Assembly: GCA_001816655.1 (NCBI GenBank)
Contig: MHCP01000025.1
Location: 78,428-142,427, forward strand
DNA from: Candidatus Woykebacteria bacterium RBG_13_40_15
GTDB taxonomy: Bacteria; Patescibacteriota; Microgenomatia; Woykebacterales; RBG-16-39-9b
Reading direction: 5' to 3'
DNA: 64,000 nt
Shown here: positions 1 through 64,000 of the stretch, piece after piece
Layout of the letters: every line of letters starts with the position of its first letter
Position numbering within the stretch: the first letter of the stretch is position 1
The notes under the pieces: generated by a model
Seen by the model: the letters and a program-made list of their open reading frames with translations, nothing else
Databases searched by the model: none
What the model was told of the DNA's origin: nothing
Program-made: the position numbers and the translations under genes

Positions 1-171
1 CGTTGGGAAGGAAAACTTCTTGTGATAAAAGACGTTCCAGTGGAAGTTTGTACCCAATGTGGCGAAAAATACTATTCTGCCGAAATTTCAAAAAAAATTG
101 ATGAACTTGCCCAAAGCAGCAGGAAACCGGAGAAAGTCTTAGAGGTGCCTGTTTTGGAATTTAGCCGTTAA
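1..171 (+). CDS. Partial CDS (C-terminal fragment) of a zinc-ribbon protein; the CxxC motif (CTQCGEKYYS) and layout resemble a YgiT/MqsA-type zinc-finger domain
   Basis: An open frame runs in from the window edge and ends at the TAA at 169-171. It translates to ...RWEGKLLVIKDVPVEVCTQCGEKYYSAEISKKIDELAQSS... Confidence 0.35.
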   Translation, partial: RWEGKLLVIKDVPVEVCTQCGEKYYSAEISKKIDELAQSSRKPEKVLEVPVLEFSR

Positions 172-176
172 GTTTC

Positions 177-332
177 TTATAAGTAAGCCTTTATAGCCTT
201 TCCTATATTTTCGAGCGCTTCTTCCTTAGTTTCTCCTTGAGACATGCAACCCGGTAAATTGACCACATCAGCAACAAAGCCACCAACAGCCGGATCTTCA
301 AACAATTCAACTACAAATTCCACTTTAGACAT
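177..332 (-). CDS. Small HicB-like (UPF0150 family) antitoxin-type protein, 51 aa
   Basis: The ORF is below the ORF-track size cutoff and was translated by hand: MSKVEFVVELFEDPAVGGFVADVVNLPGCMSQGETKEEALENIGKAIKAYL. The VPxLPGC...GxTxEEA motif is typical of HicB/UPF0150 proteins. Confidence 0.45.
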   Translation of the reverse strand: MSKVEFVVELFEDPAVGGFVADVVNLPGCMSQGETKEEALENIGKAIKAYL

Positions 333-430
333 GTGCTTGGATTATATCACGGAAACTAACTTTTCAAAATATGTTACTCAATGGCATAAATTTTCCCATT
401 GAGCTATAATTTTCCAAATTATTAAGAATT

Positions 431-1042
431 ATGGATAATGTTTCCCAAGCTCAATCAGATGCCGTTAGAAAAAAGGCGAATAACTGGGAGGGCTATCTCA
501 AAACCCTTTCAAATGAGTTAAATTCAACTCTAGAGTACTACTTTTTGCGAGAAGCTTCGCTTTGGGCAAGCACTTTTGCCTACATTGAATGGTTAATTGT
601 GTTCCATTTATATAAAACATTTCCTACAAAAAACGAAATCGCAAATACATTAAAAGAATTTTGGGGCTGGGATAAGGAAATTGGAGAAGTTTTTTGGACT
701 GCAGGGAGACATCCAATTGCTCACATAGGCCAAGCTAATTTTTTCCATTCATACCTAAATTTTAGAGATTTGCCTGCAAATGTTAGTTTTAATTCCTCAA
801 CTCGCTGGACAAAGGCGGTTACAGGTGATTGGGGTAAGTACAATCCTTTTGAGGGAGTGACAATTTACCCGCCTCTTGTTAGTGATAATGAGGTAGTTCA
901 AATTATAACTTTCTTTCATCAAATGATCCTTTCAGAGTTGTTGCCAAAGTTGGCAAATGGTGTTATAAGTCAAATTGAAAACGAGTCAAAAAGCGAGAAT
1001 CTTCAAAAAATTCTCGAACTGAATAAACAAATTCCACATTAG
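431..1042 (+). CDS. hypothetical protein
   Basis: A 203-aa ORF with low-GC codon usage like the neighbouring core genes. I see no recognisable motif. Confidence 0.5.
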   Translation: MDNVSQAQSDAVRKKANNWEGYLKTLSNELNSTLEYYFLREASLWASTFAYIEWLIVFHLYKTFPTKNEIANTLKEFWGWDKEIGEVFWTAGRHPIAHIGQANFFHSYLNFRDLPANVSFNSSTRWTKAVTGDWGKYNPFEGVTIYPPLVSDNEVVQIITFFHQMILSELLPKLANGVISQIENESKSENLQKILELNKQIPH

Positions 1043-1051
1043 TTTTAGTTT

Positions 1052-1624
1052 ATGAATACAGTAAAAGTTTTGATTGAAGGGTACGCTAAACAAGTAGAAA
1101 ACGGGTGGATTGCCAGTTCCACTGTTACTCTAGTTCAAAGCAATAATTTAAACATTATTGTCGATCCTGGTTGCAACCGCCAAAGATTGATAGATGAGCT
1201 AGCCAAAGAAGGTTTAAAGCCAACTGACATAGATTTTGTCCTCCTCACCCACTTCCACACCGACCACACCCTTTTGACCGGTATGTTTGAAAACGCAAAA
1301 GTTTTAAATGAGGAAGAAATTTACGACGGCGATAAACAAATTGATCACAACGGAAAAATTCCCGGCACAGATCTAAAAATAATTCCAACACCCGGCCACA
1401 GCGAAGACGGCGTTTCTCTGATAGTTCCTACAGACGAGGGCACCTACGCCGTAATTGGCGATGTATTTTGGTGGAAAGACAACGAAAAGCAAGTTCTCGA
1501 TATAAACAGGCCCGATCCTTATATTGACGATATGACCGAAATAATTCAAAGCCGAAAGAAAGTAATTAAACTCGCTGACTTCATAATCCCCGGCCACGGA
1601 AAAATAATGAAGGTAAGGAAATGA
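1052..1624 (+). CDS. MBL-fold metallo-hydrolase
   Basis: It has the HxHxDH zinc-binding motif (LLTHFHTDHT) and a downstream His/Asp (IIPGHG). Confidence 0.8.
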   Translation: MNTVKVLIEGYAKQVENGWIASSTVTLVQSNNLNIIVDPGCNRQRLIDELAKEGLKPTDIDFVLLTHFHTDHTLLTGMFENAKVLNEEEIYDGDKQIDHNGKIPGTDLKIIPTPGHSEDGVSLIVPTDEGTYAVIGDVFWWKDNEKQVLDINRPDPYIDDMTEIIQSRKKVIKLADFIIPGHGKIMKVRK

Positions 1625-1675
1625 ATGGGGCCCCCAAACAAGAGAGCCCCGTTGATGAGCATAGGTTGTTTCAGC

Positions 1676-2056
1676 CTACTGGACGATGATCTTCGCCTCC
1701 TCGCGACTTAACGCCATGGCCAGTGACCCCTCACCGATCAAAAGGCTACTAAACCAGTTAGCTGCGTACGGTTTGTTCGCAGCTAGCAGAGCTCGTGAAG
1801 CTTCCCTTGCTGAAACCGCGTAGCCATATCGCAGCTCTAAACCCCTTCCCACGAATGCGTGACTGTACATCATGATGGAGTCAGGTAGATTCGTGGCGTT
1901 GAACCTGACTCCAATTAGTGCCTTTTCGACCCATTCTGGGGCCTGACCGGCAAGCACTTTCACAACTTCTACTAGCACGAGGACACCTCCCCTTTCTAGG
2001 AAAAGCGTTGATGGACATCCATACGAACCGATTGGTTGAAGTATATCAAGAAGCAA
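1676..2056 (-). CDS. hypothetical protein in a higher-GC segment (about 1620-2100)
   Basis: This 126-aa ORF is the longest in a short GC-rich patch. No motif was recognised, and whether it is coding at all is uncertain. Confidence 0.25.
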   Translation of the reverse strand: MLLDILQPIGSYGCPSTLFLERGGVLVLVEVVKVLAGQAPEWVEKALIGVRFNATNLPDSIMMYSHAFVGRGLELRYGYAVSAREASRALLAANKPYAANWFSSLLIGEGSLAMALSREEAKIIVQ

Positions 2057-2131
2057 TTACTGGTTTCAACTATGAGTTTAATTGTAATAGGTTACTTTAA
2101 TCTTCAGTAAATTTGTGATACCTTTCCAATA

Positions 2132-2476
2132 ATGGGCAACAAAGTTCTTTTAAAAGGAACTGGGGCTAGTCCTGGAATAGTTCGCGGTATTGTAAGACTT
2201 GTAAAATTTCAAGAAGAGGTTGAAATGCTGAGCCAAGGAGAGATTTTGGTAACCTCTTTTATAAATCCTGATTTTGTCTCCTCAATTAAAAGAAATCCAA
2301 AAATTTCAGGGATAATAACAGACAAGGGCGGTGCTACTTGTCACGCAGCTATAATAGCAAGGGAGTTTAAAATATCTTATATTGCTGGCGCTGCCGGTGC
2401 AACGAAAAGATTAAAAAACAACCTGGAAGTAATTATAGATGGAGGAAAAGGGATTATTTATGAGGCTCCTCAATAA
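2132..2476 (+). CDS. Stand-alone PEP-utilising-enzyme mobile (swivel phosphohistidine) domain protein
   Basis: GGATCHAAIIAREFKI is the canonical phosphohistidine swivel-domain signature of PEP synthase, PPDK and rifampin phosphotransferase. Confidence 0.7.
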   Translation: MGNKVLLKGTGASPGIVRGIVRLVKFQEEVEMLSQGEILVTSFINPDFVSSIKRNPKISGIITDKGGATCHAAIIAREFKISYIAGAAGATKRLKNNLEVIIDGGKGIIYEAPQ

Positions 2477-3056
2477 GTTTAAAAAGGTTAAAGGCATAAA
2501 AGACTTAGGGAAATATAACTTGCCGACACCAGAAACAATTTTTATTTTTGATTTTGAAAAGCAAGAGAAAGAAATAGACGATTTTATAAAAAATAGAAGA
2601 TACCTGATGATAAGATCGGATAAAGAAAACGATATTGATTTTTGCCCTCATAATCTAGTTTGTCCAAAAGCAGAAGCTAAAGATTTTATCAAGGGGCTAG
2701 TATCAAAAAAATATGTGGTTATTCTTCAGGAATGTATTCCCTGGCAGGAAGATAAAATCTCTGGAAATATTTTGACCCTTAAAAATGAAATGCTAATAGA
2801 ATTAATGAAAGGAGGCCCATTAACTTTGCTAAACAGAGAAGGTAATGTAGATGAAAGTATAAAAATTAAAAGAAAGAATTTAGGGAAAAGAGAGTATTCT
2901 GGAAGAAGAATTATAAAGAAGAAAGATTTAGATACTATTCTAAGAATGGTTAAAGGGATGCAGCCTTATAAGATCGTAGAATTTAGTATTGGACCAAATT
3001 GGCTCTACTTTTGGCAAATAAGAGACGATAAAACAGCTAAAGAACTCGAGGGTTAA
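2439..3056 (+). CDS. hypothetical protein, possibly a PPDK/PEPS N-terminal-type nucleotide-binding domain
   Basis: It overlaps the upstream gene by 38 nt, which suggests translational coupling. LGKYNLPTPETIFI resembles the G.K..NL....LPVP.GF.I motif of PPDK_N domains. Confidence 0.4.
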   Translation: MEEKGLFMRLLNKFKKVKGIKDLGKYNLPTPETIFIFDFEKQEKEIDDFIKNRRYLMIRSDKENDIDFCPHNLVCPKAEAKDFIKGLVSKKYVVILQECIPWQEDKISGNILTLKNEMLIELMKGGPLTLLNREGNVDESIKIKRKNLGKREYSGRRIIKKKDLDTILRMVKGMQPYKIVEFSIGPNWLYFWQIRDDKTAKELEG

Positions 3057-3125
3057 CAGCTCTTCTTTTCATTAAAGATTCCAAATCGCCTTCTAACCTG
3101 TGGGAAATTTCCTCCCCGATACTAA

Positions 3126-3506
3126 TTAGAAATGCGGGATAAAAAGAATTGCGCCGATTATGACAGCGAAAACAGAAGTTAAAAGCACAGCGGCCGCTGC
3201 TACATCTTTAGCGAGTTTCGCATCTGGTAAAAGTTGCTCCTTTACGGCGATATCAACTACTACTTCAACCACAGTATTTATAAGTTCCGAAGCTAAAACA
3301 AGTCCAACCGTTAAAATTAAAATCAACCACTCAATCCTGGAGAAGTTTAGAAAACAAGCGGCAATCAGAGCAATTATTCCAACAACAATCTGAATTTGGA
3401 AGTTCCGTTGATTTAGTAATGCATGAGCGAGACCACCAGATGCTAAGCGAAAACTCTCTATACGATTTTTATTGCCATATGTTCCGATAGCCATACATGT
3501 GTTCAC
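3126..3506 (-). CDS. dgkA: diacylglycerol/undecaprenol kinase DgkA family
   Basis: A 126-aa, three-TM protein with ASELINT(V)VE...VD, which matches the DgkA E..N.AIE..VD signature. Confidence 0.75.
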   Translation of the reverse strand: MNTCMAIGTYGNKNRIESFRLASGGLAHALLNQRNFQIQIVVGIIALIAACFLNFSRIEWLILILTVGLVLASELINTVVEVVVDIAVKEQLLPDAKLAKDVAAAAVLLTSVFAVIIGAILFIPHF

Positions 3507-3507
3507 G

Positions 3508-3582
3508 TGGTGCCGAGGGGCGGAATTGAACCGCCGACGCCGGCTTTTTCAGAGCCGCGCTCTACCACTGAGCTACCTCGGC
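3508..3582 (-). tRNA. tRNA-Phe (anticodon GAA)
   Basis: I folded the reverse complement by hand: acceptor GCCGAGG, D arm GCTC/GAGC, anticodon loop CTGAAAA, T arm GGCGG-TTCAATT-CCGCC, CCA encoded. Confidence 0.85.
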
Positions 3583-3688
3583 ACGTAGCAATACATTATA
3601 TAAGAATACAAACTATTCGTCCAACCAATCTGTTGGACGGTACCCCGATTGAATCGGGGTGGCTTCCTCGGCCTGCCCGCCATATTTT

Positions 3689-3766
3689 TGGTGGAACCGG
3701 GAGGATTCGAACCTCCGGCCTTCTCGGTGTAAACGAGACGCTCTGGACCAACTGAGCTACGGTTCC
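3689..3766 (-). tRNA. tRNA-Val (anticodon TAC)
   Basis: Acceptor GGAACCG/CGGTTCC, anticodon stem TCTCG/CGAGA with loop TTTACAC, T arm GGAGG-TTCGAAT-CCTCC, CCA encoded. Confidence 0.85.
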
Positions 3767-3776
3767 GCTTTGGCAG

Positions 3777-3820
3777 GCGGGTGTAAACGAGGCGCTCTAG
3801 CCAACTGAGCTAACCGTCCC
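3777..3820 (-). pseudogene. Truncated tRNA-Val-like 5' fragment
   Basis: GGGACGGTTAGCTCAGTTGGCTAGAGCGCCTCGTTTACAC is about 44 nt matching the 5' half of the adjacent tRNA-Val. It loses complementarity after the anticodon loop and has no T arm. Confidence 0.5.
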
Positions 3821-3822
3821 TA

Positions 3823-3909
3823 TGGTGCGGACGAGAGGACTTGAACCTCCACAGGATTGCTCCCACAGCCTCCTCAAGGCTGCGCGTCTACCAATTCCGC
3901 CACGTCCGC
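3823..3909 (-). tRNA. tRNA-Leu (anticodon GAG)
   Basis: An 87-nt class II tRNA with a long variable arm. Acceptor GCGGACG/CGTCCGC, anticodon loop TTGAGGA, T arm GGAGG-TTCAAGT-CCTCT, CCA encoded. Confidence 0.85.
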
Positions 3910-3917
3910 AAGTATCC

Positions 3918-4005
3918 TGGTGCCGGGAGGGGGACTCGAACCCCCACGAACTCATCGCTCCCAGGATTTTAAGTCCTGTGCGTCTACCAATTCCGCCATC
4001 CCGGC
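3918..4005 (-). tRNA. tRNA-Leu (anticodon TAA)
   Basis: An 88-nt class II tRNA. Acceptor GCCGGGA/TCCCGGC, anticodon loop CTTAAAA, T arm GGGGG-TTCGAGT-CCCCC, CCA encoded. Confidence 0.85.
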
Positions 4006-4093
4006 AAGACTTAGTAATTCTAACAAATTTACCCTTAATTTCCAAGTTCTAACACTTGTTTTACAAAGGCCAATTAGATATGATTAGCTACGA

Positions 4094-4789
4094 ATGTTTT
4101 CTACACTAATTGCTACCTGGATGACGGTTGTGTATAAACCGTTATATAATTTGGTCGTATTTACGTACAATCTTACCCCCGGTCCTAGTTTTGGATTGAC
4201 AGTTCTTGGATTGGCTTTGCTTATCCGTTTTCTCCTTCTTTATTTTACCCTGCAAGGTTATAAACATGACAAAATGTTAGCAGAAGTAAAACCGCAGATC
4301 GCGAAAATAGAACATGATGATAGGCTCTCCCCAAAGGACAAGCTTCAGAAAATAGGTAATATAACAAAGCCTCTTGGAATAAGCCCATTTGCTAGTTCAG
4401 TTCCTCTTTTTTCCCAACTTCTCTTCCTGGGAGTGCTTTATCAAATAATTCAGGTTGGTCTGACACCATCTGGATTCTCTAACTTATATTCCTTTATAGG
4501 ACACCCAAGTTCTTTCAACACTGATTTTTTGGGGTTCAATATGGCACGGCCGAGCTTAATTCTTGCGATGGTGGCTGTTTTCCTACTATTTCTTGAAAGA
4601 CTTTGGGAGTATACGGAAAAGAAGGACGTATTACGAACTAGTTTTTCTCAAATTTGGGACCCATTGATTTGGCCGGCTGGTAGTCTTATACTTTTATTAG
4701 TGTTACCTAGTGCAAAGGCAATTTTTTTAATAACTTCTGTTGCCTTTTCACTAACAATAAAGTCTATCGTTCATCTTACTAGGCGATAA
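4094..4789 (+). CDS. yidC: YidC/Oxa1-family membrane protein insertase (short form)
   Basis: TM helices plus GLALLIRFLLLYFT...MLAEVKPQIAKIE...KLQKIGNITKPLGISPFASSVPLFSQLLFLGV, matching the conserved YidC core (LxIRxLLxPL, MQxLQPxMKxIQ, PLxGCLPxLxQxP). Confidence 0.7.
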   Translation: MFSTLIATWMTVVYKPLYNLVVFTYNLTPGPSFGLTVLGLALLIRFLLLYFTLQGYKHDKMLAEVKPQIAKIEHDDRLSPKDKLQKIGNITKPLGISPFASSVPLFSQLLFLGVLYQIIQVGLTPSGFSNLYSFIGHPSSFNTDFLGFNMARPSLILAMVAVFLLFLERLWEYTEKKDVLRTSFSQIWDPLIWPAGSLILLLVLPSAKAIFLITSVAFSLTIKSIVHLTRR

Positions 4790-4798
4790 GGAGAAAAA

Positions 4799-5362
4799 AT
4801 GGCATCATTTGATCAATTAGTAATTTCCTTTTTGGTTGACGAGATTGCTGGTGGTTTTTTTGCTGACGTTCCACCAGGACATGTCGCGACAGTTTATGAT
4901 CGTGGGAGAGGGGTTTTGAAACACACCTGGGGGCCTGGATTGCACTTCAAAATCCCCTTTTGGCAAAGAGCAAAAATATTCAATGCTCAAACGCTTGAAT
5001 ACACGATTCGCGATAATTTTAACGCTGATGAAAACAAAGAGTCTCTTGGAGACAGCATGATAAACGCTGTTACATCCGACAATGTGAATGTTCAAATCAA
5101 GGGTACTATACTTTTTAGAATTAATAAAGAAAATGTGGTATCTCTCTGGGAAAATATCGGCGAAAATTTTGTTTCAAAAATAGTCCGTCCAGTATCCAGG
5201 AGTAGAATACGAGGTGTTATTTCTCAAGTAACGTTTGCCCAGATTAATACTCACAGGCATGAGATCGAATCAAAAATAAAAGAAATGCTTGAATCTGAGT
5301 TCGCACCAAAAGGTATCATTGTCGAAAACGTTCTACTTTCCGATGTTGTCCAACCGGGGTAA
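4799..5362 (+). CDS. SPFH/band-7 domain protein (short)
   Basis: GLHFKIPFWQRAKIF...VNVQIKGTILFRI has the SPFH beta-strand pattern. It is shorter than typical HflC/K-type proteins. Confidence 0.55.
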   Translation: MASFDQLVISFLVDEIAGGFFADVPPGHVATVYDRGRGVLKHTWGPGLHFKIPFWQRAKIFNAQTLEYTIRDNFNADENKESLGDSMINAVTSDNVNVQIKGTILFRINKENVVSLWENIGENFVSKIVRPVSRSRIRGVISQVTFAQINTHRHEIESKIKEMLESEFAPKGIIVENVLLSDVVQPG

Positions 5363-5471
5363 CTCTTTTCGAGGGCATTTAATTAATCCTACCTTGACTT
5401 TTTCCCTAGAAAGAAATAAATTTTCTGATTAGATTGCCAGCTACACCAGCCAGACTAGAAAGGAGGGAGCC

Positions 5472-6200
5472 TTGCCTGAAACTAAGCATGCGAAAGAATT
5501 AACAGCTCTGGAGCATCGTAGCCTTTTGCTTGCTCTAAGAGAACCCTCTTCCACGTTCAGACAGATCGTGGAGGAAATCGAAGGAGAGCGTTGGTGTCGT
5601 AACGCAGCGAAAGAAGATCTGCTATTGTGGATCAAAGAAGCTCTTCAAGGTGCAGTAGATAAGATCGGTCGTAGATGGGCTAACACACACCCACGTAGCT
5701 TCCCTGGAGAGCTTAAGCAAAGATATTTCGACCTAAACGCATTCCGTGATGCAATGGCTCATATAATCGCTTGTTGGGAGGAAGAGCTCTCTGATAGAAG
5801 GTTGGAAGAGGAGCAGATTACTCATCAAGAGGCGAATCTTCCAGGTGGGTTTGAGCCCCCTCGGTTCGAAGCAGAACCAGTCCCTGTCGAAGAAGAAGAA
5901 GAAGAAGAAGAAAGGATGGTGGTAGAAAGCACTTCGGGTGAGATCACCCATCCCGTAGCATCTGGTCAGACGCAACAAATTACCCCACCTCGGGTCTGCC
6001 CAAGATGCAGGGGTACTATGATCGCCGAGCGTGATTGGTACGGCTCTTACAGAAGCTGCCTCAATTGTGGCAATGTTCAAGAGCTAGATTCTGCCAACAT
6101 TGCTCGTGCGGAAGAAATACTCACTCCAAGTGGAGGTGGAGACAACGAAAGGAAGAGAACGAAAGGCCCAAGCACAAGGCACGGGACCTTAAGGCTTTAG
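5472..6200 (+). CDS. hypothetical acidic protein with C-terminal C4 zinc ribbon, in a higher-GC segment
   Basis: It has CPRCRG...CLNCG and an internal poly-Glu run encoded by (GAA)8. GC is visibly higher than the flanking genes. Confidence 0.35.
   Translation: MPETKHAKELTALEHRSLLLALREPSSTFRQIVEEIEGERWCRNAAKEDLLLWIKEALQGAVDKIGRRWANTHPRSFPGELKQRYFDLNAFRDAMAHIIACWEEELSDRRLEEEQITHQEANLPGGFEPPRFEAEPVPVEEEEEEEERMVVESTSGEITHPVASGQTQQITPPRVCPRCRGTMIAERDWYGSYRSCLNCGNVQELDSANIARAEEILTPSGGGDNERKRTKGPSTRHGTLRL
5888..5911 (+). repeat. (GAA)8 trinucleotide microsatellite inside the CDS (poly-Glu)
   Basis: gaagaagaagaagaagaagaagaa is visible in the sequence. Confidence 0.9.
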
Positions 6201-6263
6201 AAGGGTCAGCTGCAAACGTGGTTGGCCCTTCTGTCACATTTAATTGGTCGTTAATTTTTAGAT

Positions 6264-6953
6264 TTAGAATTTAAATTTGGCTACAAAATCGAAACTGCAA
6301 GTGCAAGGCGCATTTTTACAAACATGGCAATCATTAGAAAAAAGAGTTGAGAGTTCTTTTGAAACATCCACCTCAATTGAATTAAATACCCCCATCAGAC
6401 AGGAGTAAAGATCAGCTGCTTCTTTTGAAATTTTATCAAAATCCTCTTCTTTGTGCTGACCACGAAAAGTCAAGACGCTTTCAGAAAACTCGCCCAATTC
6501 TTCTGCCAGGTGAATACCCCCATGTTCCAAGCTCCTCTCCTCAGGAGGATAAATTCTCCTAAACATTTTTTGAAAGTCACTTAAAGTTGCTGGTTTCAAG
6601 GCCTTAACATTATTAGGAATGGATTTGCGTTTTTTAACCTTTTTCTCCTTACAGGAACATGGGCAAGTACTACAATAAGAGCAAAGATAAGGAAACCTAC
6701 TCCAAATTTCATCCTCAATTTGTATATGAAGATGGTTCATTATAGACATGAGCCAACTAAGTGAGAGTAAAAGATTAATTTTTGTTTTTTCCCGGTCTTT
6801 TTTTCGAATACCTTTCAGTCCCCTCATTGCAAATCTTTGTGTATTAGTCAGCAAGTTACCGACACTATAATTTCGCATATTGTGTAGACCATAGACTTGT
6901 TGAACGAAATCTTGGTATTCAGAAATTGTGCTATTAGGCTTAACCGATGGCAT
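6264..6953 (-). CDS. hypothetical protein with a MazG-like NTP-pyrophosphohydrolase motif and a Cys-rich insert
   Basis: IHLAEELGEFSE resembles the MazG EExGE metal-binding helix. CSYCSTCPCSC forms a Cys cluster. Confidence 0.35.
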   Translation of the reverse strand: MPSVKPNSTISEYQDFVQQVYGLHNMRNYSVGNLLTNTQRFAMRGLKGIRKKDREKTKINLLLSLSWLMSIMNHLHIQIEDEIWSRFPYLCSYCSTCPCSCKEKKVKKRKSIPNNVKALKPATLSDFQKMFRRIYPPEERSLEHGGIHLAEELGEFSESVLTFRGQHKEEDFDKISKEAADLYSCLMGVFNSIEVDVSKELSTLFSNDCHVCKNAPCTCSFDFVAKFKF

Positions 6954-7068
6954 AAGTGCCTCTATTGTAGTTTTAAATAGACCAAAAAGTCAATTATAGG
7001 TTAGTTTAGAGATGGCAAAATCAATTCTATGGTGAGCATGTCGAATCCATGTATAATTAAATAGGTGA

Positions 7069-7701
7069 TTGGGGGCTAAATTGAAAAACTTACACAGGTA
7101 TTATTCGATCTTCTCTTACAAGTTTACGCAGTTAATTATCGCTTGTACCGCCGTTTTTGTTCTATCGTTGGTAGTAAAACTATTTCCGATTTCACAACTA
7201 GAGATAGCCTTATTCCGTTTGATTAATCACCTACCAGGCGTGCTTTATTTACCTTTAGTTATAATAATGCAGGCTGGTGCTTATTTTTCGATACTTATCT
7301 TTGCAACTATTGCTTTTGTTTTTAAGAAAAGGTTTCTTGCAGCAGAGTTACTTTTTGGTGGGACGTTAGCTTGGATTCTAGCTTGGGCTATAAAGTTAGC
7401 TGTTGTTAGACCTAGGCCTTTTGAAGTTTTAAGCCAAGTTTCATTGCGTGAATCAAATGTATATGGTTTTGGATTTCCTTCCGCGCACGCAGCAGTTGCC
7501 GCCGCTCTTGTAGCTGTCGCAAGCTTTCACTTCAAGAGTTGTTATTCATGGCTACTTTGGGTAGCAGTATTGATTGTTGCTTTTGCAAGAATTTATATGG
7601 GAGTTCATCTTCCGCTTGATGTAGCGGGAGGAGTTGCCTTGGGTTGGTTTGCGGGCCTTTTTACCCAATTAATTTTCAAATCTACCAGAAAAAGCGATTG
7701 A
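7069..7701 (+). CDS. PAP2-family phosphatase (undecaprenyl-diphosphatase-like membrane phosphatase)
   Basis: The PAP2 motifs KxxxxxxRP (KLAVVRPRP), PSGH (FPSAHA) and SRxxxxxHxxxD (ARIYMGVHLPLD) are present, with multiple TM helices. Confidence 0.75.
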   Translation: MGAKLKNLHRYYSIFSYKFTQLIIACTAVFVLSLVVKLFPISQLEIALFRLINHLPGVLYLPLVIIMQAGAYFSILIFATIAFVFKKRFLAAELLFGGTLAWILAWAIKLAVVRPRPFEVLSQVSLRESNVYGFGFPSAHAAVAAALVAVASFHFKSCYSWLLWVAVLIVAFARIYMGVHLPLDVAGGVALGWFAGLFTQLIFKSTRKSD

Positions 7702-7703
7702 AT

Positions 7704-8156
7704 CTACTTAATATATTCGGTATAACCGCCAAGAAGGTTATAAACTTCCCTGAAGCTTTCTTGTTTAAACACCTCAAGTGCTTTGGAGCTTCGGCCGCCG
7801 GATTTACAGTAAATTAGATAGGCACCATTTTTGTCTAAGGAAGCAATTTTTGATTCGAAATCGCTTTGGTAAAAGTCAATGTTAGTAGCATTTTCAATAT
7901 GCCCTTGTGCAAACTCGTCGGGAGTTCTAATGTCAATTATAAGAAAGTCTTTATTACCAGAGTTTCGTTTGATTAGTTCCTTAGCGTCAGTGGTGGAGAT
8001 TGATTGATAAGTCTCCGTTTTAGCCTGTAAAATATTATTTGTATTACCCTCTTTGGAAACTTCTTTAGTTTTAGAGTTTCCAATGACAACAAAAATTCCA
8101 AAAATTGCTCCAATTATTAAAATACCTATTACGAAAAGTTTTGTATTGTTTTTCAT
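7704..8156 (-). CDS. membrane-anchored rhodanese-domain sulfurtransferase
   Basis: Rhodanese fold with the active-site loop CKSGGRS and one N-terminal TM. The start was chosen at MKNNTKLFVIG; the 40 codons upstream that extend the ORF track overlap a dispersed repeat and are probably not coding. Confidence 0.7.
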   Translation of the reverse strand: MKNNTKLFVIGILIIGAIFGIFVVIGNSKTKEVSKEGNTNNILQAKTETYQSISTTDAKELIKRNSGNKDFLIIDIRTPDEFAQGHIENATNIDFYQSDFESKIASLDKNGAYLIYCKSGGRSSKALEVFKQESFREVYNLLGGYTEYIK

Positions 8157-8209
8157 GTAGCAATTGTAACAGAAATAATTATTAATTTCTGGGGGACTGA
8201 GAGTTGTCT

Positions 8210-8271
8210 GGTGTACTAAATTTATCCTGAGCGAAGTCGAAGGAAAGCGAAGGTTTAGAACTTTTTGTGCC
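8210..8271. repeat. Dispersed repeat family, copy A (partial)
   Basis: ggtgtactaaatttatcctgagcgaag...gaaggtttagaactttttgtgcc shares the 3' block (GTAGGAGAAYYTTTTRGTGC-like) and the ttatcctgagc block with copy B. Confidence 0.6.
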
Positions 8272-8399
8272 GACATCTAACCAGCCGCTTCTAGAATCTT
8301 TAAAACAACTTTATGATGTTTTTCTGAATTTCTCAATTACTTAATGTTATATATTAGTATTGATTTTTTCAACTTAAAAAAGTATCATGCTATTATACG

Positions 8400-8768
8400 A
8401 CTAAGGTAAAACCAACATCAACGCTAGCTTTAGAAGAAGCAAGGGAAGCAGTAGTAAAAATTAGGACCTTAAAGCCTCTCCTTTCCCCAATGGACTAGGA
8501 AACTCTTGTTACTCTAATGGACAAGGAATTGATGGGGCACCTAGATAAAAGCCTGAAAGAGGCTGAAAGGGGTCAACTGGAACCTCTAAAAAACATTTTA
8601 ATTTAGATGTATCAAAGAGTTACTACTCTCTCAGCTAAGCGTTCTCTTAAAAAGCTCCCCTTGAAATTACGTGAGGAAATCATAAACGCTACCAAGGTAC
8701 TTGAGGAGAATCAGCTAGAAGGCGAAAAACTTTCCGGTAGTCTTAATTTCCTGTACTCCTTCTTGTAA
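8400..8768 (+). pseudogene. Decayed type II toxin–antitoxin remnant (antitoxin-like fragment plus truncated RelE/ParE-like toxin)
   Basis: Hand translation of 8607-8768 gives MYQRVTTLSAKRSLKKLPLKLREEIINATKVLEENQLEGEKLSGSLNFLYSFL. This is the N-terminal half of a RelE/ParE fold (KLSG.L.G.Y) that stops before the catalytic C-terminus. Upstream fragments (...LEPLKNIL) are antitoxin-like. No intact ORF of 60 aa or more is present. Confidence 0.4.
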
Positions 8769-9068
8769 TAATTCATTTTGCTGATAAAAGAGAAAACTTC
8801 TACAAGAAGTTGCGTAACCTTTTCCGCTAGATTAAAGACAAGTCTGTTTATTCTTTTAGGACTAAACCCTTCTTTGAAAACTTCTTCAATAGGGAACTTT
8901 TATGCTCTTATTTAAACAAAGAAAAACGACCCATTTCTGAGTCGTTTCTCCTCCTAAGAAAACCAATTTCTTGATTTGCTTAGGGAAAGGCAGGTCTCAC
9001 AGGCAGAGCCTCAAGCCTCTCCTTCAATTTCCTAAAGGATGGGTTTAGTTCGACGAGGCAGTTTGTGC

Positions 9069-9383
9069 TTAAGAAAGCCGCTCGTTCAGACTGTCAATTG
9101 CTACGGAGATGGCCGCATGGCGGTAATCCAGTTGCTCTAGCTCCTGAATTACCCAAGGCAATGCTTCCTCTAGGATAATCATTGCCTCCAGAGTCCGAAG
9201 CTGACTGCATAGGCCTCCGATTTCCTGCAGTCTGCCTCTTTCCAATTCCTCAGCAGACATGAATCTTCCGCCGCTCCTGACCCCACCTCTTGCCATAGCG
9301 GGCTCAATTCCCTTCAGGTTCTCGCAGTGCGTTTTTATAGAGGTTATTACTGCCTCGTGTGCAGGTTTTAGTTCTTTTGGCAT
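9069..9383 (-). CDS. hypothetical protein in a higher-GC segment
   Basis: A 104-aa ORF with no recognised motif. Confidence 0.25.
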   Translation of the reverse strand: MPKELKPAHEAVITSIKTHCENLKGIEPAMARGGVRSGGRFMSAEELERGRLQEIGGLCSQLRTLEAMIILEEALPWVIQELEQLDYRHAAISVAIDSLNERLS

Positions 9384-9527
9384 CTCTCACCTCCCTTTCT
9401 TGATTGCTAGATTATATCAAACTATGTCAAAGTTGTTTGCAATAGATTGATGCAGCCTTACACCCCTGGGGTGTTTTAGGTTTACACCTGCGGTCGTTTA
9501 TATTATTTTTGATTTGTAGTGATGATT

Positions 9528-9577
9528 ACAAGGACGGGCCTTGCAAGCTGACAAGCTCATAAATGAAAAAGGAGTAA
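9528..9577. repeat. Repeat family RepA, copy 1
   Basis: acaaggacgggccttgcaagctgacaagctcataaatgaaaaaggagta is about 48 bp and nearly identical to 12549-12596. It contains the perfect hairpin GCAAGG-ACGGG-CCTTGC followed by an AAGGAG tract. Confidence 0.8.
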
Positions 9578-9613
9578 TTCGTGCGTCAACCCCGCGGGTT
9601 GGAAGCTAAATAG

Positions 9614-9640
9614 ACAACGAAGGGGTTGGTTGTTTAAGGG
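9614..9640. repeat. Repeat family RepB, copy 1 (partial)
   Basis: acaacgaaggggttggttgtttaaggg matches the copies at 10751-10790 and 11442-11477. Confidence 0.7.
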
Positions 9641-9709
9641 ATCAAATCCTCTGTAATACCTGTAAAAGCACTTGAAAATCGTCTAAAAATCGTCTAAAAT
9701 TAGTCTAAT

Positions 9710-10747
9710 ATGTTTAATCCTCACTACACTATCACAAACCAGATTTTGGCAAATATCAAAAGGATTGCCGATTTAATAAACGAGTTGAACCATAGGCGCT
9801 TCCCTCATGTCGTTTTGGTTGAGTTGGAGAAAACCGCAAGAGCAGTTTCTACCTATGCCTCAACCAGCATTGAAGGAAATCCTCTCCCCTTAACTGAAGT
9901 TAAAAAAATTCTCAAATCAAAACCATCTCATGTTCGAGAGAGTGAAAAAGAGGTTTTAAATTATAACCAAGCATTACAAGATCTAAACAAAAAACTTGAA
10001 GAAGGTAAAGTTAAATTGTCCCTTGATTTAATATTAAAGATCCAAAAACAGGTGACTGAGGGTCTCTTACCACCTTTTGAGTCTGGACTTTTAAGGCAAA
10101 AACCTGTTGTAATAAACGACCCACGGACCAAACAAGTTAAGTTTCTACCTCCTGATATAAAAGATGTAGAACCTTTTTTAAAAGATTTAATAGGATTTGT
10201 AAACGCTAGCAGAGATAAAATCGATCCACTTATTTTAGCCGGTATATTTCATAAACAAATGGTAATAATCCATCCATTCACAGATGGTAACGGCAGAACT
10301 ACTCGTCTTGCAACAAAAGTACTTCTAGCTGAAATGGGATTAAATACCTTTAATCTGTTTAGCTTCGAGAATTACTACAACAGAAACGTTACAAGGTATT
10401 TTCAGACTGTCGGAGAGTTTGGAAACTACTATGATTTACTTGATAAGATCGATTTTACACCTTGGCTTGAGTATTTTACTGAAGGAATCATAGACGAGCT
10501 CCTCCGAATACAAAAACTCCTTCCGGAGGTTGGGATAAGCCCTGAAACGAAGCTTCAAACCTACCACCTAAAGATACTTGGTTTTATTGGAGAAAAAGGG
10601 TTTATTACTGACAGCGATTATGCACAATTGGGCACCCGTGCAAAAGCCACAAGAGCACTTGACTTTCAAAAACTACTGGAGCTTGGTTTAATCGAAAGAA
10701 AAGGAAAAGGCAAGGCAACTTACTATATTTTAAGAGAGAAACAATAA
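9710..10747 (+). CDS. Fic/Doc-family protein (Fic_N plus Fic core plus C-terminal winged-helix)
   Basis: The Fic catalytic motif HPFTDGNGRTTR matches HPFx[DE]GNGR. The C-terminus looks like a wHTH (KGFITDSDYAQLGTRAKATRALDFQKLLELGLIERKGKGKATYY). Confidence 0.8.
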   Translation: MFNPHYTITNQILANIKRIADLINELNHRRFPHVVLVELEKTARAVSTYASTSIEGNPLPLTEVKKILKSKPSHVRESEKEVLNYNQALQDLNKKLEEGKVKLSLDLILKIQKQVTEGLLPPFESGLLRQKPVVINDPRTKQVKFLPPDIKDVEPFLKDLIGFVNASRDKIDPLILAGIFHKQMVIIHPFTDGNGRTTRLATKVLLAEMGLNTFNLFSFENYYNRNVTRYFQTVGEFGNYYDLLDKIDFTPWLEYFTEGIIDELLRIQKLLPEVGISPETKLQTYHLKILGFIGEKGFITDSDYAQLGTRAKATRALDFQKLLELGLIERKGKGKATYYILREKQ

Positions 10748-10750
10748 GTC

Positions 10751-10790
10751 TGTAAATAAACAATGAGGGGGGGGGGTGGTTGTTGATTGA
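10751..10790. repeat. Repeat family RepB, copy 2 (carries a G9 homopolymer)
   Basis: tgtaaataaacaatgagggggggggtggttgttgattga. Confidence 0.7.
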
Positions 10791-10850
10791 CATAGCTAGG
10801 TATTATATACTTATAAATGTATTGTCCAAAATAGTTAAAGAGATACTGAC

Positions 10851-11171
10851 ATGAAACAGATAAATCGACTACCAAAACTTCCAAAAAAAATATTAGTTGA
10901 GATAAAAAAGGCTGATTCTGGAGATTTTTTAGCTTATATCCCCGAGTTTGACATTTTCACTGAGGCTGATAATCCCGCACACTTGATTCTCCAAGTTAAT
11001 GATTTGATATATGCTTACTTTGACGTCCCTAAAAAATATCAAGCACAACTTCATTTTTTCCCTCCGTTAGAAGTCTTGGAGGATTTGTGGGGTATTAGAG
11101 AGGTAAAACTACCAAAAGTCCAATTTAGCTCCTTCTACACCCCAAACAGCCACCTGCTCCAGTGCGTATGA
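10851..11171 (+). CDS. HicB-like antitoxin-family protein
   Basis: KKILVEIKKADSGDFLAYIPEFDIFTEADNPAHLILQVNDLIYAYF fits the HicB_like/UPF0150 pattern (I.K.EDG.Y.A.VPEL.G..T.GDT.EEA). It overlaps the downstream HicA-like gene by 10 nt. Confidence 0.5.
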   Translation: MKQINRLPKLPKKILVEIKKADSGDFLAYIPEFDIFTEADNPAHLILQVNDLIYAYFDVPKKYQAQLHFFPPLEVLEDLWGIREVKLPKVQFSSFYTPNSHLLQCV

Positions 11172-11410
11172 AATCATTTGGCTCCAAAGACTTAATCAGA
11201 TGTTTGCTTTGTTTAAAGTTTAAAGAAGGCAAACAGGTAGCGTCATCTCACATAAAATACCATTGTCCTAAGAAAGCAGCTGTTGGAACCCGCCCATTCA
11301 TAACCGTTATTCTAGGTAGAAAAACGTATGATCCGGTAACTAGGGGTAGATATTTGAACCAAATGAAAAAACTGGGATACTCTCTTGAAGAAATAAAAAA
11401 GTGTATGTAG
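11162..11410 (+). CDS. HicA-like mRNA-interferase toxin
   Basis: ...SKDLIRCL...KQVASSHIKYHCPKKAAVGTRPFITVILGRKTYDPVTRGRYLNQMKKLGYSLEEI carries the conserved SH at the YcfA/HicA GSH-motif position and the C-terminal 'I..agls.eef' tail. Confidence 0.55.
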   Translation: MRMKSFGSKDLIRCLLCLKFKEGKQVASSHIKYHCPKKAAVGTRPFITVILGRKTYDPVTRGRYLNQMKKLGYSLEEIKKCM

Positions 11411-11441
11411 CTACTGTGTTTTAACAGAAAAAATTTTTCGC

Positions 11442-11477
11442 TGTAAATAAACAATGAGGGGGTTGGTTGTTTAAGGA
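11442..11477. repeat. Repeat family RepB, copy 3
   Basis: tgtaaataaacaatgagggggttggttgtttaagga. Confidence 0.7.
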
Positions 11478-11530
11478 AATTTTGCCAACGAAAAAGGGGC
11501 ACTCCTTGGTTGATGAGTACCCCTGTTCGT

Positions 11531-11815
11531 CTACTCCCCTTCGGCTGCCGATGATCTCTGTGAGATGTCTTCTCTTTTACGAAAGGCCTTCTCGATTTCG
11601 CTTCTTGCAACCCTCTCCCAGCGCTTAATCACGAAGGGTGTGATTATACCGAGTATCAGGACTACAACCAGCAAGACTAGTCCTACATGTGGCCGGAGGA
11701 ATAGGACAATCAATGTCCCGATTACGCTGCTGCATGTGCTAAAGAGCCAGAAACCCGTTAGCCTTTCTCTCGTTTGGGTTACCCTCTCTTCTTCTTTTCT
11801 CCTTGTCGTCATTGT
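11531..11815 (-). CDS. small two-TM membrane protein (about 95 aa) in a GC-rich segment
   Basis: This is the C-terminal part of the 229-aa ORF-track entry, starting at the internal MTTRRKEE. There are two clear hydrophobic helices. The upstream part of that ORF overlaps the 177-aa ORF out of frame. Confidence 0.3.
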   Translation of the reverse strand, partial: TMTTRRKEEERVTQTRERLTGFWLFSTCSSVIGTLIVLFLRPHVGLVLLVVVLILGIITPFVIKRWERVARSEIEKAFRKREDISQRSSAAEGE

Positions 11816-11853
11816 GGTTCTCCCTCTCCGCTTTCCCGACTCCTGTCCGCGTG

Positions 11854-12387
11854 TTACTGAGAGTGCTTTCTCCCAAAGAGGAGACGGGCGCCCAAGATAA
11901 CAAGAATAAGATGGGCAAGAATTGTTCCCTTTACTCCTCTGAATTGGGCTTCTCGTGCTTCCGGTTGCGGTGCCTCTGTTTGCAGGAGTTGCAATTGAGC
12001 TGCATCTACCATCACCGCTCTTACTGCTGTGCCCAAGGCGAGTCGGTAGACACAACCTCCCCCCACTACTACACAGACGACCGCTGCCAGCAAAAGCGCA
12101 GCCCCAAGGGAGTTCCCGGGATTGACGTGATTCTCGGAATCGAGAATCGTAAAGCCGAAGACCGTCAAGGCTAATGTTGCTGCGATTGTAAGCGAAATAA
12201 TGATAGGCAGGATTTTCCATTCGCGTCCGCCGCCTATATGCTCTTCATCTTCGGCTAACTGTTTGGCTAGACGAAGACGATCCGAGATTGGCAATTTCGA
12301 TGCCCCGACGATTGCCCTACTAAGTAGGGTTAGTCGGTCTAGGACCTCTGCCAACTCGATTTCATCCGAGTCCCTGGCGTTAACCAT
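11854..12387 (-). CDS. membrane protein (177 aa) in a GC-rich segment
   Basis: An acidic N-terminal region of about 50 aa is followed by three or four hydrophobic helices. Confidence 0.35.
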   Translation of the reverse strand: MVNARDSDEIELAEVLDRLTLLSRAIVGASKLPISDRLRLAKQLAEDEEHIGGGREWKILPIIISLTIAATLALTVFGFTILDSENHVNPGNSLGAALLLAAVVCVVVGGGCVYRLALGTAVRAVMVDAAQLQLLQTEAPQPEAREAQFRGVKGTILAHLILVILGARLLFGRKHSQ

Positions 12388-12548
12388 GGGATCACTTCCT
12401 TTCGCTACTGACTATTTCCTCTCCCTTTTCTTGAGTTATTTGCTGGATTTAATTGTGCTGTTTTTGATTGTAGCACAAGGATTTATTTTTTGGAAGTTAA
12501 GCGCTTATTGTGAGTTGGTTAGGGGTTGAACTCATAAATTTTATAACT

Positions 12549-12596
12549 GCAAGGACGGGCCTTGCAAGCTGACAAGCTCATAAAAGAAAAGGAGTA
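12549..12596. repeat. Repeat family RepA, copy 2
   Basis: gcaaggacgggccttgcaagctgacaagctcataaaagaaaaggagta. The shared tttttgatt(t)gtag block also appears upstream in both copies. Confidence 0.8.
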
Positions 12597-12640
12597 CCCC
12601 ACCACCTGTGTTTGGTAAGGTACTCCTCGCGTTCTCTCTC

Positions 12641-12817
12641 CTAGCTTCCTTGGTATTCTGGTCGGATTGCTATTATGAGCAGAACGGCCAGAACAGCGAT
12701 AATGACTACACTAAACACTGCAATCAGGGGAGGAAGAAAACAAACGGTCAAGCTGCTTAGAACGCCAGCAGAAAGACCTATCCTTATTAGTTTTATTTTC
12801 CACTGGATGTATTTCAC
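12641..12817 (-). CDS. possible small membrane protein (58 aa, GTG start), below the ORF-track cutoff
   Basis: Hand translation of the minus strand gives VKYIQWKIKLIRIGLSAGVLSSLTVCFLPPLIAVFSVVIIAVLAVLLIIAIRPEYQGS. Confidence 0.2.
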   Translation of the reverse strand: MKYIQWKIKLIRIGLSAGVLSSLTVCFLPPLIAVFSVVIIAVLAVLLIIAIRPEYQGS

Positions 12818-12904
12818 TTCCCTCCCCCTTCCTTGTGAGATATCAGCAGACCGATGGCTGCAAAAGCGGCGAAGAGTAAGACCGCTACTTGGTCTCGTCT
12901 TTTC

Positions 12905-13198
12905 TTACTTGCCGAAAGGGCCGAAGGAACATAGAGTCGGCAGGCTCCCTAAGGTCGTCGTTGTGGCTTCGGCTTTTCCGCATGCTTCCACCCGCGTGTT
13001 GGTTACCAGTTGATAACCACCGAAGACAAGCACTCCGGCTACTAGGATTACTCCTAGGTACCGAGTACCCTTCCTAGCCTTTTCGAAAAAGGCCTTCAGG
13101 CGCGGGCCGAAAGCCAGACCCAAACCGAGTAGTGCTACCAATCCAAAAAAGACCAGCAGCGTTAGGTTGCAGGAGTTGATTGCGATTGTTAAGAGCAT
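12905..13198 (-). CDS. small membrane protein (97 aa) in a GC-rich segment
   Basis: Two or three hydrophobic helices; MLLTIAINSCNLTLLVFFGLVALLGLGLAF... Confidence 0.3.
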   Translation of the reverse strand: MLLTIAINSCNLTLLVFFGLVALLGLGLAFGPRLKAFFEKARKGTRYLGVILVAGVLVFGGYQLVTNTRVEACGKAEATTTTLGSLPTLCSFGPFGK

Positions 13199-13685
13199 CG
13201 ATCTCTCCTTTCGATTTTTTGCTCTTTTCTAGAACCTGCCTGCTTGTAATTGTTACTAGTTTAAAATTATAGGGTGTAAAAGTCAATAGGTTTAGGGTCT
13301 ATGCTCTAAAATTGAGGCTAAAAAATGCTGTGGTCAATAACAAGGATCGGATTTTCTTCAAAAAAGGAAAAGGCAGACCAAAAAGATGCTTCATGCGAAT
13401 GCATCCGGCCTGCCCATCAGTCCGTGGGTGCTGGCTCTCTCTGTTGCGGTCCCTGATAAAGCTGGACTGCGCCTTATCTTCCACCGCGAGCGGACACCGC
13501 AGGTTTCGCGCGTAGCGGACGATCGCCTCTCTACTTCTAAGTAAGAGGCACAAATCGCTGGGCCCCTAGCAGTTAACTGCATCTGCAGATCGGTAGAGAA
13601 TACCGCTGCGTTGACCCATTTGCGCCGCGTTGTGCGAAGCCAGGCAAGTATAACAAAGAAAAGTAGGAAAGTCAATACTATGGGG

Positions 13686-14011
13686 TGCTGAGGTTGATTG
13701 GTGCACTGTATTAGATTTTACTTTAAGACTTTTTAACTGGCAAAAAGTATAAAAACCAAACAAACCAGAGTAACCAGAGTAAATCCTTCCAGTCTTGGGT
13801 TAAAATTCCTGGGATGCCCAAAAAACCGATAAATCCTAAAAAACCAAGTGTCCAGGTTTTTTTCATAATTTTATTATACACCGAGTTCCGAATCATGAGT
13901 GATGCTTGTCCTGAGCTAGTTCACACTGAGCTGAGTTTATCCTGAGCAGCTCGCAATGAACTCGCTGTGAACTGAAGTGAAGGGAAGTGAAGTAGGAGAA
14001 CTTTTAGTGCC
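13686..14011. repeat. Dispersed repeat family, copy B (long form, about 326 bp)
   Basis: The 5' end tactatggggtgctgaggtt and the 3' end gaagtaggagaacttttagtgcc match copies C and D. The internal cctgagc blocks match copy A. Confidence 0.6.
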
Positions 14012-14019
14012 TATATTTG

Positions 14020-14056
14020 AACAAAAGAAAACGGCGATAAGTTTCCCTATCGCCGC
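14020..14056 (-). terminator. Rho-independent terminator for the minus-strand gene ending at 14077
   Basis: The hairpin GGCGATA-GGGAAAC-TTATCGCC (minus-strand sense) is followed by GTTTTCTTTTGTT. Confidence 0.5.
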
Positions 14057-14076
14057 ATTCAGAATGTAACAATCCC

Positions 14077-14415
14077 TCAGTCCAGAGCCTCCCGATCACT
14101 GATAGAACGAACCAAGGGCCTGCCAAGGCGCGATGCCAGCACCATTTCGTGGGCAACAAAGCTGCCCATCGTCTCGATTAGGTCTATTGCTAATCGGCCT
14201 CTTGCTTCCGGGCTCTTGCATCTGCAGCTACAGATGATTGCTAGAAGAGCCAGATCCTCGGCCATTTGCCCTGCTCTCTCAGGGGCTATCGGTTCACCAT
14301 GGTTCAGAAACGATTCCCTCCGGGCCTCTTCGAGCAGCTCTCTTGCTATCGATATTATCTCCTGCTCGTCTTCACTTCTCTGAGCTTTGAGGCCCCTTCT
14401 GCCTCCATATCCCAT
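14077..14415 (-). CDS. hypothetical protein (112 aa), GC-rich
   Basis: ORF only. It contains a CSCRC cluster. Confidence 0.3.
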   Translation of the reverse strand: MGYGGRRGLKAQRSEDEQEIISIARELLEEARRESFLNHGEPIAPERAGQMAEDLALLAIICSCRCKSPEARGRLAIDLIETMGSFVAHEMVLASRLGRPLVRSISDREALD

Positions 14416-14457
14416 GGCAGTCTCCTTCTTTCTACTGGCGTTAGAATTACAAGTTGT

Positions 14458-14892
14458 TCAGCCCGCAGCAACCTTTGGTTTTACGCGTTTTAGATGAACT
14501 GGATGTATAAACCAGCTCATTGACCGAGCAAGGAAAACACACTTCTCGTCCTCTTTCCCGAAATCTACCAACACGTAGGTGGGGAAGATGGTTTCATTTT
14601 CCCTGACCATCATAGTCCATTCGGAAAACTCTCCGATAAGGCGGACATCATCACCGTGGTAGTACTGATGAAATGGGTCGCCCCAAGACTCCACTCCGTG
14701 GCGGTCGGGTGGTTCACTTGCAGGCTTCAGGCCAGATTTTTGCATGTAGATAGGTAAGCCGTCTGTACGGCCATCCGCATCATATGCCAGGACAGCCACC
14801 AAGCTGCCTTGGTCCGCCTCCACACGAAGGGTGGCATCCTGAAGGCGATCTATGAGCCTGAACAACTCTACTTTCGTGGGTTGATTCCGCAT
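14458..14892 (-). CDS. hypothetical protein (144 aa), GC-rich
   Basis: ORF only. It lies on the same strand as its neighbours with short gaps, which suggests an operon. Confidence 0.35.
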   Translation of the reverse strand: MRNQPTKVELFRLIDRLQDATLRVEADQGSLVAVLAYDADGRTDGLPIYMQKSGLKPASEPPDRHGVESWGDPFHQYYHGDDVRLIGEFSEWTMMVRENETIFPTYVLVDFGKEDEKCVFLARSMSWFIHPVHLKRVKPKVAAG

Positions 14893-14966
14893 TACTTGCT
14901 CCCTCCCTTCCTTGTGTACTATTAGCTGTTTCCCTACGAACTGCTGGCACAGTTTCTATACGCTAG

Positions 14967-15326
14967 CTACCTGACAGTTTTAACTTTCCATATACCAGAT
15001 CCTCTCGATGATGGTGCGACCAACAGGTCCCCACTTATAAGTGGCCTTGGTCGTAACCTGTTTGATATGTGTGTCTTAGGGCAGGCTAATCGAAACGAGT
15101 TCTCATTTCGTCTAGCTCGATATCCACAACCAATGTCAGTGTACACTTCCCGACCATCGGTTATCTCCGCGAGCTTACTAGAAGTAATCTCGGTATCTCT
15201 AGGTATTCTCGCAAGATTGCCGTACGTATAGTCAAAATCCCACTCTGTCAAAAGAATGGTAACCGGGTTTCTACTGGCCGTTTGTTGGGTTTTTTTGGCA
15301 AACCGCCCAAAGATCCTAGATAGCAC
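14967..15326 (-). CDS. hypothetical protein (119 aa), GC-rich
   Basis: ORF only. Confidence 0.3.
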   Translation of the reverse strand: MLSRIFGRFAKKTQQTASRNPVTILLTEWDFDYTYGNLARIPRDTEITSSKLAEITDGREVYTDIGCGYRARRNENSFRLACPKTHISNRLRPRPLISGDLLVAPSSRGSGIWKVKTVR

Positions 15327-15430
15327 AATCGTCTCCTTTCGAGTGTTAGAAATCTTTCTCCCAAAGCCGTCTAGGAACCTATTTAACTGTTAACGCAGAT
15401 GATTATACCAGAAAGGAATATAAAATCAAG

Positions 15431-15511
15431 TACTATGGGGTGCTAGGGTCGTCTAGTGTACGACGTTACTTGTCCTTCGTAGCTTTAGCGAAGTAGGAGA
15501 ATCTTTTGTGC
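15431..15511. repeat. Dispersed repeat family, copy C (compact complete form, 81 bp)
   Basis: tactatggggtgctagggtcgtctagtgtacgacgttacttgtccttcgtagctttagcgaagtaggagaatcttttgtgc. Confidence 0.7.
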
Positions 15512-15526
15512 AACAGCGCGACTGTT

Positions 15527-15555
15527 GACAGCTGTACACAAAAATGTAATACTGG
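15527..15555 (+). promoter_or_regulatory. putative sigma70-type promoter of the phd–relE operon
   Basis: TTGACA, then a 16-nt spacer, then TAATAC immediately upstream of the antitoxin start. Confidence 0.3.
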
Positions 15556-15559
15556 CACT

Positions 15560-15832
15560 ATGTCTACAAAAACATTACCTGTTACCGAAGCTAGGAAGAA
15601 TTTAACAGATTTAGTGGGCAAGGCCTCAAGTCAATTGGATGAATATGTTATTACCGTGAAAGGCAAACCAAAAGCAGTTCTGATAAGCGCTGTTGAATTT
15701 GAAGGATGGAAAGAAACAAATGAAATTTTATCCAATCCAAAACTCGTCAAAGCTATACATGAAGGTGAGGAAGACATAAAAGCTGGTAGGATTGTAACCC
15801 TCGAAGGCCTCAAAAAAGAGTTTCATGTATAA
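15560..15832 (+). CDS. Phd/YefM-family antitoxin
   Basis: MSTKTLPVTEARKNLTDLVGKAS...ITVKGKPKAVLISAVEFEGWKET has the canonical Phd/YefM N-terminus. Its stop overlaps the toxin start. Confidence 0.75.
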   Translation: MSTKTLPVTEARKNLTDLVGKASSQLDEYVITVKGKPKAVLISAVEFEGWKETNEILSNPKLVKAIHEGEEDIKAGRIVTLEGLKKEFHV

Positions 15833-16082
15833 ACTAATTCTTTCTGCAAGAACAAGAAAAGAATTAAAAAAAGTTCCCAAACAACATAGAGAAGCAATAC
15901 TTCTAGCATTAGATGAAGTTAAAAACGATCCTTTTGAGGGAAAACCTTTATCCCGAGAACTTATCGGTAGATTTAGCTACCGAGTTGGGGTCTATAGAGT
16001 TATTTACCAAGTGAATAAACAAAACCAAACTATTTATATTTCAACTGCCGCTCATAGAGGAAAGGTTTATAAAAGAAAGTAG
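15825..16082 (+). CDS. RelE/ParE-family toxin
   Basis: GKPLSRELIGRFSYRVGVYRVIYQVNKQNQTIYISTAAHRGKVY has the R(V)GDYR(V)IY...V..IGHR pattern. Confidence 0.8.
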   Translation: MYKLILSARTRKELKKVPKQHREAILLALDEVKNDPFEGKPLSRELIGRFSYRVGVYRVIYQVNKQNQTIYISTAAHRGKVYKRK

Positions 16083-16096
16083 TTAAAATCATTGGT

Positions 16097-16130
16097 TTCG
16101 TCTAATGTACGACGTTAGAATCTTTTGTGC
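16097..16130. repeat. Dispersed repeat family, copy D (partial)
   Basis: ttcgtctaatgtacgacgttagaatcttttgtgc reproduces the gtctaRtgtacgacgtta block and the atcttttgtgc 3' end of copy C. Copies C and D directly flank the phd–relE cassette. Confidence 0.7.
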
Positions 16131-16236
16131 GTATATTTAAAAATAGCTACTTAGCTTATCAGAATCTTAATTAATGAGTGGCTCTCTCCTTTCTCCATGA
16201 GAGTTCCACTCGGTAACAGGCTGATGCTTTGTCTGC

Positions 16237-16695
16237 TTAATCGGTTTGGGTAGTGCCCCCTAGATCCACTACTCGGACGAAACCAGTTTCGGAGAACAGT
16301 GTGAGGGGTAGGAGGCTATCGAACGATACCACCTTGAAACCCTCTCGAACCCCGATTGCCTCACCGCCCCAGAGACTAAGACGGACCCGGATCATGATCC
16401 AGCAGTATTCGAAAAGGAACCTTGTCTTTATCTCGAACTCTACTATCCGATCCGCTAACTCCATCTTAGCTTCATACGTGTTCGCTGCCTTGAGGGAACG
16501 TTCCGCCTCGGCGGCCTTCTCAAGGAAGAGAGAAGCGGCAGAAACCACTTCTATCTCATCCTCGATCAGATCGCCGACAATCCTTTCGCCTTGGCGAACG
16601 GGTGTTAGGATCGTGAGAGGCCTCCTTAGTTCCCTTCTCGGCAAGGGAACTGTGAATGGCAGTCTCTTTAGCCAACTACCTCTTCTTGTAGGCAT
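16237..16695 (-). CDS. hypothetical protein (152 aa), GC-rich
   Basis: ORF only. Confidence 0.3.
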   Translation of the reverse strand: MPTRRGSWLKRLPFTVPLPRRELRRPLTILTPVRQGERIVGDLIEDEIEVVSAASLFLEKAAEAERSLKAANTYEAKMELADRIVEFEIKTRFLFEYCWIMIRVRLSLWGGEAIGVREGFKVVSFDSLLPLTLFSETGFVRVVDLGGTTQTD

Positions 16696-16871
16696 AGAAA
16701 ACTCCTTCCTTCTTGCTCGCTCCTTTATTGTTATGGGATTATACCATAGTTATGGAATTTTTACTTTGTGTATTGGCCCAAAAATACTAGAATGACAATA
16801 ATAAAAGAAGAATATGTTAAAATGGTTGTTGTAACAACATAAATTGAAGATAAACACACCTTAAAAAGTGC

Positions 16872-16948
16872 TGGGGTGGGTGAGGGGGTTCGAACCCCCG
16901 ACCTTCCCCTCCACAGGGGGACGCTCTACCGATTGAGCTACACCCACC
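16872..16948 (-). tRNA. tRNA-His (anticodon GTG) with encoded G-1
   Basis: G-1 plus acceptor GTGGGTG/CACCCAC, anticodon stem TCCCC/GGGGA with loop CTGTGGA, T arm GGGGG-TTCGAAC-CCCCT, discriminator C, CCA encoded. Confidence 0.85.
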
Positions 16949-16951
16949 AAG

Positions 16952-17419
16952 TTATCCAATAAATCCGTGTTTAAGATAATGGCAGTTTCTGCAAAGTAAG
17001 GCTAAATTAGAAACATCGTTATTCTTTCTATCTCCATCTCTATGATGAACTACCAAGACTCGCTCGTCAGAAAAATTACAACATTCACATTTTAACACTT
17101 TTGAATGGTTAAATAAAACTTTCCTGTAAGAACTAACTCCTGTCCGCCAATTGGGATTATTTATGCTGAATCTTAAATTTTTATTTGCCCAGCTGGCATG
17201 GCAAGAATAGCTACAAAAGAATAAATTACTTTTAGATTTCTTGAATTGAGCTGGGGTTCTGTAAAGTGCATTACCACAATGTGCGCATTTTACAGTCCTT
17301 CCTTTTTTCTGGGCTTCAAACTTACATTTATCCGAGCAAAATTTACCCCACCCAATTTTAATATGTCTCGGCTTCGCATAAAATTTTCCGCTGCAAATTT
17401 TACAATTTAACCAAGGCAT
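16952..17419 (-). CDS. HNH endonuclease with N-terminal Cys-rich zinc-finger region
   Basis: HHRDGDRKNNDVSNLALLCRNCHYLKH is an HNH motif. Multiple CxxC pairs lie upstream. Confidence 0.75.
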   Translation of the reverse strand: MPWLNCKICSGKFYAKPRHIKIGWGKFCSDKCKFEAQKKGRTVKCAHCGNALYRTPAQFKKSKSNLFFCSYSCHASWANKNLRFSINNPNWRTGVSSYRKVLFNHSKVLKCECCNFSDERVLVVHHRDGDRKNNDVSNLALLCRNCHYLKHGFIG

Positions 17420-17521
17420 TTTTAAATTCTAACCCGGAGGTTCACAAAATGTCAATCAAAAAGGTTGTGTTAAAAACGATTGGACACCCATGTTATTTAG
17501 GGAGAGGTCGAAAATATGGAG

Positions 17522-18643
17522 TTATTCGGGACGATTATCGAGCCCAACAGCCTCTGAGAGGCTTTCTAAGCCGTCTTTTTTCAAAAGCCGAGCTAATCCC
17601 TGGTTTATTTCAGCTACGACCTGAGGCCCGTCGTAAATCATCCCGGTTATTAGTTCTATCAGAGAAGCGCCCAGTTTTATTTTCTTATAAGCATCTTCTG
17701 CAGAAAAAACTCCCCCACAACCAATTATTACGAATTTTTTACCAAATTTTCTATAAATATAGGAGATCAATTCGTTTGATGCTGCCTCTGCTGGCTTACC
17801 ACTAATTCCTCCTGCTACCGGAACAGATTTATCAGCTAATTTAATCCTTTTTTTAGTCAAATTTGAACACACAAACCCTGTTATTTTGTGTCGTTCAGCA
17901 ACATTAATTATTTCATCAACCTGACTTGTCGGCAAATCCGGTGGCATCTTTAAAAAGATGGGTTTTTTTGTTTCGGTTTTATCAATTTCGGCTAATAATA
18001 ACTCAAGTTTTCCAGGATCAGTAAATGGTTCTCCACCAAAAGCGTTGGGGCAGCTGATATTTATGGTAAAAAATGCTCCAATTTCTAAAAACGATTTGTA
18101 GGCCTTGACATAATCAGCAATTCCGTCTTTAAGGACAGAAGTTTTAGCGCTATTTGTTTTCGCTACATTTACCCCAACCGGAATCGAAAAATTTTTGTTT
18201 CCTAATCTTTTACTTATTTTTTTGCAGCCTTCGTTTCTAAGACCGTAATTAACAACAATCCCCTTTGATTTTGGTATTCTCCAAAGGCGGGGTTTTGGGT
18301 TTCCACTGCAGGGCTCTCCGGTAACAGAACCGATTTCAGCAAAACCAAACCCAACAGAAGGTAAAATATTTGTTAAATAACCATCTTTGTCGAAACCAGC
18401 CGCTAAACCGATTGGATTTTTAAAGCGAATTCCGGCAAGCTCTTGGCTCAAGGTTTTGTTCGAATAATTGAATAAAACTCCGGTTTTAAAACGAGTTACC
18501 GGATTAGAACCTAAAAATCGGCCAGTATTGATTGCAAGGTTATGAACTGTTTCAGCCTCTATTAAAAATAAAACCGGCCTCAAAATCGCCCGATAAAGAA
18601 AACCGAGAAGAGTATTTCGTACTGAAATAATTATCTCCATCAA
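17522..18643 (-). CDS. pyrD: dihydroorotate dehydrogenase (quinone), class 2
   Basis: FKNPIGLAAGFDKDG, GFGFAEIGSVT, NISCPN and IIGCGGV are class-2 DHODH signatures. An N-terminal hydrophobic segment is present. Confidence 0.85.
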   Translation of the reverse strand: MMEIIISVRNTLLGFLYRAILRPVLFLIEAETVHNLAINTGRFLGSNPVTRFKTGVLFNYSNKTLSQELAGIRFKNPIGLAAGFDKDGYLTNILPSVGFGFAEIGSVTGEPCSGNPKPRLWRIPKSKGIVVNYGLRNEGCKKISKRLGNKNFSIPVGVNVAKTNSAKTSVLKDGIADYVKAYKSFLEIGAFFTINISCPNAFGGEPFTDPGKLELLLAEIDKTETKKPIFLKMPPDLPTSQVDEIINVAERHKITGFVCSNLTKKRIKLADKSVPVAGGISGKPAEAASNELISYIYRKFGKKFVIIGCGGVFSAEDAYKKIKLGASLIELITGMIYDGPQVVAEINQGLARLLKKDGLESLSEAVGLDNRPE

Positions 18644-18657
18644 TTTTCTATTTTACA

Positions 18658-19251
18658 CTAATCTTCCAACCGACGAGAAATTTCTTCCCAATTTACCACA
18701 TTCCAAAAAGTTTCGATGTATTTTTTCTTTTCGTTTTTATAGTCTATGTAGTATGCATGCTCAAACATATCCAGAACCATTAGAATTCTACATGTTGGGT
18801 ATATGTTGGTATTATGCTTCTCTATCTGCATTAGAAGCAACTGACCTGTTTGGTTGCAGTATGTAAGAGCTACCCAACCCGAACCTTCAACAGAAGAGGC
18901 TGTTAATGAGAATTCTTTGCGAAACCGCTCAAAAGTCCCAAACTCTTTTTTTATCAATTTCGAAAGCGACCCAGATGGTTCCTTTCTCGCCTTATTAGCA
19001 GGCATCATATTGGCCCAAAACATCGAATGTAAAACATGGCCCCCAAGGTTAAACGAAAGAGCTTTTAAGACTCCTTTTATATCAAGATTGGAACCCTCTT
19101 TTCTATCCTTATCCAATTTTTCCAGAATGTTATTTACTTCAGTTACATAAGCTGCGTGATGAATTTTTAACTGCTCAGAAGACAAAAACGGAATTAAATC
19201 ACCATATCCGTAAGGCAGCGGTGGTAGTGTGTACAAACCTTTCTGCGGCAT
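18658..19251 (-). CDS. sodA: Fe/Mn superoxide dismutase
   Basis: LPPLPYGYGDLIPFLSSEQLKIHHAAY and DMFEHAYYIDYKN (the D..EHAYY signature). Confidence 0.85.
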   Translation of the reverse strand: MPQKGLYTLPPLPYGYGDLIPFLSSEQLKIHHAAYVTEVNNILEKLDKDRKEGSNLDIKGVLKALSFNLGGHVLHSMFWANMMPANKARKEPSGSLSKLIKKEFGTFERFRKEFSLTASSVEGSGWVALTYCNQTGQLLLMQIEKHNTNIYPTCRILMVLDMFEHAYYIDYKNEKKKYIETFWNVVNWEEISRRLED

Positions 19252-19424
19252 TTTAACTCACCTCCTTAATAAGGACGACAAAAATAAAATATTGACAAAG
19301 AAAAACCTAAATTACAACAGGCAAGCAAGTTTTGTTTACGAATGGTCCTTCTGGTACTCAAAATACGAGTAGGCAGCTGTGTAGATTGAAACCAAAATAA
19401 ATGGTACGATTAATTTTTTATAAT

Positions 19425-19499
19425 GGTGCCCTCGGAGAGATTCGAACTCTCAACTCTGGGTCCGAAGCCCAGTGTTTTATCCGTTATACTACGAGGGCC
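19425..19499 (-). tRNA. tRNA-Arg (anticodon TCG) with an atypical D arm
   Basis: Acceptor GGCCCTC/GAGGGCA, anticodon stem CTGGG/CCCAG with loop CTTCGGA, T arm GAGAG-TTCGAAT-CTCTC, CCA encoded. The D-arm pairing is weak, so the isotype call is moderate. Confidence 0.6.
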
Positions 19500-19575
19500 T
19501 GGAGCGCGAGACGGGATTCGAACCCGCGACCTTCTCCTTGGAAGGGAGACGCTCTACCAGCTGAGCTACTCGCGC
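19500..19575 (-). tRNA. tRNA-Gly (anticodon TCC)
   Basis: Acceptor GCGCGAG/CTCGCGC, anticodon loop CTTCCAA, T arm GCGGG-TTCGAAT-CCCGT, CCA encoded. It abuts tRNA-Arg. Confidence 0.85.
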
Positions 19576-19603
19576 CTGGGTAATGTAACTAACTTCTTGT
19601 TAA

Positions 19604-19663
19604 GCTCGAATTATATAACTAGCTTTGCTAGATGTATAACTCTCGCTACGCTCGAATTATATC
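19604..19663. promoter_or_regulatory. About 59-bp conserved element upstream of the tRNA-Gly/Arg pair; inverted copy at 25134-25188
   Basis: gctcgaattatataactagctttgctagatgtataactctcgctacgctcgaattatatc. Its reverse complement matches 25134-25188 at about 85%. Read in the tRNA sense it gives TTATAC-17 nt-TATAAT just upstream of the tRNA. Confidence 0.55.
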
Positions 19664-19817
19664 AAAATTTAGTCTCGCCTTCAATTAAATTGAGTATCCC
19701 AAACGTTCTATAAGCTTGACTAATTGCTAAATGTTGCTATCATACTCTCGAAAGCTAATCGCACTTATATAGGTGAATATTTGTTAAGAAACAAGAGATC
19801 AAGGGGAGGTAACAGTC

Positions 19818-21113
19818 ATGCCAATGTCAATCGACTTCCAGAGCCGCCTGTTCCCCCATCTTTCCAAAATCGTTGATCACTATGGAACCCCTTTCCATAT
19901 CTACGATGTGAGGGGTCTTCTGGAAAATGGAACAGACCTAACACGCAAGTTCATGGGCCAATTCCAATTCAAGGAGTTCTTCGCTGTCAAAGCGAACCCC
20001 AACCCGGAGGTTCTGAAGCTGATGCGGGGAATGGGTTTTGGCTTCGACTGCAGCTCTATTCCAGAGCTTGTCCTTGCCACTCTGGTCGGTGCAAAACCAG
20101 GCGATGTCATGTTTACCTCAAATAACACAAGTACGGCCGAATTTCAGGCAGCACTTGACATAGGCTGCATTTTCAACCTGGACGACATTACCATGATTGA
20201 GAATGTCCCAGAACCCTTTCCTAGACTCATTTGTTTCCGTTACAACCCCGGGGAACGGCGAAGTGGAACCAGTTTCATCGGCGTACCAGTCGAGGCAAAG
20301 TACGGAGTCCGTCACGATCAGCTCATCAACGCATACCGCATGGCAATGGCTCGAGGTGCGAACCGGTTTGGGCTACACACTATGATCGCCTCCAACACCT
20401 TGGACTGTAGCTATATGATAGAGACAGTCCGAATGCTGCTTGAGGTGGTCGAGGAAGTCTCGGCAGAACTCGGGATCAAATTCAAATTCATCAACATGGG
20501 TGGTGGAATTGGAATACCCTACCACCCAAATGATGCACCGTTCGACCTTTTCCAACTGGCCCACGAAGCCCGATACTTGCTACACCGCTTCAAGGAAAGA
20601 AACGGTTACGTTCCGGCGCTTTACATGGAATCGGGTCGAGCAATGACCGGTCCCTTCGGAATACTGGTCACGCGAGTCCTCAACCGAATGAGTAAGCACC
20701 GGGAATATGTAGGCGTTGACGCCTGCATGTCCTCCCTAATGCGACCTGGAATGTACCGGAATAGTCAGATAGCAGAAGGTGCGGGTTACCACCATATCAC
20801 AGTACTAAATAGGTACGGTCACCCCAAAAGTGGGCCTACTGAAGTAGTGGATATTGTCGGTTCGCTCTGCGAGAACTGCGACAAGTTCGCCGTCCGAAGA
20901 GAGCTCCCTATGGCAGAGGTGGACGACCTAGTTGTCATCCACGACACAGGCGCTCACGGTCACGCCATGGGGTTCATCTACAACGGACGGCTTCGTCCCG
21001 CGGAGCTTATGCTTTGCGAGGACGGTAGTGTTCGACTTATCCGAAGAGCAGAAACCATCGAGGACTATCTTCGAACAGTCGCAGATCTCGAACCAAACGT
21101 TATGCAGCTGTAG
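19818..21113 (+). CDS. Fold-type III PLP decarboxylase of the Orn/DAP/Arg family (diaminopimelate decarboxylase-like)
   Basis: FAVKANPNPEVLKLM is the PLP-Lys motif. NMGGGIGIPY is the Gly-rich loop, ESGRAMTGPFG is present, and GSLCENCDKF is the CE..D active-site motif. GC is higher than the core genes. Confidence 0.65.
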   Translation: MPMSIDFQSRLFPHLSKIVDHYGTPFHIYDVRGLLENGTDLTRKFMGQFQFKEFFAVKANPNPEVLKLMRGMGFGFDCSSIPELVLATLVGAKPGDVMFTSNNTSTAEFQAALDIGCIFNLDDITMIENVPEPFPRLICFRYNPGERRSGTSFIGVPVEAKYGVRHDQLINAYRMAMARGANRFGLHTMIASNTLDCSYMIETVRMLLEVVEEVSAELGIKFKFINMGGGIGIPYHPNDAPFDLFQLAHEARYLLHRFKERNGYVPALYMESGRAMTGPFGILVTRVLNRMSKHREYVGVDACMSSLMRPGMYRNSQIAEGAGYHHITVLNRYGHPKSGPTEVVDIVGSLCENCDKFAVRRELPMAEVDDLVVIHDTGAHGHAMGFIYNGRLRPAELMLCEDGSVRLIRRAETIEDYLRTVADLEPNVMQL

Positions 21114-21149
21114 AATCAACCAAACTCAAACGAAAGGGAAGGTGATATT

Positions 21150-22346
21150 GTGCCCAACCGATGGCTTCCAGAAGGTGAAGAGAACCTTTTCCAGAGGATC
21201 AAAGCTCAGCGTGAGGCAGCAGCAGCCAAGGGCATCAAGATCATTGACCTGTCGATTGGCCAACCGCAAGGCCCAGCACTCCTAAGTGCTAGAAAAGAAG
21301 CCTCTCGCGCTGTGTTAAGCAGCAAGGAAGCAATGCACAGCTATCAAGACAATGGGTGTTTGCCCTTACCCGATTTCGCTTCACAGTTCATACAATCCCA
21401 TATGCACCGGGGGCTCGACGGTTTCGATATAGCGTTCCTTCCGATACCCGGCATCAAGCCAGTCCTCTCGATGATACCGCTTGCATGCGGTGCCGAGAAG
21501 AATAGTGCACTCATCGTGGAGACCATGACGAACCCGGGCTACCCAACGCCATTGGATGTCTGCAAGCACCTACGCTTGCGAGGAATTCACGAGCTACCAC
21601 TCACGCCCGAAAACGGATTCAGCTTTGCACTAAGCGACTCCTGGGGGACTCGCGGCTTGATGATGCTCAACTACCCACACAACCCATCAGGCCAAATCGC
21701 CATCAAGAACTGGTGGTGGGCCCTCTGCGAGTACTGCGTTACCCACGGGATAAGGCTCTTCAACGACGCTGCTTACGCAGCCCTCTGGCACACCGAAGAG
21801 TGCTGCACCCTGACAGAAGTAGCTGTCAGCTTTCCCGATCTTTCCTGGGTTGAAGCATTTTCCGCGTCAAAACTCATCGGCAACGGCACCGGCTGGAGGA
21901 TTGGTGCTCTCGTCGGCTCGTCCGACTTTGTCGCCGATATAGCGGCCATCAAGGGAAAGATGGATAGCGGATTCGCCGCTCCGCTAGCGGCAGGAGTTCT
22001 TGCGGCAACGGAGAGTGACCGCGACGGAATAAACACCTATCGGGAAATGTACCGCCAGCGATCAGAAATGCTCACTAGGTTGCTCTCTAACCGCAACGTG
22101 AGGATTGCTGTGCCTCCAAAGGCTGGATTCTTCACGCTCTGGAAGGTCCCAGCGCAAGCCTTCGGAGAAGAGGTCCAGGACGCCCCACACTTCAACTCAA
22201 CCATGATCGAGCGGACTGGTGTCGTTGGTGTGCCCTTCGACTCAAAGCAAGGAGCTTACATTCGATACGCGGTCTGCGGCGACATCGGAGCAATGGAAAG
22301 AGATCTAGAAGCGGCCTTTGATCAAGCGGCTGTTTCGTACAATTAG
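21150..22346 (+). CDS. Class I/II PLP aminotransferase (DapL/AspC-like)
   Basis: NYPHNPSG matches the N.P.NP.G motif and SASKLIGNGTGWRIGALVG matches S.SK......G.R.G. GC-rich; co-oriented and 36 nt downstream of the decarboxylase. Confidence 0.6.
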   Translation: MPNRWLPEGEENLFQRIKAQREAAAAKGIKIIDLSIGQPQGPALLSARKEASRAVLSSKEAMHSYQDNGCLPLPDFASQFIQSHMHRGLDGFDIAFLPIPGIKPVLSMIPLACGAEKNSALIVETMTNPGYPTPLDVCKHLRLRGIHELPLTPENGFSFALSDSWGTRGLMMLNYPHNPSGQIAIKNWWWALCEYCVTHGIRLFNDAAYAALWHTEECCTLTEVAVSFPDLSWVEAFSASKLIGNGTGWRIGALVGSSDFVADIAAIKGKMDSGFAAPLAAGVLAATESDRDGINTYREMYRQRSEMLTRLLSNRNVRIAVPPKAGFFTLWKVPAQAFGEEVQDAPHFNSTMIERTGVVGVPFDSKQGAYIRYAVCGDIGAMERDLEAAFDQAAVSYN

Positions 22347-22570
22347 TTGCCCTACCAATCTGCCAGACACGAGCCCCTAGCGCGCTGATTAACAATCAGA
22401 AAGCGAAGGGGCTCCATTCATTATAGACATGATAAGGGTTGCTTATTCCACAAATTAGTTGCAGAGCAGCGGGTATCTACGGGTATCTAGCAGTCGCTTT
22501 TAGTCCATGAAATGGTTGCAAAGCAAATGCGGCTAGCAGTTGCTTTACAAAGGTGCTAAAATAGTACGAT

Positions 22571-24967
22571 ATGGAAGATAAAGAGAAAAAGAAAGTCTTA
22601 CAGACATTGCCACTGATACCTGTTAAGGATATCGTTATATTCCCCCACGCAGAGGTTCCTATTTCCTTGAAAAGGGAAAAATCGGTAAAAGCTCTTGAAG
22701 AAGCTCTAGTTAAGGATAAGATTTTATTCCTTGTAATGCAGAAAAATCGTGAGATTGAAGAACCCACCACAGATGATCTTTTTGACGTAGGGACTATCTC
22801 AAAAATAGCTTCCGTGCAGCGACTGCCTGACGGAGTTGTTAACATAACTGTTGAAGGATTGAAAAAAGCTAAAGTGACCGAACATGTAAGAGTCGATCCA
22901 TATTTTGAGGCAGAAGTTGATGAAATCGACGAGTTAGAATACTCGGCTGAGGAAATTGATGCTTTAATCCGCCCAATGGTTGAGCAGTTTCGTCGCTGTA
23001 TCTCATTAGGAAAATCTGTTCCCCTAGACCTTATCCCAGCAATATTTGATCTTTCTAATCCCTATCAAACTTTGGATATGATCATTTTAAATCTAGAACT
23101 AAAACAGATCGAAAAACAAGCTCTCCTCGAAGCCCCTGACCTAAAATCACGCGCTAAAATTTTGTCAGAATACTTAGCCAGAGAAATTTCGATTCTTCAG
23201 ACAGCAAGAAAAATTCAAGACAAAACATCTGAAGAAATCGGAAAGAATGCGAAAGAAGCATTTTTGAGGGAGCAGCTAAGAACGATAGAGAAGGAACTGG
23301 GTGTAAAAGAGGAACGGGAGGAATTCGGTGAATTGGAAACAAAAATAAGGGAATCTGGTATGCCAAAGGAGACAGAAGCCAAAGCCCTGAAAGAACTAGA
23401 TAGACTGCGCAAAATGCCCCAATTTTCTCCAGAGGTTTCATATTTGCGTACGTACTTAGATTGGTTAGTAGATCTTCCCTGGAGTGCCAAATCAGAAAGC
23501 AAGATAGATGTAAAAGAAGCAGAAAAAATTCTCAATGAAGACCATTATGGGTTAAAAAAGGTAAAAGAGCGCATCTTAGAATACCTAGCAGTCCATAAAC
23601 TAACTGGAAAAATGAAAGGGCCGATTCTCTGTTTCGCAGGACCTCCTGGAACTGGAAAAACCTCTGTCGGCAAGTCTATTGCAAGAGCGTTAGGCAGAAA
23701 ATTTGTAAAGGTTTCCCTTGGCGGAATGCGGGACGAAGCGGAAATTCGAGGCCACCGAAGAACTTATGTTGGAGCTCTCCCAGGCAGAATTATTCAAGGA
23801 ATGAAAGACGCTGAGACAAAAAATCCGGTATTTATGCTTGATGAGATTGACAAACTCGGGATTGATTTTAGGGGGGACCCTTCTTCGGCACTGCTGGAAG
23901 CCCTAGATCCAGAGCAAAATCATTCATTTTCAGACCATTACCTAGAAGTTCCTTTTGATTTATCAGATGTAATGTTTATAACAACCGCAAATATATTGGA
24001 CACCGTCCCTCCCCCACTTCGTGATCGAATGGAGGTAATTGAATTTCCAGGCTACACTGAAGATGAGAAATTCCATATCGCTACAGGATACTTGTGGCCA
24101 AAACAACTAGAAACACATGGATTAGAAAAAAATATATTGAAACTTAGTAACGAAGCCCTGCGGACTATTATTTCTGGCTATACCAGAGAGGCTGGTGTCA
24201 GAAACCTTGAAAGGGAACTCGCAACAATTTGTCGAAAAGTCGCGAGAGAGATCACAGAAAGCAAGATTAAAAGTGCTGAAGTTAACAGTAAAAGCCTCCA
24301 CAAATACCTAGGACCTGAAAAATTCGAGCCTTGGATAGCCGAGAAGCAGGATGAAGTAGGAGTTTCCACCGGCCTTGCCTGGACCGAAGTTGGGGGGCAG
24401 GTGCTCAATGTTGAGGCGACAATGATGCCAGGAAAGGGCCAACTGCTCTTAACTGGCTATCTTGGCGATGTTATGAAGGAGAGCGCCCAAGCAGCTCTCT
24501 CTTACACGAGAAGTAAAACCGCCGATTTTGGAATTAAGGAAAATTTCTTTAAAGATAAGGATATCCATATTCATGTTCCCGCCGGTGCCATACCAAAAGA
24601 TGGTCCAAGCGCAGGAATCACAATGGCTACTGCACTAGTTAGTCTAATAACAAAAATACCCGTTAAGAAAGAGATCGGAATGACTGGCGAAATAACACTG
24701 CGAGGCCGAGTCTTGGAGATTGGTGGTGTCAAAGAAAAAGTACTAGCTGCTCATAGAGCTGGGATTAGAAAGGTAGTTTTACCAAAGAAAAACAAAAAAG
24801 ATCTTGAGGAAATTCCAGCTAAAACTAAAAAAGAACTAAAATTCACTTTCGTTGATAATATGGACGAAGTTCTCAAAAATGCCCTGAAAACTAACCCTTT
24901 TAGAGCTATCAGAACAGAAAAAACAATCGGTATTGAACCGCAGAGAGCAACAATCTCAGCCGCATGA
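22571..24967 (+). CDS. lon: ATP-dependent Lon protease
   Basis: Lon N-terminal domain, Walker A GPPGTGKTS, and protease Ser-Lys dyad context DGPSAGITMATALVSL...KEKVLAAHRAGI. Confidence 0.9.
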   Translation: MEDKEKKKVLQTLPLIPVKDIVIFPHAEVPISLKREKSVKALEEALVKDKILFLVMQKNREIEEPTTDDLFDVGTISKIASVQRLPDGVVNITVEGLKKAKVTEHVRVDPYFEAEVDEIDELEYSAEEIDALIRPMVEQFRRCISLGKSVPLDLIPAIFDLSNPYQTLDMIILNLELKQIEKQALLEAPDLKSRAKILSEYLAREISILQTARKIQDKTSEEIGKNAKEAFLREQLRTIEKELGVKEEREEFGELETKIRESGMPKETEAKALKELDRLRKMPQFSPEVSYLRTYLDWLVDLPWSAKSESKIDVKEAEKILNEDHYGLKKVKERILEYLAVHKLTGKMKGPILCFAGPPGTGKTSVGKSIARALGRKFVKVSLGGMRDEAEIRGHRRTYVGALPGRIIQGMKDAETKNPVFMLDEIDKLGIDFRGDPSSALLEALDPEQNHSFSDHYLEVPFDLSDVMFITTANILDTVPPPLRDRMEVIEFPGYTEDEKFHIATGYLWPKQLETHGLEKNILKLSNEALRTIISGYTREAGVRNLERELATICRKVAREITESKIKSAEVNSKSLHKYLGPEKFEPWIAEKQDEVGVSTGLAWTEVGGQVLNVEATMMPGKGQLLLTGYLGDVMKESAQAALSYTRSKTADFGIKENFFKDKDIHIHVPAGAIPKDGPSAGITMATALVSLITKIPVKKEIGMTGEITLRGRVLEIGGVKEKVLAAHRAGIRKVVLPKKNKKDLEEIPAKTKKELKFTFVDNMDEVLKNALKTNPFRAIRTEKTIGIEPQRATISAA

Positions 24968-25133
24968 AAAAACCTATTTTTATCCTACCCCTAGTTTTGG
25001 TTTGCTTGGTGTTTGGTTCACCATTCGTTTTGTAATTGGTGGTAACAAGGACACTTGGCTTTGCCAAAATGGGCAGTGGGTCCAACATGGCCACCCCAAC
25101 GCCCACAAGTGAATGTAAGTAATCTCTATTTTT

Positions 25134-25188
25134 GATATAATTTACGCATAGCGGAAATTATACATCTAGCGAAGCTAGTTATATAATT
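25134..25188. promoter_or_regulatory. Inverted copy of the 59-bp tRNA-upstream element, preceding the tRNA-Arg(TCT) region
   Basis: gatataatttacgcatagcggaaattatacatctagcgaagctagttatataatt, with TTATAC-17-TATAAT about 8 nt before the first tRNA-like sequence. Confidence 0.55.
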
Positions 25189-25195
25189 TAATAAG

Positions 25196-25416
25196 TGGCT
25201 TGTAGCTCAATCGGATAGCAAGCTAAAGCTTGCTGCGACCACTTACGTGGACTAAGATCAACAAATAATTTAAAATCGAGACCGAGCCCCTGTAGCTCAA
25301 CCCCGATATAATCGGGGTCAATTGGATAGCACGCTTTATAACTAAATATTCTTCGCTAATCGCTTGAAGATTTAGATATTCTCGCGTGCTGCGACCACTA
25401 CGTGGGCTAGGAGCAG
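25196..25416 (+). pseudogene. Degenerate tRNA-Arg-derived fragments and structured leader
   Basis: GGCTTGTAGCTCAATCGGATAG (25196-) and GCCCCTGTAGCTCAA[CCCCGATATAATCGGGG]TCAATTGGATAGCACGC (25297-) copy the first 25-27 nt of the downstream tRNA-Arg. A 24-nt motif GCTGCGACCAC(T)TACGTGGRCTAAG occurs twice (about 25237 and 25389). Hairpins GCAAGC-TAAA-GCTTGC and GCACGC...GCGTGC are present. Confidence 0.45.
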
Positions 25417-25493
25417 GCGCTTGTAGCTCAATTGGATAGAGCAGCTCCCTTCTAAGGAGCAGGTTGTGAGTTCAAGTCTCACCAAGCGCGCCA
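25417..25493 (+). tRNA. tRNA-Arg (anticodon TCT)
   Basis: Acceptor GCGCTTG/CAAGCGC, D arm GCTC/GAGC, anticodon stem GCTCC/GGAGC with loop CTTCTAA, T arm GTGAG-TTCAAGT-CTCAC, CCA encoded. Confidence 0.85.
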
Positions 25494-25531
25494 TGAGACT
25501 TTATTATTAAATTACCTAAAAGGAGGTAAAA

Positions 25532-26188
25532 ATGCCTAGAGTATTAAAGTGGTCGCTCGTAGTTTTAATTATCATCCTCGTAGGTGTCGGAGGTTTCTTT
25601 GCGGGTAAATTCTACTGGCAAAGGTCTGATAAAGACACTGATAATTCAAGTCAGAACCAGTCTACATCTTCAGCAAAAAAATCAAGCAACGAGCAAGCCG
25701 CAGCAGAAGCAGAAGGTTGCTGGAAAGAGTATAAAAACCAACCGGTTGGTTACTCCCTAAAATACCCTTGTGATTGGACTCTCACCGAAACCAATGAGTT
25801 CAGCGAAACTATAGGGATGAATGTAAAATATGTCACCATAAAGACTCCCGACAATAAATACTTTCTTTTCTGGGGCTATAAAAAGAGTGCGGAAGCTGGC
25901 TTCACAAACAACGATCGAACAGGAATTGGAGCTGGAGATTTTGTAAATCAGCCAGCTATGGCTTTCAATATCTTGGGAGTAAATGTTGTCCCAAAGCAAT
26001 TGGTCTACCAAGGAAAGGTAAAGGAATATTTCTATGAACAGCCGCAAGCTGGAGTCGCTCAATGCGCCTGTAACTTTATAGGAATGTTCAGTTACAACCA
26101 GAGTCAGGATTACGATGCACTAGATATGACTAACCTAAATTACGTAACAACAGTAAAACAAATTCTGCAATCTGTTCAAAAAATCTAG
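25532..26188 (+). CDS. hypothetical secreted/membrane-anchored protein
   Basis: N-terminal TM helix, a Ser/Gln-rich linker, and no recognised motif. Confidence 0.5.
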   Translation: MPRVLKWSLVVLIIILVGVGGFFAGKFYWQRSDKDTDNSSQNQSTSSAKKSSNEQAAAEAEGCWKEYKNQPVGYSLKYPCDWTLTETNEFSETIGMNVKYVTIKTPDNKYFLFWGYKKSAEAGFTNNDRTGIGAGDFVNQPAMAFNILGVNVVPKQLVYQGKVKEYFYEQPQAGVAQCACNFIGMFSYNQSQDYDALDMTNLNYVTTVKQILQSVQKI

Positions 26189-26228
26189 CTAAGTAGTGGA
26201 ATTTTTGTTAAAATAGGCCCTTGCAAGT

Positions 26229-26303
26229 GGGCCCGTAGCTCAACGGTAGAGCAATTGCCTCTTAAGCAATCGGTTGAGAGTTCGAATCTCTCCGGGCTCA
26301 CCA
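26229..26303 (+). tRNA. tRNA-Lys (anticodon CTT)
   Basis: Acceptor GGGCCCG/CGGGCTC (one G-U), anticodon stem ATTGC/GCAAT with loop CTCTTAA, T arm GAGAG-TTCGAAT-CTCTC, CCA encoded. Confidence 0.85.
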
Positions 26304-26306
26304 AAT

Positions 26307-26558
26307 TTATTCCCTCTCAACCGTAATCGTGCATTCGGCTATCAAGGCGGCGATGGCACCGACGGCGGCTAACACAGGGGCGATCACGGCGCCGACTACA
26401 CCAACCGTAAGGGGAAATTCGGCAATTGTTTTGCCTTCTTTACTAGTGATAATGATGCGACGGACATTGCCTTCTTTTATTAACTCCCTGACCTTTTCAA
26501 CCACCTCTTTACCAGTTACCCTAAAAGATTCGTGACTATTTTCTTTTGTAGTTGCCAT
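26307..26558 (-). CDS. hypothetical small protein (83 aa) with a C-terminal hydrophobic segment
   Basis: ORF with an Ala/Val-rich C-terminus. It ends 4 nt upstream of the substrate-binding-protein gene start. Confidence 0.4.
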   Translation of the reverse strand: MATTKENSHESFRVTGKEVVEKVRELIKEGNVRRIIITSKEGKTIAEFPLTVGVVGAVIAPVLAAVGAIAALIAECTITVERE

Positions 26559-26562
26559 ACAT

Positions 26563-28182
26563 TTACCTCCTTTCGGGAAAGATTATATCAAAAAGGCCAC
26601 TTTTTATTTGCCACTTATTAATTGAGTTAAATCTATCAGACGGTATTGAAAAGTCTTTGAAATCTATTCCGAAGACTTTTTTCGAAACTACCCAAGTATA
26701 TGTTGGGTAATAAAGAAATATCGCCGGCTCCTCGTCTAAAAGCAGGGTGGTAAACAATTTATAGCGTTCGGCTCTAAATTTTTCATCCGTACTCTTCCTG
26801 GTATCCTCCAAGATTTTATCCAGTTTTGGACTTGAAATACCGGTTATATTTGCGGCCTGTACCTGAGTTGTATGCCAAAGCACATACTGATCTGGGTCAG
26901 ACGAAATATCCTGAAAATTCACTAAAACTTGAAAATTCCTATTTGGCAAAATTACACTCCTAAGGGCGTTGACATCAACAAACTCTGTTTTAACTTTTAA
27001 ACCAAGGTTCGACCAAGAATCTTTAACCAGATTAACAATTGAGTTCAACTCCGGATCGTCAATACTGGTAATTTTCAAAGTAAATTCCCTTCCGTCTTTC
27101 TTCCAGGTATCTTTCTCAAATTTATATTTGTTATTTTCTAAAAGCTCTTTTGCTCTATCTAAGTTGAAGGGGTAGCGTTCCTTTTTTTCGTTAATAGGGG
27201 ACAAAAGCGGTAGTTCATTTTGTGAAATTACTGAAGTCGTTCCACCAGCAGCCTTCCATATCGCTTCTTTATTTAGAGCGTAAGATAAAGCTTGTCTTAT
27301 TTCTTTGGTTTTCAAAGGATTCCCTCTTACATTGAAAAAGATTACAGCTTCCCTATACGGTAGTGGAGACTCATAAAAGTTCTCGCCACCAAAATTTTTT
27401 ATACTTCCAAGCTCCTGGGGGCTTAAGCCTCCTAAAGCATGTATCTCTCCTAATTTGAGGGCTGTTTTCGCATCTGAAATCGTTTTATAAAATTTGAAAA
27501 CTAAATTAAATTTATCGTTTGTTAATACAACTTGGTCTTTCGTGATTTTTTTTACAGAAAAGGGCCCAGTTCCAACCGGCCTGTATTTTTTGAGGGGAAC
27601 ATGTGAAGGAATAATTCCAATCGTCGTTGTATATGGAAAAGGTGCAAACGCTTCTTTTAATTTGAACTTAACTTTGTAGTCGTCAATTTTCTCTATCAGC
27701 ACATCTTTAAAGTTATTCGAGACTGGGCTATTAAAATTTGGGTTTTGGGTTAGCTTCACAGTATACAGCACGTCATCACTGGTAAATTTCACGTTGTCTT
27801 GCCAATACACATCCTTTCTTAAGTTAAACACATACTCTGTGTCGGATGTTTGCTTGAAACTTTCTGCAAGATCAGGAACTAATTTGCCATCTTTTCCTAG
27901 CTTTGTAAGCCCCCTAAAAACTAGGCTGCTAATATCTTTTTGGGTCTCAGTGATATCGGAAAGCGGATTTGGGTGAGTAGGCTTCCCTACTACCCCTTCA
28001 ACAAACGACGGTTTTTTAAATTCCTTGTAGGCTTCGGCTACTTTGGGAATAGCTAGCGGCAGTAAGATCCGAATTGCAAAGATAACTAAAAGCAGTCCAA
28101 TAAAACTATAACTAATTTTTTTCCTGTTTCTGGCAATCAAAACTCGGAGTAACGAAAGATAAAAGCGGATCTTTTTAAGCAT
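26563..28182 (-). CDS. ABC transporter substrate-binding protein, family 5 (peptide/nickel OppA/DppA-like)
   Basis: A 539-aa protein with an N-terminal signal anchor and the overall family-5 SBP pattern. No cognate permease genes are adjacent. Confidence 0.7.
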   Translation of the reverse strand: MLKKIRFYLSLLRVLIARNRKKISYSFIGLLLVIFAIRILLPLAIPKVAEAYKEFKKPSFVEGVVGKPTHPNPLSDITETQKDISSLVFRGLTKLGKDGKLVPDLAESFKQTSDTEYVFNLRKDVYWQDNVKFTSDDVLYTVKLTQNPNFNSPVSNNFKDVLIEKIDDYKVKFKLKEAFAPFPYTTTIGIIPSHVPLKKYRPVGTGPFSVKKITKDQVVLTNDKFNLVFKFYKTISDAKTALKLGEIHALGGLSPQELGSIKNFGGENFYESPLPYREAVIFFNVRGNPLKTKEIRQALSYALNKEAIWKAAGGTTSVISQNELPLLSPINEKKERYPFNLDRAKELLENNKYKFEKDTWKKDGREFTLKITSIDDPELNSIVNLVKDSWSNLGLKVKTEFVDVNALRSVILPNRNFQVLVNFQDISSDPDQYVLWHTTQVQAANITGISSPKLDKILEDTRKSTDEKFRAERYKLFTTLLLDEEPAIFLYYPTYTWVVSKKVFGIDFKDFSIPSDRFNSINKWQIKSGLFDIIFPERR

Positions 28183-28187
28183 AACAG

Positions 28188-28406
28188 TTACTGGACAAAT
28201 ATTAGTCCAAAGGCAATAGCCGAAAAGAGAATCACGAGAAGTATGGTCAAATAATGCAGAATTTTTTCAAAACCTCGTCTTGTTCTATAAACTTCCGTCC
28301 CCCCGCCAAATATTGCTCCCGCCCCACCACTTCGAGGTTGAAATAAAATAGCAGTAACGATTGAAATTGAAATCCCTATAAGTAAAACGAGTAAAATCGA
28401 TTTCAT
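28188..28406 (-). CDS. secG: preprotein translocase subunit SecG
   Basis: A 72-aa, two-TM protein: MKSILLVLLIGISISIVTAILFQPRSGGAGAIFGGG...FEKILHYLTILLVILFSAIAF. The Gly-rich loop between TMs is typical of SecG. The start was trimmed from the ORF track. Confidence 0.6.
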   Translation of the reverse strand: MKSILLVLLIGISISIVTAILFQPRSGGAGAIFGGGTEVYRTRRGFEKILHYLTILLVILFSAIAFGLIFVQ

Positions 28407-28450
28407 ACAAGGACCACATTTTACCACAAGGGAAGGGGTGCTGCAAACCG

Positions 28451-28846
28451 CTAAACAAAAAGCCAAAAAAAGAAACTGGCTAGAAAACTCAAAATTATAG
28501 AAGCGGCCAGAGCACTAAAAAACGGTGTGAGTTCAAGTGACGTCTGTATTCCTAGCCAAGTAATTCCAGAAAACTGGAAACCAATTATTTGAAAATTAGG
28601 CACCAGAAGTGCCAGCAAATATAAAACTATTACGTTTACTAGTAAGCTAAATAGACCAAAGGTAAATAGATTAAAGGGAATGGAAAATATCTTTAAAATC
28701 GGGCGCACAAAAAGATATAAAACAATATAGATACCGGTTGCCAAAGCTATAGACTCGGGAGTCTTAAAGGAAAAACCAGGATAAAAAGTAGCTAGGAGAA
28801 AGAAAGCAACCCCGATGAAAACTGCGGATCGTAGTTTTTTCTTCAT
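28451..28846 (-). CDS. DUF360/YvlD-like four-TM membrane protein (phage holin superfamily IV-like)
   Basis: VRPILKIFSIPFNLFTFGLFSLLVNVIVLYLLALLVPNFQIIGF resembles the (N..irPil..lslPl.iLTlGlf.lvvN) core. Confidence 0.5.
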   Translation of the reverse strand: MKKKLRSAVFIGVAFFLLATFYPGFSFKTPESIALATGIYIVLYLFVRPILKIFSIPFNLFTFGLFSLLVNVIVLYLLALLVPNFQIIGFQFSGITWLGIQTSLELTPFFSALAASIILSFLASFFFWLFV

Positions 28847-28864
28847 TAATTATAGCTTAACAAA

Positions 28865-30115
28865 CTAATTTTTATCCGTCAAAAACTGCTTCCCTCGCAA
28901 CTTTCTGTGGTAGCTAATAGCGAACCTATGAGCTTCGTCCCTCAATCTTTGAATTAACTTTAAAGCATCGCTATTTCTTGGCAAGATTAGAGGTTTACTT
29001 ATAATAGGTAAATATATCTGTTCAAATTTTTTTGCTAGAGAAATTACCTTACCGCTGAAACCTATCTTTTTAACTACTTTTAAGGTGGTATTTAATTGTG
29101 TTTTCCCCCCATCAACAACAATTAGATCCGGGGTGGGCCATTTGTTTTTAAATCGTCTTTCCAAAACCTCGTCAAGCATTGCTATATCACTTATTCCCCT
29201 TATAGTTTTTATTCTAAATCTGCGATATTCATTCTTGTCAGGCTCACCATTCGTAAAAACAATCATTGATCCGGTAGCTTGCTTTCCAAAAAGATTCGAT
29301 ACATCGTAACTCTCTATACGGACCGGTTTGCTGGCCATTCCAATATTTTTTGCAAGATCCAAAAGTTCCCTGTCATGAATATCACCAATTTCTTCTTCCA
29401 AATACTCGCTAGGATTGCGAGTTGGCCTAGTAATGTAAGAAACAGCTTCTATTTTATTTTTTATCTCCGAAGCTTTTTCATATTCCAACCGTTTCGAGTA
29501 GATTCCAAGCTCCCTATTTAACTTGCTTAAAACTTCCTTTTTCCTCCCTTGAAGAAAAAGTTTAAGCGAGGCAATTGTTTTCTTGTACTCTTTTTCGCTT
29601 ATTTTTCCAACACAAACGCCAGGACAAAGACCCAAGTGGTAACCTAAGCAAGCTCTTTTCATGCCCGGCTTACAATGAATTGAAAAAGGAAATATTTTTC
29701 TTAAGGCTTTCAAGGTCTCACGGACTTTATTTACGGAAGGAAAAGGACCAAAATAAATCTTTGCGTTCCCCAAATCCTTCTTTCTCGCCGTCAAGACTTG
29801 AGGAAATTGATCATTTGTAATTTTTATGTAGAGATAATCCTTATCATCTTTTAACTGAGAATTAAATGCAGGCTTGTATTTTTTTATTAAATTCGCTTCT
29901 AATAGTAAGGCTTCTATTTCTGAGTCAACTAAAATATCTTCAATTTTTTTTGTTTTTTCAATCAATGCTCCTTGCCGGTAGTTTGCGTCTTTCAAATCGA
30001 AATGATTCTTAACCCTCTTCTTAATATTTATTGCCTTACCGATGTAAATCGGCTTACCGCTGCCATCTCTAAAAATGTAGACGCCTGTTTTTTGTGGCAG
30101 TAAATTCAGTTGCAT
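28865..30115 (-). CDS. uvrC: excinuclease ABC subunit C (short form lacking C-terminal HhH)
   Basis: An N-terminal GIY-YIG domain (GVYIFRD...PIYIGKA...NH), a UvrBC region and a Cys cluster, then the RNase H-like endonuclease domain. It is 416 aa versus about 600 for canonical UvrC. Confidence 0.75.
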   Translation of the reverse strand: MQLNLLPQKTGVYIFRDGSGKPIYIGKAINIKKRVKNHFDLKDANYRQGALIEKTKKIEDILVDSEIEALLLEANLIKKYKPAFNSQLKDDKDYLYIKITNDQFPQVLTARKKDLGNAKIYFGPFPSVNKVRETLKALRKIFPFSIHCKPGMKRACLGYHLGLCPGVCVGKISEKEYKKTIASLKLFLQGRKKEVLSKLNRELGIYSKRLEYEKASEIKNKIEAVSYITRPTRNPSEYLEEEIGDIHDRELLDLAKNIGMASKPVRIESYDVSNLFGKQATGSMIVFTNGEPDKNEYRRFRIKTIRGISDIAMLDEVLERRFKNKWPTPDLIVVDGGKTQLNTTLKVVKKIGFSGKVISLAKKFEQIYLPIISKPLILPRNSDALKLIQRLRDEAHRFAISYHRKLRGKQFLTDKN

Positions 30116-30143
30116 GGGGATATTTTAGCACGCACGGACTAAT

Positions 30144-32030
30144 TTACTCGCGGATTTTCAGAAACCTTGGGGCGAGGACACCAAAAACTAGTAGAACGAT
30201 TATCGATATTAGAAAGGCCTGCCGGGGGCCAAAACTGAAAAGTGAGGCAATTTTAATATCATTTTCTTTAGAAATCTCTAAATTTGATCCACCTGCGCTG
30301 CCTTCAAGAACAACTTTGAAAACCGCCTCACTACTCTTAAAAATATCTCCACCACGGGCTTTGATTTTTATTATTTTTTTCTCAAGTGGTAAAAGTACCC
30401 CAACGCTAACCTTTTTATCTCCAAGCAAACTTAATTTTTGCAATTCCAAATTTAATTGGATATCCGTTATAGCCACACCAGATTTATTGTCTAAAACAAC
30501 TTCTAAATCGATTGGAAACCCTGAAACTGGGTGGTTTGTATTTAAAATTACATCTACCTTTGGGTTAAAATTGTAGTTTTTTTCGCTGTAGGAAGATTTA
30601 ATACTTTGATTTGTAATTGAAAAATTTTTAAGATTATCTACCCCTACTACGGAATCAGAGAAAAATAAGGAAAAACGATCCGGCAATATTTTTCCATAGT
30701 AATCCGCTCCTGAAGTATCCCCCCATGTTGGATCGATATCCAACCAGGTTTTCTTTTTTGAGTCGTAAAATTGAGCCCAAACATGTAAATTTTCGCTGCG
30801 GAGCGGCTTTCCCACAAATAGTGGTTTTAGCGAAGCGTCGTTTGAAATAGCAACCCCAAAAACTTCTCTGGTTGGGTAACCCGCGGCCCTAAGAAGCGCA
30901 GTAAGTAAATCAACATAATCGAGGTTTGAAGCGTACATCCCTTTCTGTAAAAGCACCTTCGCACCGGTCCTTTCAATCTTACTACTCTTCCCAGCGTTTG
31001 TATCATACGAAAGGTGACTGATCACGAAATTGTAAATATCTCGCGGGCTTTTTAATTCCTTTGCCTTTTCCTGAATGAGACGATCTTGAACCTGAACAAA
31101 CTCACTTTCCTTTTTAAGGTTGTATAGTTCCTCGGATGAAAAAACCTTTGCGGGATTAAATTGCTTACTTTCTCCAACAACTCTTACAATACCTTCTATA
31201 TTTACTTCTTGATATCGTCCTGGACCAACAGAGTATTGAAAAATATAGTTGCCTAAGCTGTCCATAGTTGTTTTTGTCGGTTTTGGATCGATTTTGTTAA
31301 TTAAAACCTGCTGTTTTTCTGTATCTGGAGGGACTGGAATAAAGAAATTTTTTGTCAGAAATTGTGAGTTTTTCAAAGGAATTTTGAATTTAAAATTAAT
31401 CTGTTGATACGTACCGAAACTAGCCAGAATACCTTGCCCATTAAGTACCTCCTTTCCAAATTCCAAAATTATTTTATCACCCGTCTTGCTCTGTGATTTT
31501 GGGCTCGGTAAAACAGAAAAAACATCTCCCAGGGATGCCGGCGCAGATATAACCAGATTGTAATCTGTAATCTTTTCGCTCGTAACAACCATGGGGGCTA
31601 CAACACTCCAAATAAGACCGTTTTTTTGAACAAAATTTTCGATTGTATAACCCAATTTGAAACTAGCCATCTTTCCAACACCAATTACTTCATCGTTTAG
31701 ATTTGCTGTCAAAACTGTTGAAGAATCTTTATTCTCTGCCTTGACACTAATTGGGCCAATTGAATCCTCGCCAGAAGCGTTCTTAACTTTCGTCGTGTTT
31801 ACAGCGACAGAATATTCTGAAACGAAGCATTCCTTACTTAAGTTTTTTAAATCTACTTTTTGTTCAACAATCACCGATTTGTCAGTTTGAACATCGAACC
31901 TAATGTTGTAGGAACTAGAAAAAAGGTCGGCCGGCCTACTACAGTCTGCAGAAAATGCTTTTGAAAAAAATGGGAAAGCGACGCTAAAAGAAAATACAAA
32001 TATTAAGCAGATAGAAAGAATTCTCTTCAT
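30144..32030 (-). CDS. secreted transglutaminase-like domain protein
   Basis: Signal peptide, with the transglutaminase-like core near LLTALLRAAGYPTREVFGV...HVWAQFYD (the C...H...D arrangement). Confidence 0.5.
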   Translation of the reverse strand: MKRILSICLIFVFSFSVAFPFFSKAFSADCSRPADLFSSSYNIRFDVQTDKSVIVEQKVDLKNLSKECFVSEYSVAVNTTKVKNASGEDSIGPISVKAENKDSSTVLTANLNDEVIGVGKMASFKLGYTIENFVQKNGLIWSVVAPMVVTSEKITDYNLVISAPASLGDVFSVLPSPKSQSKTGDKIILEFGKEVLNGQGILASFGTYQQINFKFKIPLKNSQFLTKNFFIPVPPDTEKQQVLINKIDPKPTKTTMDSLGNYIFQYSVGPGRYQEVNIEGIVRVVGESKQFNPAKVFSSEELYNLKKESEFVQVQDRLIQEKAKELKSPRDIYNFVISHLSYDTNAGKSSKIERTGAKVLLQKGMYASNLDYVDLLTALLRAAGYPTREVFGVAISNDASLKPLFVGKPLRSENLHVWAQFYDSKKKTWLDIDPTWGDTSGADYYGKILPDRFSLFFSDSVVGVDNLKNFSITNQSIKSSYSEKNYNFNPKVDVILNTNHPVSGFPIDLEVVLDNKSGVAITDIQLNLELQKLSLLGDKKVSVGVLLPLEKKIIKIKARGGDIFKSSEAVFKVVLEGSAGGSNLEISKENDIKIASLFSFGPRQAFLISIIVLLVFGVLAPRFLKIRE

Positions 32031-32045
32031 TAAGAAGCCTTCGGA

Positions 32046-32435
32046 CTAATCTTCAACTAGCCAATCCTTAATCTTGTTAGATATACCTTCAGGGGTAAAT
32101 TGGGATTTTATCAGATATTCGTTGGCACCAAGAGTCAATCCTTTTTCTATCAGTTCTTGTTCGTCCAAGTTCGAAAGAATAATCACTGGCGTGTTTTTTG
32201 TCTTTGAAGAAGCTCTAAGCTCTTTAAGCACATCAAACCCGTCCATTCCAGGCATTTTTATATCTAGGAAGATCAGTTCTGGTTGCCCACTAAAAGCTTT
32301 ATCTAAACCGTCCCTACCGTTTTCGGCGATTTTAACATCATAACCATCCAACGAAAGTTTCAATCTGTAAAGTTCGGCTACTTCCCTTTCGTCTTCAATA
32401 AGAAGAATTTTTATTTTTTCTTCTGTTTCTCCCAT
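32046..32435 (-). CDS. response regulator receiver (CheY-like, single domain)
   Basis: KILLIEDE...D...DIKMPGMDG...K is the receiver signature. Confidence 0.8.
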   Translation of the reverse strand: MGETEEKIKILLIEDEREVAELYRLKLSLDGYDVKIAENGRDGLDKAFSGQPELIFLDIKMPGMDGFDVLKELRASSKTKNTPVIILSNLDEQELIEKGLTLGANEYLIKSQFTPEGISNKIKDWLVED

Positions 32436-32462
32436 TGTTTCCTGCCTAGTTTAGCACAAAAG

Positions 32463-34562
32463 CTACTTGTCTGCAATGAGAGGCAACGTAAAAGTAAACT
32501 TACTGCCTTTTTTAAGCTCTGATTCCGCCCATACCTTTCCGTTATGAAATTCAACAAGTGATTTAACAATGAACAGACCAAGTCCAGAACCTTTGTTTTC
32601 TTTTAAGTATGATCCTGTGGCTTGCTGAAACTTTTCAAATACCCGCGGTAGTAATTCTTGGCGAATACCTATCCCTGTATCGGAAATTTCAGTAGTAATT
32701 TCCCCGTCTTTGGCAAAAAATTCTATTTTTACGCGACCACCATCTTTTGTATATTTTATTGCATTATCAATTAAATTGACTAAAACCTGCTTTATTTTAT
32801 CTCTATCTATTAAAACTAGGTCTTGTCTCCCACTAAGTTCGTTATTCACCATTAATTTAATATTTTTTTGCTCGGCAATCGGTTTTAAGTCATTAATAAC
32901 TTCGCTAACCGTCTCTGTAAATTGAACCTTTCTAAAATTAATTTTAAGTCGGCCTTCTTCTATACGAGAAACATTTAATAAATCTTCTACAAGCTTTGTA
33001 AGTCTATTGGTTTCACTGTAGATCTTCTTTGTAACCACCATAAAGCTTTTATTATCAATTTCTCCATCGATCTTTCCAATGTCACCACTTAATAAAAGTG
33101 ATAGGTAGCCATTTATAACTGTTAAGGGAGTTCGCAACTCATGGCTCGCCAGAGAAACGAATTCACTTTTTGCTCGTTCAAGTTCTTTTATCGCCGTAAC
33201 ATCTCTGATCACACCAACTAGTTGATCGACTTTTCCTTTGTCATCGAAAATAGGAGTGTAACTAACTCCAACCCAAACCTCTCGCCCGTCTTTACAAGTG
33301 TGCAGGTGCTCTTCATAAGGAATAGCCTCCCCTGTAACTAATGCTTTAGTAACCGGATTGAATTCTGGATAATGAACGCCTCTTCGATCATGGCAGTCAA
33401 ATACTTCGTAATACGTTTTACCGATCATTTCTTTCTCAAAATAACCGCTCATTAGCTCACTTTTATCGTTGGCTTGGACAATTCTTAAGTTTCTATCAAT
33501 AATGAATATTCCCTCTTCAACATTTTCAAATATCGCCTGCCAGCGGTCTTTTTGTTTTTCAGCTTCAAAAAGCTGTTTTGTGATTTTGACCTCTTGGGTC
33601 TTCATTGTTGTCACATCCCTAAAACTTCCAAGCATACCAATAACTTCTCCAGTTGCTTTTTTAACCGGCACGTAAGTCGCCTCTAAATATCTCGGGGGGT
33701 TGGCGTGTATCTTAATTAAAATGTTAGAAACTTGTTCTCCCGAATAAACAAGTTTTTGGGTTTTCAGCGAATCGTCAAACCGTTCAGTATAATAAGAGAA
33801 GTATTTTTCTCTATTCTGAGCAATTTCCTTCCTAGGAACACCCGTAATATCACGTTTTACCCCAAATAATTTAATAAGGGCTGGATTGTATTGGATGACG
33901 CGCCCCTCCCTATCGTAAAGACCCAAGCCCTCTTTCGTACTTTTGAAAATAGTATCGAGATTTTTCTTCGCTTCCAAAAGTACATTTTCAGCTTTAATAC
34001 GCATCTTGATCTCTTTCTCAAGTAAGTTTCTGCTTTTTCTTATTTTAGCCGTCCTTATCCTAACTTTTTGCTCCAATTCATCGTGTGATTTTATCAATGC
34101 CTCTTCAGCTCTTTTACGAGCGGTAATATCTGATGCTAAGGCTAAAGCTCCTGTGAACTTTCCTTTCTCATTTTTTATTGGGGATGTAGCCAAGCTTGTG
34201 TAAATTCTTTTGCCGTTCCTTCTTATAAACTCAAAATCGTGGCTTTCTTTAATACCTAATTTTCTTCTCTCAAACTTTTTCTTAGCCTCTTTTTTCCATC
34301 TCTCGTCCATAAATTGGAAAAAGGACACACCAACCATTTCCTTTGATTTATACCCCAACATATTCGCCATTTTTTTATTAACGTAGGTAGTTATTCCCGC
34401 AGCATTAATTGTCCAGATACCCTCCTGCGCGTTATCAACAATCTGTTTGTAGTTCTTCTCTAATTCTATCAACCTTTCTTTAATAGGAACATCTTTAACC
34501 GTTTTCAATCTGCGTGAGGACTTAGTTTTATTCTTTTTATTTGGGTGGTCTGTACGAAACAT
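32463..34562 (-). CDS. multi-PAS sensor histidine kinase
   Basis: Several PAS repeats, an HisKA H-box (SHELRTPL) and an HATPase_c (DNAIKYT...DTGIGI...GSGLGL). Confidence 0.8.
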   Translation of the reverse strand: MFRTDHPNKKNKTKSSRRLKTVKDVPIKERLIELEKNYKQIVDNAQEGIWTINAAGITTYVNKKMANMLGYKSKEMVGVSFFQFMDERWKKEAKKKFERRKLGIKESHDFEFIRRNGKRIYTSLATSPIKNEKGKFTGALALASDITARKRAEEALIKSHDELEQKVRIRTAKIRKSRNLLEKEIKMRIKAENVLLEAKKNLDTIFKSTKEGLGLYDREGRVIQYNPALIKLFGVKRDITGVPRKEIAQNREKYFSYYTERFDDSLKTQKLVYSGEQVSNILIKIHANPPRYLEATYVPVKKATGEVIGMLGSFRDVTTMKTQEVKITKQLFEAEKQKDRWQAIFENVEEGIFIIDRNLRIVQANDKSELMSGYFEKEMIGKTYYEVFDCHDRRGVHYPEFNPVTKALVTGEAIPYEEHLHTCKDGREVWVGVSYTPIFDDKGKVDQLVGVIRDVTAIKELERAKSEFVSLASHELRTPLTVINGYLSLLLSGDIGKIDGEIDNKSFMVVTKKIYSETNRLTKLVEDLLNVSRIEEGRLKINFRKVQFTETVSEVINDLKPIAEQKNIKLMVNNELSGRQDLVLIDRDKIKQVLVNLIDNAIKYTKDGGRVKIEFFAKDGEITTEISDTGIGIRQELLPRVFEKFQQATGSYLKENKGSGLGLFIVKSLVEFHNGKVWAESELKKGSKFTFTLPLIADK

Positions 34563-34618
34563 ACAAGCGTCTATATAACTAATTTTAACAATAAGACTAT
34601 AAAGAAGATGTTTTAAAA

Positions 34619-34695
34619 AATCAAGACCCTAATCGAGTCTTGTTGTTTCACAATCAAGACCCTAATCGAGTCTTGTTGTTCAAATAATCAAGAGG
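34619..34695. repeat. Tandem 34-bp repeat (2.3 copies), each with an internal dyad
   Basis: aatcaagaccctaatcgagtcttgttgtt occurs twice, followed by a partial aatcaagagg. The dyad is CAAGAC...GTCTTG followed by TTGTT. It lies between the uvrA 3' end and the histidine-kinase 5' start. Confidence 0.7.
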
Positions 34696-34707
34696 AAATT
34701 TTGATCC

Positions 34708-37623
34708 CTAAAGCAGGCTCTTTAAATACTTGCCTGTGTAAGATGCTGTTTTTTTCGATAAATCAGCTGGTGCTCCAGTTGCAACTACTTCTCCGCCAAG
34801 GTCGCCGCCTTCGGGTCCTAAGTCAATTATCCAATCAGCAGTTTTAACAACTTCAAGGTTGTGTTCGATTACAAGAACTGTGTTTCCAGCATCAACAAGA
34901 CGATGAAGTACATCAAGAAGATTTTGGATATCCGCAAAATGAAGGCCAGTCGTCGGTTCATCCAAAATATAAAAAGTCTTTCCTGTACTCCGTTTGGAAA
35001 GCTCTGTCGAAAGTTTCACTCTCTGTGCTTCCCCACCAGAAAGTGTTGGAGCCGATTGACCAAGGCGGATGTAGCCTAATCCGACATCGGCTAAAACTTT
35101 CAATTTGTTGTAAATTGCTGGGATATTTTCAAAAAAATTGAGTGCCTCGACCACCGTCATACTCAAAACTTCAGCGATATTTTTTCCTTTGTACAAGATT
35201 TCAAGAACTTCTCTGTTGTAACGCTGTCCCTTACAAACTTCACAGGTTACATAGACATCCGGCAAAAACTGCATTTCAATTTTTACAGAACCCTCACCCT
35301 GACAAGCTTCACACCTCCCGCCTTTTACATTAAAAGAAAATCTGCCGGAAGAATACCCCCGCGTACGTGCTTGAGGAGTCTTCGAAAAAAGCTCTCTTAT
35401 ATAAGAAAAGGTTCCCGTGTATGTTACCGGGTTTGACCGAGGTGTACGTCCAATCGGAGATTGATCAATATCAACTACTTTGTCAATGTATTCCAACCCT
35501 TCCAACTTCTCATATTTACCTGGTTTATCTTTTGATCTGTAGAAATAAGAAGCTAAGGCTTTATGAAGAATTTCCTCGATCAGGGTTGATTTTCCACTCC
35601 CGGAAACACCTGTAACACAAACAAATTTTCCCAAAGGGATTTCAACTGTAATATTTTTGAGATTATGTTGCGCCGCTCCAAAGATAGTTAAGGTCTTTCC
35701 GTTTCCAGTCCTAGGGTTTCTGTTTGACGTAACAATTTTTTTACCTGAAAGGTATTGTCCTGTGATAGAAATCTCATTTTTAGCAATTTCTTCTGGCGTT
35801 CCAGTAGCAATTACTTTACCTCCAAGTTCCCCAGCTCCCGGCCCAATATCAACTACCCAATCCGCAGAAGTAATAGTTTCTTTGTCGTGTTCAACAATAA
35901 TTACACTGTTGCCTAAATTGCGCAACTCCTTCAGTGTATTGATAAGTTTCAAATTATCTCGCTGATGTAATCCAATCGAAGGTTCATCTAAAACATATAG
36001 AACCCCCGACAGCCCGGAACCGATCTGACTTGCTAGACGGATTCGCTGAGCTTCCCCTCCAGCCAAAGTGGCGCTGGAACGATCAATTGTTAAGTAGTCT
36101 AGTCCAACATCAAGTAAAAACTTAAGCCGTGCAGAAATTTCTTTTAAGACTTGTCTGGCAATTTGTTTTTCTTTTTCCGGAAGATCAAGGCCAGAAAACC
36201 AACTCGCGGCTTTTGAAATTGACAATCCTGATACATCAACAATTGATTTTTCCCCGATTGTAACGAAGAGTGCCTCTTTCTTTAACCTTGCTCCTCGACA
36301 AGTTTCGCAAAGCTCCTCCCGCATATATTTTTCGATTTCTCGCTTTGTCCACTCACTCTCTGTTTCTTTGTAACGCCTTGAAAGCTCTATAATCACACCC
36401 TCGAAAGTCGTATCAAAAGTAATTTGCCGACCAAAACGGTTTCTTCCAGTTACCGTGAAAACTTCCTCTTCTGATCCGAATAAAATTATTTCCAAGATAT
36501 TTTTTGGTAAATCCTTAATTGGCGTACTTAAGGAAAATCGGAGATGACCCGCCAAAGCTTCGAGCCGCCTAGAAGTCCAGGTATCATGTGCTAAAAGCCT
36601 TTGCCAAGGTAGGATTCCCCCTTCAGAGATTGAAAGGTTTTTGTTTGGAATTATTAAATCCGGATCGACTGTTAGCTTTGTTCCGATTCCCTGACAACTC
36701 TGACATGCCCCGTATGGAGAGTTAAAGGAAAATGTTCGGGGTTCCAGTTCCGGCAAGGAAATATCATGATCAGGGCAAGCAAAACGTTCTGAATAAACTC
36801 TATCTTCCTTACTCTCCAAATTATTGGTGTAAACTAAACCCTCACTAATCTTCAAAGCTGTTTCAACCGACTCCGTTAACCTCTGTTTATCAACAGGCCC
36901 GTCTACGACTCGACTGAGCTCGCTGAAGTCCGAAGAAGCAGGAAACTCAAGCCGATCAACAACAACATCAATGTTATGAATCTTGTATCGATCAAGGGCA
37001 GGAACTTCATCAATCTCATAAACTTTTCCATTCACACGAAGACGCACAAACCCTCGTTTCTTTAAATCATCAAAAACTTCTTCATACAACCCTTTCCTTC
37101 CTTTAACAACTGGCGCCAATATTAACAAAGTTTCCTTTTTATTTCTGCTTTCTACTATCCGCTTACTGTTCTCTGCTGACTGCTCACTGCTTACTGCTAA
37201 CTGTATCTGGTCCACAATTTCTTGCGGCGTCTGAGCGGTAATTTCTCGACCATCAATCGGGCAATGTGGATGTCCAATTCTTGCCCAAAGAAGCCGCATA
37301 TAATCATAGATTTCTGTAATAGTTCCAACCGTCGATCGAGGGTTTTTGGAAGCAGTTTTTTGATCAATTGAAATTGCCGGGGAGAGACCTTCAATCTGAT
37401 CAACATCGGGCTTTTCCATTAGCCCCAGGAATTGGCGTGCATACGCAGAAAGAGACTCGACATAACGGCGCTGGCCTTCGGCATAAAGGGTATCGAATGC
37501 TAGGGAACTTTTACCCGAACCAGATATTCCTGTAATAACAACTAGACGATTTTTCGGGATATCAAGGTCAACGTTCTTTAAGTTGTGCTCACGCGCTCCG
37601 CGAATAACAATTTTTTCTGACAT
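34708..37623 (-). CDS. uvrA: excinuclease ABC subunit A
   Basis: Two ABC ATPase modules (GISGSGKSS, GVSGSGKST), zinc fingers, and the start at MSEKIVIRGAREHNLKNV. The 57 upstream codons on the ORF track run into a GC-rich non-coding block and were excluded. Confidence 0.9.
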   Translation of the reverse strand: MSEKIVIRGAREHNLKNVDLDIPKNRLVVITGISGSGKSSLAFDTLYAEGQRRYVESLSAYARQFLGLMEKPDVDQIEGLSPAISIDQKTASKNPRSTVGTITEIYDYMRLLWARIGHPHCPIDGREITAQTPQEIVDQIQLAVSSEQSAENSKRIVESRNKKETLLILAPVVKGRKGLYEEVFDDLKKRGFVRLRVNGKVYEIDEVPALDRYKIHNIDVVVDRLEFPASSDFSELSRVVDGPVDKQRLTESVETALKISEGLVYTNNLESKEDRVYSERFACPDHDISLPELEPRTFSFNSPYGACQSCQGIGTKLTVDPDLIIPNKNLSISEGGILPWQRLLAHDTWTSRRLEALAGHLRFSLSTPIKDLPKNILEIILFGSEEEVFTVTGRNRFGRQITFDTTFEGVIIELSRRYKETESEWTKREIEKYMREELCETCRGARLKKEALFVTIGEKSIVDVSGLSISKAASWFSGLDLPEKEKQIARQVLKEISARLKFLLDVGLDYLTIDRSSATLAGGEAQRIRLASQIGSGLSGVLYVLDEPSIGLHQRDNLKLINTLKELRNLGNSVIIVEHDKETITSADWVVDIGPGAGELGGKVIATGTPEEIAKNEISITGQYLSGKKIVTSNRNPRTGNGKTLTIFGAAQHNLKNITVEIPLGKFVCVTGVSGSGKSTLIEEILHKALASYFYRSKDKPGKYEKLEGLEYIDKVVDIDQSPIGRTPRSNPVTYTGTFSYIRELFSKTPQARTRGYSSGRFSFNVKGGRCEACQGEGSVKIEMQFLPDVYVTCEVCKGQRYNREVLEILYKGKNIAEVLSMTVVEALNFFENIPAIYNKLKVLADVGLGYIRLGQSAPTLSGGEAQRVKLSTELSKRSTGKTFYILDEPTTGLHFADIQNLLDVLHRLVDAGNTVLVIEHNLEVVKTADWIIDLGPEGGDLGGEVVATGAPADLSKKTASYTGKYLKSLL

Positions 37624-38173
37624 ATTTTTCTCCAAAACAAGCCCGAAAATTTTACACCTTTTAGCAAATTTGCGCAACTCCCTATGTAAGATAATTTGAC
37701 AAGGGCTTGGCTGTTTTGTAGGATAAACCCATTGGAGGGTCAGGTCTGCGGTGCGGATGGCTGCAATCTTGTAGCTAGCTTGCTTCGCTAGCATCGCTGG
37801 TCAAAGATCAGAAGAGTGTGGTTGGATCAGCGGTCGTGCAAGCAGGGGCAGACTTCAAGCCCAGCGGCGAGGCTCTTCCCACGCCAAAGAGACCTCGCTG
37901 ACCATTACGCTCAAGAAGGAAGTCGTTTGAGATCGGTGGCTTTGCTGTCGATAGCGCACCTCGAGCGACAGTATACCCGCCACAGATGGGCAGGAGAAAG
38001 GGCTCTCGTCTCTTTAAGCGCTGTACGAGAGCCCCTTGACAAGCATAAGGCAAATTAAGTAATATACTCCGCAGCCGAAGACACAGGAGAAGAGAGAAGC
38101 CGGCGGTCCTCGGAACAGGGTAGGGGGGGGCCTAAGCCGGTCGATCGTCGGCTCCTGTAAACATCAGAGAGGG

Positions 38174-38236
38174 GTCGGGTGTAGCACGGGAGTCAGTGCC
38201 TCCCAAGGTCGGTGGTTCAAATCCATCCACCTCGAC
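38174..38236 (+). other. tRNA-like minihelix (acceptor-like stem plus anticodon-like hairpin plus T arm, no D arm)
   Basis: GTCGGGTG...GGGAG-TCAGTGC-CTCCC...GGTGG-TTCAAAT-CCATC-CACCTCGAC. Confidence 0.35.
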
Positions 38237-38342
38237 TAGACAAGGACCGCAAGAGAGGTCAGGTCCAGAGGGTGTCCTGTTGCTGATGATGCAGGTTAAC
38301 AAGACAAGCCATCAGCAAAAACCCTCACCAAGTTCAGATAGG

Positions 38343-38398
38343 TCTCGGGGATGCCACAGAATAGGTAGATCTGTTGGTTCGAATCCAACTCCCCAAGA
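38343..38398 (+). other. tRNA-like minihelix (acceptor-like stem plus T arm)
   Basis: TCTCGGGGA...GTTGG-TTCGAAT-CCAAC-TCCCCAAGA. Confidence 0.35.
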
Positions 38399-38417
38399 CA
38401 AGATCAGACGGAACGGT

Positions 38418-38494
38418 GGGTGATTAGCTCAGACGGTTAGAGCAGCAGCCTTATAAGCTGTACGTCGCAGGTTCGAGTCCTGCATCACCCACCA
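38418..38494 (+). tRNA. tRNA-Ile (anticodon TAT)
   Basis: Acceptor GGGTGAT/ATCACCC, D arm GCTC/GAGC, anticodon stem GCAGC/GCTGT with loop CTTATAA, T arm GCAGG-TTCGAGT-CCTGC, CCA encoded. A UAU anticodon is uncommon in bacteria. Confidence 0.7.
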
Positions 38495-38514
38495 CAATCA
38501 AAAGGTTGGAGATC

Positions 38515-38589
38515 ACCCCCGTAGCTCAGAGGTAGAGCGGCGAGCTGTTAACTCGCAGGTCGGTGGTTCAAGTCCATCCGGGGGTACCA
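38515..38589 (+). tRNA. tRNA-Asn (anticodon GTT)
   Basis: Acceptor ACCCCCG/CGGGGGT, anticodon stem GCGAG/CTCGC with loop CTGTTAA, T arm GGTGG-TTCAAGT-CCATC, CCA encoded. Confidence 0.8.
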
Positions 38590-38611
38590 ATCAACAAGGA
38601 CAGAGACAATA

Positions 38612-38685
38612 GGGGGATAGTTTAACTGGCAAAATGGTAGCCTGTTACGCGACAGTTGTGGGTTCGAATCCCCCCTCCTCAGCCA
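38612..38685 (+). other. tRNA-like element with TTCGAAT T-loop but an unpaired acceptor
   Basis: GGGGGATAGTTTAACTGGCAAAATGGTAGCC...GTGGG-TTCGAAT-CCCCC...GCCA. I could not fold it into a cloverleaf. Confidence 0.3.
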
Positions 38686-38692
38686 ATCACTT

Positions 38693-38768
38693 GCTCCCCC
38701 TTCGTCCAATGGCAGGACACCCGTAAAACATACAGGTTATGGTGGTTCGAATCCATCGGGGGGAGCCA
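38693..38768 (+). other. tRNA-like element (8-bp acceptor GCTCCCCC/GGGGGAGC, D-like and T arms, degenerate anticodon loop AAAACAT)
   Basis: GCTCCCCC...GTCC-AATGGCA-GGAC...GGTGG-TTCGAAT-CCATC...GGGGGAGCCA. Position 33 is not U, so this is likely a pseudo-tRNA. Confidence 0.3.
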
Positions 38769-38850
38769 ACCACTTCTAACAGCTATACCAATTAACTTTC
38801 AACTAATCGCCATTGACAATGTACAACTTGTGGTACATTATTTTATTGAG

Positions 38851-39705
38851 ATGGAAAACCCTAAAGAATTAGAGAAACAAGCTGATAGCTTACGTAACAA
38901 TGGTCGGGGACTAGCGGCTATTGAGAAATATACACAAGCCGCAACCCTTTACGAGCAACAGGAAAACAAAAAAGAAGCAGCCGAATGCTGGCATATGGTA
39001 GGTGTTAGTTACAAAGTTGAAAATGATATTAACCATGCCATTGAAACTCTTGAAAAAGCAGCAAAACTTCATAATACAGCTGGAAACCAAGTTGGTGTCG
39101 GGCGTGTTCATCGGGATATAGGAATCGCTTACGCTTATCACAAAGAGCACGACAAAGCCATCGACTGGCTTGAGAAAAGTGAAAAAGTCCTACGAGATAG
39201 CGGCGATTATGCGGAACTTGGAATCACAGAAGCAAAAATTGGTAAACATTATCTTGAAATAAATGATTACAATAAAGCAGAACAGTGGTTACAAAAGGGT
39301 CTTTCTACAATTCGTAAAGAAGGGCACTGGTTCTACGAAATGACCACCTTGCTACATTTTGGTACGTTTTATCTTGCACGAAAGGACTTCGGGGCTGCAG
39401 CTACAACTATCTGGGCCGGCATTGGGTTAATTTATCAAGCTGGTGCTAAAAAAACTCAGCAACGTCGCCTCGCTCAGCTTTACGGTCTTTTGGCCCAAAG
39501 TTATCTTGGACTAAATAATCCAAAATCTGGTGCAAAGTTTTTTAAAAAGGCTATGGATTTGCTTACCCCAATGGATTCTAATGTTTCGGCAGTAGTTTAC
39601 GAGGATATAAACGCACCGCAATTTGTAAAGCTAATCAAAAAATCCTCTCCCGAAAAGCATAAAAAACTAACCAAAGAAATAAAGTTAAATAAATTACTAC
39701 CCTAG
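38851..39705 (+). CDS. TPR-repeat protein
   Basis: The 34-residue periodicity with A/G/Y positions (AAECWHMVGVSYKVEND..., AIDWLEKSEKVLRD...) is visible. The start is at MENPKEL; the upstream ORF-track extension overlaps the tRNA-like array. Confidence 0.65.
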   Translation: MENPKELEKQADSLRNNGRGLAAIEKYTQAATLYEQQENKKEAAECWHMVGVSYKVENDINHAIETLEKAAKLHNTAGNQVGVGRVHRDIGIAYAYHKEHDKAIDWLEKSEKVLRDSGDYAELGITEAKIGKHYLEINDYNKAEQWLQKGLSTIRKEGHWFYEMTTLLHFGTFYLARKDFGAAATTIWAGIGLIYQAGAKKTQQRRLAQLYGLLAQSYLGLNNPKSGAKFFKKAMDLLTPMDSNVSAVVYEDINAPQFVKLIKKSSPEKHKKLTKEIKLNKLLP

Positions 39706-39771
39706 TAACAAAAAATAATCGCCGCTTGCTTGAAACAGACCCAATATGTATAATTATATTAGAAAGTAAAA

Positions 39772-40293
39772 ATGGAGCCTGCCAAGCCTAGTAATAAATT
39801 TAAAATCGCTTTTTTCACCACCCTTGTAACTACTATTGTTTTCCTAGTGGCAGCTGCTGCTTTAGGTTACGTTTATTATACAAAATCTCAAGCATACAAC
39901 GATTTAAATTCCGCAAATAATAAATGTAAAGAAGAAAAAGCGGCACTTGAAAAGCAAGCAAGTTCTTCTTCAGCAACTCTTAACCAGAAGCTAAAAACTT
40001 GTGAGGATCAGAAAAAAGCCGCTCTTGACACTAATAAAAATAAGACAGACAAAGTAGCCGCCTACAACACCTTATTCTCCTATTTCATTACCGTTCTTAG
40101 AACTCATAGTGGATTAAACGGCTGGACCGATGCTGAATATCAAAAAGCACGTGGTTTAGCCCAAGCAACAGAAGATCAGAACATGGTAGATAAAACTGAT
40201 TGGGCTTGGAATCATCAAGAAATAGATCAAGTAATAAGGCTGGCAGACTGGTTGGATGCAATTTCCGTCGGAATCACTAACACTTTGAAATAA
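39772..40293 (+). CDS. hypothetical membrane-anchored coiled-coil protein
   Basis: N-terminal TM helix, then a Lys/Glu/Ala-rich helix. Confidence 0.45.
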   Translation: MEPAKPSNKFKIAFFTTLVTTIVFLVAAAALGYVYYTKSQAYNDLNSANNKCKEEKAALEKQASSSSATLNQKLKTCEDQKKAALDTNKNKTDKVAAYNTLFSYFITVLRTHSGLNGWTDAEYQKARGLAQATEDQNMVDKTDWAWNHQEIDQVIRLADWLDAISVGITNTLK

Positions 40294-40300
40294 ATTATAT

Positions 40301-42346
40301 TTAGATTTTAAATTTCCTGGCCTCTTTCACACTGATTGTTTTTGGGATCTCTAATTCTTGGTTTTTTATTTCCTGTATTTGATCCCGCAAAAGCGCAGCC
40401 TTTTCGAAATCCATTATTTTTGCAGCTGATAACATTTCTGCCGTCAAGTCTCTAATTAACTTTTTAACCTCCTCCTTTGGTACTTTTGTTAAATCAAGCT
40501 CGGCAGTACTTTCTACCTCTGGCTGCAACTGACGAACCCGCTCACCTATATCGTGAATTGCTTTTTCGATAGTTGATGGGCTAATTCTATGTTTCCTATT
40601 GTATTCTACTTGAATTTTTCGTCTTCTATTTGTTTCGTCAATTGCTCCCTTAATGCTTTTGGTAATGGTGTCCGCGTACATTATTACCCTACCTTCAACG
40701 TGTCTGGAAGCTCTGCCGATTGTTTGGATTAGGGATGTTTTACTTCTTAGAAACCCTTCTTTGTCGGCGTCCAAAATAGCAATCAAAGAAACCTCTGGCA
40801 AATCCAAACCTTCGCGTAGCAAATTGATTCCAACCAACACATCATACTTTCCAGTTCGCAAATCGCGTAAAATATCAACCCGCTCTAGTGTATCAACCAT
40901 ATAATGAATGTACATTACTTTCATATCTCGCTCAGCAAGATAATCTGTTAAATCCTCTGCCATTCGTTTAGTAAGTGTCGTAACAAGTACCCTTTGTCCT
41001 TTTCCAACTCTTTTTTGAATTTCGCTAATTAAATCAGGTATTTGTCCTTCTGTCTTTTTCACTTCAATTTCTGGATCGACTATCCCTGTCGGTCGAATTA
41101 TCTGCTCTGCAATTCCGTTATTCTTCGAGAGCGTCAATTCATATTCGTCTGGTGTTGCACTGGTAAAAATAATCTGTCCTGTTTTTTTCAGGAACTCTTC
41201 GAAAGTCAAAGGTCTATTGTCTATTGCGCTGGGGAGCCTAAATCCAAAATCAATCAGCGTGTTTTTTCTGGATCGCTCACCATACCACATTCCTTTAATT
41301 TGTGGAACGCTCATGTGAGATTCGTCTATAAAAGTGGCAAAGTCTTTTGGGAAGTAATCTAACAATGTAAAAGGCGGTTCCCCCGGTTTCCTTCCATCAA
41401 AATATCGAGAGTAATTTTCGATCCCCTTAACGCTTCCTACTTCTTTGATCATTTCTAAATCGTACTTAACCCGACTTGTTAGCCTTTGAAGCTCAACCAG
41501 CTTGTTTTCTTTTTTTAGCCTGCTACTTACGGTTTTAAACTCTCTTTTAATTTCTTCAAGCGGATCGTAAGGTAAGTTGATAGGAACATTGTAGTGCCGA
41601 GCTGGAAAAATGGAAATTTCTTCAAGATCTTCGATTTTCTCCAAACTGGTTGAATCAAGTTTTGTAATTTTCTCAACTTTTTCTCCGAAGAATGAAACTC
41701 TAACGACAAATTCTTCGTAAGCTGGGTAAATTTCCAACGTATCGCCTCTTACTCTAAAGGCCGCTCTTTTTAAATCCAAATCGTTTCTTTCATACTGAAG
41801 GCGGATTAGCTGTTCCTTAACTTGATTTAAAGTAATCGGCTGCACATTGAAGAGGGTCAGAATACTCTGTCTGTACGCATCGGGTGAACCAATGTTGTAG
41901 ATGCAGGAAACAGAAGCAACAATTAAAACGTCTCGCCTAGTTAAAAGCGCTTTTGTCGCGGCTAGACGTAGTCGATCGATCTCATCATTTATGTCCGAAT
42001 CCTTTTCAATATAAAGATCAATTTGCGGAACGTAAGATTCGGGCTGGTAATAATCATAGTAAGAGACAAAGTATTCTACGGCATTGTTTGGGAAAAATTC
42101 CCGAAATTCACTCGCTAGTTGCGCCGCGAGGGTTTTGTTATGCGCAATAACCAATGTTGGGCGGTTTACTTGCGCCACAATATTAGCCATCGTAAAAGTT
42201 TTACCTGTCCCAGTTGCACCAAGCAGTGTCTGAAATCTGTAATTTTTTTCCAAGCCTTCAACTAGTTTTTTGATCGCCTCTGGCTGATCTCCAGTCGGCG
42301 GCCATGGCGCTTTTAAATCGAATTTATCCATCTTGTAATTATACAC
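40301..42346 (-). CDS. uvrB: excinuclease ABC subunit B
   Basis: PTGDQP, Walker A GATGTGKTFT, DESH box, a C-terminal helicase domain and a UvrB-type C-terminal coiled-coil. Confidence 0.9.
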   Translation of the reverse strand: MYNYKMDKFDLKAPWPPTGDQPEAIKKLVEGLEKNYRFQTLLGATGTGKTFTMANIVAQVNRPTLVIAHNKTLAAQLASEFREFFPNNAVEYFVSYYDYYQPESYVPQIDLYIEKDSDINDEIDRLRLAATKALLTRRDVLIVASVSCIYNIGSPDAYRQSILTLFNVQPITLNQVKEQLIRLQYERNDLDLKRAAFRVRGDTLEIYPAYEEFVVRVSFFGEKVEKITKLDSTSLEKIEDLEEISIFPARHYNVPINLPYDPLEEIKREFKTVSSRLKKENKLVELQRLTSRVKYDLEMIKEVGSVKGIENYSRYFDGRKPGEPPFTLLDYFPKDFATFIDESHMSVPQIKGMWYGERSRKNTLIDFGFRLPSAIDNRPLTFEEFLKKTGQIIFTSATPDEYELTLSKNNGIAEQIIRPTGIVDPEIEVKKTEGQIPDLISEIQKRVGKGQRVLVTTLTKRMAEDLTDYLAERDMKVMYIHYMVDTLERVDILRDLRTGKYDVLVGINLLREGLDLPEVSLIAILDADKEGFLRSKTSLIQTIGRASRHVEGRVIMYADTITKSIKGAIDETNRRRKIQVEYNRKHRISPSTIEKAIHDIGERVRQLQPEVESTAELDLTKVPKEEVKKLIRDLTAEMLSAAKIMDFEKAALLRDQIQEIKNQELEIPKTISVKEARKFKI

Positions 42347-43047
42347 GGAAATAGTTTAATGAAAAAAGGAGAACCGCCAACTGAAGTCACCAGCTGGCGG
42401 CGTTTCGGCGGAAATGTTTGGTCCCCAACCTTACCGAACTTAGGTAACTACTCTAAGCTGGCGGGCTAGTTTCCTTCTTATCCGCCGTCTCTTCCGTATA
42501 TCCCATTGGTCGATGGTAATCTTCCTTCTCACGTACGCTCAATCCTCTGGCGGTAGTAAGTCGGCGAAAGTCCTTGGTCGAGACATACACCTGAGACGTA
42601 GATGTGAACGCATTTCTCTCTCCTCCCGTTTTCACAAGACTGGATATTAATATAGTACACTCAACCCTAAACTACAAGACGGCTGGGAACCGGTGTAAAC
42701 CGACTCCCAGTTATTTTGGGCTAGGGGATACTCTTATGGCTCACACCCAAACGATAGTAGGATGGCTGTCACCTTGGAAGATGAGTTCAACCCCGATTGG
42801 AATGTTGTCATTGCAGCAGAACCTTGGCTCAATGCATGGTGGAAGCCTACCCGCCTCCTGCTGCGCGCGAAGTCCCATCATGAAAGATGTCACTGTACCC
42901 GAACGCCTCAGCAGCTCACGTATGATTTCTTCTCTCGTTTCCGGCACGATTCAACCTCCTTCAGTCGAAAGGTTTATGACCCTGAACAGCTGTACTGACT
43001 CACAGTTATTTCGCAGCAGTCAGTTCGTTTCTCAGCTAGTAACGAGA

Positions 43048-43542
43048 CTAAGGTTCCCACAACCTCTTTACGTCCCAGACAGTAAACGTCTGGTTAATGA
43101 CTCCAACGTAGACCGTGGCACCCACTGGTTTTTTACCCTTACAGTGGACTTTTCTGATCTCGTAACCAGCAGGTCTGCCAGCGAAGGTTCCAAGAGCAAG
43201 TATTTTTTCAGCCTTGCTTCGGAACTCTTCCTCCGTATCGGAAACAAATAGCTGCTCCGCTAGCCTAGTTCTCAGGTCCTGAATGCTAGGCAGTCTTCTC
43301 TGGAGCTCCTCCTTCCCAATAAGGGTGCCGTGGGGCGGAAGTGAGTCAATATTGGTGTCCGAAACCACAAGGCCCTCAGGAACTCGCGATATTTTCACAC
43401 ACTTCGAGAGACCCCCAGTAGCCTGAATAGTAAGCGTGATGGTCATCCCAAGCCCCATTCTGAGTAAAGCCTCATAGAGGTAAACGCCCAGCATGGTAAT
43501 GAGTGTTTCCTCAACGTCTCTTTCTCTAAGTCCCTTCCTCAT
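43048..43542 (-). CDS. hypothetical protein (164 aa) in a GC-rich segment, divergent from lexA
   Basis: ORF only. Confidence 0.3.
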   Translation of the reverse strand: MRKGLRERDVEETLITMLGVYLYEALLRMGLGMTITLTIQATGGLSKCVKISRVPEGLVVSDTNIDSLPPHGTLIGKEELQRRLPSIQDLRTRLAEQLFVSDTEEEFRSKAEKILALGTFAGRPAGYEIRKVHCKGKKPVGATVYVGVINQTFTVWDVKRLWEP

Positions 43543-43736
43543 GATCTCCTCCTCGCTAGTTTCGACTAAGCGGATATGTCTATGGGTTTATCAAAAGATT
43601 AACTACTTCCCCATCTTTTGTCAATTCTATTTATTGATTTTCCAAAAATACCCCAAAAAGTTGACTGGTTTTGATTTATTTTTAGTTAGTTTGAACCGCT
43701 TGACAGTATCCGAAAATAAACCAATAATATAGCTGT

Positions 43737-44354
43737 ATGCCTCCAGTAATTTACAAGAGAGAACGCGATCTTTTAGACTTCATTTCCCAGTATATGCAGA
43801 AAAATGGCTACGCACCCACCTTGGCTGAAATCTGCGATGGTTTAGGTTTACGCTCCCCCGCCACAGTCCACGAACACATCCAAAATTTAATCGATAAAGG
43901 AGTTTTAAAGAAGGACGAGGGTGTTCGCAGAGGTTTGGAAATAGTTGATCAAAAGGTTATGGGTTGGGTGCAGAGTGCTGTTGAAATTCCTCTCATCGGA
44001 AGGATTGCCGCTGGTGCACCGATCGAAGCAATCGAGGATTACACGTCTGCGGTAACAATTCCACCAGATATGGTAGGAAAGAAAAAATGCTTCGCTTTGC
44101 AGGTAAGGGGAAACAGCATGATAGAAGCAGCTATTTTAGATGGTGACTTTGTAATCTGCGAAGAAGCAACTGATGCAAATAACGGAGAAATAGTAGTCGC
44201 TCTTGTTAATGACAATTTTGCTACCCTAAAGAGATTTTTTCGCGAAGCCGACCACATTCGCCTAGAACCAGCAAACTCTTCCATGAACCCGCTAATTACC
44301 AAGAATGCAACAGTGAGAGGTAAGGTCGTCGGGGTCGTGCGTAAATACCACTAG
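43737..44354 (+). CDS. lexA: LexA repressor (S24 peptidase)
   Basis: N-terminal wHTH, a cleavage-site region, the S24 Ser motif in VRGNSMIEAAILDGDFVI, and a Lys in ...GKVVGVVRKY. Confidence 0.8.
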   Translation: MPPVIYKRERDLLDFISQYMQKNGYAPTLAEICDGLGLRSPATVHEHIQNLIDKGVLKKDEGVRRGLEIVDQKVMGWVQSAVEIPLIGRIAAGAPIEAIEDYTSAVTIPPDMVGKKKCFALQVRGNSMIEAAILDGDFVICEEATDANNGEIVVALVNDNFATLKRFFREADHIRLEPANSSMNPLITKNATVRGKVVGVVRKYH

Positions 44355-45637
44355 CCAAAGAAATAACTTCCAAGCAAAAACAAACTAGCCACACTCATCA
44401 CAATAAGTGTAGTAGTCCCAAAAATGTTCGATAAAGCCCCGTTGGTCCTCTGCCCTAACACATTTTTATTATTCCCAATAAAAAGTATCAGTAGTATTAA
44501 CGGTGGGGCAATTAGCCCATTTATCACAGCAGTTATAAAAAGCATTTCTATTGGATTTATTCCAAGAAAATTTATCAATAAGCCAATTAACGTAGCAACA
44601 ATAATCACGCCATAAAATCCATGTGCCCTTTTGAATTTCAGGTATAAACCCTCCCTCCAGCCAAAAGACTCGCTAAGTGCATATGCGGCACTGCCTGCAA
44701 GTACAGGAACAGCTAGTAAACCAAGCCCAACTACCCCTAAAGCAAAGAAAAGCTTTGCTAAAAATCCAGCAAATGGGAAAGCTCTAACCAATGGCTCTAT
44801 AGCAGATGCAGCTTCCTGAGCACTATTAATTGAGGTTTTTCCCGACAAGTGAAGCGTAGCGTAAGTTGTAACGATAATAAAAAACGTCGCTAAATTGCTC
44901 CAAAACATACCAATGGCCGTATCAAATCTTAGGTTAGACAAACTTCCTCGGAGTAATTTTGGTTTCCCTCGTCCGGGAGCTATAATCTCGTGTTTTTCGA
45001 CTTCCTCCTCTACTTCCTCGCTAGCCTGCCAGAAAAAAAGATAGGGGGAAATAGTAGTTCCAGCAAATGCGACAATAGCGGCTAAAAAACCTGTGTTGAA
45101 TTCAATACTTGGCCTAAACAAACTTCCAACTACTTTGATCCAATCGGGCTGGACGACAAAAGCAGTTAAAATATAGACCACCAAAACAGCGGCTAACCAT
45201 TTCAACACTTTTGAATAAGATTTATAAGGAAGAGATATTTCAAGGGTGATTATTAAAATAGTAAACAGAACTGCCCAAGCAACAAACGGAATTGGAATAA
45301 TCATATTGGCGCTTGCAGCCATCGCCCCAATATCAGCACCAATATTTATAACATTAGCGACCAAAAGGAGAAGTACGGCAGCATACATAAAAGGTTTGGC
45401 GTAATGCAATCTCAGTACTCCAGCCAAACCCTGACCAGTAACAAGTCCGATCCTGCCGCACATTTCCTGTGTTGCGACCATCAAAGGATACAAAAATAAG
45501 GTCAGCCAATTTAAAGCCAAACCAAATGCCGCACCAGCAATCGAATAAGTGGCAATTCCCGATGGATCGTCATCAGAGGCGCCCGTAATAACTCCAGGAC
45601 CAAGTTTCGCAAAAAACCTCTTTACGTTCTTAAACAT
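44351..45637 (-). CDS. mntH: NRAMP-family divalent metal transporter
   Basis: GASDDDPSGIATYSIAGAAFG matches the Nramp DPGN(I/S) motif. About 11 TM helices. Confidence 0.75.
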   Translation of the reverse strand: MFKNVKRFFAKLGPGVITGASDDDPSGIATYSIAGAAFGLALNWLTLFLYPLMVATQEMCGRIGLVTGQGLAGVLRLHYAKPFMYAAVLLLLVANVINIGADIGAMAASANMIIPIPFVAWAVLFTILIITLEISLPYKSYSKVLKWLAAVLVVYILTAFVVQPDWIKVVGSLFRPSIEFNTGFLAAIVAFAGTTISPYLFFWQASEEVEEEVEKHEIIAPGRGKPKLLRGSLSNLRFDTAIGMFWSNLATFFIIVTTYATLHLSGKTSINSAQEAASAIEPLVRAFPFAGFLAKLFFALGVVGLGLLAVPVLAGSAAYALSESFGWREGLYLKFKRAHGFYGVIIVATLIGLLINFLGINPIEMLFITAVINGLIAPPLILLILFIGNNKNVLGQRTNGALSNIFGTTTLIVMSVASLFLLGSYFFG

Positions 45638-46259
45638 CTGCTCTCTTTAATTTATGATAGATGTAATAGCCAACAAGTAAAATACCTAAAATAACGATAA
45701 CAAAATCAAATTTGTGAAAATAAGGACCTAGAATATCCCAATTCTCTCCCAGTAAAAATCCAATGTAGGCAAGGATAAAAGACCAAATTAAAGAACCCAT
45801 AAAAGTCAGAATCGAAAATTTAACAATCGGGTAACGAGCAATCCCAGCCGGCAAGGAAATATAGGTTCTAATGGCCGGCATTACTCTAGAACCTAAAACA
45901 ATCCATGAACCGTACTTGTTGAAATATTTTTCAGAGGAATCGAGATCACTTTCTGTAAAGAGAATGAATTTTCCAACCTTCCGAACCAATCTTCTTACAA
46001 TCCGCTCGTGACCCCAGTAACCAAGAGCATAAGCCGCCAAGGATCCCACAAGATTACCTAAAGCGCCAGCAATTGAAACAAAAATCAAATTAAATTTGCC
46101 CGTAAACACCAAATAACCGGAAAATGGCATTATTATCTCGGAAGGAAGAGGAATGAGGGCCGATTCAATCGCCATTGCTAACCCGACACCAAAATATCCA
46201 AGATGGGAAATAATTGAAATTATAAATAAAGAAACTAAATTTAAAACTTGGCTTATCAA
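45630..46259 (-). CDS. DedA/SNARE-associated family membrane protein
   Basis: Has the GxxxV/ALPLP..EIIMPFSGY and YISLPAGIARYP blocks typical of DedA. Confidence 0.65.
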   Translation of the reverse strand: MISQVLNLVSLFIISIISHLGYFGVGLAMAIESALIPLPSEIIMPFSGYLVFTGKFNLIFVSIAGALGNLVGSLAAYALGYWGHERIVRRLVRKVGKFILFTESDLDSSEKYFNKYGSWIVLGSRVMPAIRTYISLPAGIARYPIVKFSILTFMGSLIWSFILAYIGFLLGENWDILGPYFHKFDFVIVILGILLVGYYIYHKLKRADV

Positions 46260-46265
46260 TTTATT

Positions 46266-47111
46266 TTAGATAAATTCCTTCAAAAGCTCGTCTATTTTTA
46301 TATCTTTAAGTGGCTTTTCAACAAGGGTGTCTTCTTTTAACTGAGGCAGTTGATCCGTAAAAGCTGGTTTTTCTTCCTGATAGAAAACACCAACTGGTAT
46401 TTTTTCGCTCCATTCAAAAGTCTTTTTGATTGCTGCTTCTTTATCCTTTTCCGCCTTTTCCAATTTGTAAATTTTTTCTCGCAAAAAATCGAAATTGTGC
46501 ACTTTTTCGAAAGTTAAACATGGTTGTAAAACATCGATTAGTGAAAATCCACTGTGTTCTATTCCTGCACAAATTAAATCGCGAAGAGCGTCTGTATCTC
46601 CAGCAAATCCCCTAGAGACAAAGCTTGCTCCGGAAATTATTGCCGTAGCTAGTGGATTTAGCGGCTCTTCAATCACACCAAGCGGTGTTGATTTAGTTTT
46701 CGTACCTTTTTCACTTGTCGGGGAAGCCTGTCCAGTTGTCAGCCCGTAGATTTCGTTATTGTGAACAATTACTGTAATATCGTGATTTCCTCGTGCCGCG
46801 GAAAGAAGATGGTTTACCCCCTCGCCGTATGTATCGCCATCCCCAACAATTACTACCACTTTCAACCTATGGTTTGCCATCTTTACCCCACAAGCGACTG
46901 GAATAGATCTACCATGCAAACTCCCAACCCCATAAACGTTTAAAAAATTTGCCATATTGCCATGACAACCAATACCATAAACGACAACAATCTCTTCCTG
47001 TGAAGTATTTAGTTTTACGAATGCGTTTTTGAGCGACTGCCAAATACCGTAGTTCCCACAACCCGGGCACCAAGTCGGTTTATGGCCGGTTTCAAAATCG
47101 TGTGCTTCCAT
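46266..47111 (-). CDS. korB: 2-oxoacid:ferredoxin oxidoreductase, beta (TPP-binding) subunit
   Basis: WCPGCGNYGI and GDGD...NN are TPP-binding signatures. Confidence 0.8.
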   Translation of the reverse strand: MEAHDFETGHKPTWCPGCGNYGIWQSLKNAFVKLNTSQEEIVVVYGIGCHGNMANFLNVYGVGSLHGRSIPVACGVKMANHRLKVVVIVGDGDTYGEGVNHLLSAARGNHDITVIVHNNEIYGLTTGQASPTSEKGTKTKSTPLGVIEEPLNPLATAIISGASFVSRGFAGDTDALRDLICAGIEHSGFSLIDVLQPCLTFEKVHNFDFLREKIYKLEKAEKDKEAAIKKTFEWSEKIPVGVFYQEEKPAFTDQLPQLKEDTLVEKPLKDIKIDELLKEFI

Positions 47112-48896
47112 TTAAACCGCCTCCTTTGCTGCTTTCGCAATTTCTTCTGGATAAAAAGGCCGCCCATCGAATTTCAAGAGGCCTCTTTTTATTTCTATGC
47201 CTGTTTTTTCCCTTATCAACCTAGCTAGCTGACCGGTGTAATTTCCTTCACAAATAAGTGTTTTTTTAGCGGAGCTTAAAATTTTTGCTGTAGCTTCAAT
47301 TGGGAAGGGGCTAATATAAACAAAATGTAAAAAGTTTGCTGAAATCCCTTCCTGCTTCAAAAGATCCAAAGCCTTCAAGATAGGCCCTTTGGAAGAACCC
47401 CAACCTACCAGAGTAATTTTAGCTTCTACCTCGCCATACAAGGTTGGCCCGGGAAGTCCGTTACTTGCCGTAACTAGTTTCTTCATCCTTTTTGTCATCA
47501 TCGAAACTCTATTATCCGGATCTTCAGAAACAAATCCAAATTCATCGTGCTCATAACTATTAGCTACGTACTTTCCACTTTTTTGACCGGGTAAGGAGCG
47601 AGGAGAGACCCCTGTCTCGGTAAATTCATACCTTTTGTAATTTTCTGTATTCAAAAGTTCGCTTTCCGAAAGAATTCCCCCTTCTTCAATTTTAATCTTA
47701 TTTGTATCGAACTCTTCTGTTCCATATATACTTTCACCAAGGAATTTATCGGACAAAATCATTACTGTCGTCTGATATTCGGCCGCCAGGTTAAAAGCCT
47801 GGGCTGTTCCATAAAAAGCCCCAGCTGGATCTCCTGGTGCAATAATTATTTTTGGAAACTCGTCTTGGCCTGCATACATTACAAAATCAAGATCGGGTTG
47901 CCCAGTCCAAGTCGGCATCCCAGTTGCAGGACCGGGTCTTTGAACATTGATAACGACGAGAGGAGTTTCAAGTATTCCTGCCAAACCGTAACTTTCCGCC
48001 ATTAAAGCAAACCCGCCCCCGGATGTACCAACCGCAGTTCTAACCCCTGCGAAAGAACCTCCAATTGCCATATCAATTGCCTCTATTTCATCGGCGCAGT
48101 GTTTAACAATCATATCCGCCTTTAACTGATGATCTGCCAAATAGTGCAAGATTGAAGAACTTGGCGTCATTGGGTAACTGACATACATTTTGCAGCCGGC
48201 AGCTATCGCGCCAAGAGCAATCGCTTCATTTCCACTCATCACAAATTTCGGGGGGCCATCAAGCTTTTCAAGCTTAAACGAGAAGTGGTCGGCATATTTT
48301 TCCCTAACGTAGTCGTACCCACCTCTTGCCGATTTAATGTTTAGATTAACTACCTGTTCACCTTTCTGCCTAAAAGTATTGGTTAAAACAGACGAAAGAT
48401 ATTGAAAATCCAAACCTACCAATGCAAGAGCCGCTCCTAAAGCTACTGTGTTAACAACTAATTTACCGCCACCAACCTCTGTGGCAATTTTTTCCAACGG
48501 AACGGGATATAAAAAGACGTTCTTCTTCTCAAATTCTGAAGACTCTAATTTGAATTCCTCATCATTAAAAATGACACCTGAGAAAGGCCCTAAATTAGCC
48601 CCATCAACATCTACAGTATTTTTATTTAAAGCAATTAAAAGATCGACTTGCTTTTCAGGAGCAAAGTAAGGCTTGCTTGTAACTTTTATTTGATAGGTAT
48701 TGTGCCCACCCCTTACCAAGGATGGGTATTCAACATAACCGAAGGTTGAAAGCCCTGCTCTATTCACTGCTTTTGCAAAGATAAGTCCCGAAGCCATTAT
48801 CCCAAAACCGGCCTCGCCGCCAATTTTAAGGTTTAGGTCGTTAATTTTTATTTTTCTACCATTGGCCTTGAATGGGTTTTGGAGTAGGGCAACCAT
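47112..48896 (-). CDS. korA: 2-oxoacid:ferredoxin oxidoreductase, alpha subunit (fused gamma–alpha type)
   Basis: N-terminal gamma-like domain plus the pyrimidine-binding alpha domain. It is directly upstream of and contiguous with the beta subunit. Confidence 0.8.
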   Translation of the reverse strand: MVALLQNPFKANGRKIKINDLNLKIGGEAGFGIMASGLIFAKAVNRAGLSTFGYVEYPSLVRGGHNTYQIKVTSKPYFAPEKQVDLLIALNKNTVDVDGANLGPFSGVIFNDEEFKLESSEFEKKNVFLYPVPLEKIATEVGGGKLVVNTVALGAALALVGLDFQYLSSVLTNTFRQKGEQVVNLNIKSARGGYDYVREKYADHFSFKLEKLDGPPKFVMSGNEAIALGAIAAGCKMYVSYPMTPSSSILHYLADHQLKADMIVKHCADEIEAIDMAIGGSFAGVRTAVGTSGGGFALMAESYGLAGILETPLVVINVQRPGPATGMPTWTGQPDLDFVMYAGQDEFPKIIIAPGDPAGAFYGTAQAFNLAAEYQTTVMILSDKFLGESIYGTEEFDTNKIKIEEGGILSESELLNTENYKRYEFTETGVSPRSLPGQKSGKYVANSYEHDEFGFVSEDPDNRVSMMTKRMKKLVTASNGLPGPTLYGEVEAKITLVGWGSSKGPILKALDLLKQEGISANFLHFVYISPFPIEATAKILSSAKKTLICEGNYTGQLARLIREKTGIEIKRGLLKFDGRPFYPEEIAKAAKEAV

Positions 48897-48947
48897 TTGT
48901 GATAGGATAACAAGTAAATTATACAGGAAGCTGCCTGCCTAATCAAT

Positions 48948-49628
48948 ATGATAGGAACATTATTTTTAGTCGCAACACCAATAGGAAATCTTTCCGATAT
49001 TTCAAAGCGAGCAATTGAGACTTTGGAAAAGGTTGATTTAGTTGCCTGCGAGGACACAAGAAGAACAGGGCTCCTTTTGCAGCAACTTGGCTTAAAAAAG
49101 AATTTGATTTCCTATTACGAAGAAAATGAGCTTAAACAAATTCCAAATATAGTCAACGAGTTAAAAGCGGGCAAAAATGTCGCTCTCGTCACTGATTCCG
49201 GAACTCCTAGTGTTTCTGATCCTGGATTTAGACTTGTTCGCAAAGCAGTTGCAAACGGAATAAATGTTGATTCAATCCCTGGTCCCTCCGCAGTTTTAAC
49301 CGCTTTGACAATTTCAAGCCTACCAACCAATCAATTTTTCTTTTTCGGCTTTCCTCCACCAAAAGAAGGCAAACGAAAAGAACTGTTTTCGAAAATTAAA
49401 GAGATGCAAAAAATATCAAAATTTACGGCAATTTTCTTTGAATCTCCTTATAAACTAATTACCAACCTAACTAACCTGCAGGAAATTTTTGGTGATATTG
49501 ATATTGTAATCTGTCGGGAATTAACAAAAGTTTATCAAGAAGTTCGCCGGGAAAAAGTTTCTCAAAGTCTGGAGCACTTCTCAAAACAAAAACCCAAAGG
49601 CGAATTCACAATTCTTTTCTACAATTAA
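48948..49628 (+). CDS. rsmI: 16S rRNA (cytidine1402-2'-O)-methyltransferase RsmI
   Basis: Tetrapyrrole-methylase fold: LFLVATPIGNLSDIS...VACEDTRRT...DSGTPSVSDPG. Confidence 0.85.
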   Translation: MIGTLFLVATPIGNLSDISKRAIETLEKVDLVACEDTRRTGLLLQQLGLKKNLISYYEENELKQIPNIVNELKAGKNVALVTDSGTPSVSDPGFRLVRKAVANGINVDSIPGPSAVLTALTISSLPTNQFFFFGFPPPKEGKRKELFSKIKEMQKISKFTAIFFESPYKLITNLTNLQEIFGDIDIVICRELTKVYQEVRREKVSQSLEHFSKQKPKGEFTILFYN

Positions 49629-49657
49629 CTAACTCTTCCTTCGTTAATAACCCATAG

Positions 49658-50170
49658 TTGACTTTGGAGCACTTTTTTGCTATATTTTCACTGCCAACGA
49701 TTCAGGCGTTCAAAAGACGTACTGTTCTCGTTAGGCAACAAAAGGAGGAAGGGGCAATGCCCGGAGCAGTCAGACACACATTGTGGGCGCTTCAAGAGGT
49801 GATCGAAGCCCAATCGGCAAGGGAGTGGTTCCCCCTCTCGGAGGGAGACCAACTAGGAGACATGGTGGACGGACTGAAGCCATTTCTAGACGACCTAAGC
49901 GGAAAGATCGCAGGCATAAACCTGAAAGGTGTTCCTCTCAAAACAGACGAGGGGTGCACTTACCTTCTCTCAGAAGAAGGGAAATTCTACTGTGTGCGCA
50001 CCGGATCAACCGAAGAGGTAAGCTGGAGAGAAATCGCTGAAGAAGTCGGGGTACTCGAAGTCGGACGAGCACTCGCTAATGCGTTGATTTCGAGGTTAGA
50101 ACAGTACCGTGAGCTTCACAACCTGTGGGAACAAACCTTCAACAAAGTGAAGCCGCTAATCGAGAGTTAA
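49658..50170 (+). CDS. hypothetical protein in a GC-rich segment
   Basis: ORF only. The likely start is the internal MPGAVRHT. Confidence 0.3.
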   Translation: MTLEHFFAIFSLPTIQAFKRRTVLVRQQKEEGAMPGAVRHTLWALQEVIEAQSAREWFPLSEGDQLGDMVDGLKPFLDDLSGKIAGINLKGVPLKTDEGCTYLLSEEGKFYCVRTGSTEEVSWREIAEEVGVLEVGRALANALISRLEQYRELHNLWEQTFNKVKPLIES

Positions 50171-50435
50171 AACTCTCTTCCTGTCCCTTTCTGTCCCGTT
50201 TCCTTTCTTCTAAGTAAGGAAGGTTAAGGAGAAAGAAGATCCTTATTAGGATCTAGTTGACAGGCAGCAGAATCATTATAGGGAGATAATAAAGCTCCTG
50301 GAGTTATCACTCCCTGTTGCCTTAACCTAAGAAACTCATTTTAAAAAATGGGTGGTTTAGGAGGAAAAACGAGTCGTCCATCCTTCGTCAAAACTACGGA
50401 GGATAAAAAGGGCTCGTTTTTCTTTTGGTTGAGAT

Positions 50436-52238
50436 CTAATACTCTTCAAGAGTCGAGGTGTCACCAATTGGCTGGCCAAGTTCCTTGGCCTTCAGGAGTC
50501 GGCGCATAATTTTACCGCTGCGAGTCTTTGGTAGTTTATCGACAAATTCTACTTCTCTTGGGTACGCGTGTCCTGCAAGGTGTTTCTTCACAAATTGGCC
50601 AAGTTCTTCTTTCAATTGATCTGTTTTCTCAACACCAGGCTCTAGAACAACAAAGGCCTTGATTATTTCACCGCGAAGCTCATCCGGTTTTCCAATAACA
50701 CCTGCTTCTACAACTCCCGGGTGTTCAATCAGAGCAGATTCTACTTCAAATGGACCAACACGCTCCCCTGCCGTCTTTATAACATCATCGCTTCGGCCGA
50801 TAAACCAGAAATAGCCATCTTCGTCTTTGAAAGCCTTGTCTCCAGAGTAATACCAAGGAGCTGTTTTTGGATCCAGCAATAAGGATTTGTCCTCTGTTTC
50901 CTTCCACTTCTCCTCCACCGCTGGGGGAGTGAAATAACTTTTGTATTTTGATTCATTATTCCAAATCATCCTCATCATTGCAGGCCAGCCTGGCTTCAAA
51001 ACAAGGTTTCCTTCCTCTTTTATTTTTACTGGGTTCCCGTTGTCATCAACAATGTCAGCGTGAACTCCTGGGATTGGTTTGCCCATTGATCCCGGTTTTA
51101 TCGGCATCGTCGGGTAGTTCGCGATTAAAATACCACCGCCCTCTGTCTGCCACCAGTTGTCATGGAAAGGAAGCCCAAAGATTTCGTTGCTCCACAAAAC
51201 CGCTTCTGGATTTAGAGGCTCACCAACACTCGCGAGATATCGAAGTGAGGAAAGATCATATTTTTTAATTAAATCGTCCCCTGCTGCTTTTAACATTCGG
51301 ATGGCAGTCGGCGCCGTGTACCAAACAGAAACTTTGTATTTCTGAATTATTTCATACCACTTCCCGGCATCAAACCGACCAGCGAAAATTACCTCTGTCG
51401 CTGCATTGGACCAACTGCCTAAAATTTCATAAGCAATACCAGTCACCCAGCCCGGATCCGCAGTGCACCAGTAAATATCCTCGTCGTGGAGATCCAATGC
51501 CCACTTTGCTGTCATATGTTGTTGAATTATCGTGTTGTGCGCATGAACCACACCTTTTGGCTTACCTGTAGTCCCAGAAGTGTAGAGCATGAAAGCTAAA
51601 TCATCTTTACTTGTTTTTTCGATATCAAACTCTTCGCCTGCTCCTTCCATCTTTTGCTTGTAATCAATTTCGAAATCTTCTTTCGGGGAACGATCAACAA
51701 TAATTACTTTTTCCAAAGCTGGCAAATCTTTCTTGACCTGATAAACCCGCTCAGCTAGTTCCGAATCCGTTACTAGAAATCTCGCACCACTATCCTTAAG
51801 CCTGTCAGCAATCGCCTGAGGACCAAAGGCTGAAAACATGGTTCCGGCAACAGCCCCTGTTTTCAAAACTCCCAGAAATGAAACGAAAAGCGCTGGGATT
51901 CTAGGCAAAAAGATAAATACCCTGTCTCCCTTTTTAACACCAAGCTCTTTTAGAACATTGGCAAATTTGTTGGTTAACTTGTATAAATCATTGAAGGTAT
52001 ATTTTTCGGTTTTATTTTCGTCTCCCTCCCAATACATCGCTACTTTATCACCTTTACCGGCCTTTACATGGCGATCAACTGCATTGTAAGCGGCATTAAT
52101 ATGAGTTTCGTCAAACCACTCAACCTCGCTTCGGAATTTCTCAATATTAAAACTCTCAAATTCTCTCTTGTAATCAGCTAAATTGGATAGTAAGCGGAGG
52201 CGGGAAGAGTCTTTGGTAATAGTTTGATCGTTTTCCAT
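50436..52238 (-). CDS. acs: AMP-forming acetyl-CoA synthetase family ligase
   Basis: YTSGTTGKPKG AMP-binding motif, WW.TEGGG and SGD.A...DGY..GR.DD blocks. Confidence 0.85.
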   Translation of the reverse strand: MENDQTITKDSSRLRLLSNLADYKREFESFNIEKFRSEVEWFDETHINAAYNAVDRHVKAGKGDKVAMYWEGDENKTEKYTFNDLYKLTNKFANVLKELGVKKGDRVFIFLPRIPALFVSFLGVLKTGAVAGTMFSAFGPQAIADRLKDSGARFLVTDSELAERVYQVKKDLPALEKVIIVDRSPKEDFEIDYKQKMEGAGEEFDIEKTSKDDLAFMLYTSGTTGKPKGVVHAHNTIIQQHMTAKWALDLHDEDIYWCTADPGWVTGIAYEILGSWSNAATEVIFAGRFDAGKWYEIIQKYKVSVWYTAPTAIRMLKAAGDDLIKKYDLSSLRYLASVGEPLNPEAVLWSNEIFGLPFHDNWWQTEGGGILIANYPTMPIKPGSMGKPIPGVHADIVDDNGNPVKIKEEGNLVLKPGWPAMMRMIWNNESKYKSYFTPPAVEEKWKETEDKSLLLDPKTAPWYYSGDKAFKDEDGYFWFIGRSDDVIKTAGERVGPFEVESALIEHPGVVEAGVIGKPDELRGEIIKAFVVLEPGVEKTDQLKEELGQFVKKHLAGHAYPREVEFVDKLPKTRSGKIMRRLLKAKELGQPIGDTSTLEEY

Positions 52239-52245
52239 ATATTCA

Positions 52246-53787
52246 TTATATCAGACTTTTTCCTGTCATTTCAGCTGGTTTATCTAAACCAAGGAGATTT
52301 AAAACAGTCGGTGAAACGTCCGCCAAAATCCCAGAGGGGATTTTTAAAATTCCTTTTCCCTCAAACTGTTTAGAGATTGCAATAAAAGGAACGGGATTGC
52401 CGGTATGTTCGGTGTTTATCTTACCAGTGACAGGATCGGTCATGTTTTCGGCATTACCATGATCTGCCGTTATTACAACAGCACCACCAAGGGGAAAAAC
52501 AGTAGCTACAATTTGTGCAAGGCAAGAATCGACAGTTTCAACTGCTTTGATAGTCGCTTCGATAGAACCAGTATGCCCCACCATATCACAATTCGCAAAA
52601 TTAACAATATAAGCATCATATAACCCGTTTTTTACTCTATCTACTATTTTGTCCGTTATTTCTTTAGCAGACATTTCGGGCTGTTTATCGTAGGTCGCAA
52701 CTTTTGGAGATGGGATGTGAATTCGGTCTTCGCCCGGAAAAGGTTCTTCTCTTCCCCCATTTATAAAATAGGTAACGTGGGCATATTTTTCAGTTTCCCC
52801 AATATGTAATTGTCTAAGATTGTTGACTGAAAGGACCGCTGCTAAAGGAAAGTCTACGATAGAAGAAGGGAAACCTACTATAACTGGTAGATTTTTTTCA
52901 TATTCCGTCATCGTAACGAAAGTGATATCTTTTAAAACTTTGTCACGGGTAAAATTATTAAAACTTGGGTCAGCAAACGCTCGTGTAAGTTGCCTTGCCC
53001 TATCTGGCCTAAAATTAAAGAAAATAATACTGTCTCCATCTTTTATTGTACAGGGTTCGTCGCCGTCAGAGATAATAATGGGTTCGATAAATTCATCCGT
53101 TACTTCATTTTTATAAGACTTTTCGATTGCTTCCAAGGGGTTCTTTACCTTTAACCCTTTTCCACCCACTAACGCATCGTAGCTTTTTTTAGTTCGATCC
53201 CAATGGTTATTTCTATCCATTGAAAGATACCGGCCCATCACTGTAGCTAGCTTACCAACGCCAATTTCTGATATTTTTCTATTTATTTCCTCAATAATTT
53301 CTTTTCCAGAAGTCGGCGATGAGTCTCGACCATCGGTAAACGCATGAACAAACACATTGCTAATATTTTGAGATTTTGCAAACCAAAGTAGACCGTAAAG
53401 ATGCTCCAAACACGAATGAACCTCACCTCTACCAACCAAACCCATTAAATGAAGTGCGCTTTCTCTTTCTTTAACTTTTTGCGCTGCAAGACAAAAGGCT
53501 TTGTTCTCCAAAAAGCTTCCTTCAGCAATTGACATATTTATTCGTGGAAGTCCCTGATAAACAATTCTTCCAGCACCGATATTAAGGTGCCCAACCTCAG
53601 AATTACCTTCTTCACCAATAGGCAAACCAACCGCCTCACCAGAAGCTAGCAGGGTTGTATTTGGATAGGCAACAGAAATTTTGTCCCAAAAAGGCTTTTT
53701 CGCTAATGAAATGGCATTACCAGGACCCGGATTTGCCACCCCCCACCCATCTAAAATTATCAGTATTACAGGCCTAACTCCACTCAT
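52246..53787 (-). CDS. gpmI: 2,3-bisphosphoglycerate-independent phosphoglycerate mutase
   Basis: ILDGWG..., SEVGHLNIGAGR and ADHGNAE are canonical iPGM motifs. Confidence 0.9.
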   Translation of the reverse strand: MSGVRPVILIILDGWGVANPGPGNAISLAKKPFWDKISVAYPNTTLLASGEAVGLPIGEEGNSEVGHLNIGAGRIVYQGLPRINMSIAEGSFLENKAFCLAAQKVKERESALHLMGLVGRGEVHSCLEHLYGLLWFAKSQNISNVFVHAFTDGRDSSPTSGKEIIEEINRKISEIGVGKLATVMGRYLSMDRNNHWDRTKKSYDALVGGKGLKVKNPLEAIEKSYKNEVTDEFIEPIIISDGDEPCTIKDGDSIIFFNFRPDRARQLTRAFADPSFNNFTRDKVLKDITFVTMTEYEKNLPVIVGFPSSIVDFPLAAVLSVNNLRQLHIGETEKYAHVTYFINGGREEPFPGEDRIHIPSPKVATYDKQPEMSAKEITDKIVDRVKNGLYDAYIVNFANCDMVGHTGSIEATIKAVETVDSCLAQIVATVFPLGGAVVITADHGNAENMTDPVTGKINTEHTGNPVPFIAISKQFEGKGILKIPSGILADVSPTVLNLLGLDKPAEMTGKSLI

Positions 53788-55034
53788 TGTTTATTTTCTA
53801 AGTATGATTCAATCTCAGCCAAACGATTGTATTTTGCTAGCCGCTCTTTTTGTAAGGGGCAGCCGGCTTTCAAAAAATCGGCATTGACAGCAACGGCTAA
53901 ATCAGAAATGAAGGTATCCATTGTCTCTCCAGCACGGTGAGAAATTATTATTTTCAATTTATTCTCAATAGCCTCTTCAATGAAATCTAGGGTCTCTGTT
54001 AATGTTCCAATTTGGTTCGGTTTAACAATCACGCCATCTATCGAATCGTCGGCTATAATTTTTCTCAATAGATCAACATTAGTTACCGTAAAGTCATCAG
54101 CTATCAAAATGCTGGCGGGAGAGAGTTTTTGTTTCGCCAACTTCCAACTATCAAAATCTTCTTCAAAAAGATCCTCAAAAGAAAATATGTTGTAGCTTTC
54201 CTGTAGTTTCTTATAAAAATCCAATAAATCATTGGCAACGAGGGGATTTTCAATATCTGTTATCTTATATTTTCCATTTTGGTAAAAAGTTGAAGCAGCT
54301 ACATCGATACCAATAGAAAAGAAACTGGCTTTGAAGGTTTCTTCTAAAACTTTTTTTAAGAAATCTATTGCTTTTTCGTTACTAGTAAAACGCGCAGCAA
54401 ATCCGCCTTCCTGTCCCAACTTTCCATCTAAACCATTTCTCTTAAGGGATACTTCCAACTTAGAAATCACTTCACCTACTGCATTTAATTTTTCTTTGGC
54501 AGTCATAAATCCGGTAGGTATAACCAAAAATTCCTGAAAATCAAGGCCACTATTCGCATGCTTCCCTCCTTCAATTAAATTCACCATTGGGGTTGGAACA
54601 GCGAATCCGGTACTTATTTTTGTTAAACCTCGCAAGTATTCGAACAGCTGAAGTTTTTGATTCGCAGCGGTCGAAACTGCTACTGCCAGTGAAACAGAAA
54701 GAATTGCATTTGCACCAAGTTTCGATTTATTCGGGGTGCCGTCAAGAGAAATCATTGTCCTATCAATTTTTTCCTGGTCATCACTATCTGTGCCCTTTAA
54801 ACTGGACTGAATTGGACCAACAACGTTTTCAACTGCCTTCAAAACCCCATTCCCATTAAACCTATTTGGATCTCCATCACGAAGTTCTAACGCCTCGTTG
54901 GTCCCAGTAGAAGTACCTCCCGGCACACAAGCTTCTCCAATTATACCATTGGAAAGAGTTACTGTTGTCTTCAATGTGGGAATACCTCGGGAGTCAAGAA
55001 TTTCTTCCGAGGAGATTTTCTCAATTACACTCAT
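53784..55034 (-). CDS. eno: enolase
   Basis: SRGIPT, SHRAGETMD and VKPNQIGTLTE. It overlaps gpmI by 4 nt, so eno–gpmI–acs form an operon. Confidence 0.9.
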   Translation of the reverse strand: MSVIEKISSEEILDSRGIPTLKTTVTLSNGIIGEACVPGGTSTGTNEALELRDGDPNRFNGNGVLKAVENVVGPIQSSLKGTDSDDQEKIDRTMISLDGTPNKSKLGANAILSVSLAVAVSTAANQKLQLFEYLRGLTKISTGFAVPTPMVNLIEGGKHANSGLDFQEFLVIPTGFMTAKEKLNAVGEVISKLEVSLKRNGLDGKLGQEGGFAARFTSNEKAIDFLKKVLEETFKASFFSIGIDVAASTFYQNGKYKITDIENPLVANDLLDFYKKLQESYNIFSFEDLFEEDFDSWKLAKQKLSPASILIADDFTVTNVDLLRKIIADDSIDGVIVKPNQIGTLTETLDFIEEAIENKLKIIISHRAGETMDTFISDLAVAVNADFLKAGCPLQKERLAKYNRLAEIESYLENKQ

Positions 55035-55111
55035 TAGGTTTATCTTATCGTTTCAATAAAATATTTACAAGAGTGGCAAAGCCTATATTCAGCAGAATTA
55101 ATCAAAATTAT

Positions 55112-55891
55112 TTAAAACTTAATGTCCTTTGCAATAGGAATATGAAGGCCGCCTGTAACTGGAAGAACGGCTCCAATAATATAACGAGCTTTTTTATGGT
55201 CTGCTAAAAATAAGCAGGCGTTGGCAATGTCCTGCGGTAATCCAGCCTTTTTGCCGAGTGGGACATCTCCCTGCCTTCTTGGTTTCTTCTCCGCCTCAAC
55301 ATCAATGTGCCCTGGAGCGATCGCATTGACACGAATTTTTCTCTTAGCAAGTTCTAGTGCTAAATTCATTACTAAATTATTTATCGCCGCCTTACTACTA
55401 TCGTAAGTTGGATCCAAAGAAGGGTGTTTAGCATGGATTGATGTAATAAAAATAACATTCCCCCCCTCCCTCATTTTTTCGGTAACTTTCTGCGTAAGGA
55501 AAAAGGGGCCTTTTAGCCCAGTGGAAAAAACAAAATCAAAATCTGCCTCTTTTGTGTGAGGAAATTTTCTAACCAACCCAACTCCAACATTATTCACCAA
55601 AATATCTATATTTCCAATTTCAGCTTTTACCTTTTTCAAGAAAGAGTCTATTTTGTTTATTCTTGTAATATCAAAAACCTCAGCCAATAACTTTTTACCA
55701 GTATGAATTTTTTTAATCTCCTCTAAAACCTCTGTTACTTTTTCCTTATCTTTATCAAAAAACACAACATCAGCACCACTCTTTGCAAAGGCAATTGCTA
55801 TTTCTTTCCCAATACCCTTTCCAGCACCGCTTATTAAAATATTTTTGTTTTTAAAAATTTGTTCCATAACAGCCTTTGGGGGAAAATTCAA
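55112..55891 (-). CDS. SDR-family oxidoreductase (FabG-like)
   Basis: GAGKGIGKEIA, NNVG and YDSSKAA (YxxxK) motifs. Confidence 0.8.
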   Translation of the reverse strand: MNFPPKAVMEQIFKNKNILISGAGKGIGKEIAIAFAKSGADVVFFDKDKEKVTEVLEEIKKIHTGKKLLAEVFDITRINKIDSFLKKVKAEIGNIDILVNNVGVGLVRKFPHTKEADFDFVFSTGLKGPFFLTQKVTEKMREGGNVIFITSIHAKHPSLDPTYDSSKAAINNLVMNLALELAKRKIRVNAIAPGHIDVEAEKKPRRQGDVPLGKKAGLPQDIANACLFLADHKKARYIIGAVLPVTGGLHIPIAKDIKF

Positions 55892-55899
55892 AAGGTAAA

Positions 55900-56562
55900 T
55901 TACTTCTTTAATTCCGAGTCGATTATTTCCTTGAACTGATCAAAAGATAACGCTCCTTCGTGTTTTACTCCATTTATAAAGAATGTAGGTGTGGCCGCAA
56001 CTCCTAGCTTTTCCCCATCAGAAACATCCATTAAAACTGCGTCTTTACTTGTTTTAGACTCCATAGCTTTTTCGAATTCATCGATATTAAGATCTAACTC
56101 TTTAGCATAAGAAATAAGAGACTCTCGATCTAGTTTTGTTTGATTTTCGTAAATAAGTCCACAATAATCCCAATATTTTCCTTGCTTACCCGCTGCTTCT
56201 GCGGCTACCGCAGCGTCAATCGAGTATTGATTACCACCTAAAGGAAAGTTCCGAAAGACAAAACGGACTTGGCTTTCTTCATAGGAATCCAAAACTTGGC
56301 TTATAACTGAATAGACTCTAGCACAATGCGAGCATTGAAAATCTGAAAACTCTACAATTGTCACCTTTGCATCTTTTGCACCCAATATGTGGCTGCTTCC
56401 TCTTACTAATAATTCTGTATTTGATTCAGATCTACTATTTTTATTGGCTGAAGATAAAAACAAAAATCCCAATACTACTATAATTGCTACTAGGAACAGT
56501 CCGCCAAAGAACATTTTGTCTGATTCAAGTATTTTTCGCATAAAAGTAATCCCGCAAAACAA
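55900..56562 (-). CDS. DsbA-family thiol:disulfide oxidoreductase (membrane-anchored)
   Basis: Thioredoxin CxxC FQCSHCAR, with an N-terminal TM. Confidence 0.75.
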   Translation of the reverse strand: MFCGITFMRKILESDKMFFGGLFLVAIIVVLGFLFLSSANKNSRSESNTELLVRGSSHILGAKDAKVTIVEFSDFQCSHCARVYSVISQVLDSYEESQVRFVFRNFPLGGNQYSIDAAVAAEAAGKQGKYWDYCGLIYENQTKLDRESLISYAKELDLNIDEFEKAMESKTSKDAVLMDVSDGEKLGVAATPTFFINGVKHEGALSFDQFKEIIDSELKK

Positions 56563-56944
56563 TAATAAATATCAGTGTACTTATAGCCGCTGAAGCCAAG
56601 CACCAATCGCAATAAGCTTTAATAACAAAGGCTTCTAGTAGTGTTAAATATACTGAGTACAAAAAACCAAATGCCGAAACCACTATTATAAGCCTTTTTA
56701 GCAAAATTGTAAAAAATTTATCGAGTATTTGTAGGGCTAAAGATAAAAATATCAACATGAGATAAAAAATAATACCAAATAAGGGTTGCGGTACGCCAAA
56801 CAAGTTAGCATAGCTACTACTTCTCACTGCATCACAACCATGAGTTGTACACGCAATACTAGAACCGGACAAATAAGTCCAGGCTAAATATGTGGAAACC
56901 GCAAGTCCTGCGGCTGATAAAAGCAAAATCACTTTTTTTGACAT
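56525..56944 (-). CDS. vitamin K epoxide reductase (VKOR) family protein
   Basis: Four to five TM helices with Cys pairs C..C(HGC) and CDWC. It is adjacent to DsbA, the usual Dsb–VKOR arrangement in bacteria lacking DsbB. Confidence 0.7.
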   Translation of the reverse strand: MSKKVILLLSAAGLAVSTYLAWTYLSGSSIACTTHGCDAVRSSSYANLFGVPQPLFGIIFYLMLIFLSLALQILDKFFTILLKRLIIVVSAFGFLYSVYLTLLEAFVIKAYCDWCLASAAISTLIFIIVLRDYFYAKNT

Positions 56945-57044
56945 AAATTTTGCGTTAAGTTTACAATAGAGCGCGCGCCTGGTCAATATGATCAGGGGCA
57001 AGACTCTCGAAGAAGTCTTGCCCCTCGTTCTGGCAATTGATCCC

Positions 57045-58112
57045 TTAACTCAACCCTCCTATCGCAACTCCCCGGAAGCTTATCCGATAACCCTCACTAA
57101 CAGCTTTGAGGAACGGAAGGTTTTCTGGCGTAACGGCCGCCATCAAACCCCCATTGACAATTTGGCCTGGGGTAAACGCAGCGATTGTTCCCTGCCGACC
57201 TCGTTGGGCGAAGGTACTCACTGCAAGTCTCATCGCTCGGGCATCACGACCTATGTACATTAGCTGGGAACGGTCGCATACCCTACCCTTGCCATTGACC
57301 ATTACCGACAGGCCCTGGTCGGCGAGAAGCTCAACACACTTCACATCGGTCTGACTGTCCCCAACATAGACCGCCCTTTCTCTTGGTATATCGCAATTGC
57401 GAAGATGCCTCTCCAACGCATCCCTCTTCTGCGCCTGGCCTACTGGATGAACGGCTGTCAGGAAGTGATGACCAACCTGCGTACCATATACTTCCCGCCA
57501 AACGATTTCCTTCAGCCGCTCCGCGTACTGACGACTGTCCTCATACACGCACCCTTCCTTATCGAATTCGACGAGCGGCATACTAGCGACTTCCTTCATC
57601 AGGGCCAAAAGGTGTTTCTGATGCCCAATTGGCACGGACACCCTCTCAAAGTCACCAACAACCGTACAGGTAGCACGGTCGAAGGGAAAGCCGACGGCGT
57701 CGCAGAAGGCTCTGACGAAGAAGTCGTAGCTTGTTGAGATCAACCCCGTTTTGTAAGCTCCGTTGAGGAATCGAAGAACTTCCCCAGTGTGTGGAACAAC
57801 TCGCAGACTTCGGCGTGAGAAACCGTAGAGCCAACTGTCCCCAACACCTGCTACCGCCACCATTGCCCTTAAGAATGGAAGGATTACCTTCAGGGTATGG
57901 CCCGCAGAGTAGGTTCGGTCTATATCAGCGACAAGTGCGAAATCCCCCCAAAGATCATCGATGTTACTGATTGCCTCAAAGAACTTCCGCCCAACCGCTG
58001 CCCCCAATCCACAGAGCCTTGCCAAGGCCACTGTCAGTTCGAAGGCGTTATCGTTTCGAACTAGAGGTCCTTCGACATCAAGATCAACAGCTATTTTATT
58101 TGTAGGCTGCAT
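57045..58112 (-). CDS. hypothetical protein with HAD-like motifs, GC-rich segment
   Basis: VDLDVEGPL fits motif I (DxDx[TV]) and YVGDSQTDV fits motif IV (GDxxxD). The other motifs are uncertain. Confidence 0.3.
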   Translation of the reverse strand: MQPTNKIAVDLDVEGPLVRNDNAFELTVALARLCGLGAAVGRKFFEAISNIDDLWGDFALVADIDRTYSAGHTLKVILPFLRAMVAVAGVGDSWLYGFSRRSLRVVPHTGEVLRFLNGAYKTGLISTSYDFFVRAFCDAVGFPFDRATCTVVGDFERVSVPIGHQKHLLALMKEVASMPLVEFDKEGCVYEDSRQYAERLKEIVWREVYGTQVGHHFLTAVHPVGQAQKRDALERHLRNCDIPRERAVYVGDSQTDVKCVELLADQGLSVMVNGKGRVCDRSQLMYIGRDARAMRLAVSTFAQRGRQGTIAAFTPGQIVNGGLMAAVTPENLPFLKAVSEGYRISFRGVAIGGLS

Positions 58113-58237
58113 TCCTTCCCTCCTCGTAACGATATATTTCTCGCCTCCTGATGTAATGTACTAAGGAAATAAATAATACGTTCGCTATCCCACTCTTTCC
58201 AAAATAATTTGTAATTCCAAATCGCCAAGAAATAATT

Positions 58238-59530
58238 TTATTGCTTTAGTGGTTCTGGGGGAACTGTTACTATTCGATTTTTCCTCATCTTATAACAACT
58301 AAAGCCTGCTGCACCAATAGCCAATAGTGCCAGTAGGCCAAGGAGAGAATAGAAGTAAAAATTGCTTTTTACTAAGACAAGGGTTCCACTTATAGTAGCC
58401 GAAGCAGTCGCTCCATTTAAGGAAAGTGCATTAACTACTATGTAATTGAGCCCTTCTACCAAATCAAGCTTAGTTTCAAATTGTCCAGAAACTGTTGAAA
58501 CTTTTATTTTACCCAAATTTCGATTATTTAATTTTGCCGAAACAGAAGCTGTTGGATCGCTAACCACCCCTTTTAAGGTAATTTGTTTATCATGCACCTC
58601 AAAGTTATTTGAAGGTTCGGTTACACTAACTGACGGTGCCGCTTTAAAAACGGAAAAATGAGTCACATCAAAGGTAAGGGTACCTTTTGCGTACTTAATG
58701 TTTGAAACGATACTTTTATCTTCCTTGCCATTGACCAAAACTCGCGGGGTCGCTATCCAAGGTAGGCCTTTCATAGTTACCGACGCTTTTTTGTTTAGCT
58801 CTGGCAAGGAACTTGAATTTAAATCAACTATAGCAGTCGTCCCCAGCCTAACGTACTCGTCAAGCTTTTTAAATTTTTCCTTTACTTCTTTCGAAGAAAG
58901 ATTCACCGGTTCTTTAAACTTCAGTGTTGCTTTTTTCGTATCAAGTATCAAACCCTCTACTTTGGTGGTGTCGCTAATTTTCTTCAAATCGGTTGTTTGA
59001 CTTCCCGCCTCATGAAAGACAGCAGGCAAAGTAATATCTTTTATTGTTTCGGGAGGGGGTGGGACATATTTTGATAAATAAACTGTCGGTATTTCACCCT
59101 GATAATGGCTTATTGAAACAGTTTTTGTCTGGTAACCGCTTTTGGAAATAATAACCTGCATCGACGCTGCTTCTTGGCAGCTAATCATATAAAAACTGCC
59201 AGTATCAGTGAAAAAGTAGTCTGACCCAGAGTCGCCGCAGTGGAATGAAGCTTTATTAACGACTTCGGCAGTTGCCCCATTGATATAGGACTCATTCGTA
59301 GTCCCAGGTAACACTGCTCCCAAAACAGCTTCCTTCAAATGAAATTTATAATGGTAATTTTGGACTGTCGCGGTCAAGACATTACCTTGCAGAAGCTGAG
59401 CAAAATTTGTGTTTCTGTTTGCCTCTTCCTTATCAGATTTTGATCTGAGTGTTAAGAAATCCAAAACAACAAAAGCAAGGAGCAAAAGTGAAAGTAGAAA
59501 AATAATCCGAGCAGTCCTTATACTCATCAA
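58238..59530 (-). CDS. hypothetical surface protein with N- and C-terminal TM segments
   Basis: A 430-aa protein with hydrophobic termini and a Ser/Thr/Val-rich beta-like middle. Confidence 0.45.
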   Translation of the reverse strand: MMSIRTARIIFLLSLLLLAFVVLDFLTLRSKSDKEEANRNTNFAQLLQGNVLTATVQNYHYKFHLKEAVLGAVLPGTTNESYINGATAEVVNKASFHCGDSGSDYFFTDTGSFYMISCQEAASMQVIISKSGYQTKTVSISHYQGEIPTVYLSKYVPPPPETIKDITLPAVFHEAGSQTTDLKKISDTTKVEGLILDTKKATLKFKEPVNLSSKEVKEKFKKLDEYVRLGTTAIVDLNSSSLPELNKKASVTMKGLPWIATPRVLVNGKEDKSIVSNIKYAKGTLTFDVTHFSVFKAAPSVSVTEPSNNFEVHDKQITLKGVVSDPTASVSAKLNNRNLGKIKVSTVSGQFETKLDLVEGLNYIVVNALSLNGATASATISGTLVLVKSNFYFYSLLGLLALLAIGAAGFSCYKMRKNRIVTVPPEPLKQ

Positions 59531-59593
59531 TAAGATGATAAAGTAACAACAATCTACCTGTCAAGCAAGAAATCTGCTTAATTAAAAGATGAA

Positions 59594-59902
59594 CTAGCCA
59601 TCCGTTCTTTCTAGAATAGTTTTCTTCTTAAATGCTCCTTTTTCGTTTGCTTTTTTCTGTCTTATTAATTCAATTTTTCTTTTATCGATACCTTTTAGGT
59701 CGCAAATCGCGTAGATTATTTCAAGTAAATCTGCCAGTTCTTCAACACTACTATTTCTTTTAAATTCTTCAATTTCCTCTGCTAATTTTTCAATTAGTTT
59801 TTGCTCGAATTCTTTCTTACCCGCTTTGTGGGTAACAGGTTTTAAATTGGATTTTTTAATTATTTCCGGAATTTTGTCTCTTACCAATTTGTTATACTCC
59901 AT
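59594..59902 (-). CDS. MazG-like nucleotide pyrophosphohydrolase family protein
   Basis: LVRDKIPEII...KLAEEIEEF...EELADLLEIIYAICDLKGI is the EE..E / E.ADLL helix pair of the MazG/PRA-PH-like fold. Confidence 0.5.
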   Translation of the reverse strand: MEYNKLVRDKIPEIIKKSNLKPVTHKAGKKEFEQKLIEKLAEEIEEFKRNSSVEELADLLEIIYAICDLKGIDKRKIELIRQKKANEKGAFKKKTILERTDG

Positions 59903-60014
59903 TGCTTGCAGTATAACAGATATTTAACGAAATAAATTGGAGGGGTGGGCAGGTTTGGCACGATCATCCACTCCTCTCCTTCTGGTTTTGCCTAGGTTAT
60001 TATCATAACACTTT

Positions 60015-60296
60015 TCACAGCCTTTGCCCCGCTTCCATCCGCCTCTCCTCTTCTCGACGGTAAGCTGCATCTGCTGCGTACAAACTAGCTGCGGCTGCAG
60101 AAGCGATCACTACTACGGTTACCCCTGCAAACAGCTTCTCCAAATGAAGCCAACCAGCACCAACCACTGCAGCCTCAGCTACGGCCAGTGTAGCGAGCAC
60201 AATGCCAAGCACTAGCATCTGGAGACTCCTACTCTCTCGAACTGCCCAATAAAACTCCCAAAGGAGCCACATCTTCTTATCTCTCCTTTCCGTCAC
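60015..60296 (-). CDS. small membrane protein (93 aa), GC-rich
   Basis: Two hydrophobic helices, Ala-rich. Confidence 0.25.
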   Translation of the reverse strand: MTERRDKKMWLLWEFYWAVRESRSLQMLVLGIVLATLAVAEAAVVGAGWLHLEKLFAGVTVVVIASAAAASLYAADAAYRREEERRMEAGQRL

Positions 60297-60454
60297 CGGA
60301 ACTAGTCATTAACCAATATATCAGACTCGCTATGGAAGAGCATACTATATAAATTAAGTAAAAGAAACTTAACAGAATTTACTGCAATAAATAAATGATT
60401 AAATGAAAAAAGTGTGTACACACCAGGAGTGTACCTTTATGAATTACTGAAGGC

Positions 60455-60952
60455 TTACAGGCCGAAGAATTCGAGTTGATAGCGGGTTCCCTCTTCAATC
60501 AAACGGGATTTGTGAATCTTGACAAGTCTACTCCCCCTTCTAAAAAACTCTTTGATCATCACAAAGTCGCTTGGAATAATTATTTTCTTATTCTTTTTAA
60601 TTTCTTCTAACGTAAACCAGTGCAGCTTCCCTTCATCACCCTCCTTTATTTTTCCGCCCTTTAACTTCGTCTCACAAACAAAAAGTAAAAAATGAGCTTT
60701 CCGCACTTTATCAGCTGAGATAAATTCTTCAACAATCCCTCTCAACGATTCGAAGCTCACTTCGAGCCCTGTTTCTTCTTCGAGTTCTCTTACAATCGCT
60801 TTGTCATAGTCTTCGCCAAATTCGATTTTTCCACCGGCCATACCCCAGTGCTCCACAAAAGGTTCTTTGTTTCTTTTTATTAGAAGGAGTTTGCCACTTT
60901 TAACAATTGCCCCAATAACTACATTTAAAATCTTCGGCTTTTCTGCTTCCAC
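60455..60952 (-). CDS. NUDIX hydrolase
   Basis: Nudix box GGKIEFGEDYDKAIVRELEEETGL (Gx5Ex7REUxEExGU). Confidence 0.8.
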   Translation of the reverse strand: MEAEKPKILNVVIGAIVKSGKLLLIKRNKEPFVEHWGMAGGKIEFGEDYDKAIVRELEEETGLEVSFESLRGIVEEFISADKVRKAHFLLFVCETKLKGGKIKEGDEGKLHWFTLEEIKKNKKIIIPSDFVMIKEFFRRGSRLVKIHKSRLIEEGTRYQLEFFGL

Positions 60953-61442
60953 AGCAGAATTATATCACGAAGTTTAATTTTTGGTGGGTGATCTCCCTCC
61001 TTTCCAAAAGAGTCCCCACAAAGTCTCTAGTAGATCCAGCCTTTACAGTGTGCCCAGTGGAAGATACAGGCAAAAAGACCGATGGCAAAAAAGCCTGCGC
61101 CAAAAGCCGCTACATTCAAGGTTGAGATATCCTCCGATGTCAAATGGAAACATATCGCCAACAGGAACAAGGCAAAGGCAACTAAGACCCCAACGTGTGC
61201 GAGAAAAACTTGCAAGTCTCTCATTTCTATCTCCCCCTTCTGCAAATTAGATTCTGACAGGAAACAATATGCCGGATAAAATCCTAGCGTATTATACACC
61301 AAAACAAAATACGGAGATCTAGAACAAAAAGTAACTTCTATAAGTCTTAAGTTTAGTGTAAAATCATCTCCAATCAAGCAAATGCTTAGCTGGCACACTG
61401 ACAACAAAACACGCCACACCTTTCGAAAGGAAGGGATCTGAT

Positions 61443-62195
61443 ATGGAGAGAGTCGTTATCAACGTCGATGCTATCAAGCAAAGGATCTCCAGATTTGAGC
61501 AACTCGCCCAACAAGCCACCACTAGTGGCGATAGAGACAAAGCATGGCGGCTTAAAAACCAAATTGAGACCTATAGACGAGTGCTGCGCCTACTGGACGA
61601 ACTCAAAAAGGCGGGGCTTGCGCAGCAGTTTGACCAATCATCAATACCACTGCGCAGCCTCTCAAACGCTAAATCAACCTCCTTCCGGCAAAAACCGGAA
61701 CGAAAGAAAACGCATCTCAGGCGAAGACGGAAAACGACTATAAGAATATCCAGTCTCATACTCGGCGAACGCCTACAGGTAATGGAGGCTGCACTTTTTG
61801 GCGAGTACAGAAGCTACCAAGAGCTGGGATCGGTCTTTTGGCCCAACGAACTGGAGTCAAAAGGGCTAAAGTACGTCGCAGGTAAGGCTTCCCAGCTAAT
61901 ACAGCAAGGCTTCTGGAGAATGAGCAGAGTTCTGGAAAACGGAGAGAAGGGATTAGCTCGTCTTGATCTACCAGAGATCGAAAAAGCCTTTTACCAAAGG
62001 GTTCTTCAGGAATACGGACCTGATGCCATCAAGGTAATTTCCAGGGGGCTTGGTATACGAGACCTGGACGGAAAAAGAAAAAGCAGCGATAGCCTACGGC
62101 GACTTCGAGAGGATATTGCCTCAGGTAAAGGGCTGAAGGTTGGAGATCGAATTTCAATTGCGAGCCAGAAGGGAGAGGAGCCGCCGCCTTGGTAG
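61443..62195 (+). CDS. hypothetical protein (250 aa), GC-rich
   Basis: ORF only. A basic patch RRRRK sits mid-protein. Confidence 0.3.
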   Translation: MERVVINVDAIKQRISRFEQLAQQATTSGDRDKAWRLKNQIETYRRVLRLLDELKKAGLAQQFDQSSIPLRSLSNAKSTSFRQKPERKKTHLRRRRKTTIRISSLILGERLQVMEAALFGEYRSYQELGSVFWPNELESKGLKYVAGKASQLIQQGFWRMSRVLENGEKGLARLDLPEIEKAFYQRVLQEYGPDAIKVISRGLGIRDLDGKRKSSDSLRRLREDIASGKGLKVGDRISIASQKGEEPPPW

Positions 62196-62242
62196 GGAAA
62201 CCGACAGGTGGCGTCTCTTTATCTAGAGCACAGATGTTCGGG

Positions 62243-62641
62243 TTATCTCTCCCACTTCTTTACATGAGGAGAAAAATCTACTTGGTACTCTGGTATCCCT
62301 AGGGAAATCCCGTACTTACTGGCCTCGTCATATTGATCTTTGTTTGTCCTATCAATAAAGAAAACTTTATTTGGAAAAATAATGTAGTGGTGGGTTTCAT
62401 TTTTGAAATCAGCGTACCAGGATCCTTCGTGTTTCGTGTCAAGAGATTTGCTAATTTCCCCTGCCACCTCTTTTGCCTGATCGGAAGGCACTTCAACAAG
62501 ATGTAAAGTCCACTGCCCCAACCAAGGAGTCTTGTGCTTTTCAGTCACTTTCTCAACTCTCATCGAAATGATCTTTACCTTTTTGAGAACTTCTTTGTTA
62601 CTTAGAGACTCCTCAATAATATCCCCTTTATAATTACCCAT
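62243..62641 (-). CDS. hypothetical protein (132 aa)
   Basis: ORF with low-GC codon usage and no motif. Confidence 0.4.
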   Translation of the reverse strand: MGNYKGDIIEESLSNKEVLKKVKIISMRVEKVTEKHKTPWLGQWTLHLVEVPSDQAKEVAGEISKSLDTKHEGSWYADFKNETHHYIIFPNKVFFIDRTNKDQYDEASKYGISLGIPEYQVDFSPHVKKWER

Positions 62642-62853
62642 AGCTTGTATCTTACAACAAAAATGATTTTATTAGAATCTAGAAATCTTTTTATCCTGTA
62701 GCCTTTTTAAGTGATATTTACTAAAATTTTCCTTGCATTCTTTTTTGACGCAAATTATTATTGTACCCATTAACCTCCCCACCTATCGCTGTTAGGAATG
62801 GAAAGAGTGAGCAGGGATCAAGCTGATTAAAATCGAAGCAAGGGGAGGGATCA

Positions 62854-63105
62854 ATGGAAACTGCACCAACATTACGGCAAACAGCCCACCTACCACCAGA
62901 TCTCGATCGCTTGTTAAGCGTTAGAGAAGTAGCAAACAAACTAGGCATCGCTCCAATCACAGTACTACGACACATAAGGAGCGGCGACCTGAAAGCGATC
63001 GACTTTGGCACCGAATACTTGATCCACAGTGACGAAGTGGAGAGGTTCAGATCGAAGGGTTACAAGAAGACACGAGGGCGAAGGGCCAAAAGGAGGTTGT
63101 TATGA
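62854..63105 (+). CDS. excisionase/MerR-family helix-turn-helix DNA-binding protein
   Basis: LLSVREVANKLGIAPITVLRHIRSGDLKA matches the excisionase-family HTH (L.v.E.A..LgvS..TvyR.i.sG.L). It has a basic C-terminus and lies in a GC-rich segment. Confidence 0.55.
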   Translation: METAPTLRQTAHLPPDLDRLLSVREVANKLGIAPITVLRHIRSGDLKAIDFGTEYLIHSDEVERFRSKGYKKTRGRRAKRRLL

Positions 63106-63262
63106 CCTCCTATGCAAAGAGATCACCACAAGAAGGGCTTGGCATAAGCTACGCTGAGCCCTTCAAAGTATATTAATTATCAAATTTTGTATCTTATACC
63201 AAAAATGCTAGGATTGCTACTGACTATGAAAATGTATTAACGATGGGTGTTAACCAAACACT

Positions 63263-63940
63263 CTACCCCTTGTCTTTTTCCAAACGTAGTTTACCGTCTT
63301 TCATTTCGACTACTTTATTCGCAAATTCTTTAGCGTAATCAGAGTGCGTCACAATTATCACTGTTTGTTTTTTCTCCCGATTTAAGCTTTTTAATATATC
63401 CAGTATCTCCCTACCGGTCCTGCTGTCCAAATTACCGGTAGGCTCATCAGCTAAAATAATTTCTGGGTCGTTGATGAGGGAGCGGGCCACTGCCACTCTT
63501 TGCTGTTCTCCGCCAGAAAGTAGGCTCGGAAGATGGTTTGCCCGCTCGGAAAGGCCAACTTTTTCCAGTACTTCTAGGGCTTTATTTTTATCGCCCTTAC
63601 CTCTTTTCGCAATCGCTGCTTCTACATTTTGTCGCGCGGTTAGTGTCGGAATTAGATTGAAACTTTGGAAAATAAATCCAAGTTTATGTTGTCTCAGTTC
63701 AGCTAATTTACCATCGCTCAGACGATTTATCTCTTTGTCTTCGATTTTAATTTCTCCACCGGTTGGCTTATCTAAGCAGCCTAGCAACTGAAGGAGTGTA
63801 CTCTTTCCACTTCCCGAGGGGCCAATAATTACTAGAAAATCGCCTTCTTGAACAGAAAGGTTTATCCCATCCACCGCTCTTATAGTTGCCCCACCTTGTT
63901 TATATAATTTTGTTAGATCTTTTAATTCTATTACTGACAT
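63263..63940 (-). CDS. ABC transporter ATP-binding protein (MacB/LolD/FtsE-like)
   Basis: Walker A GPSGSGKST, the ABC signature LSGGEQQRVAVAR and Walker B ILADEPTGNLD. Confidence 0.85.
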   Translation of the reverse strand: MSVIELKDLTKLYKQGGATIRAVDGINLSVQEGDFLVIIGPSGSGKSTLLQLLGCLDKPTGGEIKIEDKEINRLSDGKLAELRQHKLGFIFQSFNLIPTLTARQNVEAAIAKRGKGDKNKALEVLEKVGLSERANHLPSLLSGGEQQRVAVARSLINDPEIILADEPTGNLDSRTGREILDILKSLNREKKQTVIIVTHSDYAKEFANKVVEMKDGKLRLEKDKG

Positions 63941-64000
63941 ATTAAAGTTGCCTCAATGCTTCTTGTGGTTTCATTTTTGATGCTCTAAAGGAAGCGATCA

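Follow-up and report, generated by a model that had tools for sequence, protein, structure and literature searches.

The 3.8-kb stretch at 11531–15326 reads best as a mosaic of independent accessory cassettes and not as one system, a reading to which we give a probability of about 0.6 from the sequence. Its genes would be the orphan cargo of a genomic island, real and ordinary in kind. The window, 64 000 nucleotides of DNA, comes from Candidatus Woykebacteria RBG_13_40_15, an ultra-small groundwater bacterium of the Candidate Phyla Radiation (CPR). All seven minus-strand ORFs of the original prediction are present: the soluble A119, B144 and C112 and the hydrophobic D97, E58, F177 and G93. The last of these is 93 aa long (11531–11812) and corresponds to GenBank OGY23468.1.

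Predicted transcription units

The seven ORFs had been described as one continuous train. This did not survive, as the predicted promoters and terminators, which are consensus predictions from sequence, break it up into three units or more. The three predicted promoter-to-terminator units are A119?/B144/C112, D97/E58 and F177/G93, and each terminator sits directly behind the last stop codon of its unit (that of C112, E58 or G93, respectively). The genes, promoter-like sites and terminators of these units, and of the DNA between the first two, are all on the minus strand.

Unit 1 is served by the promoter-like site P1 (TTGATT-16-TGgTATAAT; 15402–15429), which has 10 of 12 matches and a TG extension. 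The box AGCACCCCATAGTA precedes P1 and is also present at 13676–13689, upstream of the second promoter-like site, P2; the two sites have a CCATAG-TTGAYT motif in common. A119 (119 aa, soluble; 14967–15326) has a GTG start with AAGGAG 6 nt before it, and gene calling on the ENA contig L001 included it. The exact ORF is absent from the protein collection, the GenBank locus-tag numbering implies that it was not annotated, it shows no frame-specific coding signal, and its GC2 is above its GC1. Its coding status is uncertain and, given the missing signal, unit 1 may open with a leader of ∼500 nt in place of a first gene. B144 (144 aa, soluble; 14458–14892), with a GGAGG Shine-Dalgarno site, is predicted to be mainly beta. 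It has one homolog only, P0013, which is 50% identical (E 5e-28) with conservation over the full length; with this conservation, its Shine-Dalgarno site and its frame score, B144 counts as a genuine gene whose family is very rare. C112 (112 aa, soluble; 14077–14415) is an ORFan with an AAGGAG Shine-Dalgarno site. Near-identical twins (about 98–99%) of B144, C112 and F177 were found from the same aquifer, and C112 and F177 have no other homolog. The terminator that had been proposed behind the 112-aa ORF was borne out at 14031–14056, where an 11-bp stem that includes 6 G-C pairs begins 21 nt past the C112 stop codon and runs into TTTTCTTTT.

The region between units 1 and 2 (13199–14076), a gap in the ORF list of the original prediction, contains an AT-rich ORF and a block devoid of ORFs. 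The former is a 57-aa membrane ORF (13723–13896; GC 0.34) that matches DUF3796 (PF12676) with an E of 1.9e-6 and 28.7 bits, above the gathering cutoff of 24.8. It covers just positions 3–41 of the 120 in the profile and is therefore a truncated member of that family; it is AT-rich unlike its neighbours and lies outside the seven ORFs. P2 (TTGACT-17-TGtTATACT; 13647–13675) follows. The ORF-less block (∼280 nt; 13360–13645) has the highest GC of the island (0.56–0.61), its own predicted promoter, and a terminator of hairpin and T-run at 13360–13414. No frame of the block carries a coding signal, and none of its ORFs is led by a Shine-Dalgarno site. Its fold z-score is -2.2, and Rfam gave no match even at E up to 5. 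The block is a candidate for a ∼280-nt non-coding RNA or a dead remnant.

Unit 2 is served by P3 (TTGACT-17-TAAACT; 13258–13286) and encodes D97 (97 aa; 12905–13198), which has a Shine-Dalgarno site, and E58 (58 aa, GTG start; 12641–12817). E58 is absent from the protein collection, and the GenBank locus-tag numbering leaves no gap for it. The ribosome-binding regions of E58 and B144 are 82% identical across 22 nt (repeat D14). The intrinsic terminator of this unit (12589–12628) has 16 pairs followed by TTCTTTT.

For unit 3, the consensus scan gave the promoter-like site P4 (12538–12567); an alternative, the extended -10 element TGCTACAAT at 12467–12475, was read by eye from the sequence. F177 (177 aa; 11854–12387) is an ORFan with a Shine-Dalgarno site; its N-terminal domain, some 58 aa long, is acidic. 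G93 (93 aa), with GGAGAGGGAG upstream of its ATG, is a two-helix transmembrane hairpin with charged tails at its N- and C-termini. Its matches to PspM/Rv2743c are sub-threshold and composition-prone only (E about 0.01). The terminator hairpin of this unit, GGGGTACTC...GAGTGCCCC followed by TTTTT (11491–11524), was read from the sequence and is absent from the terminator-scan list.

The island, its junction repeats and the independence of the units

The stretch lies in a variable island of ∼8.6 kb (about 8240–16870) bounded by a rhodanese gene and tRNA-His (16872–16947). Genomic islands are common in Patescibacteria (PMC12455944), and novel genes are enriched in islands generally (Hsiao et al. 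2005, as cited in PMC12455944). Here, the minus strand carries GC-rich ORFan cassettes, and these alternate with AT-rich cassettes on the plus strand, which are Fic, a two-gene toxin-antitoxin-like pair and Phd/ParE. The GC of the seven ORFs is 0.43–0.54 compared to 0.33–0.37 for the Fic and toxin-antitoxin genes next to them and 0.415 over the whole window, in agreement with the elevated GC noted originally. The GC-rich blocks of the island reach 0.50–0.61, and between the units GC falls to 0.34–0.35. The island thus has a tRNA flank and a composition unlike the core genome. A Pfam scan of ORFs between 4094 and 19251 revealed neither an integrase nor any other recombinase domain, and the tRNA 3' end has no direct repeat anywhere in 7000–17500, so the island boundaries are drawn from composition and repeats alone. 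The scanned ORFs comprised YidC, SPFH, PAP2, rhodanese, Fic, HNH, SOD, Phd/ParE and several with no significant domain match; PyrD was instead named from its homologs (best match 63% identical), and among the small plus-strand ORFs at 8290–8770 the scan covered only 8607–8768. The GC-rich/AT-rich junctions are also present in independent assemblies (L001, L002 and L084), and hence do not arise from a chimeric assembly.

Short repeats mark the junctions. D1 (11444–11476) has other copies at 9607–9639 and 10753–10785, which flank the Fic cassette and the two-gene cassette following it. D3 (12543–12590) has a 35-nt core identical to 9529–9563, upstream of the GC-rich ORF I104. A D4/D5 copy is located at 13979–14023, with others at 8239–8283, 15487–15511 and 16117–16130. 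D15 together with D4 (15449–15511) forms the upstream edge of unit 1; both recur at 16098–16130, and so the Phd/ParE cassette is bracketed, by direct repeats of 33 nt. The proposed setting of the ORFs, bounded by repeats and inside an island rich in Fic and toxin-antitoxin genes, therefore holds, with D1 and D15/D4 as the repeats and with Fic, Phd/ParE and one truncated ParE as the genes, all of them outside 11531–15326.

These repeats could be taken to indicate a cassette array with site-specific recombination, integron-like without being an integron, in which D1, D3, D4, D15 and the hairpin at 13533 are recombination sites and a recombinase encoded elsewhere inserts or swaps GC-rich ORFan and toxin-antitoxin cassettes. 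Consistent with such an array, the repeats coincide precisely with cassette junctions and, within the 64-kb window, are confined to the island. In addition, GC switches cassette by cassette, the Phd/ParE cassette lies between direct repeats, and contigs of two assemblies both stop inside the ORF-less block at the same base, 13533, within the hairpin. However, the Pfam scan described above revealed no integrase, no attC-like R''/R' pairs were found, and the cassettes have predicted promoters of their own, unlike those of integrons. The repeats had no match in any public collection searched, which leaves no second array for comparison, and they could be merely duplicated regulatory DNA. We consider such an array unlikely.

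The original prediction favoured a single module. In that case, a multi-gene defence, abortive-infection or immunity system would combine the soluble A119, B144 and C112, as sensor or effector, with the four membrane proteins in several co-oriented units. The ORFs are indeed all co-oriented, GC-rich and alike in Shine-Dalgarno style, D14 is common to E58 and B144, and Fic and toxin-antitoxin genes occupy the same island. The upstream box common to P1 and P2 could also mean co-regulation, but it is present upstream of unrelated genes at 7019–7032 and 49652–49663 as well. Against one system, a separate promoter and terminator are predicted for every group, the unrelated DUF3796 fragment and the ORF-less block are interposed, and PADLOC gave no match. 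Moreover, the B144 homolog is solitary. P0013 is a single gene of 52.5% GC in surroundings of 36–41% GC, with its own predicted promoter and terminator. Its contig, L083 (1.7 kb, with 113 nt upstream), carries neither a partner resembling A119 or C112 nor any gene of the Fic or toxin-antitoxin kind; P0013 adjoins a T5orf172 gene. The suggested co-occurrence with Fic or toxin-antitoxin genes elsewhere was accordingly not seen for this sole homolog on its 1.7-kb contig. A single system is, in our view, slightly less likely still than a recombining array.

For the mosaic of independent cassettes, the following picture is plausible. The GC-rich genes would be horizontally acquired and lineage-restricted. 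Each unit probably acts alone, an independence suggested by one homolog on a 1.7-kb contig and by finding none of the seven ORFs paralogous to another, and B144 may be a stand-alone small cytosolic protein. The two membrane pairs are most likely small hairpin membrane proteins at the cell envelope; at a guess, a pair could comprise a membrane toxin and the protein giving immunity to it, or the pairs could be of an exclusion type, which would suit a toxin-antitoxin island.

Coding status and family searches

Most of the seven ORFs look genuinely coding from their sequence features. The region 11400–15450 holds 11 ORFs that reach 90 aa or more, compared to 2.1 ± 1.3 in shuffles. With the limit lowered to 40 aa it holds 35, of which only six have a Shine-Dalgarno match of 5 nt or longer upstream, and all six belong to the seven listed here. 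B144, C112, D97, E58, F177 and G93 each have the top coding score in their own frame among the six frames, and so do the similar cassette ORFs H152 and I104 in their annotated frames. Allelic variants show substitutions only, with no frameshift or stop codon; that of D97 has 2 amino-acid changes and an intact frame. The doubt originally expressed over coding status is thus justified for A119, which has no coding-frame signal, and is largely lifted for the other six by the frame scores, the Shine-Dalgarno sites and the B144 homolog. A codon-signal check had been proposed to settle the frames; it singled out the annotated frame in 6 of the 7 ORFs, A119 giving none. The 229-aa alternative ORF, by contrast, looks non-coding, as its GC2 exceeds its GC1 and it lacks a Shine-Dalgarno match.

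The same data bear on the idea that the segment is decaying foreign DNA, in which most ORFs would be unexpressed chance open frames of the kind common in GC-rich sequence. ORFs of 95–120 aa are singly not significant at this GC, the longest shuffle ORF averaging 117 aa, and several alternative frames overlap. A119 without a coding signal, F177 and C112 without homologs beyond their twins, and population differences that are few and mostly amino-acid changing also fit decay. It would leave unexplained, however, the strong Shine-Dalgarno sites before exactly these ORFs, the frame scores, the 50% identity that B144 has kept along its full length, the paired transmembrane helices, the terminators straight after stop codons and the unbroken frames of the variants. 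We regard decay as improbable.

The ORFs proved as unrecognisable as had been claimed: Pfam, NCBIfam, PHROGs, PADLOC and PDB yielded no family match to a single one of the seven. None has a toxin or antitoxin domain that would make it part of a type II toxin-antitoxin system. The PADLOC-DB v2 defence models gave no match below E 0.08 for the seven ORFs, H152, I104 and the DUF3796 ORF, and the phage and IMG/VR collections gave none. The remote-homology and fold comparisons that had been suggested were negative in every search; the only structure model, an AlphaFold2 model of B144, is of low confidence (pLDDT only 57) and had no fold match. The hydrophobic ORFs are, as originally proposed, putative membrane proteins, with two predicted transmembrane helices in D97, E58 and G93 and three in F177. 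That these pairs are remnants of a phage lysis cassette, with G93/E58 class II holin-like and F177/D97 partner or antiholin-like, is highly improbable, since G93, despite its two helices, charged tails and weak PHROG holin match (E 0.43), has no significant match and the island holds no endolysin, spanin or other phage gene.

Comparison with known systems

Class II holins are small proteins that span the membrane with two transmembrane domains and have a charged tail at the C-terminus; their genes lie adjacent to an endolysin gene. The hydrophobic proteins of 58–97 aa resemble such holins, and small membrane toxins with immunity partners, in shape only (two-helix hairpins, charged cytoplasmic tails), and neither sequence nor profile searches linked them to a family of this kind. 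Like membrane toxin pairs, the genes are paired in a toxin-antitoxin-rich neighbourhood; unlike toxin or holin loci, this one has neither an antisense RNA nor a gene for an endolysin or a bacteriocin close by.

Among chromosomal integron cassette arrays, CALIN elements are attC clusters without an integrase, and integron cassettes mostly lack a promoter of their own. The island shares with these arrays its small, mostly co-oriented cassettes, interspersed toxin-antitoxin cassettes and boundary repeats. It differs in that no IntI was found, each cassette has its own predicted promoter and terminator, and its toxin-antitoxin cassettes run along the other strand. In an integron, an attC site (RYYYAAC ... 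GTTRRRY, with L''/L' paired) closes the 3' end of each cassette; a simple consensus scan for such sites, as distinct from the IntegronFinder covariance model, gave 0 candidates on both strands of 8000–17000.

Tracts known as tRNA-adjacent islands differ from this one in two features already described, since neither an integrase nor a repeat of the tRNA 3' end was found here. The likeness lies in the tRNA next door, a composition unlike the core, toxin-antitoxin and Fic genes together with hypothetical genes that have no relatives, and microdiversity at the population level. Instead of the one-block shift of such islands, GC alternates here per cassette, and short island-specific repeats mark the internal junctions.

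Coding status and rarity of the seven ORFs

Seven ORFs were found on the minus strand at the positions of the original prediction, and are named here by a letter and their length in amino acids. A119 (14967–15326), B144 (14458–14892) and C112 (14077–14415) have no transmembrane helices by simple hydropathy, while D97 (12905–13198), E58 (12641–12817), F177 (11854–12387) and G93 (93 aa; 11531–11812) have two, two, three and two, respectively. Their raised GC content was also borne out (0.43–0.54, against 0.33–0.37 in the Fic, Phd and ParE genes nearby and a window mean of 0.415). By exact protein look-up, the window belongs to Candidatus Woykebacteria bacterium RBG_13_40_15, a Microgenomates genome of the Candidate Phyla Radiation (CPR) from the Rifle aquifer, and lies on a contig of 146 kb. 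G93, F177, D97, C112 and B144 are the GenBank hypothetical proteins A2172_04595 to 04615. Exact protein look-up returned no entry for E58 and A119, and the locus-tag numbering has no room for either; both therefore appear to be unannotated in the GenBank record.

Eleven ORFs in the region reach 90 aa or more, compared to 2.1 ± 1.3 in composition-preserving shuffles; a lone ORF of 95–120 aa is individually not significant at the local GC. Among the 35 ORFs of 40 aa or more that overlap 11400–15450, a correctly spaced Shine-Dalgarno sequence of at least 5 nt was present for only six, and these are exactly A119, B144, C112, D97, E58 and F177. Upstream of the internal ATG of G93 lies GGAGAGGGAG. 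We used a 3-periodic Markov model trained either on long host genes or by leave-one-out across the GC-rich ORFs. With order-1 models, the annotated frame was the top one of six for B144, C112, D97, F177 and G93, likewise for H152 (16237–16695) and I104 (9069–9383), which are GC-rich ORFs of a similar kind in other parts of the island, and, under leave-one-out training, for E58. Order-2 results were noisier: a different frame narrowly led for E58 and in one case for G93. Frame-specific coding signal was absent for A119 in the Markov tests. The overlapping 229-aa entry of the ORF track lacks a Shine-Dalgarno site, and its GC2 exceeds its GC1; the entry is spurious, a shadow of F177 fused to the frame of G93.

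Same-aquifer allelic variants of D97, F177, C112, B144 and I104 are separated by substitutions alone. One public contig (L084) differs from window positions 8956–9831 by 11 substitutions in 876 bp, every one of them intergenic, with none in the coding sequences of I104 (315 bp) and Fic (122 bp), which is evidence for constraint on I104, a GC-rich ORFan. Another contig (L001, 1772 bp) differs from the window at five positions, all inside 43 bp of B144 (14615–14657; codons 79–93), with three amino-acid changes and one synonymous change. Such clustering resembles a variable patch or a small recombination tract more than scattered mutation.

Nothing significant was obtained for any of the ORFs in Pfam, PADLOC, PHROGs and NCBIfam, or among PDB sequences. 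Searching 5.8 billion clusters with B144, F177 and C112 gave solely ∼98–99% twins. A full HMMER search of 1.84 billion representatives gave a single homolog of B144 (P0013; 154 aa, 50% identity, E = 5e-28), and the conserved motifs span the entire length; judged from this alignment, B144 is certainly a genuine gene. There was no match in IMG/VR protein scans with F177, C112 and the B144 alignment, in a metagenome scan of JGI contigs with the B144 alignment, or in GTDB genomes and phage and plasmid records. The whole stretch had no blastn match in phages or plasmids, and B144 no tblastn match in phages; no contig came up in exact look-ups of F177, D97 and the F177 variant P0008. The AlphaFold2 model of B144 had a pLDDT of only 57, and Foldseek gave no match with it. 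Paralogy was sought among the seven ORFs, the island ORFs and the rest of the window, and none was found.

Some individual matches were rejected. The match of B144 to PHROG 5618 (E = 9e-4) did not recur with the divergent homolog P0013, and those of G93 to PspM/Rv2743c and of F177 to DUF202 (E ∼0.01) fall on transmembrane segments and under the cutoffs.

A match to a known family, which would have refuted the original prediction, thus came up in none of the family, DNA-collection and structure searches; the ORFs are ORFans. The Shine-Dalgarno sites, the coding frames and the B144 homolog show the genes to be real, and they are lineage-restricted; A119 is doubtful for its lack of coding signal. 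The families are extremely rare, B144 having one relative among ∼15 billion proteins, and would be worth testing for expression and toxicity.

Predicted transcription units and the ORF-less block

The ORFs had been proposed to form one gene train and one system. Promoters and terminators predicted by consensus, however, split the stretch into separate minus-strand units with other elements between them. The first unit has a promoter-like site at 15429–15402, which precedes A119, B144 and C112, and a terminator at 14056–14031; the terminator anticipated after C112 is real by consensus. It is followed by a D4/D5 repeat (13979–14023), one of the short repeats found at cassette junctions, by a truncated DUF3796 member (57-aa AT-rich ORF, 13723–13896; the sole Pfam assignment, and sole family assignment, within the stretch) and by a block devoid of ORFs, with a promoter-like site at 13675–13647 and a terminator of hairpin and T-run at 13414–13360. 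The second unit, D97 and E58, lies between a promoter-like site at 13286–13258 and a terminator at 12628–12589. A D3 repeat (12543–12590) and another promoter-like site then lead into the third, F177 and G93, which ends at a terminator hairpin (11524–11491) ahead of a D1 repeat (11444–11476). GC dips to 0.34–0.35 within the promoter gaps. The ribosome-binding regions of E58 and B144 (12826–12847 and 14905–14926) are 82% identical over 22 nt (GCTRATA...CACAAGGAAGGG), a likeness that hints at a common donor or a duplicated translation-initiation region.

The homolog of B144 lies on a 1.7-kb Logan contig (L083) as a lone GC-rich gene (52.5%) amid 36–41% GC, with its own predicted promoter and terminator, and no A119- or C112-like sequence is present on this contig. 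We infer that the three units act independently. The reading of all seven minus-strand ORFs as a single system is disfavoured by the separate predicted units and by the solitary homolog. Going only by neighbourhood and by shape (hairpins of two helices with charged cytoplasmic tails, encoded in pairs), our guess is that the two membrane pairs would be an envelope-acting toxin with its immunity protein, or exclusion-type pairs.

On the same contig, a T5orf172/MUG113 gene follows the homolog, and its upstream region repeats the promoter module of the homolog, so that a near-identical module (AAATTTGACTTT...AAAAAGTACAATCC) stands before both genes (contig positions 30–70 and 670–710). This duplication mirrors the repeated promoter modules of the window's island.

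The ORF-less block (13360–13645, minus strand; ∼280 nt) has the highest GC of the island (0.56–0.61) and a predicted promoter and terminator of its own. It has coding signal in no frame and no Shine-Dalgarno-led ORF, its fold z-score is −2.2, and it had no match in Rfam. Either an undescribed RNA of ∼280 nt or the remnant of a dead gene could account for it. An 11-nt identity between the block and E. coli RNase P RNA was dismissed, since Rfam gave no hit for RNase P at any E up to 5. A 20-nt segment of the block (13589–13608, plus strand) shows 80% complementarity to tRNA-His in the D-arm region (16914–16933), which may be chance. Contigs from two different public assemblies (L001, 1772 bp, and L002, 995 bp) stop at the identical base, 13533, which sits in the hairpin GCCTCTTACTTAGAAGTAGAGAGGC (about 13526–13550). 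This shared end suggests a branch point or a structural variant in the population.

Island mosaic, junction repeats and promoter boxes

The stretch lies in an island of ∼8.6 kb made of alternating cassettes, between a rhodanese gene (7704–8160) and tRNA-His (16872–16947). AT-rich cassettes on the plus strand carry a decayed ParE-like pair, Fic, an overlapping 106/82-aa gene pair (10851–11410) and Phd/ParE; GC-rich minus-strand ORFan cassettes comprise I104, the seven-ORF stretch and H152. The decayed toxin-antitoxin pair (8390–8770) lies at the left edge of the island and includes a truncated ParE-like ORF (53 aa, 8607–8768) with 31% identity to the intact ParE (15825–16082). Independent assemblies span the GC-rich/AT-rich junctions with 98.7–99.9% identity, and the mosaic is therefore not an assembly chimera.

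By eye, the 106/82-aa pair resembles HicB/HicA; Pfam gave no match at E up to 0.5, so this label is loose. The 82-aa ORF, with this start, is absent from the protein collection.

Within the 64 kb, the junction repeats are confined to the island. D1 has three copies, around Fic and the next gene pair, and D4 has four; D15 together with D4 flanks Phd/ParE on both sides. The two copies of D3, identical over a 35-nt core, lie upstream of I104 and F177 and include the hairpin CAAGG-N5-CCTTG. Each (9529–9569 and 12550–12590, minus strand) opens a 20-codon mini-ORF, lacking a Shine-Dalgarno site and probably non-coding, whose first 11 residues are MSLSACKARPC. D3 was found in none of the genome, metagenome and viral collections, and D15/D4 and D1 were not found in the viral collection.

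The promoter box CCATAG-N0-4-TTGAYT occurs four times in the window, where 0.08 would be expected, and stands before a MazG-like gene (7019–7032), the ORF-less block (13670–13683) and the A119 operon (15424–15438) on the minus strand, and a further GC-rich ORFan on the plus strand (49652–49663). The 14-mer AGCACCCCATAGTA is common to both island copies, and the box may be a shared regulator site. The further ORFan (A2172_04800, 137 aa) forms a self-contained cassette outside the island (49650–50230, plus strand), with this box and a strong Shine-Dalgarno site; its terminator-like hairpin holds the 12-mer CTTCTAAGTAAG, present also at the 13533 hairpin. Elsewhere, adjoining genes for an Orn/DAP/Arg decarboxylase and a class I/II aminotransferase (19818–22346, plus strand) make up a 2.3-kb block of GC 0.53–0.57, probably another horizontally acquired segment. 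As GC-rich genes occur elsewhere in the window, foreign-looking GC is a genome-wide habit and not peculiar to the stretch.

The stretch as probable orphan cargo, and its comparison with known systems

In our reading, the stretch is orphan cargo of a variable island beside a tRNA gene. The island setting, with toxin-antitoxin and Fic cassettes as neighbours and repeats at the junctions, is shown, the promoter-to-terminator units are predicted, and for the GC-rich genes we infer a horizontal origin. If this is true, the island offers a clean and well-delimited case of strain-specific orphan genes, acquired horizontally, being stored in an ultra-small CPR genome: as tiny self-contained cassettes beside a tRNA gene, each with a promoter and a terminator to itself and alternating with addiction modules. 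Its importance would be chiefly for annotation, as E58, and perhaps A119, seem to be missing from GenBank. No new mechanism is demonstrated and no long-standing question is opened; the only potentially new features are the repeat-marked junctions and the transcribed-looking ORF-less block.

Cassette exchange at the repeats is a more interesting possibility, hinted at by the contig ends of two assemblies at 13533. In its fullest form, which we consider quite improbable, the island would be an integrase-less CPR cassette-capture locus, where foreign GC-rich genes are placed behind copied native promoter modules (the AGCACCCCATAGTA/TTGAYT box, D3) and swapped in the population at hairpin or repeat junctions (D1, D3, D4, D15, 13533), with 13360–13645 as a new structured RNA.

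Frequent genomic islands have been reported in Patescibacteria (PMC12455944). Our literature search for such cassette arrays in CPR found no description. A synteny search anchored on PyrD gave no close relative (identity at most 63%), and the loci fetched contained nothing related to the ORFs or to the island DNA. An integron, which would also store gene cassettes in an array, is rejected because attC-like sites are absent from the island in a consensus scan. The integrase and the tRNA 3′-end repeat of a tRNA-integrated island were not found among the scanned ORFs and in the island sequence, respectively; an adjoining tRNA gene, here tRNA-His, is a feature that the two have in common.

Follow-up and report, generated by a model that had tools for sequence, protein, structure and literature searches.

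The repeats, hereafter F1, that punctuate the region beside the tRNA-His gene of a candidate-phyla-radiation (CPR) bacterium, probably Ca. Woykebacteria RBG_13_40_15, are probably (at about 60%, in our estimate) double-stranded att-type recombination sites at the joints of integrase-less cassettes accreted at the tRNA-His 3′ end. In the window, i.e., the whole 64-kb stretch of DNA analyzed, all F1 copies lie on the plus strand, are confined to 8.19–16.14 kb and mark boundaries at which coding strand and GC content change; the other ~55 kb contain zero copies. In other genomes, too, this junction site flanks the same toxin-antitoxin cassette, and it is therefore most likely a recombination site for cassettes without an integrase. 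The first-pass annotation had read the repeats as possible degenerate att sites left by tandem island accretion at the tRNA. Accretion at a tRNA end and the att-type nature of the junctions gained comparative support, but the alignment to tRNA-His and the origin from decayed tRNA copies did not, and the accreted units are small cassettes with no recognizable integrase.

The compact form of F1 is ~40–55 bp long and reads TGG-N4-CG-TCTAGTG-N6-GTTAGAA-N2-TTTT-RTGC, with an internal CTTGTCCTGAGC...GAAGG module present in some copies. The window contains precisely four occurrences of the 3′ block AGAAYYTTTWGTGC, always on the plus strand (8257–8270, 13997–14010, 15498–15511, and 16117–16130), against ~0.003 exact matches expected per strand. 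Furthermore, TACTATGGGGTGCT is exact in copies B and C (13676–13689 and 15431–15444), TCGTCTARTGTACGACGTTA is common to copies C and D (15449–15468 and 16098–16117) with no match in any shuffle, and the 3′ extension GTGCSTATATTTRAA is common to copies B and D. Every pairwise local alignment scored above all 200 shuffles: 36 for A–B3 (shuffle maximum 24), 35 for B5–C (23), 33 for B3–C (22), and 35 for C–D (26). The four repeats are true copies of one short site, with two adjustments to the extents first given: copy A, with its degenerate 5′ module, needs 8190–8270, and copy B starts at 13676 (Table 1).

Divergence is greatest in copy A, which is located immediately upstream of the minus-strand promoter and start of the rhodanese gene and, as already noted in the first pass, overlaps a spurious 5′ extension of that ORF, the likely real start being the ATG at 8156. 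Copy B is a long-form site interrupted by a 196-nt low-GC insert, as seen by comparison with the uninterrupted long form, copy L3 of the metagenome contig L099; its right part has 75% identity to L099 2308–2433. Junction B was reproduced in an independent assembly of the same sample, and the GC mosaic at this locus is real and not a chimeric assembly.

Table 1. Features of the island and of its tRNA anchor, in window coordinates
Feature	Position	Strand	Sequence or content
F1 copy A	8190–8270	+	TGGGGGACTGAGAGTTGTCTGGTGTAC, then TTTATCCTGAGCGAAGTCGAAGGAAAGCGAAGG, then TTTAGAACTTTTTGTGC
Second junction family, F2	9607–9639	+	TAAATARACAAYGARGGGGTTGGTTGTTTAAGG; further copies 10753–10785, 11444–11476
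Third junction family, F3	12543–12590	+	CAAGGACGGGCCTTGCAAGCTGACAAGCTCATAAA...; other copy 9522–9569
Sigma-70-like promoter	13647–13675	-	TTGACT-17-TATACT; directly left of F1 copy B
F1 copy B, left part	13676–13708	+	Arm TACTATGGG, core GTGCTGAGGT, degenerate hairpin region TGATTGGTGCACTG
Low-GC (0.34) mini-cassette splitting copy B	13709–13904	-	47/57-aa hydrophobic ORF (13723–13896, minus)
F1 copy B, right part	13905–14022	+	Long CTTGTCCTGAGC...GAAGG module, 3′ block GGAGAACTTTTAGTGC, extension CTATATTTGAAC
Intrinsic-terminator-like hairpin with T run	14031–14056	-	Ends three-ORF cassette; directly right of F1 copy B
High-GC (0.50) three-ORF cassette	14077–15326	-	ORFs of 112, 144, and 119 aa; ORFans
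Sigma-70-like promoter, three-ORF cassette	15402–15429	-	TTGATT-16-TATAAT with TG; directly left of F1 copy C
F1 copy C	15431–15511	+	Arm TACTATGGG, core GTGCTAGGGT (15440–15449), hairpin CGTCTAGTGTACGACG, 30-nt internal module, GAATCTTTTGTGC
phd-parE/relE cassette body	15512–16092	+	Own promoter 15525–15553, phd 15560–15832, parE/relE 15825–16082, tail TAGTTAAAATCAT
F1 copy D, compact, Asn-type edge	16093–16139	+	TGGTTTCGTCTAATGTACGACGTTAGAATCTTTTGTGC then GTATATTTA; nhmmer E = 1e-8
High-GC (0.52) 152-aa ORFan	16237–16695	-	Between F1 copy D and tRNA-His
Anchor core	16863–16877	+	AAAAAGTGCTGGGGT; tRNA-His trailer, CCA end, discriminator, two acceptor bases
tRNA-His(gtg)	16872–16947	-	3′ end points into island

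The island is 8.7 kb long, GC-mosaic, and adjoins the tRNA-His 3′ end. Within it, F1 copies stand between self-contained cassettes of 0.2–2.5 kb, each with its own promoter or terminator, and sit at GC switches between 0.35 and 0.50. The cassettes are of two kinds, low-GC toxin-antitoxin modules on the plus strand and 50%-GC ORFan genes on the minus strand. An F1 copy either is flanked by minus-strand signals, with a terminator to the right and a promoter to the left, or has a plus-strand toxin-antitoxin module alongside. Copies C and D directly flank the phd-parE/relE cassette, as the first reading had it, and the mini-cassette that splits copy B occupies the same place relative to the hairpin as the phd-parE cassette in C/D. 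The high-GC island genes gave no convincing match in Pfam, PHROG, or NCBIfam, the 144-aa ORF having one weak match to a PHROG with unknown function (E = 9e-4), and homologue searches with the 144-aa and 152-aa proteins returned the same strain or the source record only. Exact-sequence look-ups of the NCBI protein identical to the 152-aa ORF, of Fic, and of DHODH (two start codons) matched no record.

In all, phd-parE was found in five genomic contexts (the window, L099, L104–106, L107–116, and L127–129). F1-like sequence lies upstream of it in all five and downstream in four, and its relE-proximal edge is always TGGCTCC or TGGTTTC. The exception is L107: here the right-hand edge of the cassette belongs to a real tRNA-Asn, whose 3′ end lies 11 nt past the stop codon. 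One and the same cassette is bounded by F1 or by a real tRNA in each of the five contexts. L099, the one true match of the metagenome scan, has at least five copies of F1, set between other cassettes, and flanks otherwise different from those of the window; its phd-parE (1639–2311) is 94.7% identical over window positions 15442–16114. In this contig, copy L1 is an empty compact site, and copies L2 and L3 bracket phd-parE. The left flanks of the empty and filled sites are ~88% identical by eye and paralogous; one contig contains both states of the site.

Partial copies of tRNA ends also recur in relatives. A sister Woykebacteria locus, L012, was obtained through an unrelated gene: the scan of genome contigs with DHODH gave a best identity of 63%, with no close relative and no synteny, and yielded this locus. 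It contains a ladder of tRNA-Asn 3′-end copies of 15, 9, 7, and 7 nt, all in the same orientation and anchored by the real tRNA-Asn, with two F1 copies at its far end (E = 3e-8 and 0.02). Moreover, L127 has an intact tRNA-Gly, and L128 has the first 18 nt of this tRNA followed by a cassette that we assigned as GIY-YIG-like from reading its translation. This difference of one cassette shows that accretion with a partial tRNA copy occurs in this group. Overall, presence or absence of a cassette at the repeats was seen among the phd-parE contexts, between L1 and L2/L3, and between L127 and L128 at tRNA-Gly.

The orientation of the four window copies is that of the TGG (CCA) edge of tRNA-His. The resemblance of the 5′ block to the tRNA-His 3′ end, as the first-pass annotation had aligned it, is however not above chance within the window and lies in the wrong register. 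Indeed, local alignments of A, B5, C, and D to tRNA-His plus trailer were no better than shuffles (p = 0.35, 0.066, 0.16, and 0.91, respectively). The first register (aaGTaCT...) was rejected as a tRNA-His match: TACTATGGG is a cassette arm. The block TACTATGGGG is part of the promoter-side arm of the neighboring high-GC cassette, and the arm containing it also precedes a partial tRNA-Asn copy in L012. In an alternative register, GTGCT[A/G][G/A]GGT, the window copies match GTGCTGGGGT (16868–16877) at 9 of 10 positions, a likeness that only the L099 copy L4 makes convincing. This copy matches the CCA end and trailer of the window tRNA-His at 15 of 15 nt, a length reached by none of 5,000 shuffles (maximum 11). 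For L1 and L2 as well, tRNA-His is the best match among the 13 tRNAs of the window.

F1 is a conserved site of its own and not a decayed copy of the tRNA-His 3′ end. Its tRNA-like part is limited to the first 6–15 nt, a mimic of the CCA end with trailer, and comes with two types of edge, a His-type, (GTGC)TGGGGT, and an Asn-type, CATTGGCTCC; copy D has the Asn-type edge within the tRNA-His-anchored array. The remainder, CGTCTAGTG...GTTAGAA..TTTTRTGC, is not tRNA-like by Rfam, which counts against our reading, as do the chance-level similarity to tRNA-His within the window and the F1 sites of L099, L104, and L073, which have no tRNA in the sequence examined. A tRNA pseudogene or a minus-strand cloverleaf was also considered and discarded: ARAGORN and Rfam see nothing, and 21 nt, not 16, separate the TTCTAAC-like motif from the CCA end. 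Copy B and the second F2 copy show 10-nt matches to the tRNA-Asn1 end and trailer, probably a coincidence after multiple testing.

In the mechanism that we propose, a recombinase whose gene lies elsewhere, most plausibly one of the tyrosine type, would act on the F1 of a circular cassette and join it either to a tRNA CCA end with trailer or to an F1 already in the array. Every event would leave a hybrid site, whose left 6–15 nt would be contributed by the resident junction, in His-type form (AAAAAGTGCTGGGGT) or Asn-type form (CATTGGCTCC), and whose remainder, CGTCTAGTG-N6-GTTAGAA-N2-TTTTRTGC with or without the internal module, by the incoming cassette. The cassettes are autonomous transcription units, several of them toxin-antitoxin modules, which would stabilize the array, and copies far from the tRNA would decay, copy A being the most diverged. 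What we infer here is the recombinase and its class, a circular form of the cassette, the point of crossover, which we predict within TGG-N4-CG...ACGACG, and the order in which the cassettes were inserted.

No integrase or recombinase domain was found in the 64-kb window (Pfam on 30 ORFs, with the remaining long ORFs read by eye) or among the Pfam domains precomputed for the L104, L107, and L127 flanks; the flanks of L099 were judged from ORF translations only, without Pfam annotation. This result counts against our reading and would suit a passive role of F1 as portable homology, i.e., a conserved spacer between terminator and promoter that lets cassettes be swapped by homologous recombination after DNA uptake, with no dedicated recombinase. 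The repeats flanking phd-parE in the window and in L099 have 20–45 nt in common, a terminator on one side of F1 is always paired with a promoter on the other, and the promoter arm next to it is conserved across genomes, all of which agree with such a role. In L104 and L107, however, the flanking repeats have only ~6–12 nt in common, too short for RecA-type exchange, and one partner in L107 is a tRNA gene. Moreover, the L012 ladder and the partial tRNA of L128 are a signature of site-specific integration. We thus consider passive homology unlikely, although it is the strongest of the competing explanations.

In a second possibility, F1 would belong to the small, non-autonomous mobile repeats of the MITE or REP type and would have inserted repeatedly between genes, independently of the cassettes. 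The family is indeed short and dispersed, its internal modules are optional, and several other CPR loci contain scattered copies of one internal motif, CCTGAGCGAAGTCGAAGG. Nevertheless, the F1 ends show no inverted-repeat pair, the flanks contain no short target duplications, and there is a single orientation. Moreover, the copies coincide with cassette boundaries and, in relatives, with tRNA ends, and are absent from the rest of the window, so that this origin is improbable. Only a handful of copies were found in the 1.68 Mb of CPR loci searched. The rarity of the family counts against the recombination-site reading: in the metagenome scan, 1 of 22 matches was real (L099), the other 21 being chance matches in coding DNA, and three F1/F3 patterns run against viral contigs yielded either no match or a single chance match in a coding region. 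F1 is also absent from the context of a more distant phd-parE (P0042), a tightly packed and stable locus.

The position of F1 immediately upstream of the promoters of minus-strand units, together with an AGGAG-like stretch inside it, could point to a cis-regulatory element or small RNA of co-regulated operons (an operator, an insulator, or a 5′/3′ UTR). Against this, Rfam at the gathering score reported tRNAs only, relaxed Rfam scans of the island, L099, L104, and L127 gave only chance-level matches located off F1, and neither a stable fold nor covariation emerged. The only structure formed is a 5-bp hairpin, which is not conserved in older or distant copies and shows no compensatory changes, a point that also counts against our reading. 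The AGGAG is separated from the phd start by 60 nt, gene ends and not promoters face copies D and L1, and a copy of the site stands on each side of an inserted cassette. A regulatory role appears very improbable on these grounds.

The weakest alternative is a CALIN (an integron-type attC cluster without integrase), with F1 acting as a folded single-stranded attC, an imperfect palindrome of ~55–140 nt with R″/L″/L′/R′ boxes. It would fit the array of small cassettes, in which toxin-antitoxin and ORFan genes abound, the match of GTTAGAA to the R′ core GTTRRRY at 6/7 positions, and the R″-like GTCTAAT/GTCTAGT. It is nevertheless close to refuted: none of 12 folds, made for both strands of six copies, beat shuffles (z from −1.35 to +0.87), the compact site is ~40 nt long with only 21 nt from the R″-like to the R′-like motif, the cassettes have their own promoters and lie in both orientations, and no IntI was found in the window. 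The same folds dispose of the imperfect palindrome of the attC kind that the first-pass annotation had suggested looking for.

As double-stranded att-type sites, F1 copies can be compared with known systems. Additive islands that are tRNA-anchored and grow by tandem site-specific integration include the tycheposon arrays of Prochlorococcus (bioRxiv 10.1101/2020.12.28.424599) and, in Alteromonas, additive flexible genomic islands (PMC3698932). Our locus is similar in its position at a tRNA 3′ end, its direct repeats in the same orientation, an edge that may copy the tRNA terminus, the partial tRNA copies between elements in L012 and L128, and a cassette content that varies among relatives. It differs in that the F1 units have no integrase or replication gene and are 0.2–2.5 kb long, that most of the junction is not tRNA sequence but is conserved across genomes, that His-type and Asn-type edges coexist in one array, and that some sites have no tRNA in the sequence examined.

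In the accretion-mobilization of streptococcal ICEs, cis-mobilizable elements (CIMEs) are integrase-less, att-flanked units placed in tandem at a fixed site, with the recombinase presumably acting in trans; they derive from, and adjoin, integrase-bearing ICEs with the same att site. The F1 array shares with them the integrase-less, att-flanked tandem units at a fixed site and, presumably, a recombinase acting in trans, but its locus has no visible partner and its cassettes are much smaller. The pdif modules of Acinetobacter plasmids are likewise small, often encode toxin-antitoxin systems, and are Xer-dependent with no recombinase of their own; their sites are 28-bp XerC/XerD sites (11-6-11), plasmid-borne and alternating in orientation. 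Like the F1 cassettes, pdif modules are bounded by short recombination sites. F1 copies, however, are chromosomal and all direct repeats, and no dif-like 11-6-11 pattern or half-site was seen by inspection of the consensus. With integrons and CALINs, besides the features weighed above, the array shares a conserved site at the joints and the ability to receive new cassettes at a site inside the array; the array differs from them in having a tRNA end in place of attI.

CPR bacteria have very small genomes and, to our knowledge, their acquisition of genes has been little described; the literature that we searched contains no account of cassette arrays in them. The locus and its relatives point to a repeatable route, in which self-contained cassettes stack at tRNA 3′ ends via a conserved short site and by which one toxin-antitoxin cassette was delivered to at least five genomic contexts. 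More tentatively, and with the odds against it, F1 arrays might be an integron-like form of cassette capture in CPR bacteria, with the tRNA CCA end in the place of attI, the ~40-bp double-stranded F1 in that of attC, cassettes with their own promoters, and a candidate recombinase encoded elsewhere that moves cassettes between arrays and genomes. If true, this would explain how tiny genomes collect 50%-GC ORFans and toxin-antitoxin modules. Should a dedicated recombinase exist, the system would rank as a parallel to integrons, a platform for cassettes in a large uncultured bacterial branch, and the F1 consensus could serve in practice to locate flexible gene pools in metagenome-assembled genomes; without one, the locus would still be a clean additive tRNA-anchored island.

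The island also contains two other junction families (Table 1). The F2 copies bracket a Fic gene and a two-ORF module, and the F3 copy at 12543–12590 adjoins a minus-strand terminator (12589–12628). Finally, the promoter-side arm AAAGTCAATACTATGGG at copy B recurs in L012, L099, and L107 and at window positions 49650–49665, and the conserved arm AAAGTCAAGTACTATGGG is predicted as a possible promoter of the high-GC cassettes.

We read F1, the repeated junction site whose copies A to D lie in an island beside tRNA-His, as an att-type site of small integrase-less cassettes, with the array being the product of accretion (probability roughly 0.6). The island is a mosaic of two kinds of units that differ in GC and strand, set in the low-GC DNA (window GC 0.415) of a candidate-phyla-radiation (CPR) bacterium, whose DHODH has its best identity, 63%, to CPR and DPANN proteins, including those of Curtissbacteria and Daviesbacteria. 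The 152-aa protein encoded at 16237-16695 matches one from Candidatus Woykebacteria bacterium RBG_13_40_15 at 100% identity. The + strand units (GC 0.34-0.37) are a ParE-like remnant, Fic, a two-ORF module and the phd-parE/relE toxin-antitoxin cassette; the minus-strand units have a GC of 0.50-0.52, and for their proteins Pfam, PHROG and NCBIfam returned nothing convincing (a single weak hit, in PHROG), with essentially no homologues for the two proteins searched. Junction B and the three-ORF unit are also present in an independent assembly made from this Rifle sample, which shows that the mosaic is not a chimeric contig. Elsewhere in the window, further high-GC patches include several ORFans and, by tRNA-Gly/Arg, a PLP-decarboxylase-like and aminotransferase-like gene pair (read from translations; GC 0.51-0.57), and foreign-looking genes are common in this genome.

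Features of the window, with positions and strand
Feature	Position	Strand	Remark
Island	rhodanese gene to tRNA-His		8.7 kb; contains all F1 window copies
Rhodanese gene	ATG 8156 (likely true start)	minus	island left border
F1-A	8190-8270	+	
F3 copies	9522-9569, 12543-12590		right of minus-strand promoters
F2 copies	9607-9639, 10753-10785, 11444-11476		
Terminator	12628->12589	minus	strong; abutted by F3
Promoter	13675->13647	minus	directly left of F1-B
F1-B	begins 13676	+	
Hydrophobic ORF	13723-13896	minus	in F1-B insert
Terminator	14056->14031	minus	directly right of F1-B
Promoter	15429->15402	minus	directly left of F1-C
phd's own promoter	15525-15553	+	
tRNA-His	16872-16947	minus	island right border
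HNH endonuclease gene	16952-17419	minus	ends 5 nt upstream of tRNA-His 5' end, side opposite the island
Exact 29-nt repeat AATCAAGACCCTAATCGAGTCTTGTTGTT	34619-34680		two copies 33 nt apart, between histidine kinase-like gene and uvrA
Solitary high-GC ORFan	49640-50400 (ATG 49758 to stop 50170)	+	between rsmI-like gene and acs
Other high-GC patches	1676-2056, 5472-6200, 19818-22346, 42604-43542, 57045-58112, 61443-62195		

The four copies with shared blocks described in the first-pass annotation are real. Indeed, the 3' block AGAAYYTTTWGTGC occurs exactly 4 times, always on the + strand and inside the island (chance expectation for exact matches, ~0.003), the 14-mer TACTATGGGGTGCT is exact in both B and C, and a 20-mer common to C and D was unmatched in every shuffle. 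Pairwise local alignments of the copies scored above all 200 shuffles, and no F1 copy was found elsewhere in the window. The extents first proposed for A and B were revised: a degenerate 5' module is present in A as well and is now included in its span, and B is a long-form site broken by a 196-nt low-GC insert. The extension GTGCSTATATTTRAA is common to B and D. The small hydrophobic ORF borne by the insert, 47 aa from its second ATG, with a TATAAT-like hexamer just upstream of that codon, may code for a membrane peptide or form a mini-cassette resembling a type I toxin.

From the alignment of the window copies and those of relatives, the compact F1 measures about 40-55 bp and reads TGG-N4-CG-TCTAGTG-N6-GTTAGAA-N2-TTTT-RTGC(-GTATATTTA); an extra CTTGTCCTGAGC...GAAGG module lies between ACGACG and TTAGAA in A, B, C and two copies (L3 and L4) of the metagenome locus L099. 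Every window copy sits between transcription units: minus-strand promoters adjoin B and C on the left, a minus-strand terminator adjoins B on the right, and phd has its own promoter, so the cassettes are self-contained. The array is like an integron array in content and layout, and this identity was rejected on the attC and IntI tests: the attC-like folding raised in the first-pass annotation was not seen, no copy folding better than shuffles as single-stranded DNA (z −1.35 to +0.87). A and B, like the distant copies, no longer have the 5-bp hairpin GTCGT/ACGAC and show no compensatory changes, and Rfam gave no match to F1.

A metagenome scan with the F1 3' block returned 22 hits, 21 of them chance matches in coding DNA and one real, L099 (146.6-kb contig Ga0315273_10000015), where at least five copies (among them L1-L5) separate a 269-aa gene, phd-parE, purD (GC 0.49) and high-GC ORFs from one another. 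Its phd-parE is 94.7% identical to window 15442-16114, with unlike flanks. L1 is an empty compact site and L2 and L3 enclose phd-parE, with left flanks ~88% identical (by eye) between the empty and the filled site; this provides an empty-versus-filled comparison within a single contig. Three further contexts were obtained by a Phd search and retrieval of the encoding contigs. F1-like sequence lies upstream of phd-parE in 5/5 contexts and downstream as well in 4/5, and the edge beside the relE stop is always TGGCTCC (window: TGGTTTC). In L107 the 3' end of a real tRNA gene occupies the place held by F1 in the other contexts, and a short direct repeat of the tRNA-Asn end, AAATGGCTC, is found upstream of phd.

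Five contexts of the phd-parE cassette
Context	Left	Right of relE
Window	three-ORF cassette, then F1-C	F1-D, then 152-aa gene and tRNA-His
L099	269-aa gene, then L2	L3, then purD
L104-106	MarR operon, then F1-like site	TGGCTCCGAGTAATTGG, then flavodoxin
L107-116	72-aa gene, then F1-like site	real tRNA-Asn(gtt), 11 nt after stop
L127-129	204-aa gene, then F1	F1, then 89-aa gene and tRNA-Gly

Partial tRNA copies were found in relatives. L127 carries an intact tRNA-Gly; in L128 only the 18 nt at its start (TGGAGCGCGAGACGGGAT) are present, and another unit follows, read from its translation as a GIY-YIG-type gene. This is accretion leaving a partial tRNA copy. Furthermore, the sister Woykebacteria locus L012, retrieved via DHODH rather than phd, has two more F1 copies (profile of compact copies; E = 3e-8 and 0.02). 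Viewed in F1 orientation, the locus is a ladder whose anchor is the end of a genuine tRNA-Asn (TGGCTCCCCGGGTAGGATTCGAACC), followed by partial copies of 15 and 9 nt and then by the two F1 sites, which begin with TGGCTCCG; the orientation is the same throughout, with minus-sense genes in between. A repeat family, ATCGCTAAAGCGC.CTG.GACCACTTCGTGGGCTA, makes up the ~110-nt insert that separates the real tRNA-Asn from the 15-nt copy (350-270, minus view) and is tandem in L099 (6480-6760).

These ladders and partial copies support the earlier idea of att-type junctions in a tRNA-anchored array; the alignment on which it was based, of the window copies to tRNA-His and its trailer, is no better than chance (p = 0.35, 0.066, 0.16, 0.91). 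The tRNA-His link resurfaces in a different register, through L4, which begins AAAAAAGTGCTGGGGT and matches at 15/15 nt window 16863-16877, that is, the trailer, CCA end, discriminator and two acceptor bases; 5000 shuffles gave at most 11. Among the 13 window tRNAs, tRNA-His was the best for L1 and L2, with an exact match at the 3' terminus, and C and B match the 16863-16877 core at 9/10 nt. The stretch TACTATGGGG was rejected as tRNA-His sequence and is the promoter-side arm of high-GC cassettes, because the block AAAGTCAAGTACTATGGG, which precedes the core in B and C, also precedes the 15-nt tRNA-Asn copy of L012. This arm also occurs in L099, L107, L010 and at the solitary high-GC ORFan (49.65-50.2 kb). 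That ORFan, whose arm CCCATAGTTGACTTT is the one seen in the island's high-GC cassettes, has the appearance of a lone cassette inserted with no tRNA nearby. F1 left edges are of two types, His and Asn, both joined to a common right part, which gives them the look of hybrid junctions from site-specific recombination. Ten nt are shared with the tRNA-Asn1 CCA end and trailer (38589 onward) by copy B (ACCAATCAAC, 13700-13709) and copy 2 of the repeat family F2 (CAATCAACAA, 10775-10784), probably a coincidence after multiple testing, though both fall at the same spot.

As an att-type site, F1 would receive cassettes without integrase, which may enter at the CCA end of a tRNA or at an F1 site that the array already contains, presumably joined by a recombinase encoded elsewhere and through a circular intermediate; the data place the putative crossover only within TGG...ACGACG. 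Against the att reading, no recombinase domain was found in 30 window ORFs (Pfam), by eye among the remaining long ORFs, or in the Pfam annotation of the L104, L107 and L127 flanks (L099 has no Pfam annotation). Also against it, F1 sites occur without a tRNA in the examined flanking sequence of L099, L104 and L073, and the family is rare in the collections scanned. The main alternative, cassette exchange by ordinary homologous recombination with F1 as portable homology, is compatible with the window and L099, but the 6-12-nt repeats of L104 and L107 and the partial tRNA copies make it unlikely.

CIMEs are integrase-less elements, and the F1 array, with its integrase-less units, follows a matching logic. 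It also shares the logic of tandem integration at tRNA genes with tycheposons, in which partial tRNA copies lie between the elements (10.1101/2020.12.28.424599), and with additive flexible genomic islands (PMC3698932). Unlike the tRNA-integration systems compared, the F1 locus is without integrase or hallmark gene, its units are very small, the joint is a conserved, largely non-tRNA site, and His-type and Asn-type edges are mixed in one array. In the literature searched, no arrays of this kind are described from CPR or Patescibacteria.

Two other junction families occur in the island. F2 (TAAATAAACAATGAGGGGGTTGGTTGTTTAAGG) brackets the Fic gene and the two-ORF module, which is HicB/HicA-like by eye with no Pfam hit; its copy 3 has 10 nt, AACCCCCTCA, in common with the tRNA-His T-arm/acceptor junction (16881-16890), and F2 may represent a further att type, one whose crossover lies in the T-loop. 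As for F3 (CAAGGACGGGCCTTGCAAGCTGACAAGCTCATAAA), L099 5286-5338 has a terminator part 94.6% identical to the window's, with a partial F1 (L5) in place of the F3 part. In L073, a CPR contig with no tRNA nearby, an F1-like site and a high-GC ORF together form a 1-kb unit, which has a copy of the ~45-nt direct repeat GTTTCGAAYMTTACCATTTTTCYACTCTGCCCAAAAT on either side (18380-18335 and 17345-17300, minus view). Finally, the motif CCTGAGCGAAGTCGAAGG (TCCT...AGGA hairpin; window 8226-8243), internal to F1-A and L4, is scattered over other CPR loci (L002, L006, L022, L075, L099 3916, L107 17965, L128 ~4036-4095); the L107 copy has tRNA-Ser on one side and, on the other, a gene whose precomputed Pfam annotation includes GIY-YIG, and the related sequence in L128 adjoins a partial tRNA-Gly as well as a gene read as GIY-YIG-like.

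Follow-up and report, generated by a model that had tools for sequence, protein, structure and literature searches.

The window, the whole stretch of 64,000 nucleotides of Candidatus Woykebacteria bacterium RBG_13_40_15 that was analysed, carries the gene order lexA-uvrB-slot-uvrA-PAS kinase-response regulator-transglutaminase-uvrC. Its UvrA is 100% identical to the protein of that bacterium. The same order was found in all eight relatives whose slot was recovered (loci L084-L087, L089-L091 and L093, from other Woykebacteria). In the window the slot holds a block of RNA features between uvrA and a gene at 38851-39705 whose TPR domains were confirmed (Table 1). The block had been described from its letters as strongly GC-rich relative to the flanking genes, and so it is, with a GC content of 0.495-0.60 (200-nt windows, 37700-38800) against 0.32-0.475 in the flanks and 0.415 for the window as a whole. 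A high GC content is common to every other tRNA cluster in the window, and it marks structured RNA and not foreign DNA.

Where 0.16 copies of the T-arm motif GGTTCRARTCC would be expected, the window contains 10, six of them inside the block, and the four T arms quoted in the sequence-only reading all lie where it had placed them. ARAGORN called four tRNAs in the block: Ile-UAU, Asn-GUU, a weak second Asn-GUU (Asn2) and an odd "Val-AAC" (element F). Rfam backed the first three, all above the RF00005 gathering score of 29 bits, but not "Val-AAC", which gave no Rfam match even at E<=10. Neither tool called the two shorter elements, 1 and E. The earlier description of two good tRNAs (Ile-UAU and Asn) surrounded by four degenerate minihelices thus stands in part: the good tRNAs are there and the elements around them are tRNA-derived, and elements 1 and E are truly short (~55-63 nt, one arm absent), but Asn2 and F are full cloverleaves according to ARAGORN. 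CCA is encoded in 13 of the 13 tRNA calls of the window.

Table 1. Features of the GC-rich block and its borders. Positions are those of the window; L084-L087 and L089 are loci of other Woykebacteria.
Feature	Position	Strand	Description	Basis
uvrA upstream region	37627..37677	-	Conserved; promoter/5' leader of uvrA, edge of variable slot	blastn 86-92% to L084, L085, L086
P1	37696..37724	+	Putative sigma-70-like promoter, TTGACA-17-TAGGAT	Consensus scan, 10/12 matches
RNA-1	37733..38035	+	Orphan GC-rich non-coding segment, 13-bp hairpin at its end	No shared ORF, no Rfam match
P2	38036..38065	+	Sigma-70-like promoter, TTGACA-18-TAATAT	Consensus scan
Module C	38072..38167	+	5' structured leader closed by ACAGGAG/CTCCTGT	Predicted closed domain
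Element 1	38176..38238	+	63-nt tRNA-derived element: bulged acceptor stem, one internal arm, T arm GGTGG-TTCAAAT-CCATC; 3' end A-CUA, not CCA	
Module D	38268..38326	+	Hairpin: outer helix GAGGGU/ACCCUC, inner helix UGCUGAUG/CAUCAGCA	Shared with L084, L089
Element E (minihelix 2)	38343..38398	+	Acceptor-like stem, short arm, T arm GTTGG-TTCGAAT-CCAAC, no CCA	Not called by ARAGORN or Rfam
tRNA-Ile	38418..38494	+	Anticodon UAU, CCA encoded	ARAGORN; Rfam 72.8 bits; perfect cloverleaf MFE, z-score -3.56
tRNA-Asn	38515..38589	+	Anticodon GUU, CCA encoded, A1-U72, A73	ARAGORN; Rfam 70.8 bits; cloverleaf MFE
Asn2	38610..38685	+	Degenerate second tRNA-Asn(GUU)-like gene, CCA encoded	ARAGORN Asn(gtt); Rfam 35.5 bits
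Element F	38695..38768	+	tRNA-like cloverleaf, tRNA-Glu-like acceptor and D arm, loop AAAACAU, G73, encoded CCA	ARAGORN 'Val(aac)'
Promoter of downstream TPR gene	38813..38841	+	3' end of RNA block	Consensus scan

The 5' part of the block contains no convincing ORF, as had been stated; none in 37630-38420 is common to any relative. The 10-mer GGTCAGGTCC, which had been compared with SRP RNA, is present at 38258, and the likeness ends there, as Rfam gave no SRP RNA match at E<=10 on 37550-38900. Blastn similarity to relatives of the kind reported for the uvrA leader is confined, within 37624-38340, to the first feature of Table 1. A P1-like 'GCAAATTTTGACAA' context is seen in L086, L091 and L093. 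RNA-1 ends in a hairpin at 37997-38037 (inverted repeat I4, 92% complementary); it has no Rfam match at E<=10, no homolog in any of the loci compared and no nhmmer match to the type-1 slot RNA, and its MFE z-score is just -1.95. The slot-RNA promoter of L089 can be aligned with P2 over the -35 element, TAGTAATATAC and the initial transcribed bases (blastn 73.5% over 34 nt, E 0.029), and we consider that P2 probably drives the whole RNA/tRNA operon. Module C has a probable homolog at 5530-5385 of L089, with the closing helix AUCAGGAGC/GGCUCCUCUGAU; the homology is moderate, being based on two sequences, and by blastn it is weak (E 0.029), while the nhmmer scores are self-matches by construction. 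For the leader of the window itself the advantage in folding over shuffled sequences is only modest (z about -2). In module D both helices are retained by RNAalifold, and compensatory changes are observed at 3 pairs on a base of 2-3 sequences per module.

Several candidates for the block were considered and rejected. SRP RNA, 6S RNA, two-piece tmRNA, T-box, ROOL/GOLLD, YrlA, C/D-box and K-turn were weighed by eye, and Rfam supports none of them. The same holds for RNase P RNA, where a GAAAGUCC-like motif in L086 and a GGGGUGCCGGCUUA-like motif in the type-1 RNA are pieces of simple local or long-range helices. A remnant of the Peripla_BP_6 gene, which is GC-rich and lies beside uvrA in relatives, was not found in the 5' part by tblastn, and tblastx against all slots gave nothing coding.

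The tRNA-Ile(UAU) and tRNA-Asn(GUU) are ordinary translation components. U33 is present in their anticodon loops and in that of Asn2. The claim that a genomically encoded UAU anticodon for Ile is rare among bacteria agrees with the literature (PMC3575796). AUA is a common codon here, at 20.2 per 1000, and neither TilS nor IleRS was found among the scanned proteins of the 64-kb window, a result that bears on the window only and not on the genome. A genomic tRNA-Ile with UAU is one trait of tilS-independent AUA decoding of the Mycoplasma mobile type, and Ile-UAU plausibly decodes AUA in this genome; the lineage-specific decoding solution that the sequence-only reading had offered as its alternative may thus apply. 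As none of the eight relatives showed the two good tRNAs in its uvrB-uvrA slot, their presence here is a recent rearrangement. A literature search on lysidine or tRNA-like elements in CPR bacteria gave nothing relevant.

Element 1 and Asn2 are more probably decaying tRNA duplicates, and neither has a homolog in the relatives. The 3' half of element 1 scored 8.4 and 13 bits against the tmRNA 3' end, with only T arm and acceptor covered and 47 bits as the threshold; viral contigs contain initiator/Met-type tRNAs with exactly the T-arm region of this element. Pairing is broken in three stems of Asn2 (acceptor, anticodon and T), and its MFE structure is not the cloverleaf (z-score -0.49).

Elements E and F do recur in relatives. 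Element E (MFE z-score -2.2) has a homolog on the reverse strand of L084 at about 3005-3058 (blastn 70.8% over 89 nt), in which the acceptor and T stems are kept and one T-stem pair is compensatory. The homologs of element F, at 4126-4199 of L087 and 2320-2393 of L088, are 76% identical to it with an identical loop. In this set 95% of the cells are paired and 4 pairs are changed on both sides, as much as is reached by 8 of 500 shuffles, while slid controls give at most 51%; it should be noted that two of the three copies are nearly identical. The 7-nt loop and the D arm are invariant across the three copies, all of which have A33 instead of U33 in the anticodon loop, the formal anticodon being AAC. 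The ARAGORN 'tRNA-Val(AAC)' is no valine decoder. A metagenome scan with the F anticodon-arm pattern returned one contig, L088, itself nearly identical to L087. In L087 element F adjoins a homolog of the window's 173-aa gene; a search with the 173-aa protein gave matches just on contigs below 1 kb. Other slot DNA is mostly unalignable and uvrA is just 70-80% identical at the nucleotide level, so the retention of E (71%) and F (76%) points to selection, and we suggest E and F to be tRNA-derived modules kept for their acceptor/T-arm fold.

Each slot of the relatives shows a TTGACA-type promoter and a GC-rich RNA region free of ORFs, followed in most by an intrinsic terminator. The MFE z-scores of these RNAs, where folded, were -7.15, -6.25, -4.0, -3.2 and -2.3, and Rfam recognised none of them. 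No two genomes have the same slot content, and the RNAs are built from shuffled modules: E and D are observed in L084, D and C in L089, and F in L087 and L088. The tRNA-like module of L084 and L087 lies between the structured core and a 3' tail with terminator, which is the spot where a 3'-end processing signal would be expected. In the window no terminator was found between F and the promoter of the TPR gene; at the position of this promoter the relatives have a 3-codon mini-ORF and an intrinsic terminator instead. No comparable tRNA association was seen when ARAGORN was run on 60 unrelated uvrA loci. Among the matches listed in a UvrA search of genome contigs, identities were 55-61% and the sequences came from other phyla.

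For the block as a whole we favour, at about even confidence, a native, lineage-specific RNA operon in a hypervariable uvrA/uvrB slot, in which E and F serve as processing handles. The promoter at 38036-38065 would probably give one polycistronic transcript with the order module C, element 1, module D, element E, tRNA-Ile(UAU), tRNA-Asn(GUU), Asn2 and the tRNA-Glu-derived element F. The most likely role of E and F would be as recognition handles for RNase P and for 3'-end processing by RNase Z or an exonuclease. The handles would let the precursor be cut at defined points, with putative release of the flanking structured RNAs along with small tRNA-like RNAs. As seen in the window, L084 and L087, E and F have the anatomy expected of a coaxial acceptor/T-arm mimic that lies within a longer precursor at the junction where an end is formed. 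As E lacks CCA and F carries it, the two may not share one role.

The sequence-only reading had suggested that the block is foreign, for example a phage or plasmid tRNA array beside uvrA that brought in tRNA-Ile(UAU). Viral contigs with a tRNA-Ile(UAU) of identical anticodon arm are indeed abundant (at least 120), and both good tRNAs, together with the TPR gene that adjoins them, are missing from the slots of all eight relatives. Even so we find this origin very improbable. The flanks are core genes in the order of the relatives (uvrA, uvrB, uvrC, lexA, Lon, Nramp, PFOR and similar), with no integrase, phage or plasmid genes among them. In a blastn comparison with 50,697 phage and 72,556 plasmid records, matches fell on tRNA bodies only (query 712-998, 72-82% identity), a generic similarity to tRNAs that are unrelated (Arg, Trp and Gly/Asn among them). 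Among the matches listed, the best viral one was 89% over 56 nt for Ile, preselected for an exact anticodon arm, and 82% for Asn. Module-specific patterns gave 0 matches in IMG/VR; D, E and F are without viral match, yet they sit in chromosomal slots of relatives. Encoded CCA and GC content are moreover the same as in the native tRNAs. Conservation in relatives, which had been named as the observation that would speak for a native block, is seen for modules that recur at the same position but not for the two good tRNAs. As two of the elements called degenerate are conserved in relatives, we conclude that the block is a native RNA-gene cluster of a CPR bacterium and not a phage or plasmid insert. 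Mobile elements enter in another way if the partial tRNA-like elements were left behind by integrative elements that recombined with tRNA or tmRNA 3' ends and thereby duplicated the T arm and acceptor end. The 3' ends of tRNAs and tmRNAs are classic integration sites, segments from T arm to 3' end form the repeat families D1 and D2 in the block, and slot content varies from genome to genome. We nevertheless give this reading the least credence of all, since att-site duplication yields neither a matching 5' acceptor strand nor an internal arm, both of which E and element 1 possess, and no integrase lies in the slot of the window or of any relative.

It is possible, though we hold it doubtful, that the four odd elements are without exception tRNA pseudogenes that have no function and arose as tRNA genes were duplicated, partly deleted and recombined in a recombination-prone slot, their conservation reflecting recent common descent only. 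Element 1 looks like an initiator/Met-type tRNA minus one arm, its T-arm region being identical, Asn2 is mismatched in three stems and has an MFE no better than shuffles, neither recurs in relatives, and a slot whose content is different in every genome is rearrangement-prone. What this does not readily explain is that F, altered on both sides of four pairs, is still 95% paired with loop and D arm unchanged, and that E has kept its acceptor and T stems amid unalignable linkers; neutral DNA is unalignable between these genomes, with uvrA itself at ~80% identity. The elements might otherwise act in trans as tRNA mimics and not as processing signals, which we judge improbable. The F loop, with the Asn codon AAC followed by A, could for instance kiss the GUU anticodon loop of tRNA-Asn, and element 1 offers an acceptor like that of tmRNA or tRNA-Ala, with a G.U third pair and A73. 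All three copies have the loop AAAACAU unchanged (100% conservation) on stems that vary, by direct reading AACA is complementary to UGUU of the tRNA-Asn loop, F has G73-CCA like a chargeable tRNA, and the element 1 3' end CCACCUCGACUA resembles the tmRNA consensus CCACCUCCACCA. A complementarity of four base pairs is, however, weak evidence, F occurs in L087 and L088 without a nearby tRNA-Asn, element 1 lies far under the tmRNA threshold and lacks a homolog, and no partner protein is encoded nearby.

A wider version of the processing-handle reading is one that we put forward tentatively and regard as rather unlikely in its full extent. It would place a fast-evolving modular ncRNA locus between uvrB and uvrA in Woykebacteria, and perhaps in other CPR bacteria, where shuffled structured RNAs are punctuated by tRNA-like minihelices that direct RNase P/Z processing, as the bacterial equivalent of MALAT1/mascRNA. 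Element F would then be derived from tRNA-Glu, conserved but without a part in decoding, and its invariant AAAACAU loop would have a separate function.

MALAT1/mascRNA (RF01684), the haloarchaeal tRNA-like element upstream of 5S rRNA and mitochondrial tRNA punctuation likewise place a compact acceptor/T-arm mimic in a longer structured transcript at an end-forming junction. Here the setting is bacterial (CPR), genuine tRNAs lie in the same operon and the processing is putative; there is no sequence kinship to mascRNA, whose model gave 17.5 bits (gathering score 42.5) on the real tRNA-Asn. Element 1 shares with the tRNA-like domain of tmRNA (RF00023) a UUCAAAU T loop, the 3' strand CCACCUCG-A, a G.U third acceptor pair and the lack of an anticodon function, but it lacks both tag reading frame and pseudoknots, ends in CUA instead of CCA, and is equally similar to the 3' halves of initiator/Met tRNAs. 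ARAGORN called no tmRNA in the window or the relatives, and the model scores of 8.4-13 bits compare with the 47 needed. The bacterial Y RNA YrlA (RF02553) is likewise an ncRNA with a tRNA-like module, but its model reached 24.6 bits against a gathering score of 69 with a match that spans two real tRNAs, and the Pfam-scanned flanks showed no rsr/Ro gene. Long tRNA arrays with pseudo-tRNAs occur in bacteria and phages, as in the cyanobacterial trn cluster, and similarly combine tandem tRNAs, short spacers, encoded CCA and both canonical and aberrant members. The present block differs in that just two of its genes are canonical, in that the cluster is joined to structured modules of a non-tRNA kind, in that its chromosomal slot is a conserved one, and in that relatives without the canonical genes have kept its aberrant members. 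An otherwise canonical genomic tRNA-Ile(UAU) in a small-genome bacterium with frequent AUA is also found in the tilS-less decoders Mycoplasma mobile, Bifidobacterium and Neorickettsia (PMC3575796), the present genome being known here from 64 kb.

For annotation, the locus gives a warning, as the 'tRNA-Val(AAC)' that ARAGORN calls in it does not decode valine codons. The tRNA-Ile(UAU) together with frequent AUA in a CPR genome bears on AUA/AUG discrimination in reduced genomes. Further, the uvrB-uvrA slot would be a source of unclassified, highly structured RNAs, with z-scores down to -7. Maturation of non-tRNA transcripts by tRNA mimicry has been described chiefly from eukaryotes, archaea and organelles, and CPR bacteria would use it as well if the conserved tRNA-like modules do serve as processing handles.

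The GC-rich interval between uvrA and the TPR gene (the block) is native to its genome, a tRNA/ncRNA operon set in a hypervariable slot, the uvrB-uvrA intergenic position of Woykebacteria. The UvrA encoded in the window matches that of Candidatus Woykebacteria bacterium RBG_13_40_15, which belongs to the Candidate Phyla Radiation, at 100% identity. Its GC content is 0.495-0.60 across 37700-38800 (200-nt windows), against 0.32-0.475 in the flanks and 0.415 for the whole window, and no credible ORF was found in the approximately 1.2 kb from the uvrA start to the TPR gene. The motif GGTTCRARTCC occurs 10 times in the window with 0.16 expected, and 6 of the 10 lie inside the block. These GC values, the six T-arm motifs and the ARAGORN and Rfam calls (gathering score of the Rfam tRNA model 29 bits) bear out the sequence-only reading of a GC-rich, ORF-free block of tRNA-like elements with two good tRNAs, Ile-UAU and Asn. 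The four further elements had been described as arm-defective minihelices, which holds for the short element 1 and E, whereas the second Asn (Asn2) and F are full-length imperfect cloverleaves. A promoter-like site (37696-37724) precedes the RNA-1 segment, which closes with a hairpin; the segment showed no homolog in the fetched loci and no family match, and its predicted structure is weak. Elsewhere in the window, at ~11400-16700, GC-rich stretches (0.47-0.55) form a patchwork with only short and overlapping ORFs, none of at least 120 aa in 12387-14458, and this may be a further non-coding or newly acquired region.

Coordinates of the features of the block, its neighbours and the corresponding loci of relatives
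Feature	Location	Strand	Remarks
uvrC	window 28865-30115
uvrA	window 34708-37623	-	start faces block
RNA-1 segment	window 37733-38035
P2 (sigma-70-like promoter)	window 38036-38065
Element 1	window 38176-38238		T arm 38211-38227; called by neither ARAGORN nor Rfam
D (hairpin module)	window 38268-38326
E	window 38343-38398		T arm 38373-38389; called by neither ARAGORN nor Rfam
tRNA Ile(tat)	window 38418-38494	+	ARAGORN; Rfam 72.8 bits
tRNA Asn(gtt)	window 38515-38589	+	ARAGORN; Rfam 70.8 bits
Asn2, second Asn(gtt)	window 38610-38685	+	ARAGORN; Rfam 35.5 bits
F, Val(aac)	window 38695-38768	+	ARAGORN; no Rfam tRNA report even at E<=10
TPR gene	window 38851-39705		far border of block
uvrB	window 40301-42346
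lexA	window 43737-44354
Type-1 RNA	L087:4050-4482; L085:3165-3468; L084:3168-3470	-
Type-1 RNA	L088:2036-2284	+
Other slot RNA regions	L086:4365-4775, 3040-3400; L090:6362-6900; L091:~5990-6590; L093:4935-5505	-
Mini-ORF + terminator tail	L085:~3105-3160; L087:~4055-4125; L084:~2930-3000; L089:~5230-5290	-
Peripla_BP_6 gene	L084:3506-4831; L085:3506-4831; L087:4521-5807; L089:5571-6872

We compared the uvrA neighbourhoods of eight relatives (L084-L087, L089-L091 and L093; UvrA 72-91% identical). The order lexA, uvrB, variable slot, uvrA, PAS histidine kinase, response regulator, transglutaminase-like protein and uvrC is found in all eight as well as in the window. This conserved order of core genes speaks against the phage or plasmid origin proposed earlier, as does the lack of any integrase, phage or plasmid gene near the block. 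Searches of the block against phage and plasmid collections (blastn) returned only tRNA bodies at 72-82%, from unrelated tRNAs; patterns specific to the odd elements had no match in IMG/VR, and among the listed viral tRNAs chosen beforehand for an identical Ile anticodon arm the best match was 89% over 56 nt. High GC and encoded CCA might be taken as signs of import, but the other tRNA clusters of the window are equally GC-rich and CCA is encoded in all 13 tRNA calls, hence these are RNA-gene properties of the genome. A foreign tRNA array is thus not supported. Further, uvrC, uvrA, uvrB and lexA lie within 16 kb, an arrangement kept across the fetched Woykebacteria loci, and the 50 nt conserved ahead of uvrA (37627-37677) could be the site of a LexA operator.

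In all eight relatives the slot holds a TTGACA-type promoter followed by a GC-rich RNA region without ORF, closed in most loci by an intrinsic terminator. The slot RNAs of L087, L086, L090, L093 and L089 are all more stable than shuffled controls (MFE z-scores -7.15, -6.25, -4.0, -3.2 and -2.3), and no slot RNA of any relative matched an Rfam family. The sequences fall into several types with common modules. A type-1 core, in L084, L085, L087 and the metagenome contig L088, has a consensus structure of 71 pairs including a 20-bp hairpin; the type-1 RNA is ~250-300 nt long with its own promoter, and the z-score of -7.15 refers to its folded L087 transcript region. With no Rfam match for it, this conserved RNA represents a structured family that is so far unclassified. 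In L086, L090, L091 and L093 the slot is occupied by other GC-rich RNA regions, 400-570 nt long, which in L091 and L093 come after a small gene (~100 aa). P2 can be aligned, together with the earliest transcribed bases, to the promoter and beginning of the L089 RNA (blastn weak, E 0.029), and module D is also present in L084 and L089, where both of its helices show compensatory changes. In L084, L085 and L087 a Peripla_BP_6 periplasmic-binding-protein gene (48-52% GC vs ~41% for uvrA) sits between uvrA and the slot RNA, and L089 has a gene of this kind too; neither gene nor remnant was found in the window by tblastn.

The transcripts of L084, L085, L087, L088 and L089 end in a Shine-Dalgarno-like run and a three-codon mini-ORF that leads straight into an intrinsic terminator. 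The mini-ORF reads UUG AAG GUN stop, with GUU, GUC or GUA as third codon, except in L089 (AUG GAA AUC stop). The third-position variation and TAG/TAA exchange suggest that it is translated, and termination may be under ribosome-dependent control. The window has the TPR gene in place of this tail.

Two of the tRNA-like modules, E and F, appear from their conservation to be selected. E has a homolog in L084 (70.8% identity over 89 nt) in which the acceptor-like and T stems are kept and the linkers are unalignable. The homologs of F in L087 and L088 share 76% identity with the window copy and likewise carry G73-CCA; the L087 copy adjoins a homolog of the 173-aa gene found in the window. All three have the same D arm and the same anticodon loop, AAAACAU, whereas in the acceptor stem and in the T stem two pairs each are altered on both sides with pairing kept. 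Pairing of F amounts to 95% of cells, reached by 8 of 500 shuffles, and slid controls stay at or below 51%. The slot is otherwise mostly unalignable, save for shared modules and the type-1 core, and the uvrA coding sequences are only 70-80% identical, which argues for selection on E and F. The ARAGORN label "Val" is only formal for F, which with A33 and a formal AAC anticodon is an unlikely decoder; its acceptor and D arm look like those of E. coli tRNA-Glu. In L084 a second, weaker E-like element (…CCUAUAGGUUCUAAUCCUAUCUCCCAAGCC…) occurs at ~2500-2560(-), just ahead of another terminator and downstream of a small ORF, a hint that such minihelices recur at transcript 3' ends.

That the odd elements are pure pseudogenes is plausible for element 1 and Asn2, neither of which has a homolog in the relatives, and less so for E and F. 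In Asn2 three of the stems contain non-pairs, and its folding is no better than that of shuffled sequences. Element 1 lacks one arm and terminates in CUA; its T-arm region is identical to that of initiator/Met-type tRNAs, and the similarity of its 3' end CCACCUCGACUA to the tmRNA consensus reaches only 8-13 bits. Both look like decaying tRNA copies. In one register both have a G.U wobble as their third acceptor pair, the identity position of tRNA-Ala and tmRNA, which may well be coincidence. We consider it improbable that the elements are trans-acting tRNA mimics, although the AACA of the F loop is complementary to UGUU of the tRNA-Asn loop, and more improbable still that they are integration scars.

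The gene for tRNA-Ile(UAU) is canonical by Rfam. In 19 window genes AUA accounts for 27% of the Ile codons, or 20.2 per 1000 codons, hence an efficient AUA reader is needed. This tRNA is a candidate, depending on whether tilS and tRNA-Ile(CAU) are present elsewhere in the genome; a UAU anticodon for Ile is reported from a few tilS-less bacteria (PMC3575796). The tRNA is absent from the slots of all eight relatives, hence its present location is recent. The tRNA-Asn(GUU) has a first pair A1-U72 and discriminator A73, which may bear on direct versus transamidation synthesis of Asn-tRNA in this lineage. In E. coli tRNA-Asn these are U1-A72 and G73.

No plus-strand intrinsic terminator was found between 38036 and the TPR promoter, and from this we infer a single transcript from P2, which would carry the leader module C, element 1, D, E, Ile, Asn, Asn2 and F. 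RNase P cuts bacterial tRNA precursors on the 5' side and the 3' side is trimmed, and any acceptor/T-arm mimic that such a precursor contains could serve as a substrate. Cutting at E, F and perhaps element 1 would free modules C and D, both of them structured. The tRNA-like module of L084 and L087 is placed exactly at the junction of the structured core with the 3' tail, and a cut at this point would fix where the core RNA ends on its 3' side. Such a processing role would follow a principle known for MALAT1/mascRNA, the haloarchaeal 5S tRNA-like element and mitochondrial punctuation. We give about an even chance to this composite explanation, a native RNA operon with tRNA-like processing handles. 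Judged from the few homologous sequences, the block would be a case of tRNA-like elements embedded in non-tRNA transcripts, a principle already known, and it is well supported that the locus is native, modular and lineage-specific.
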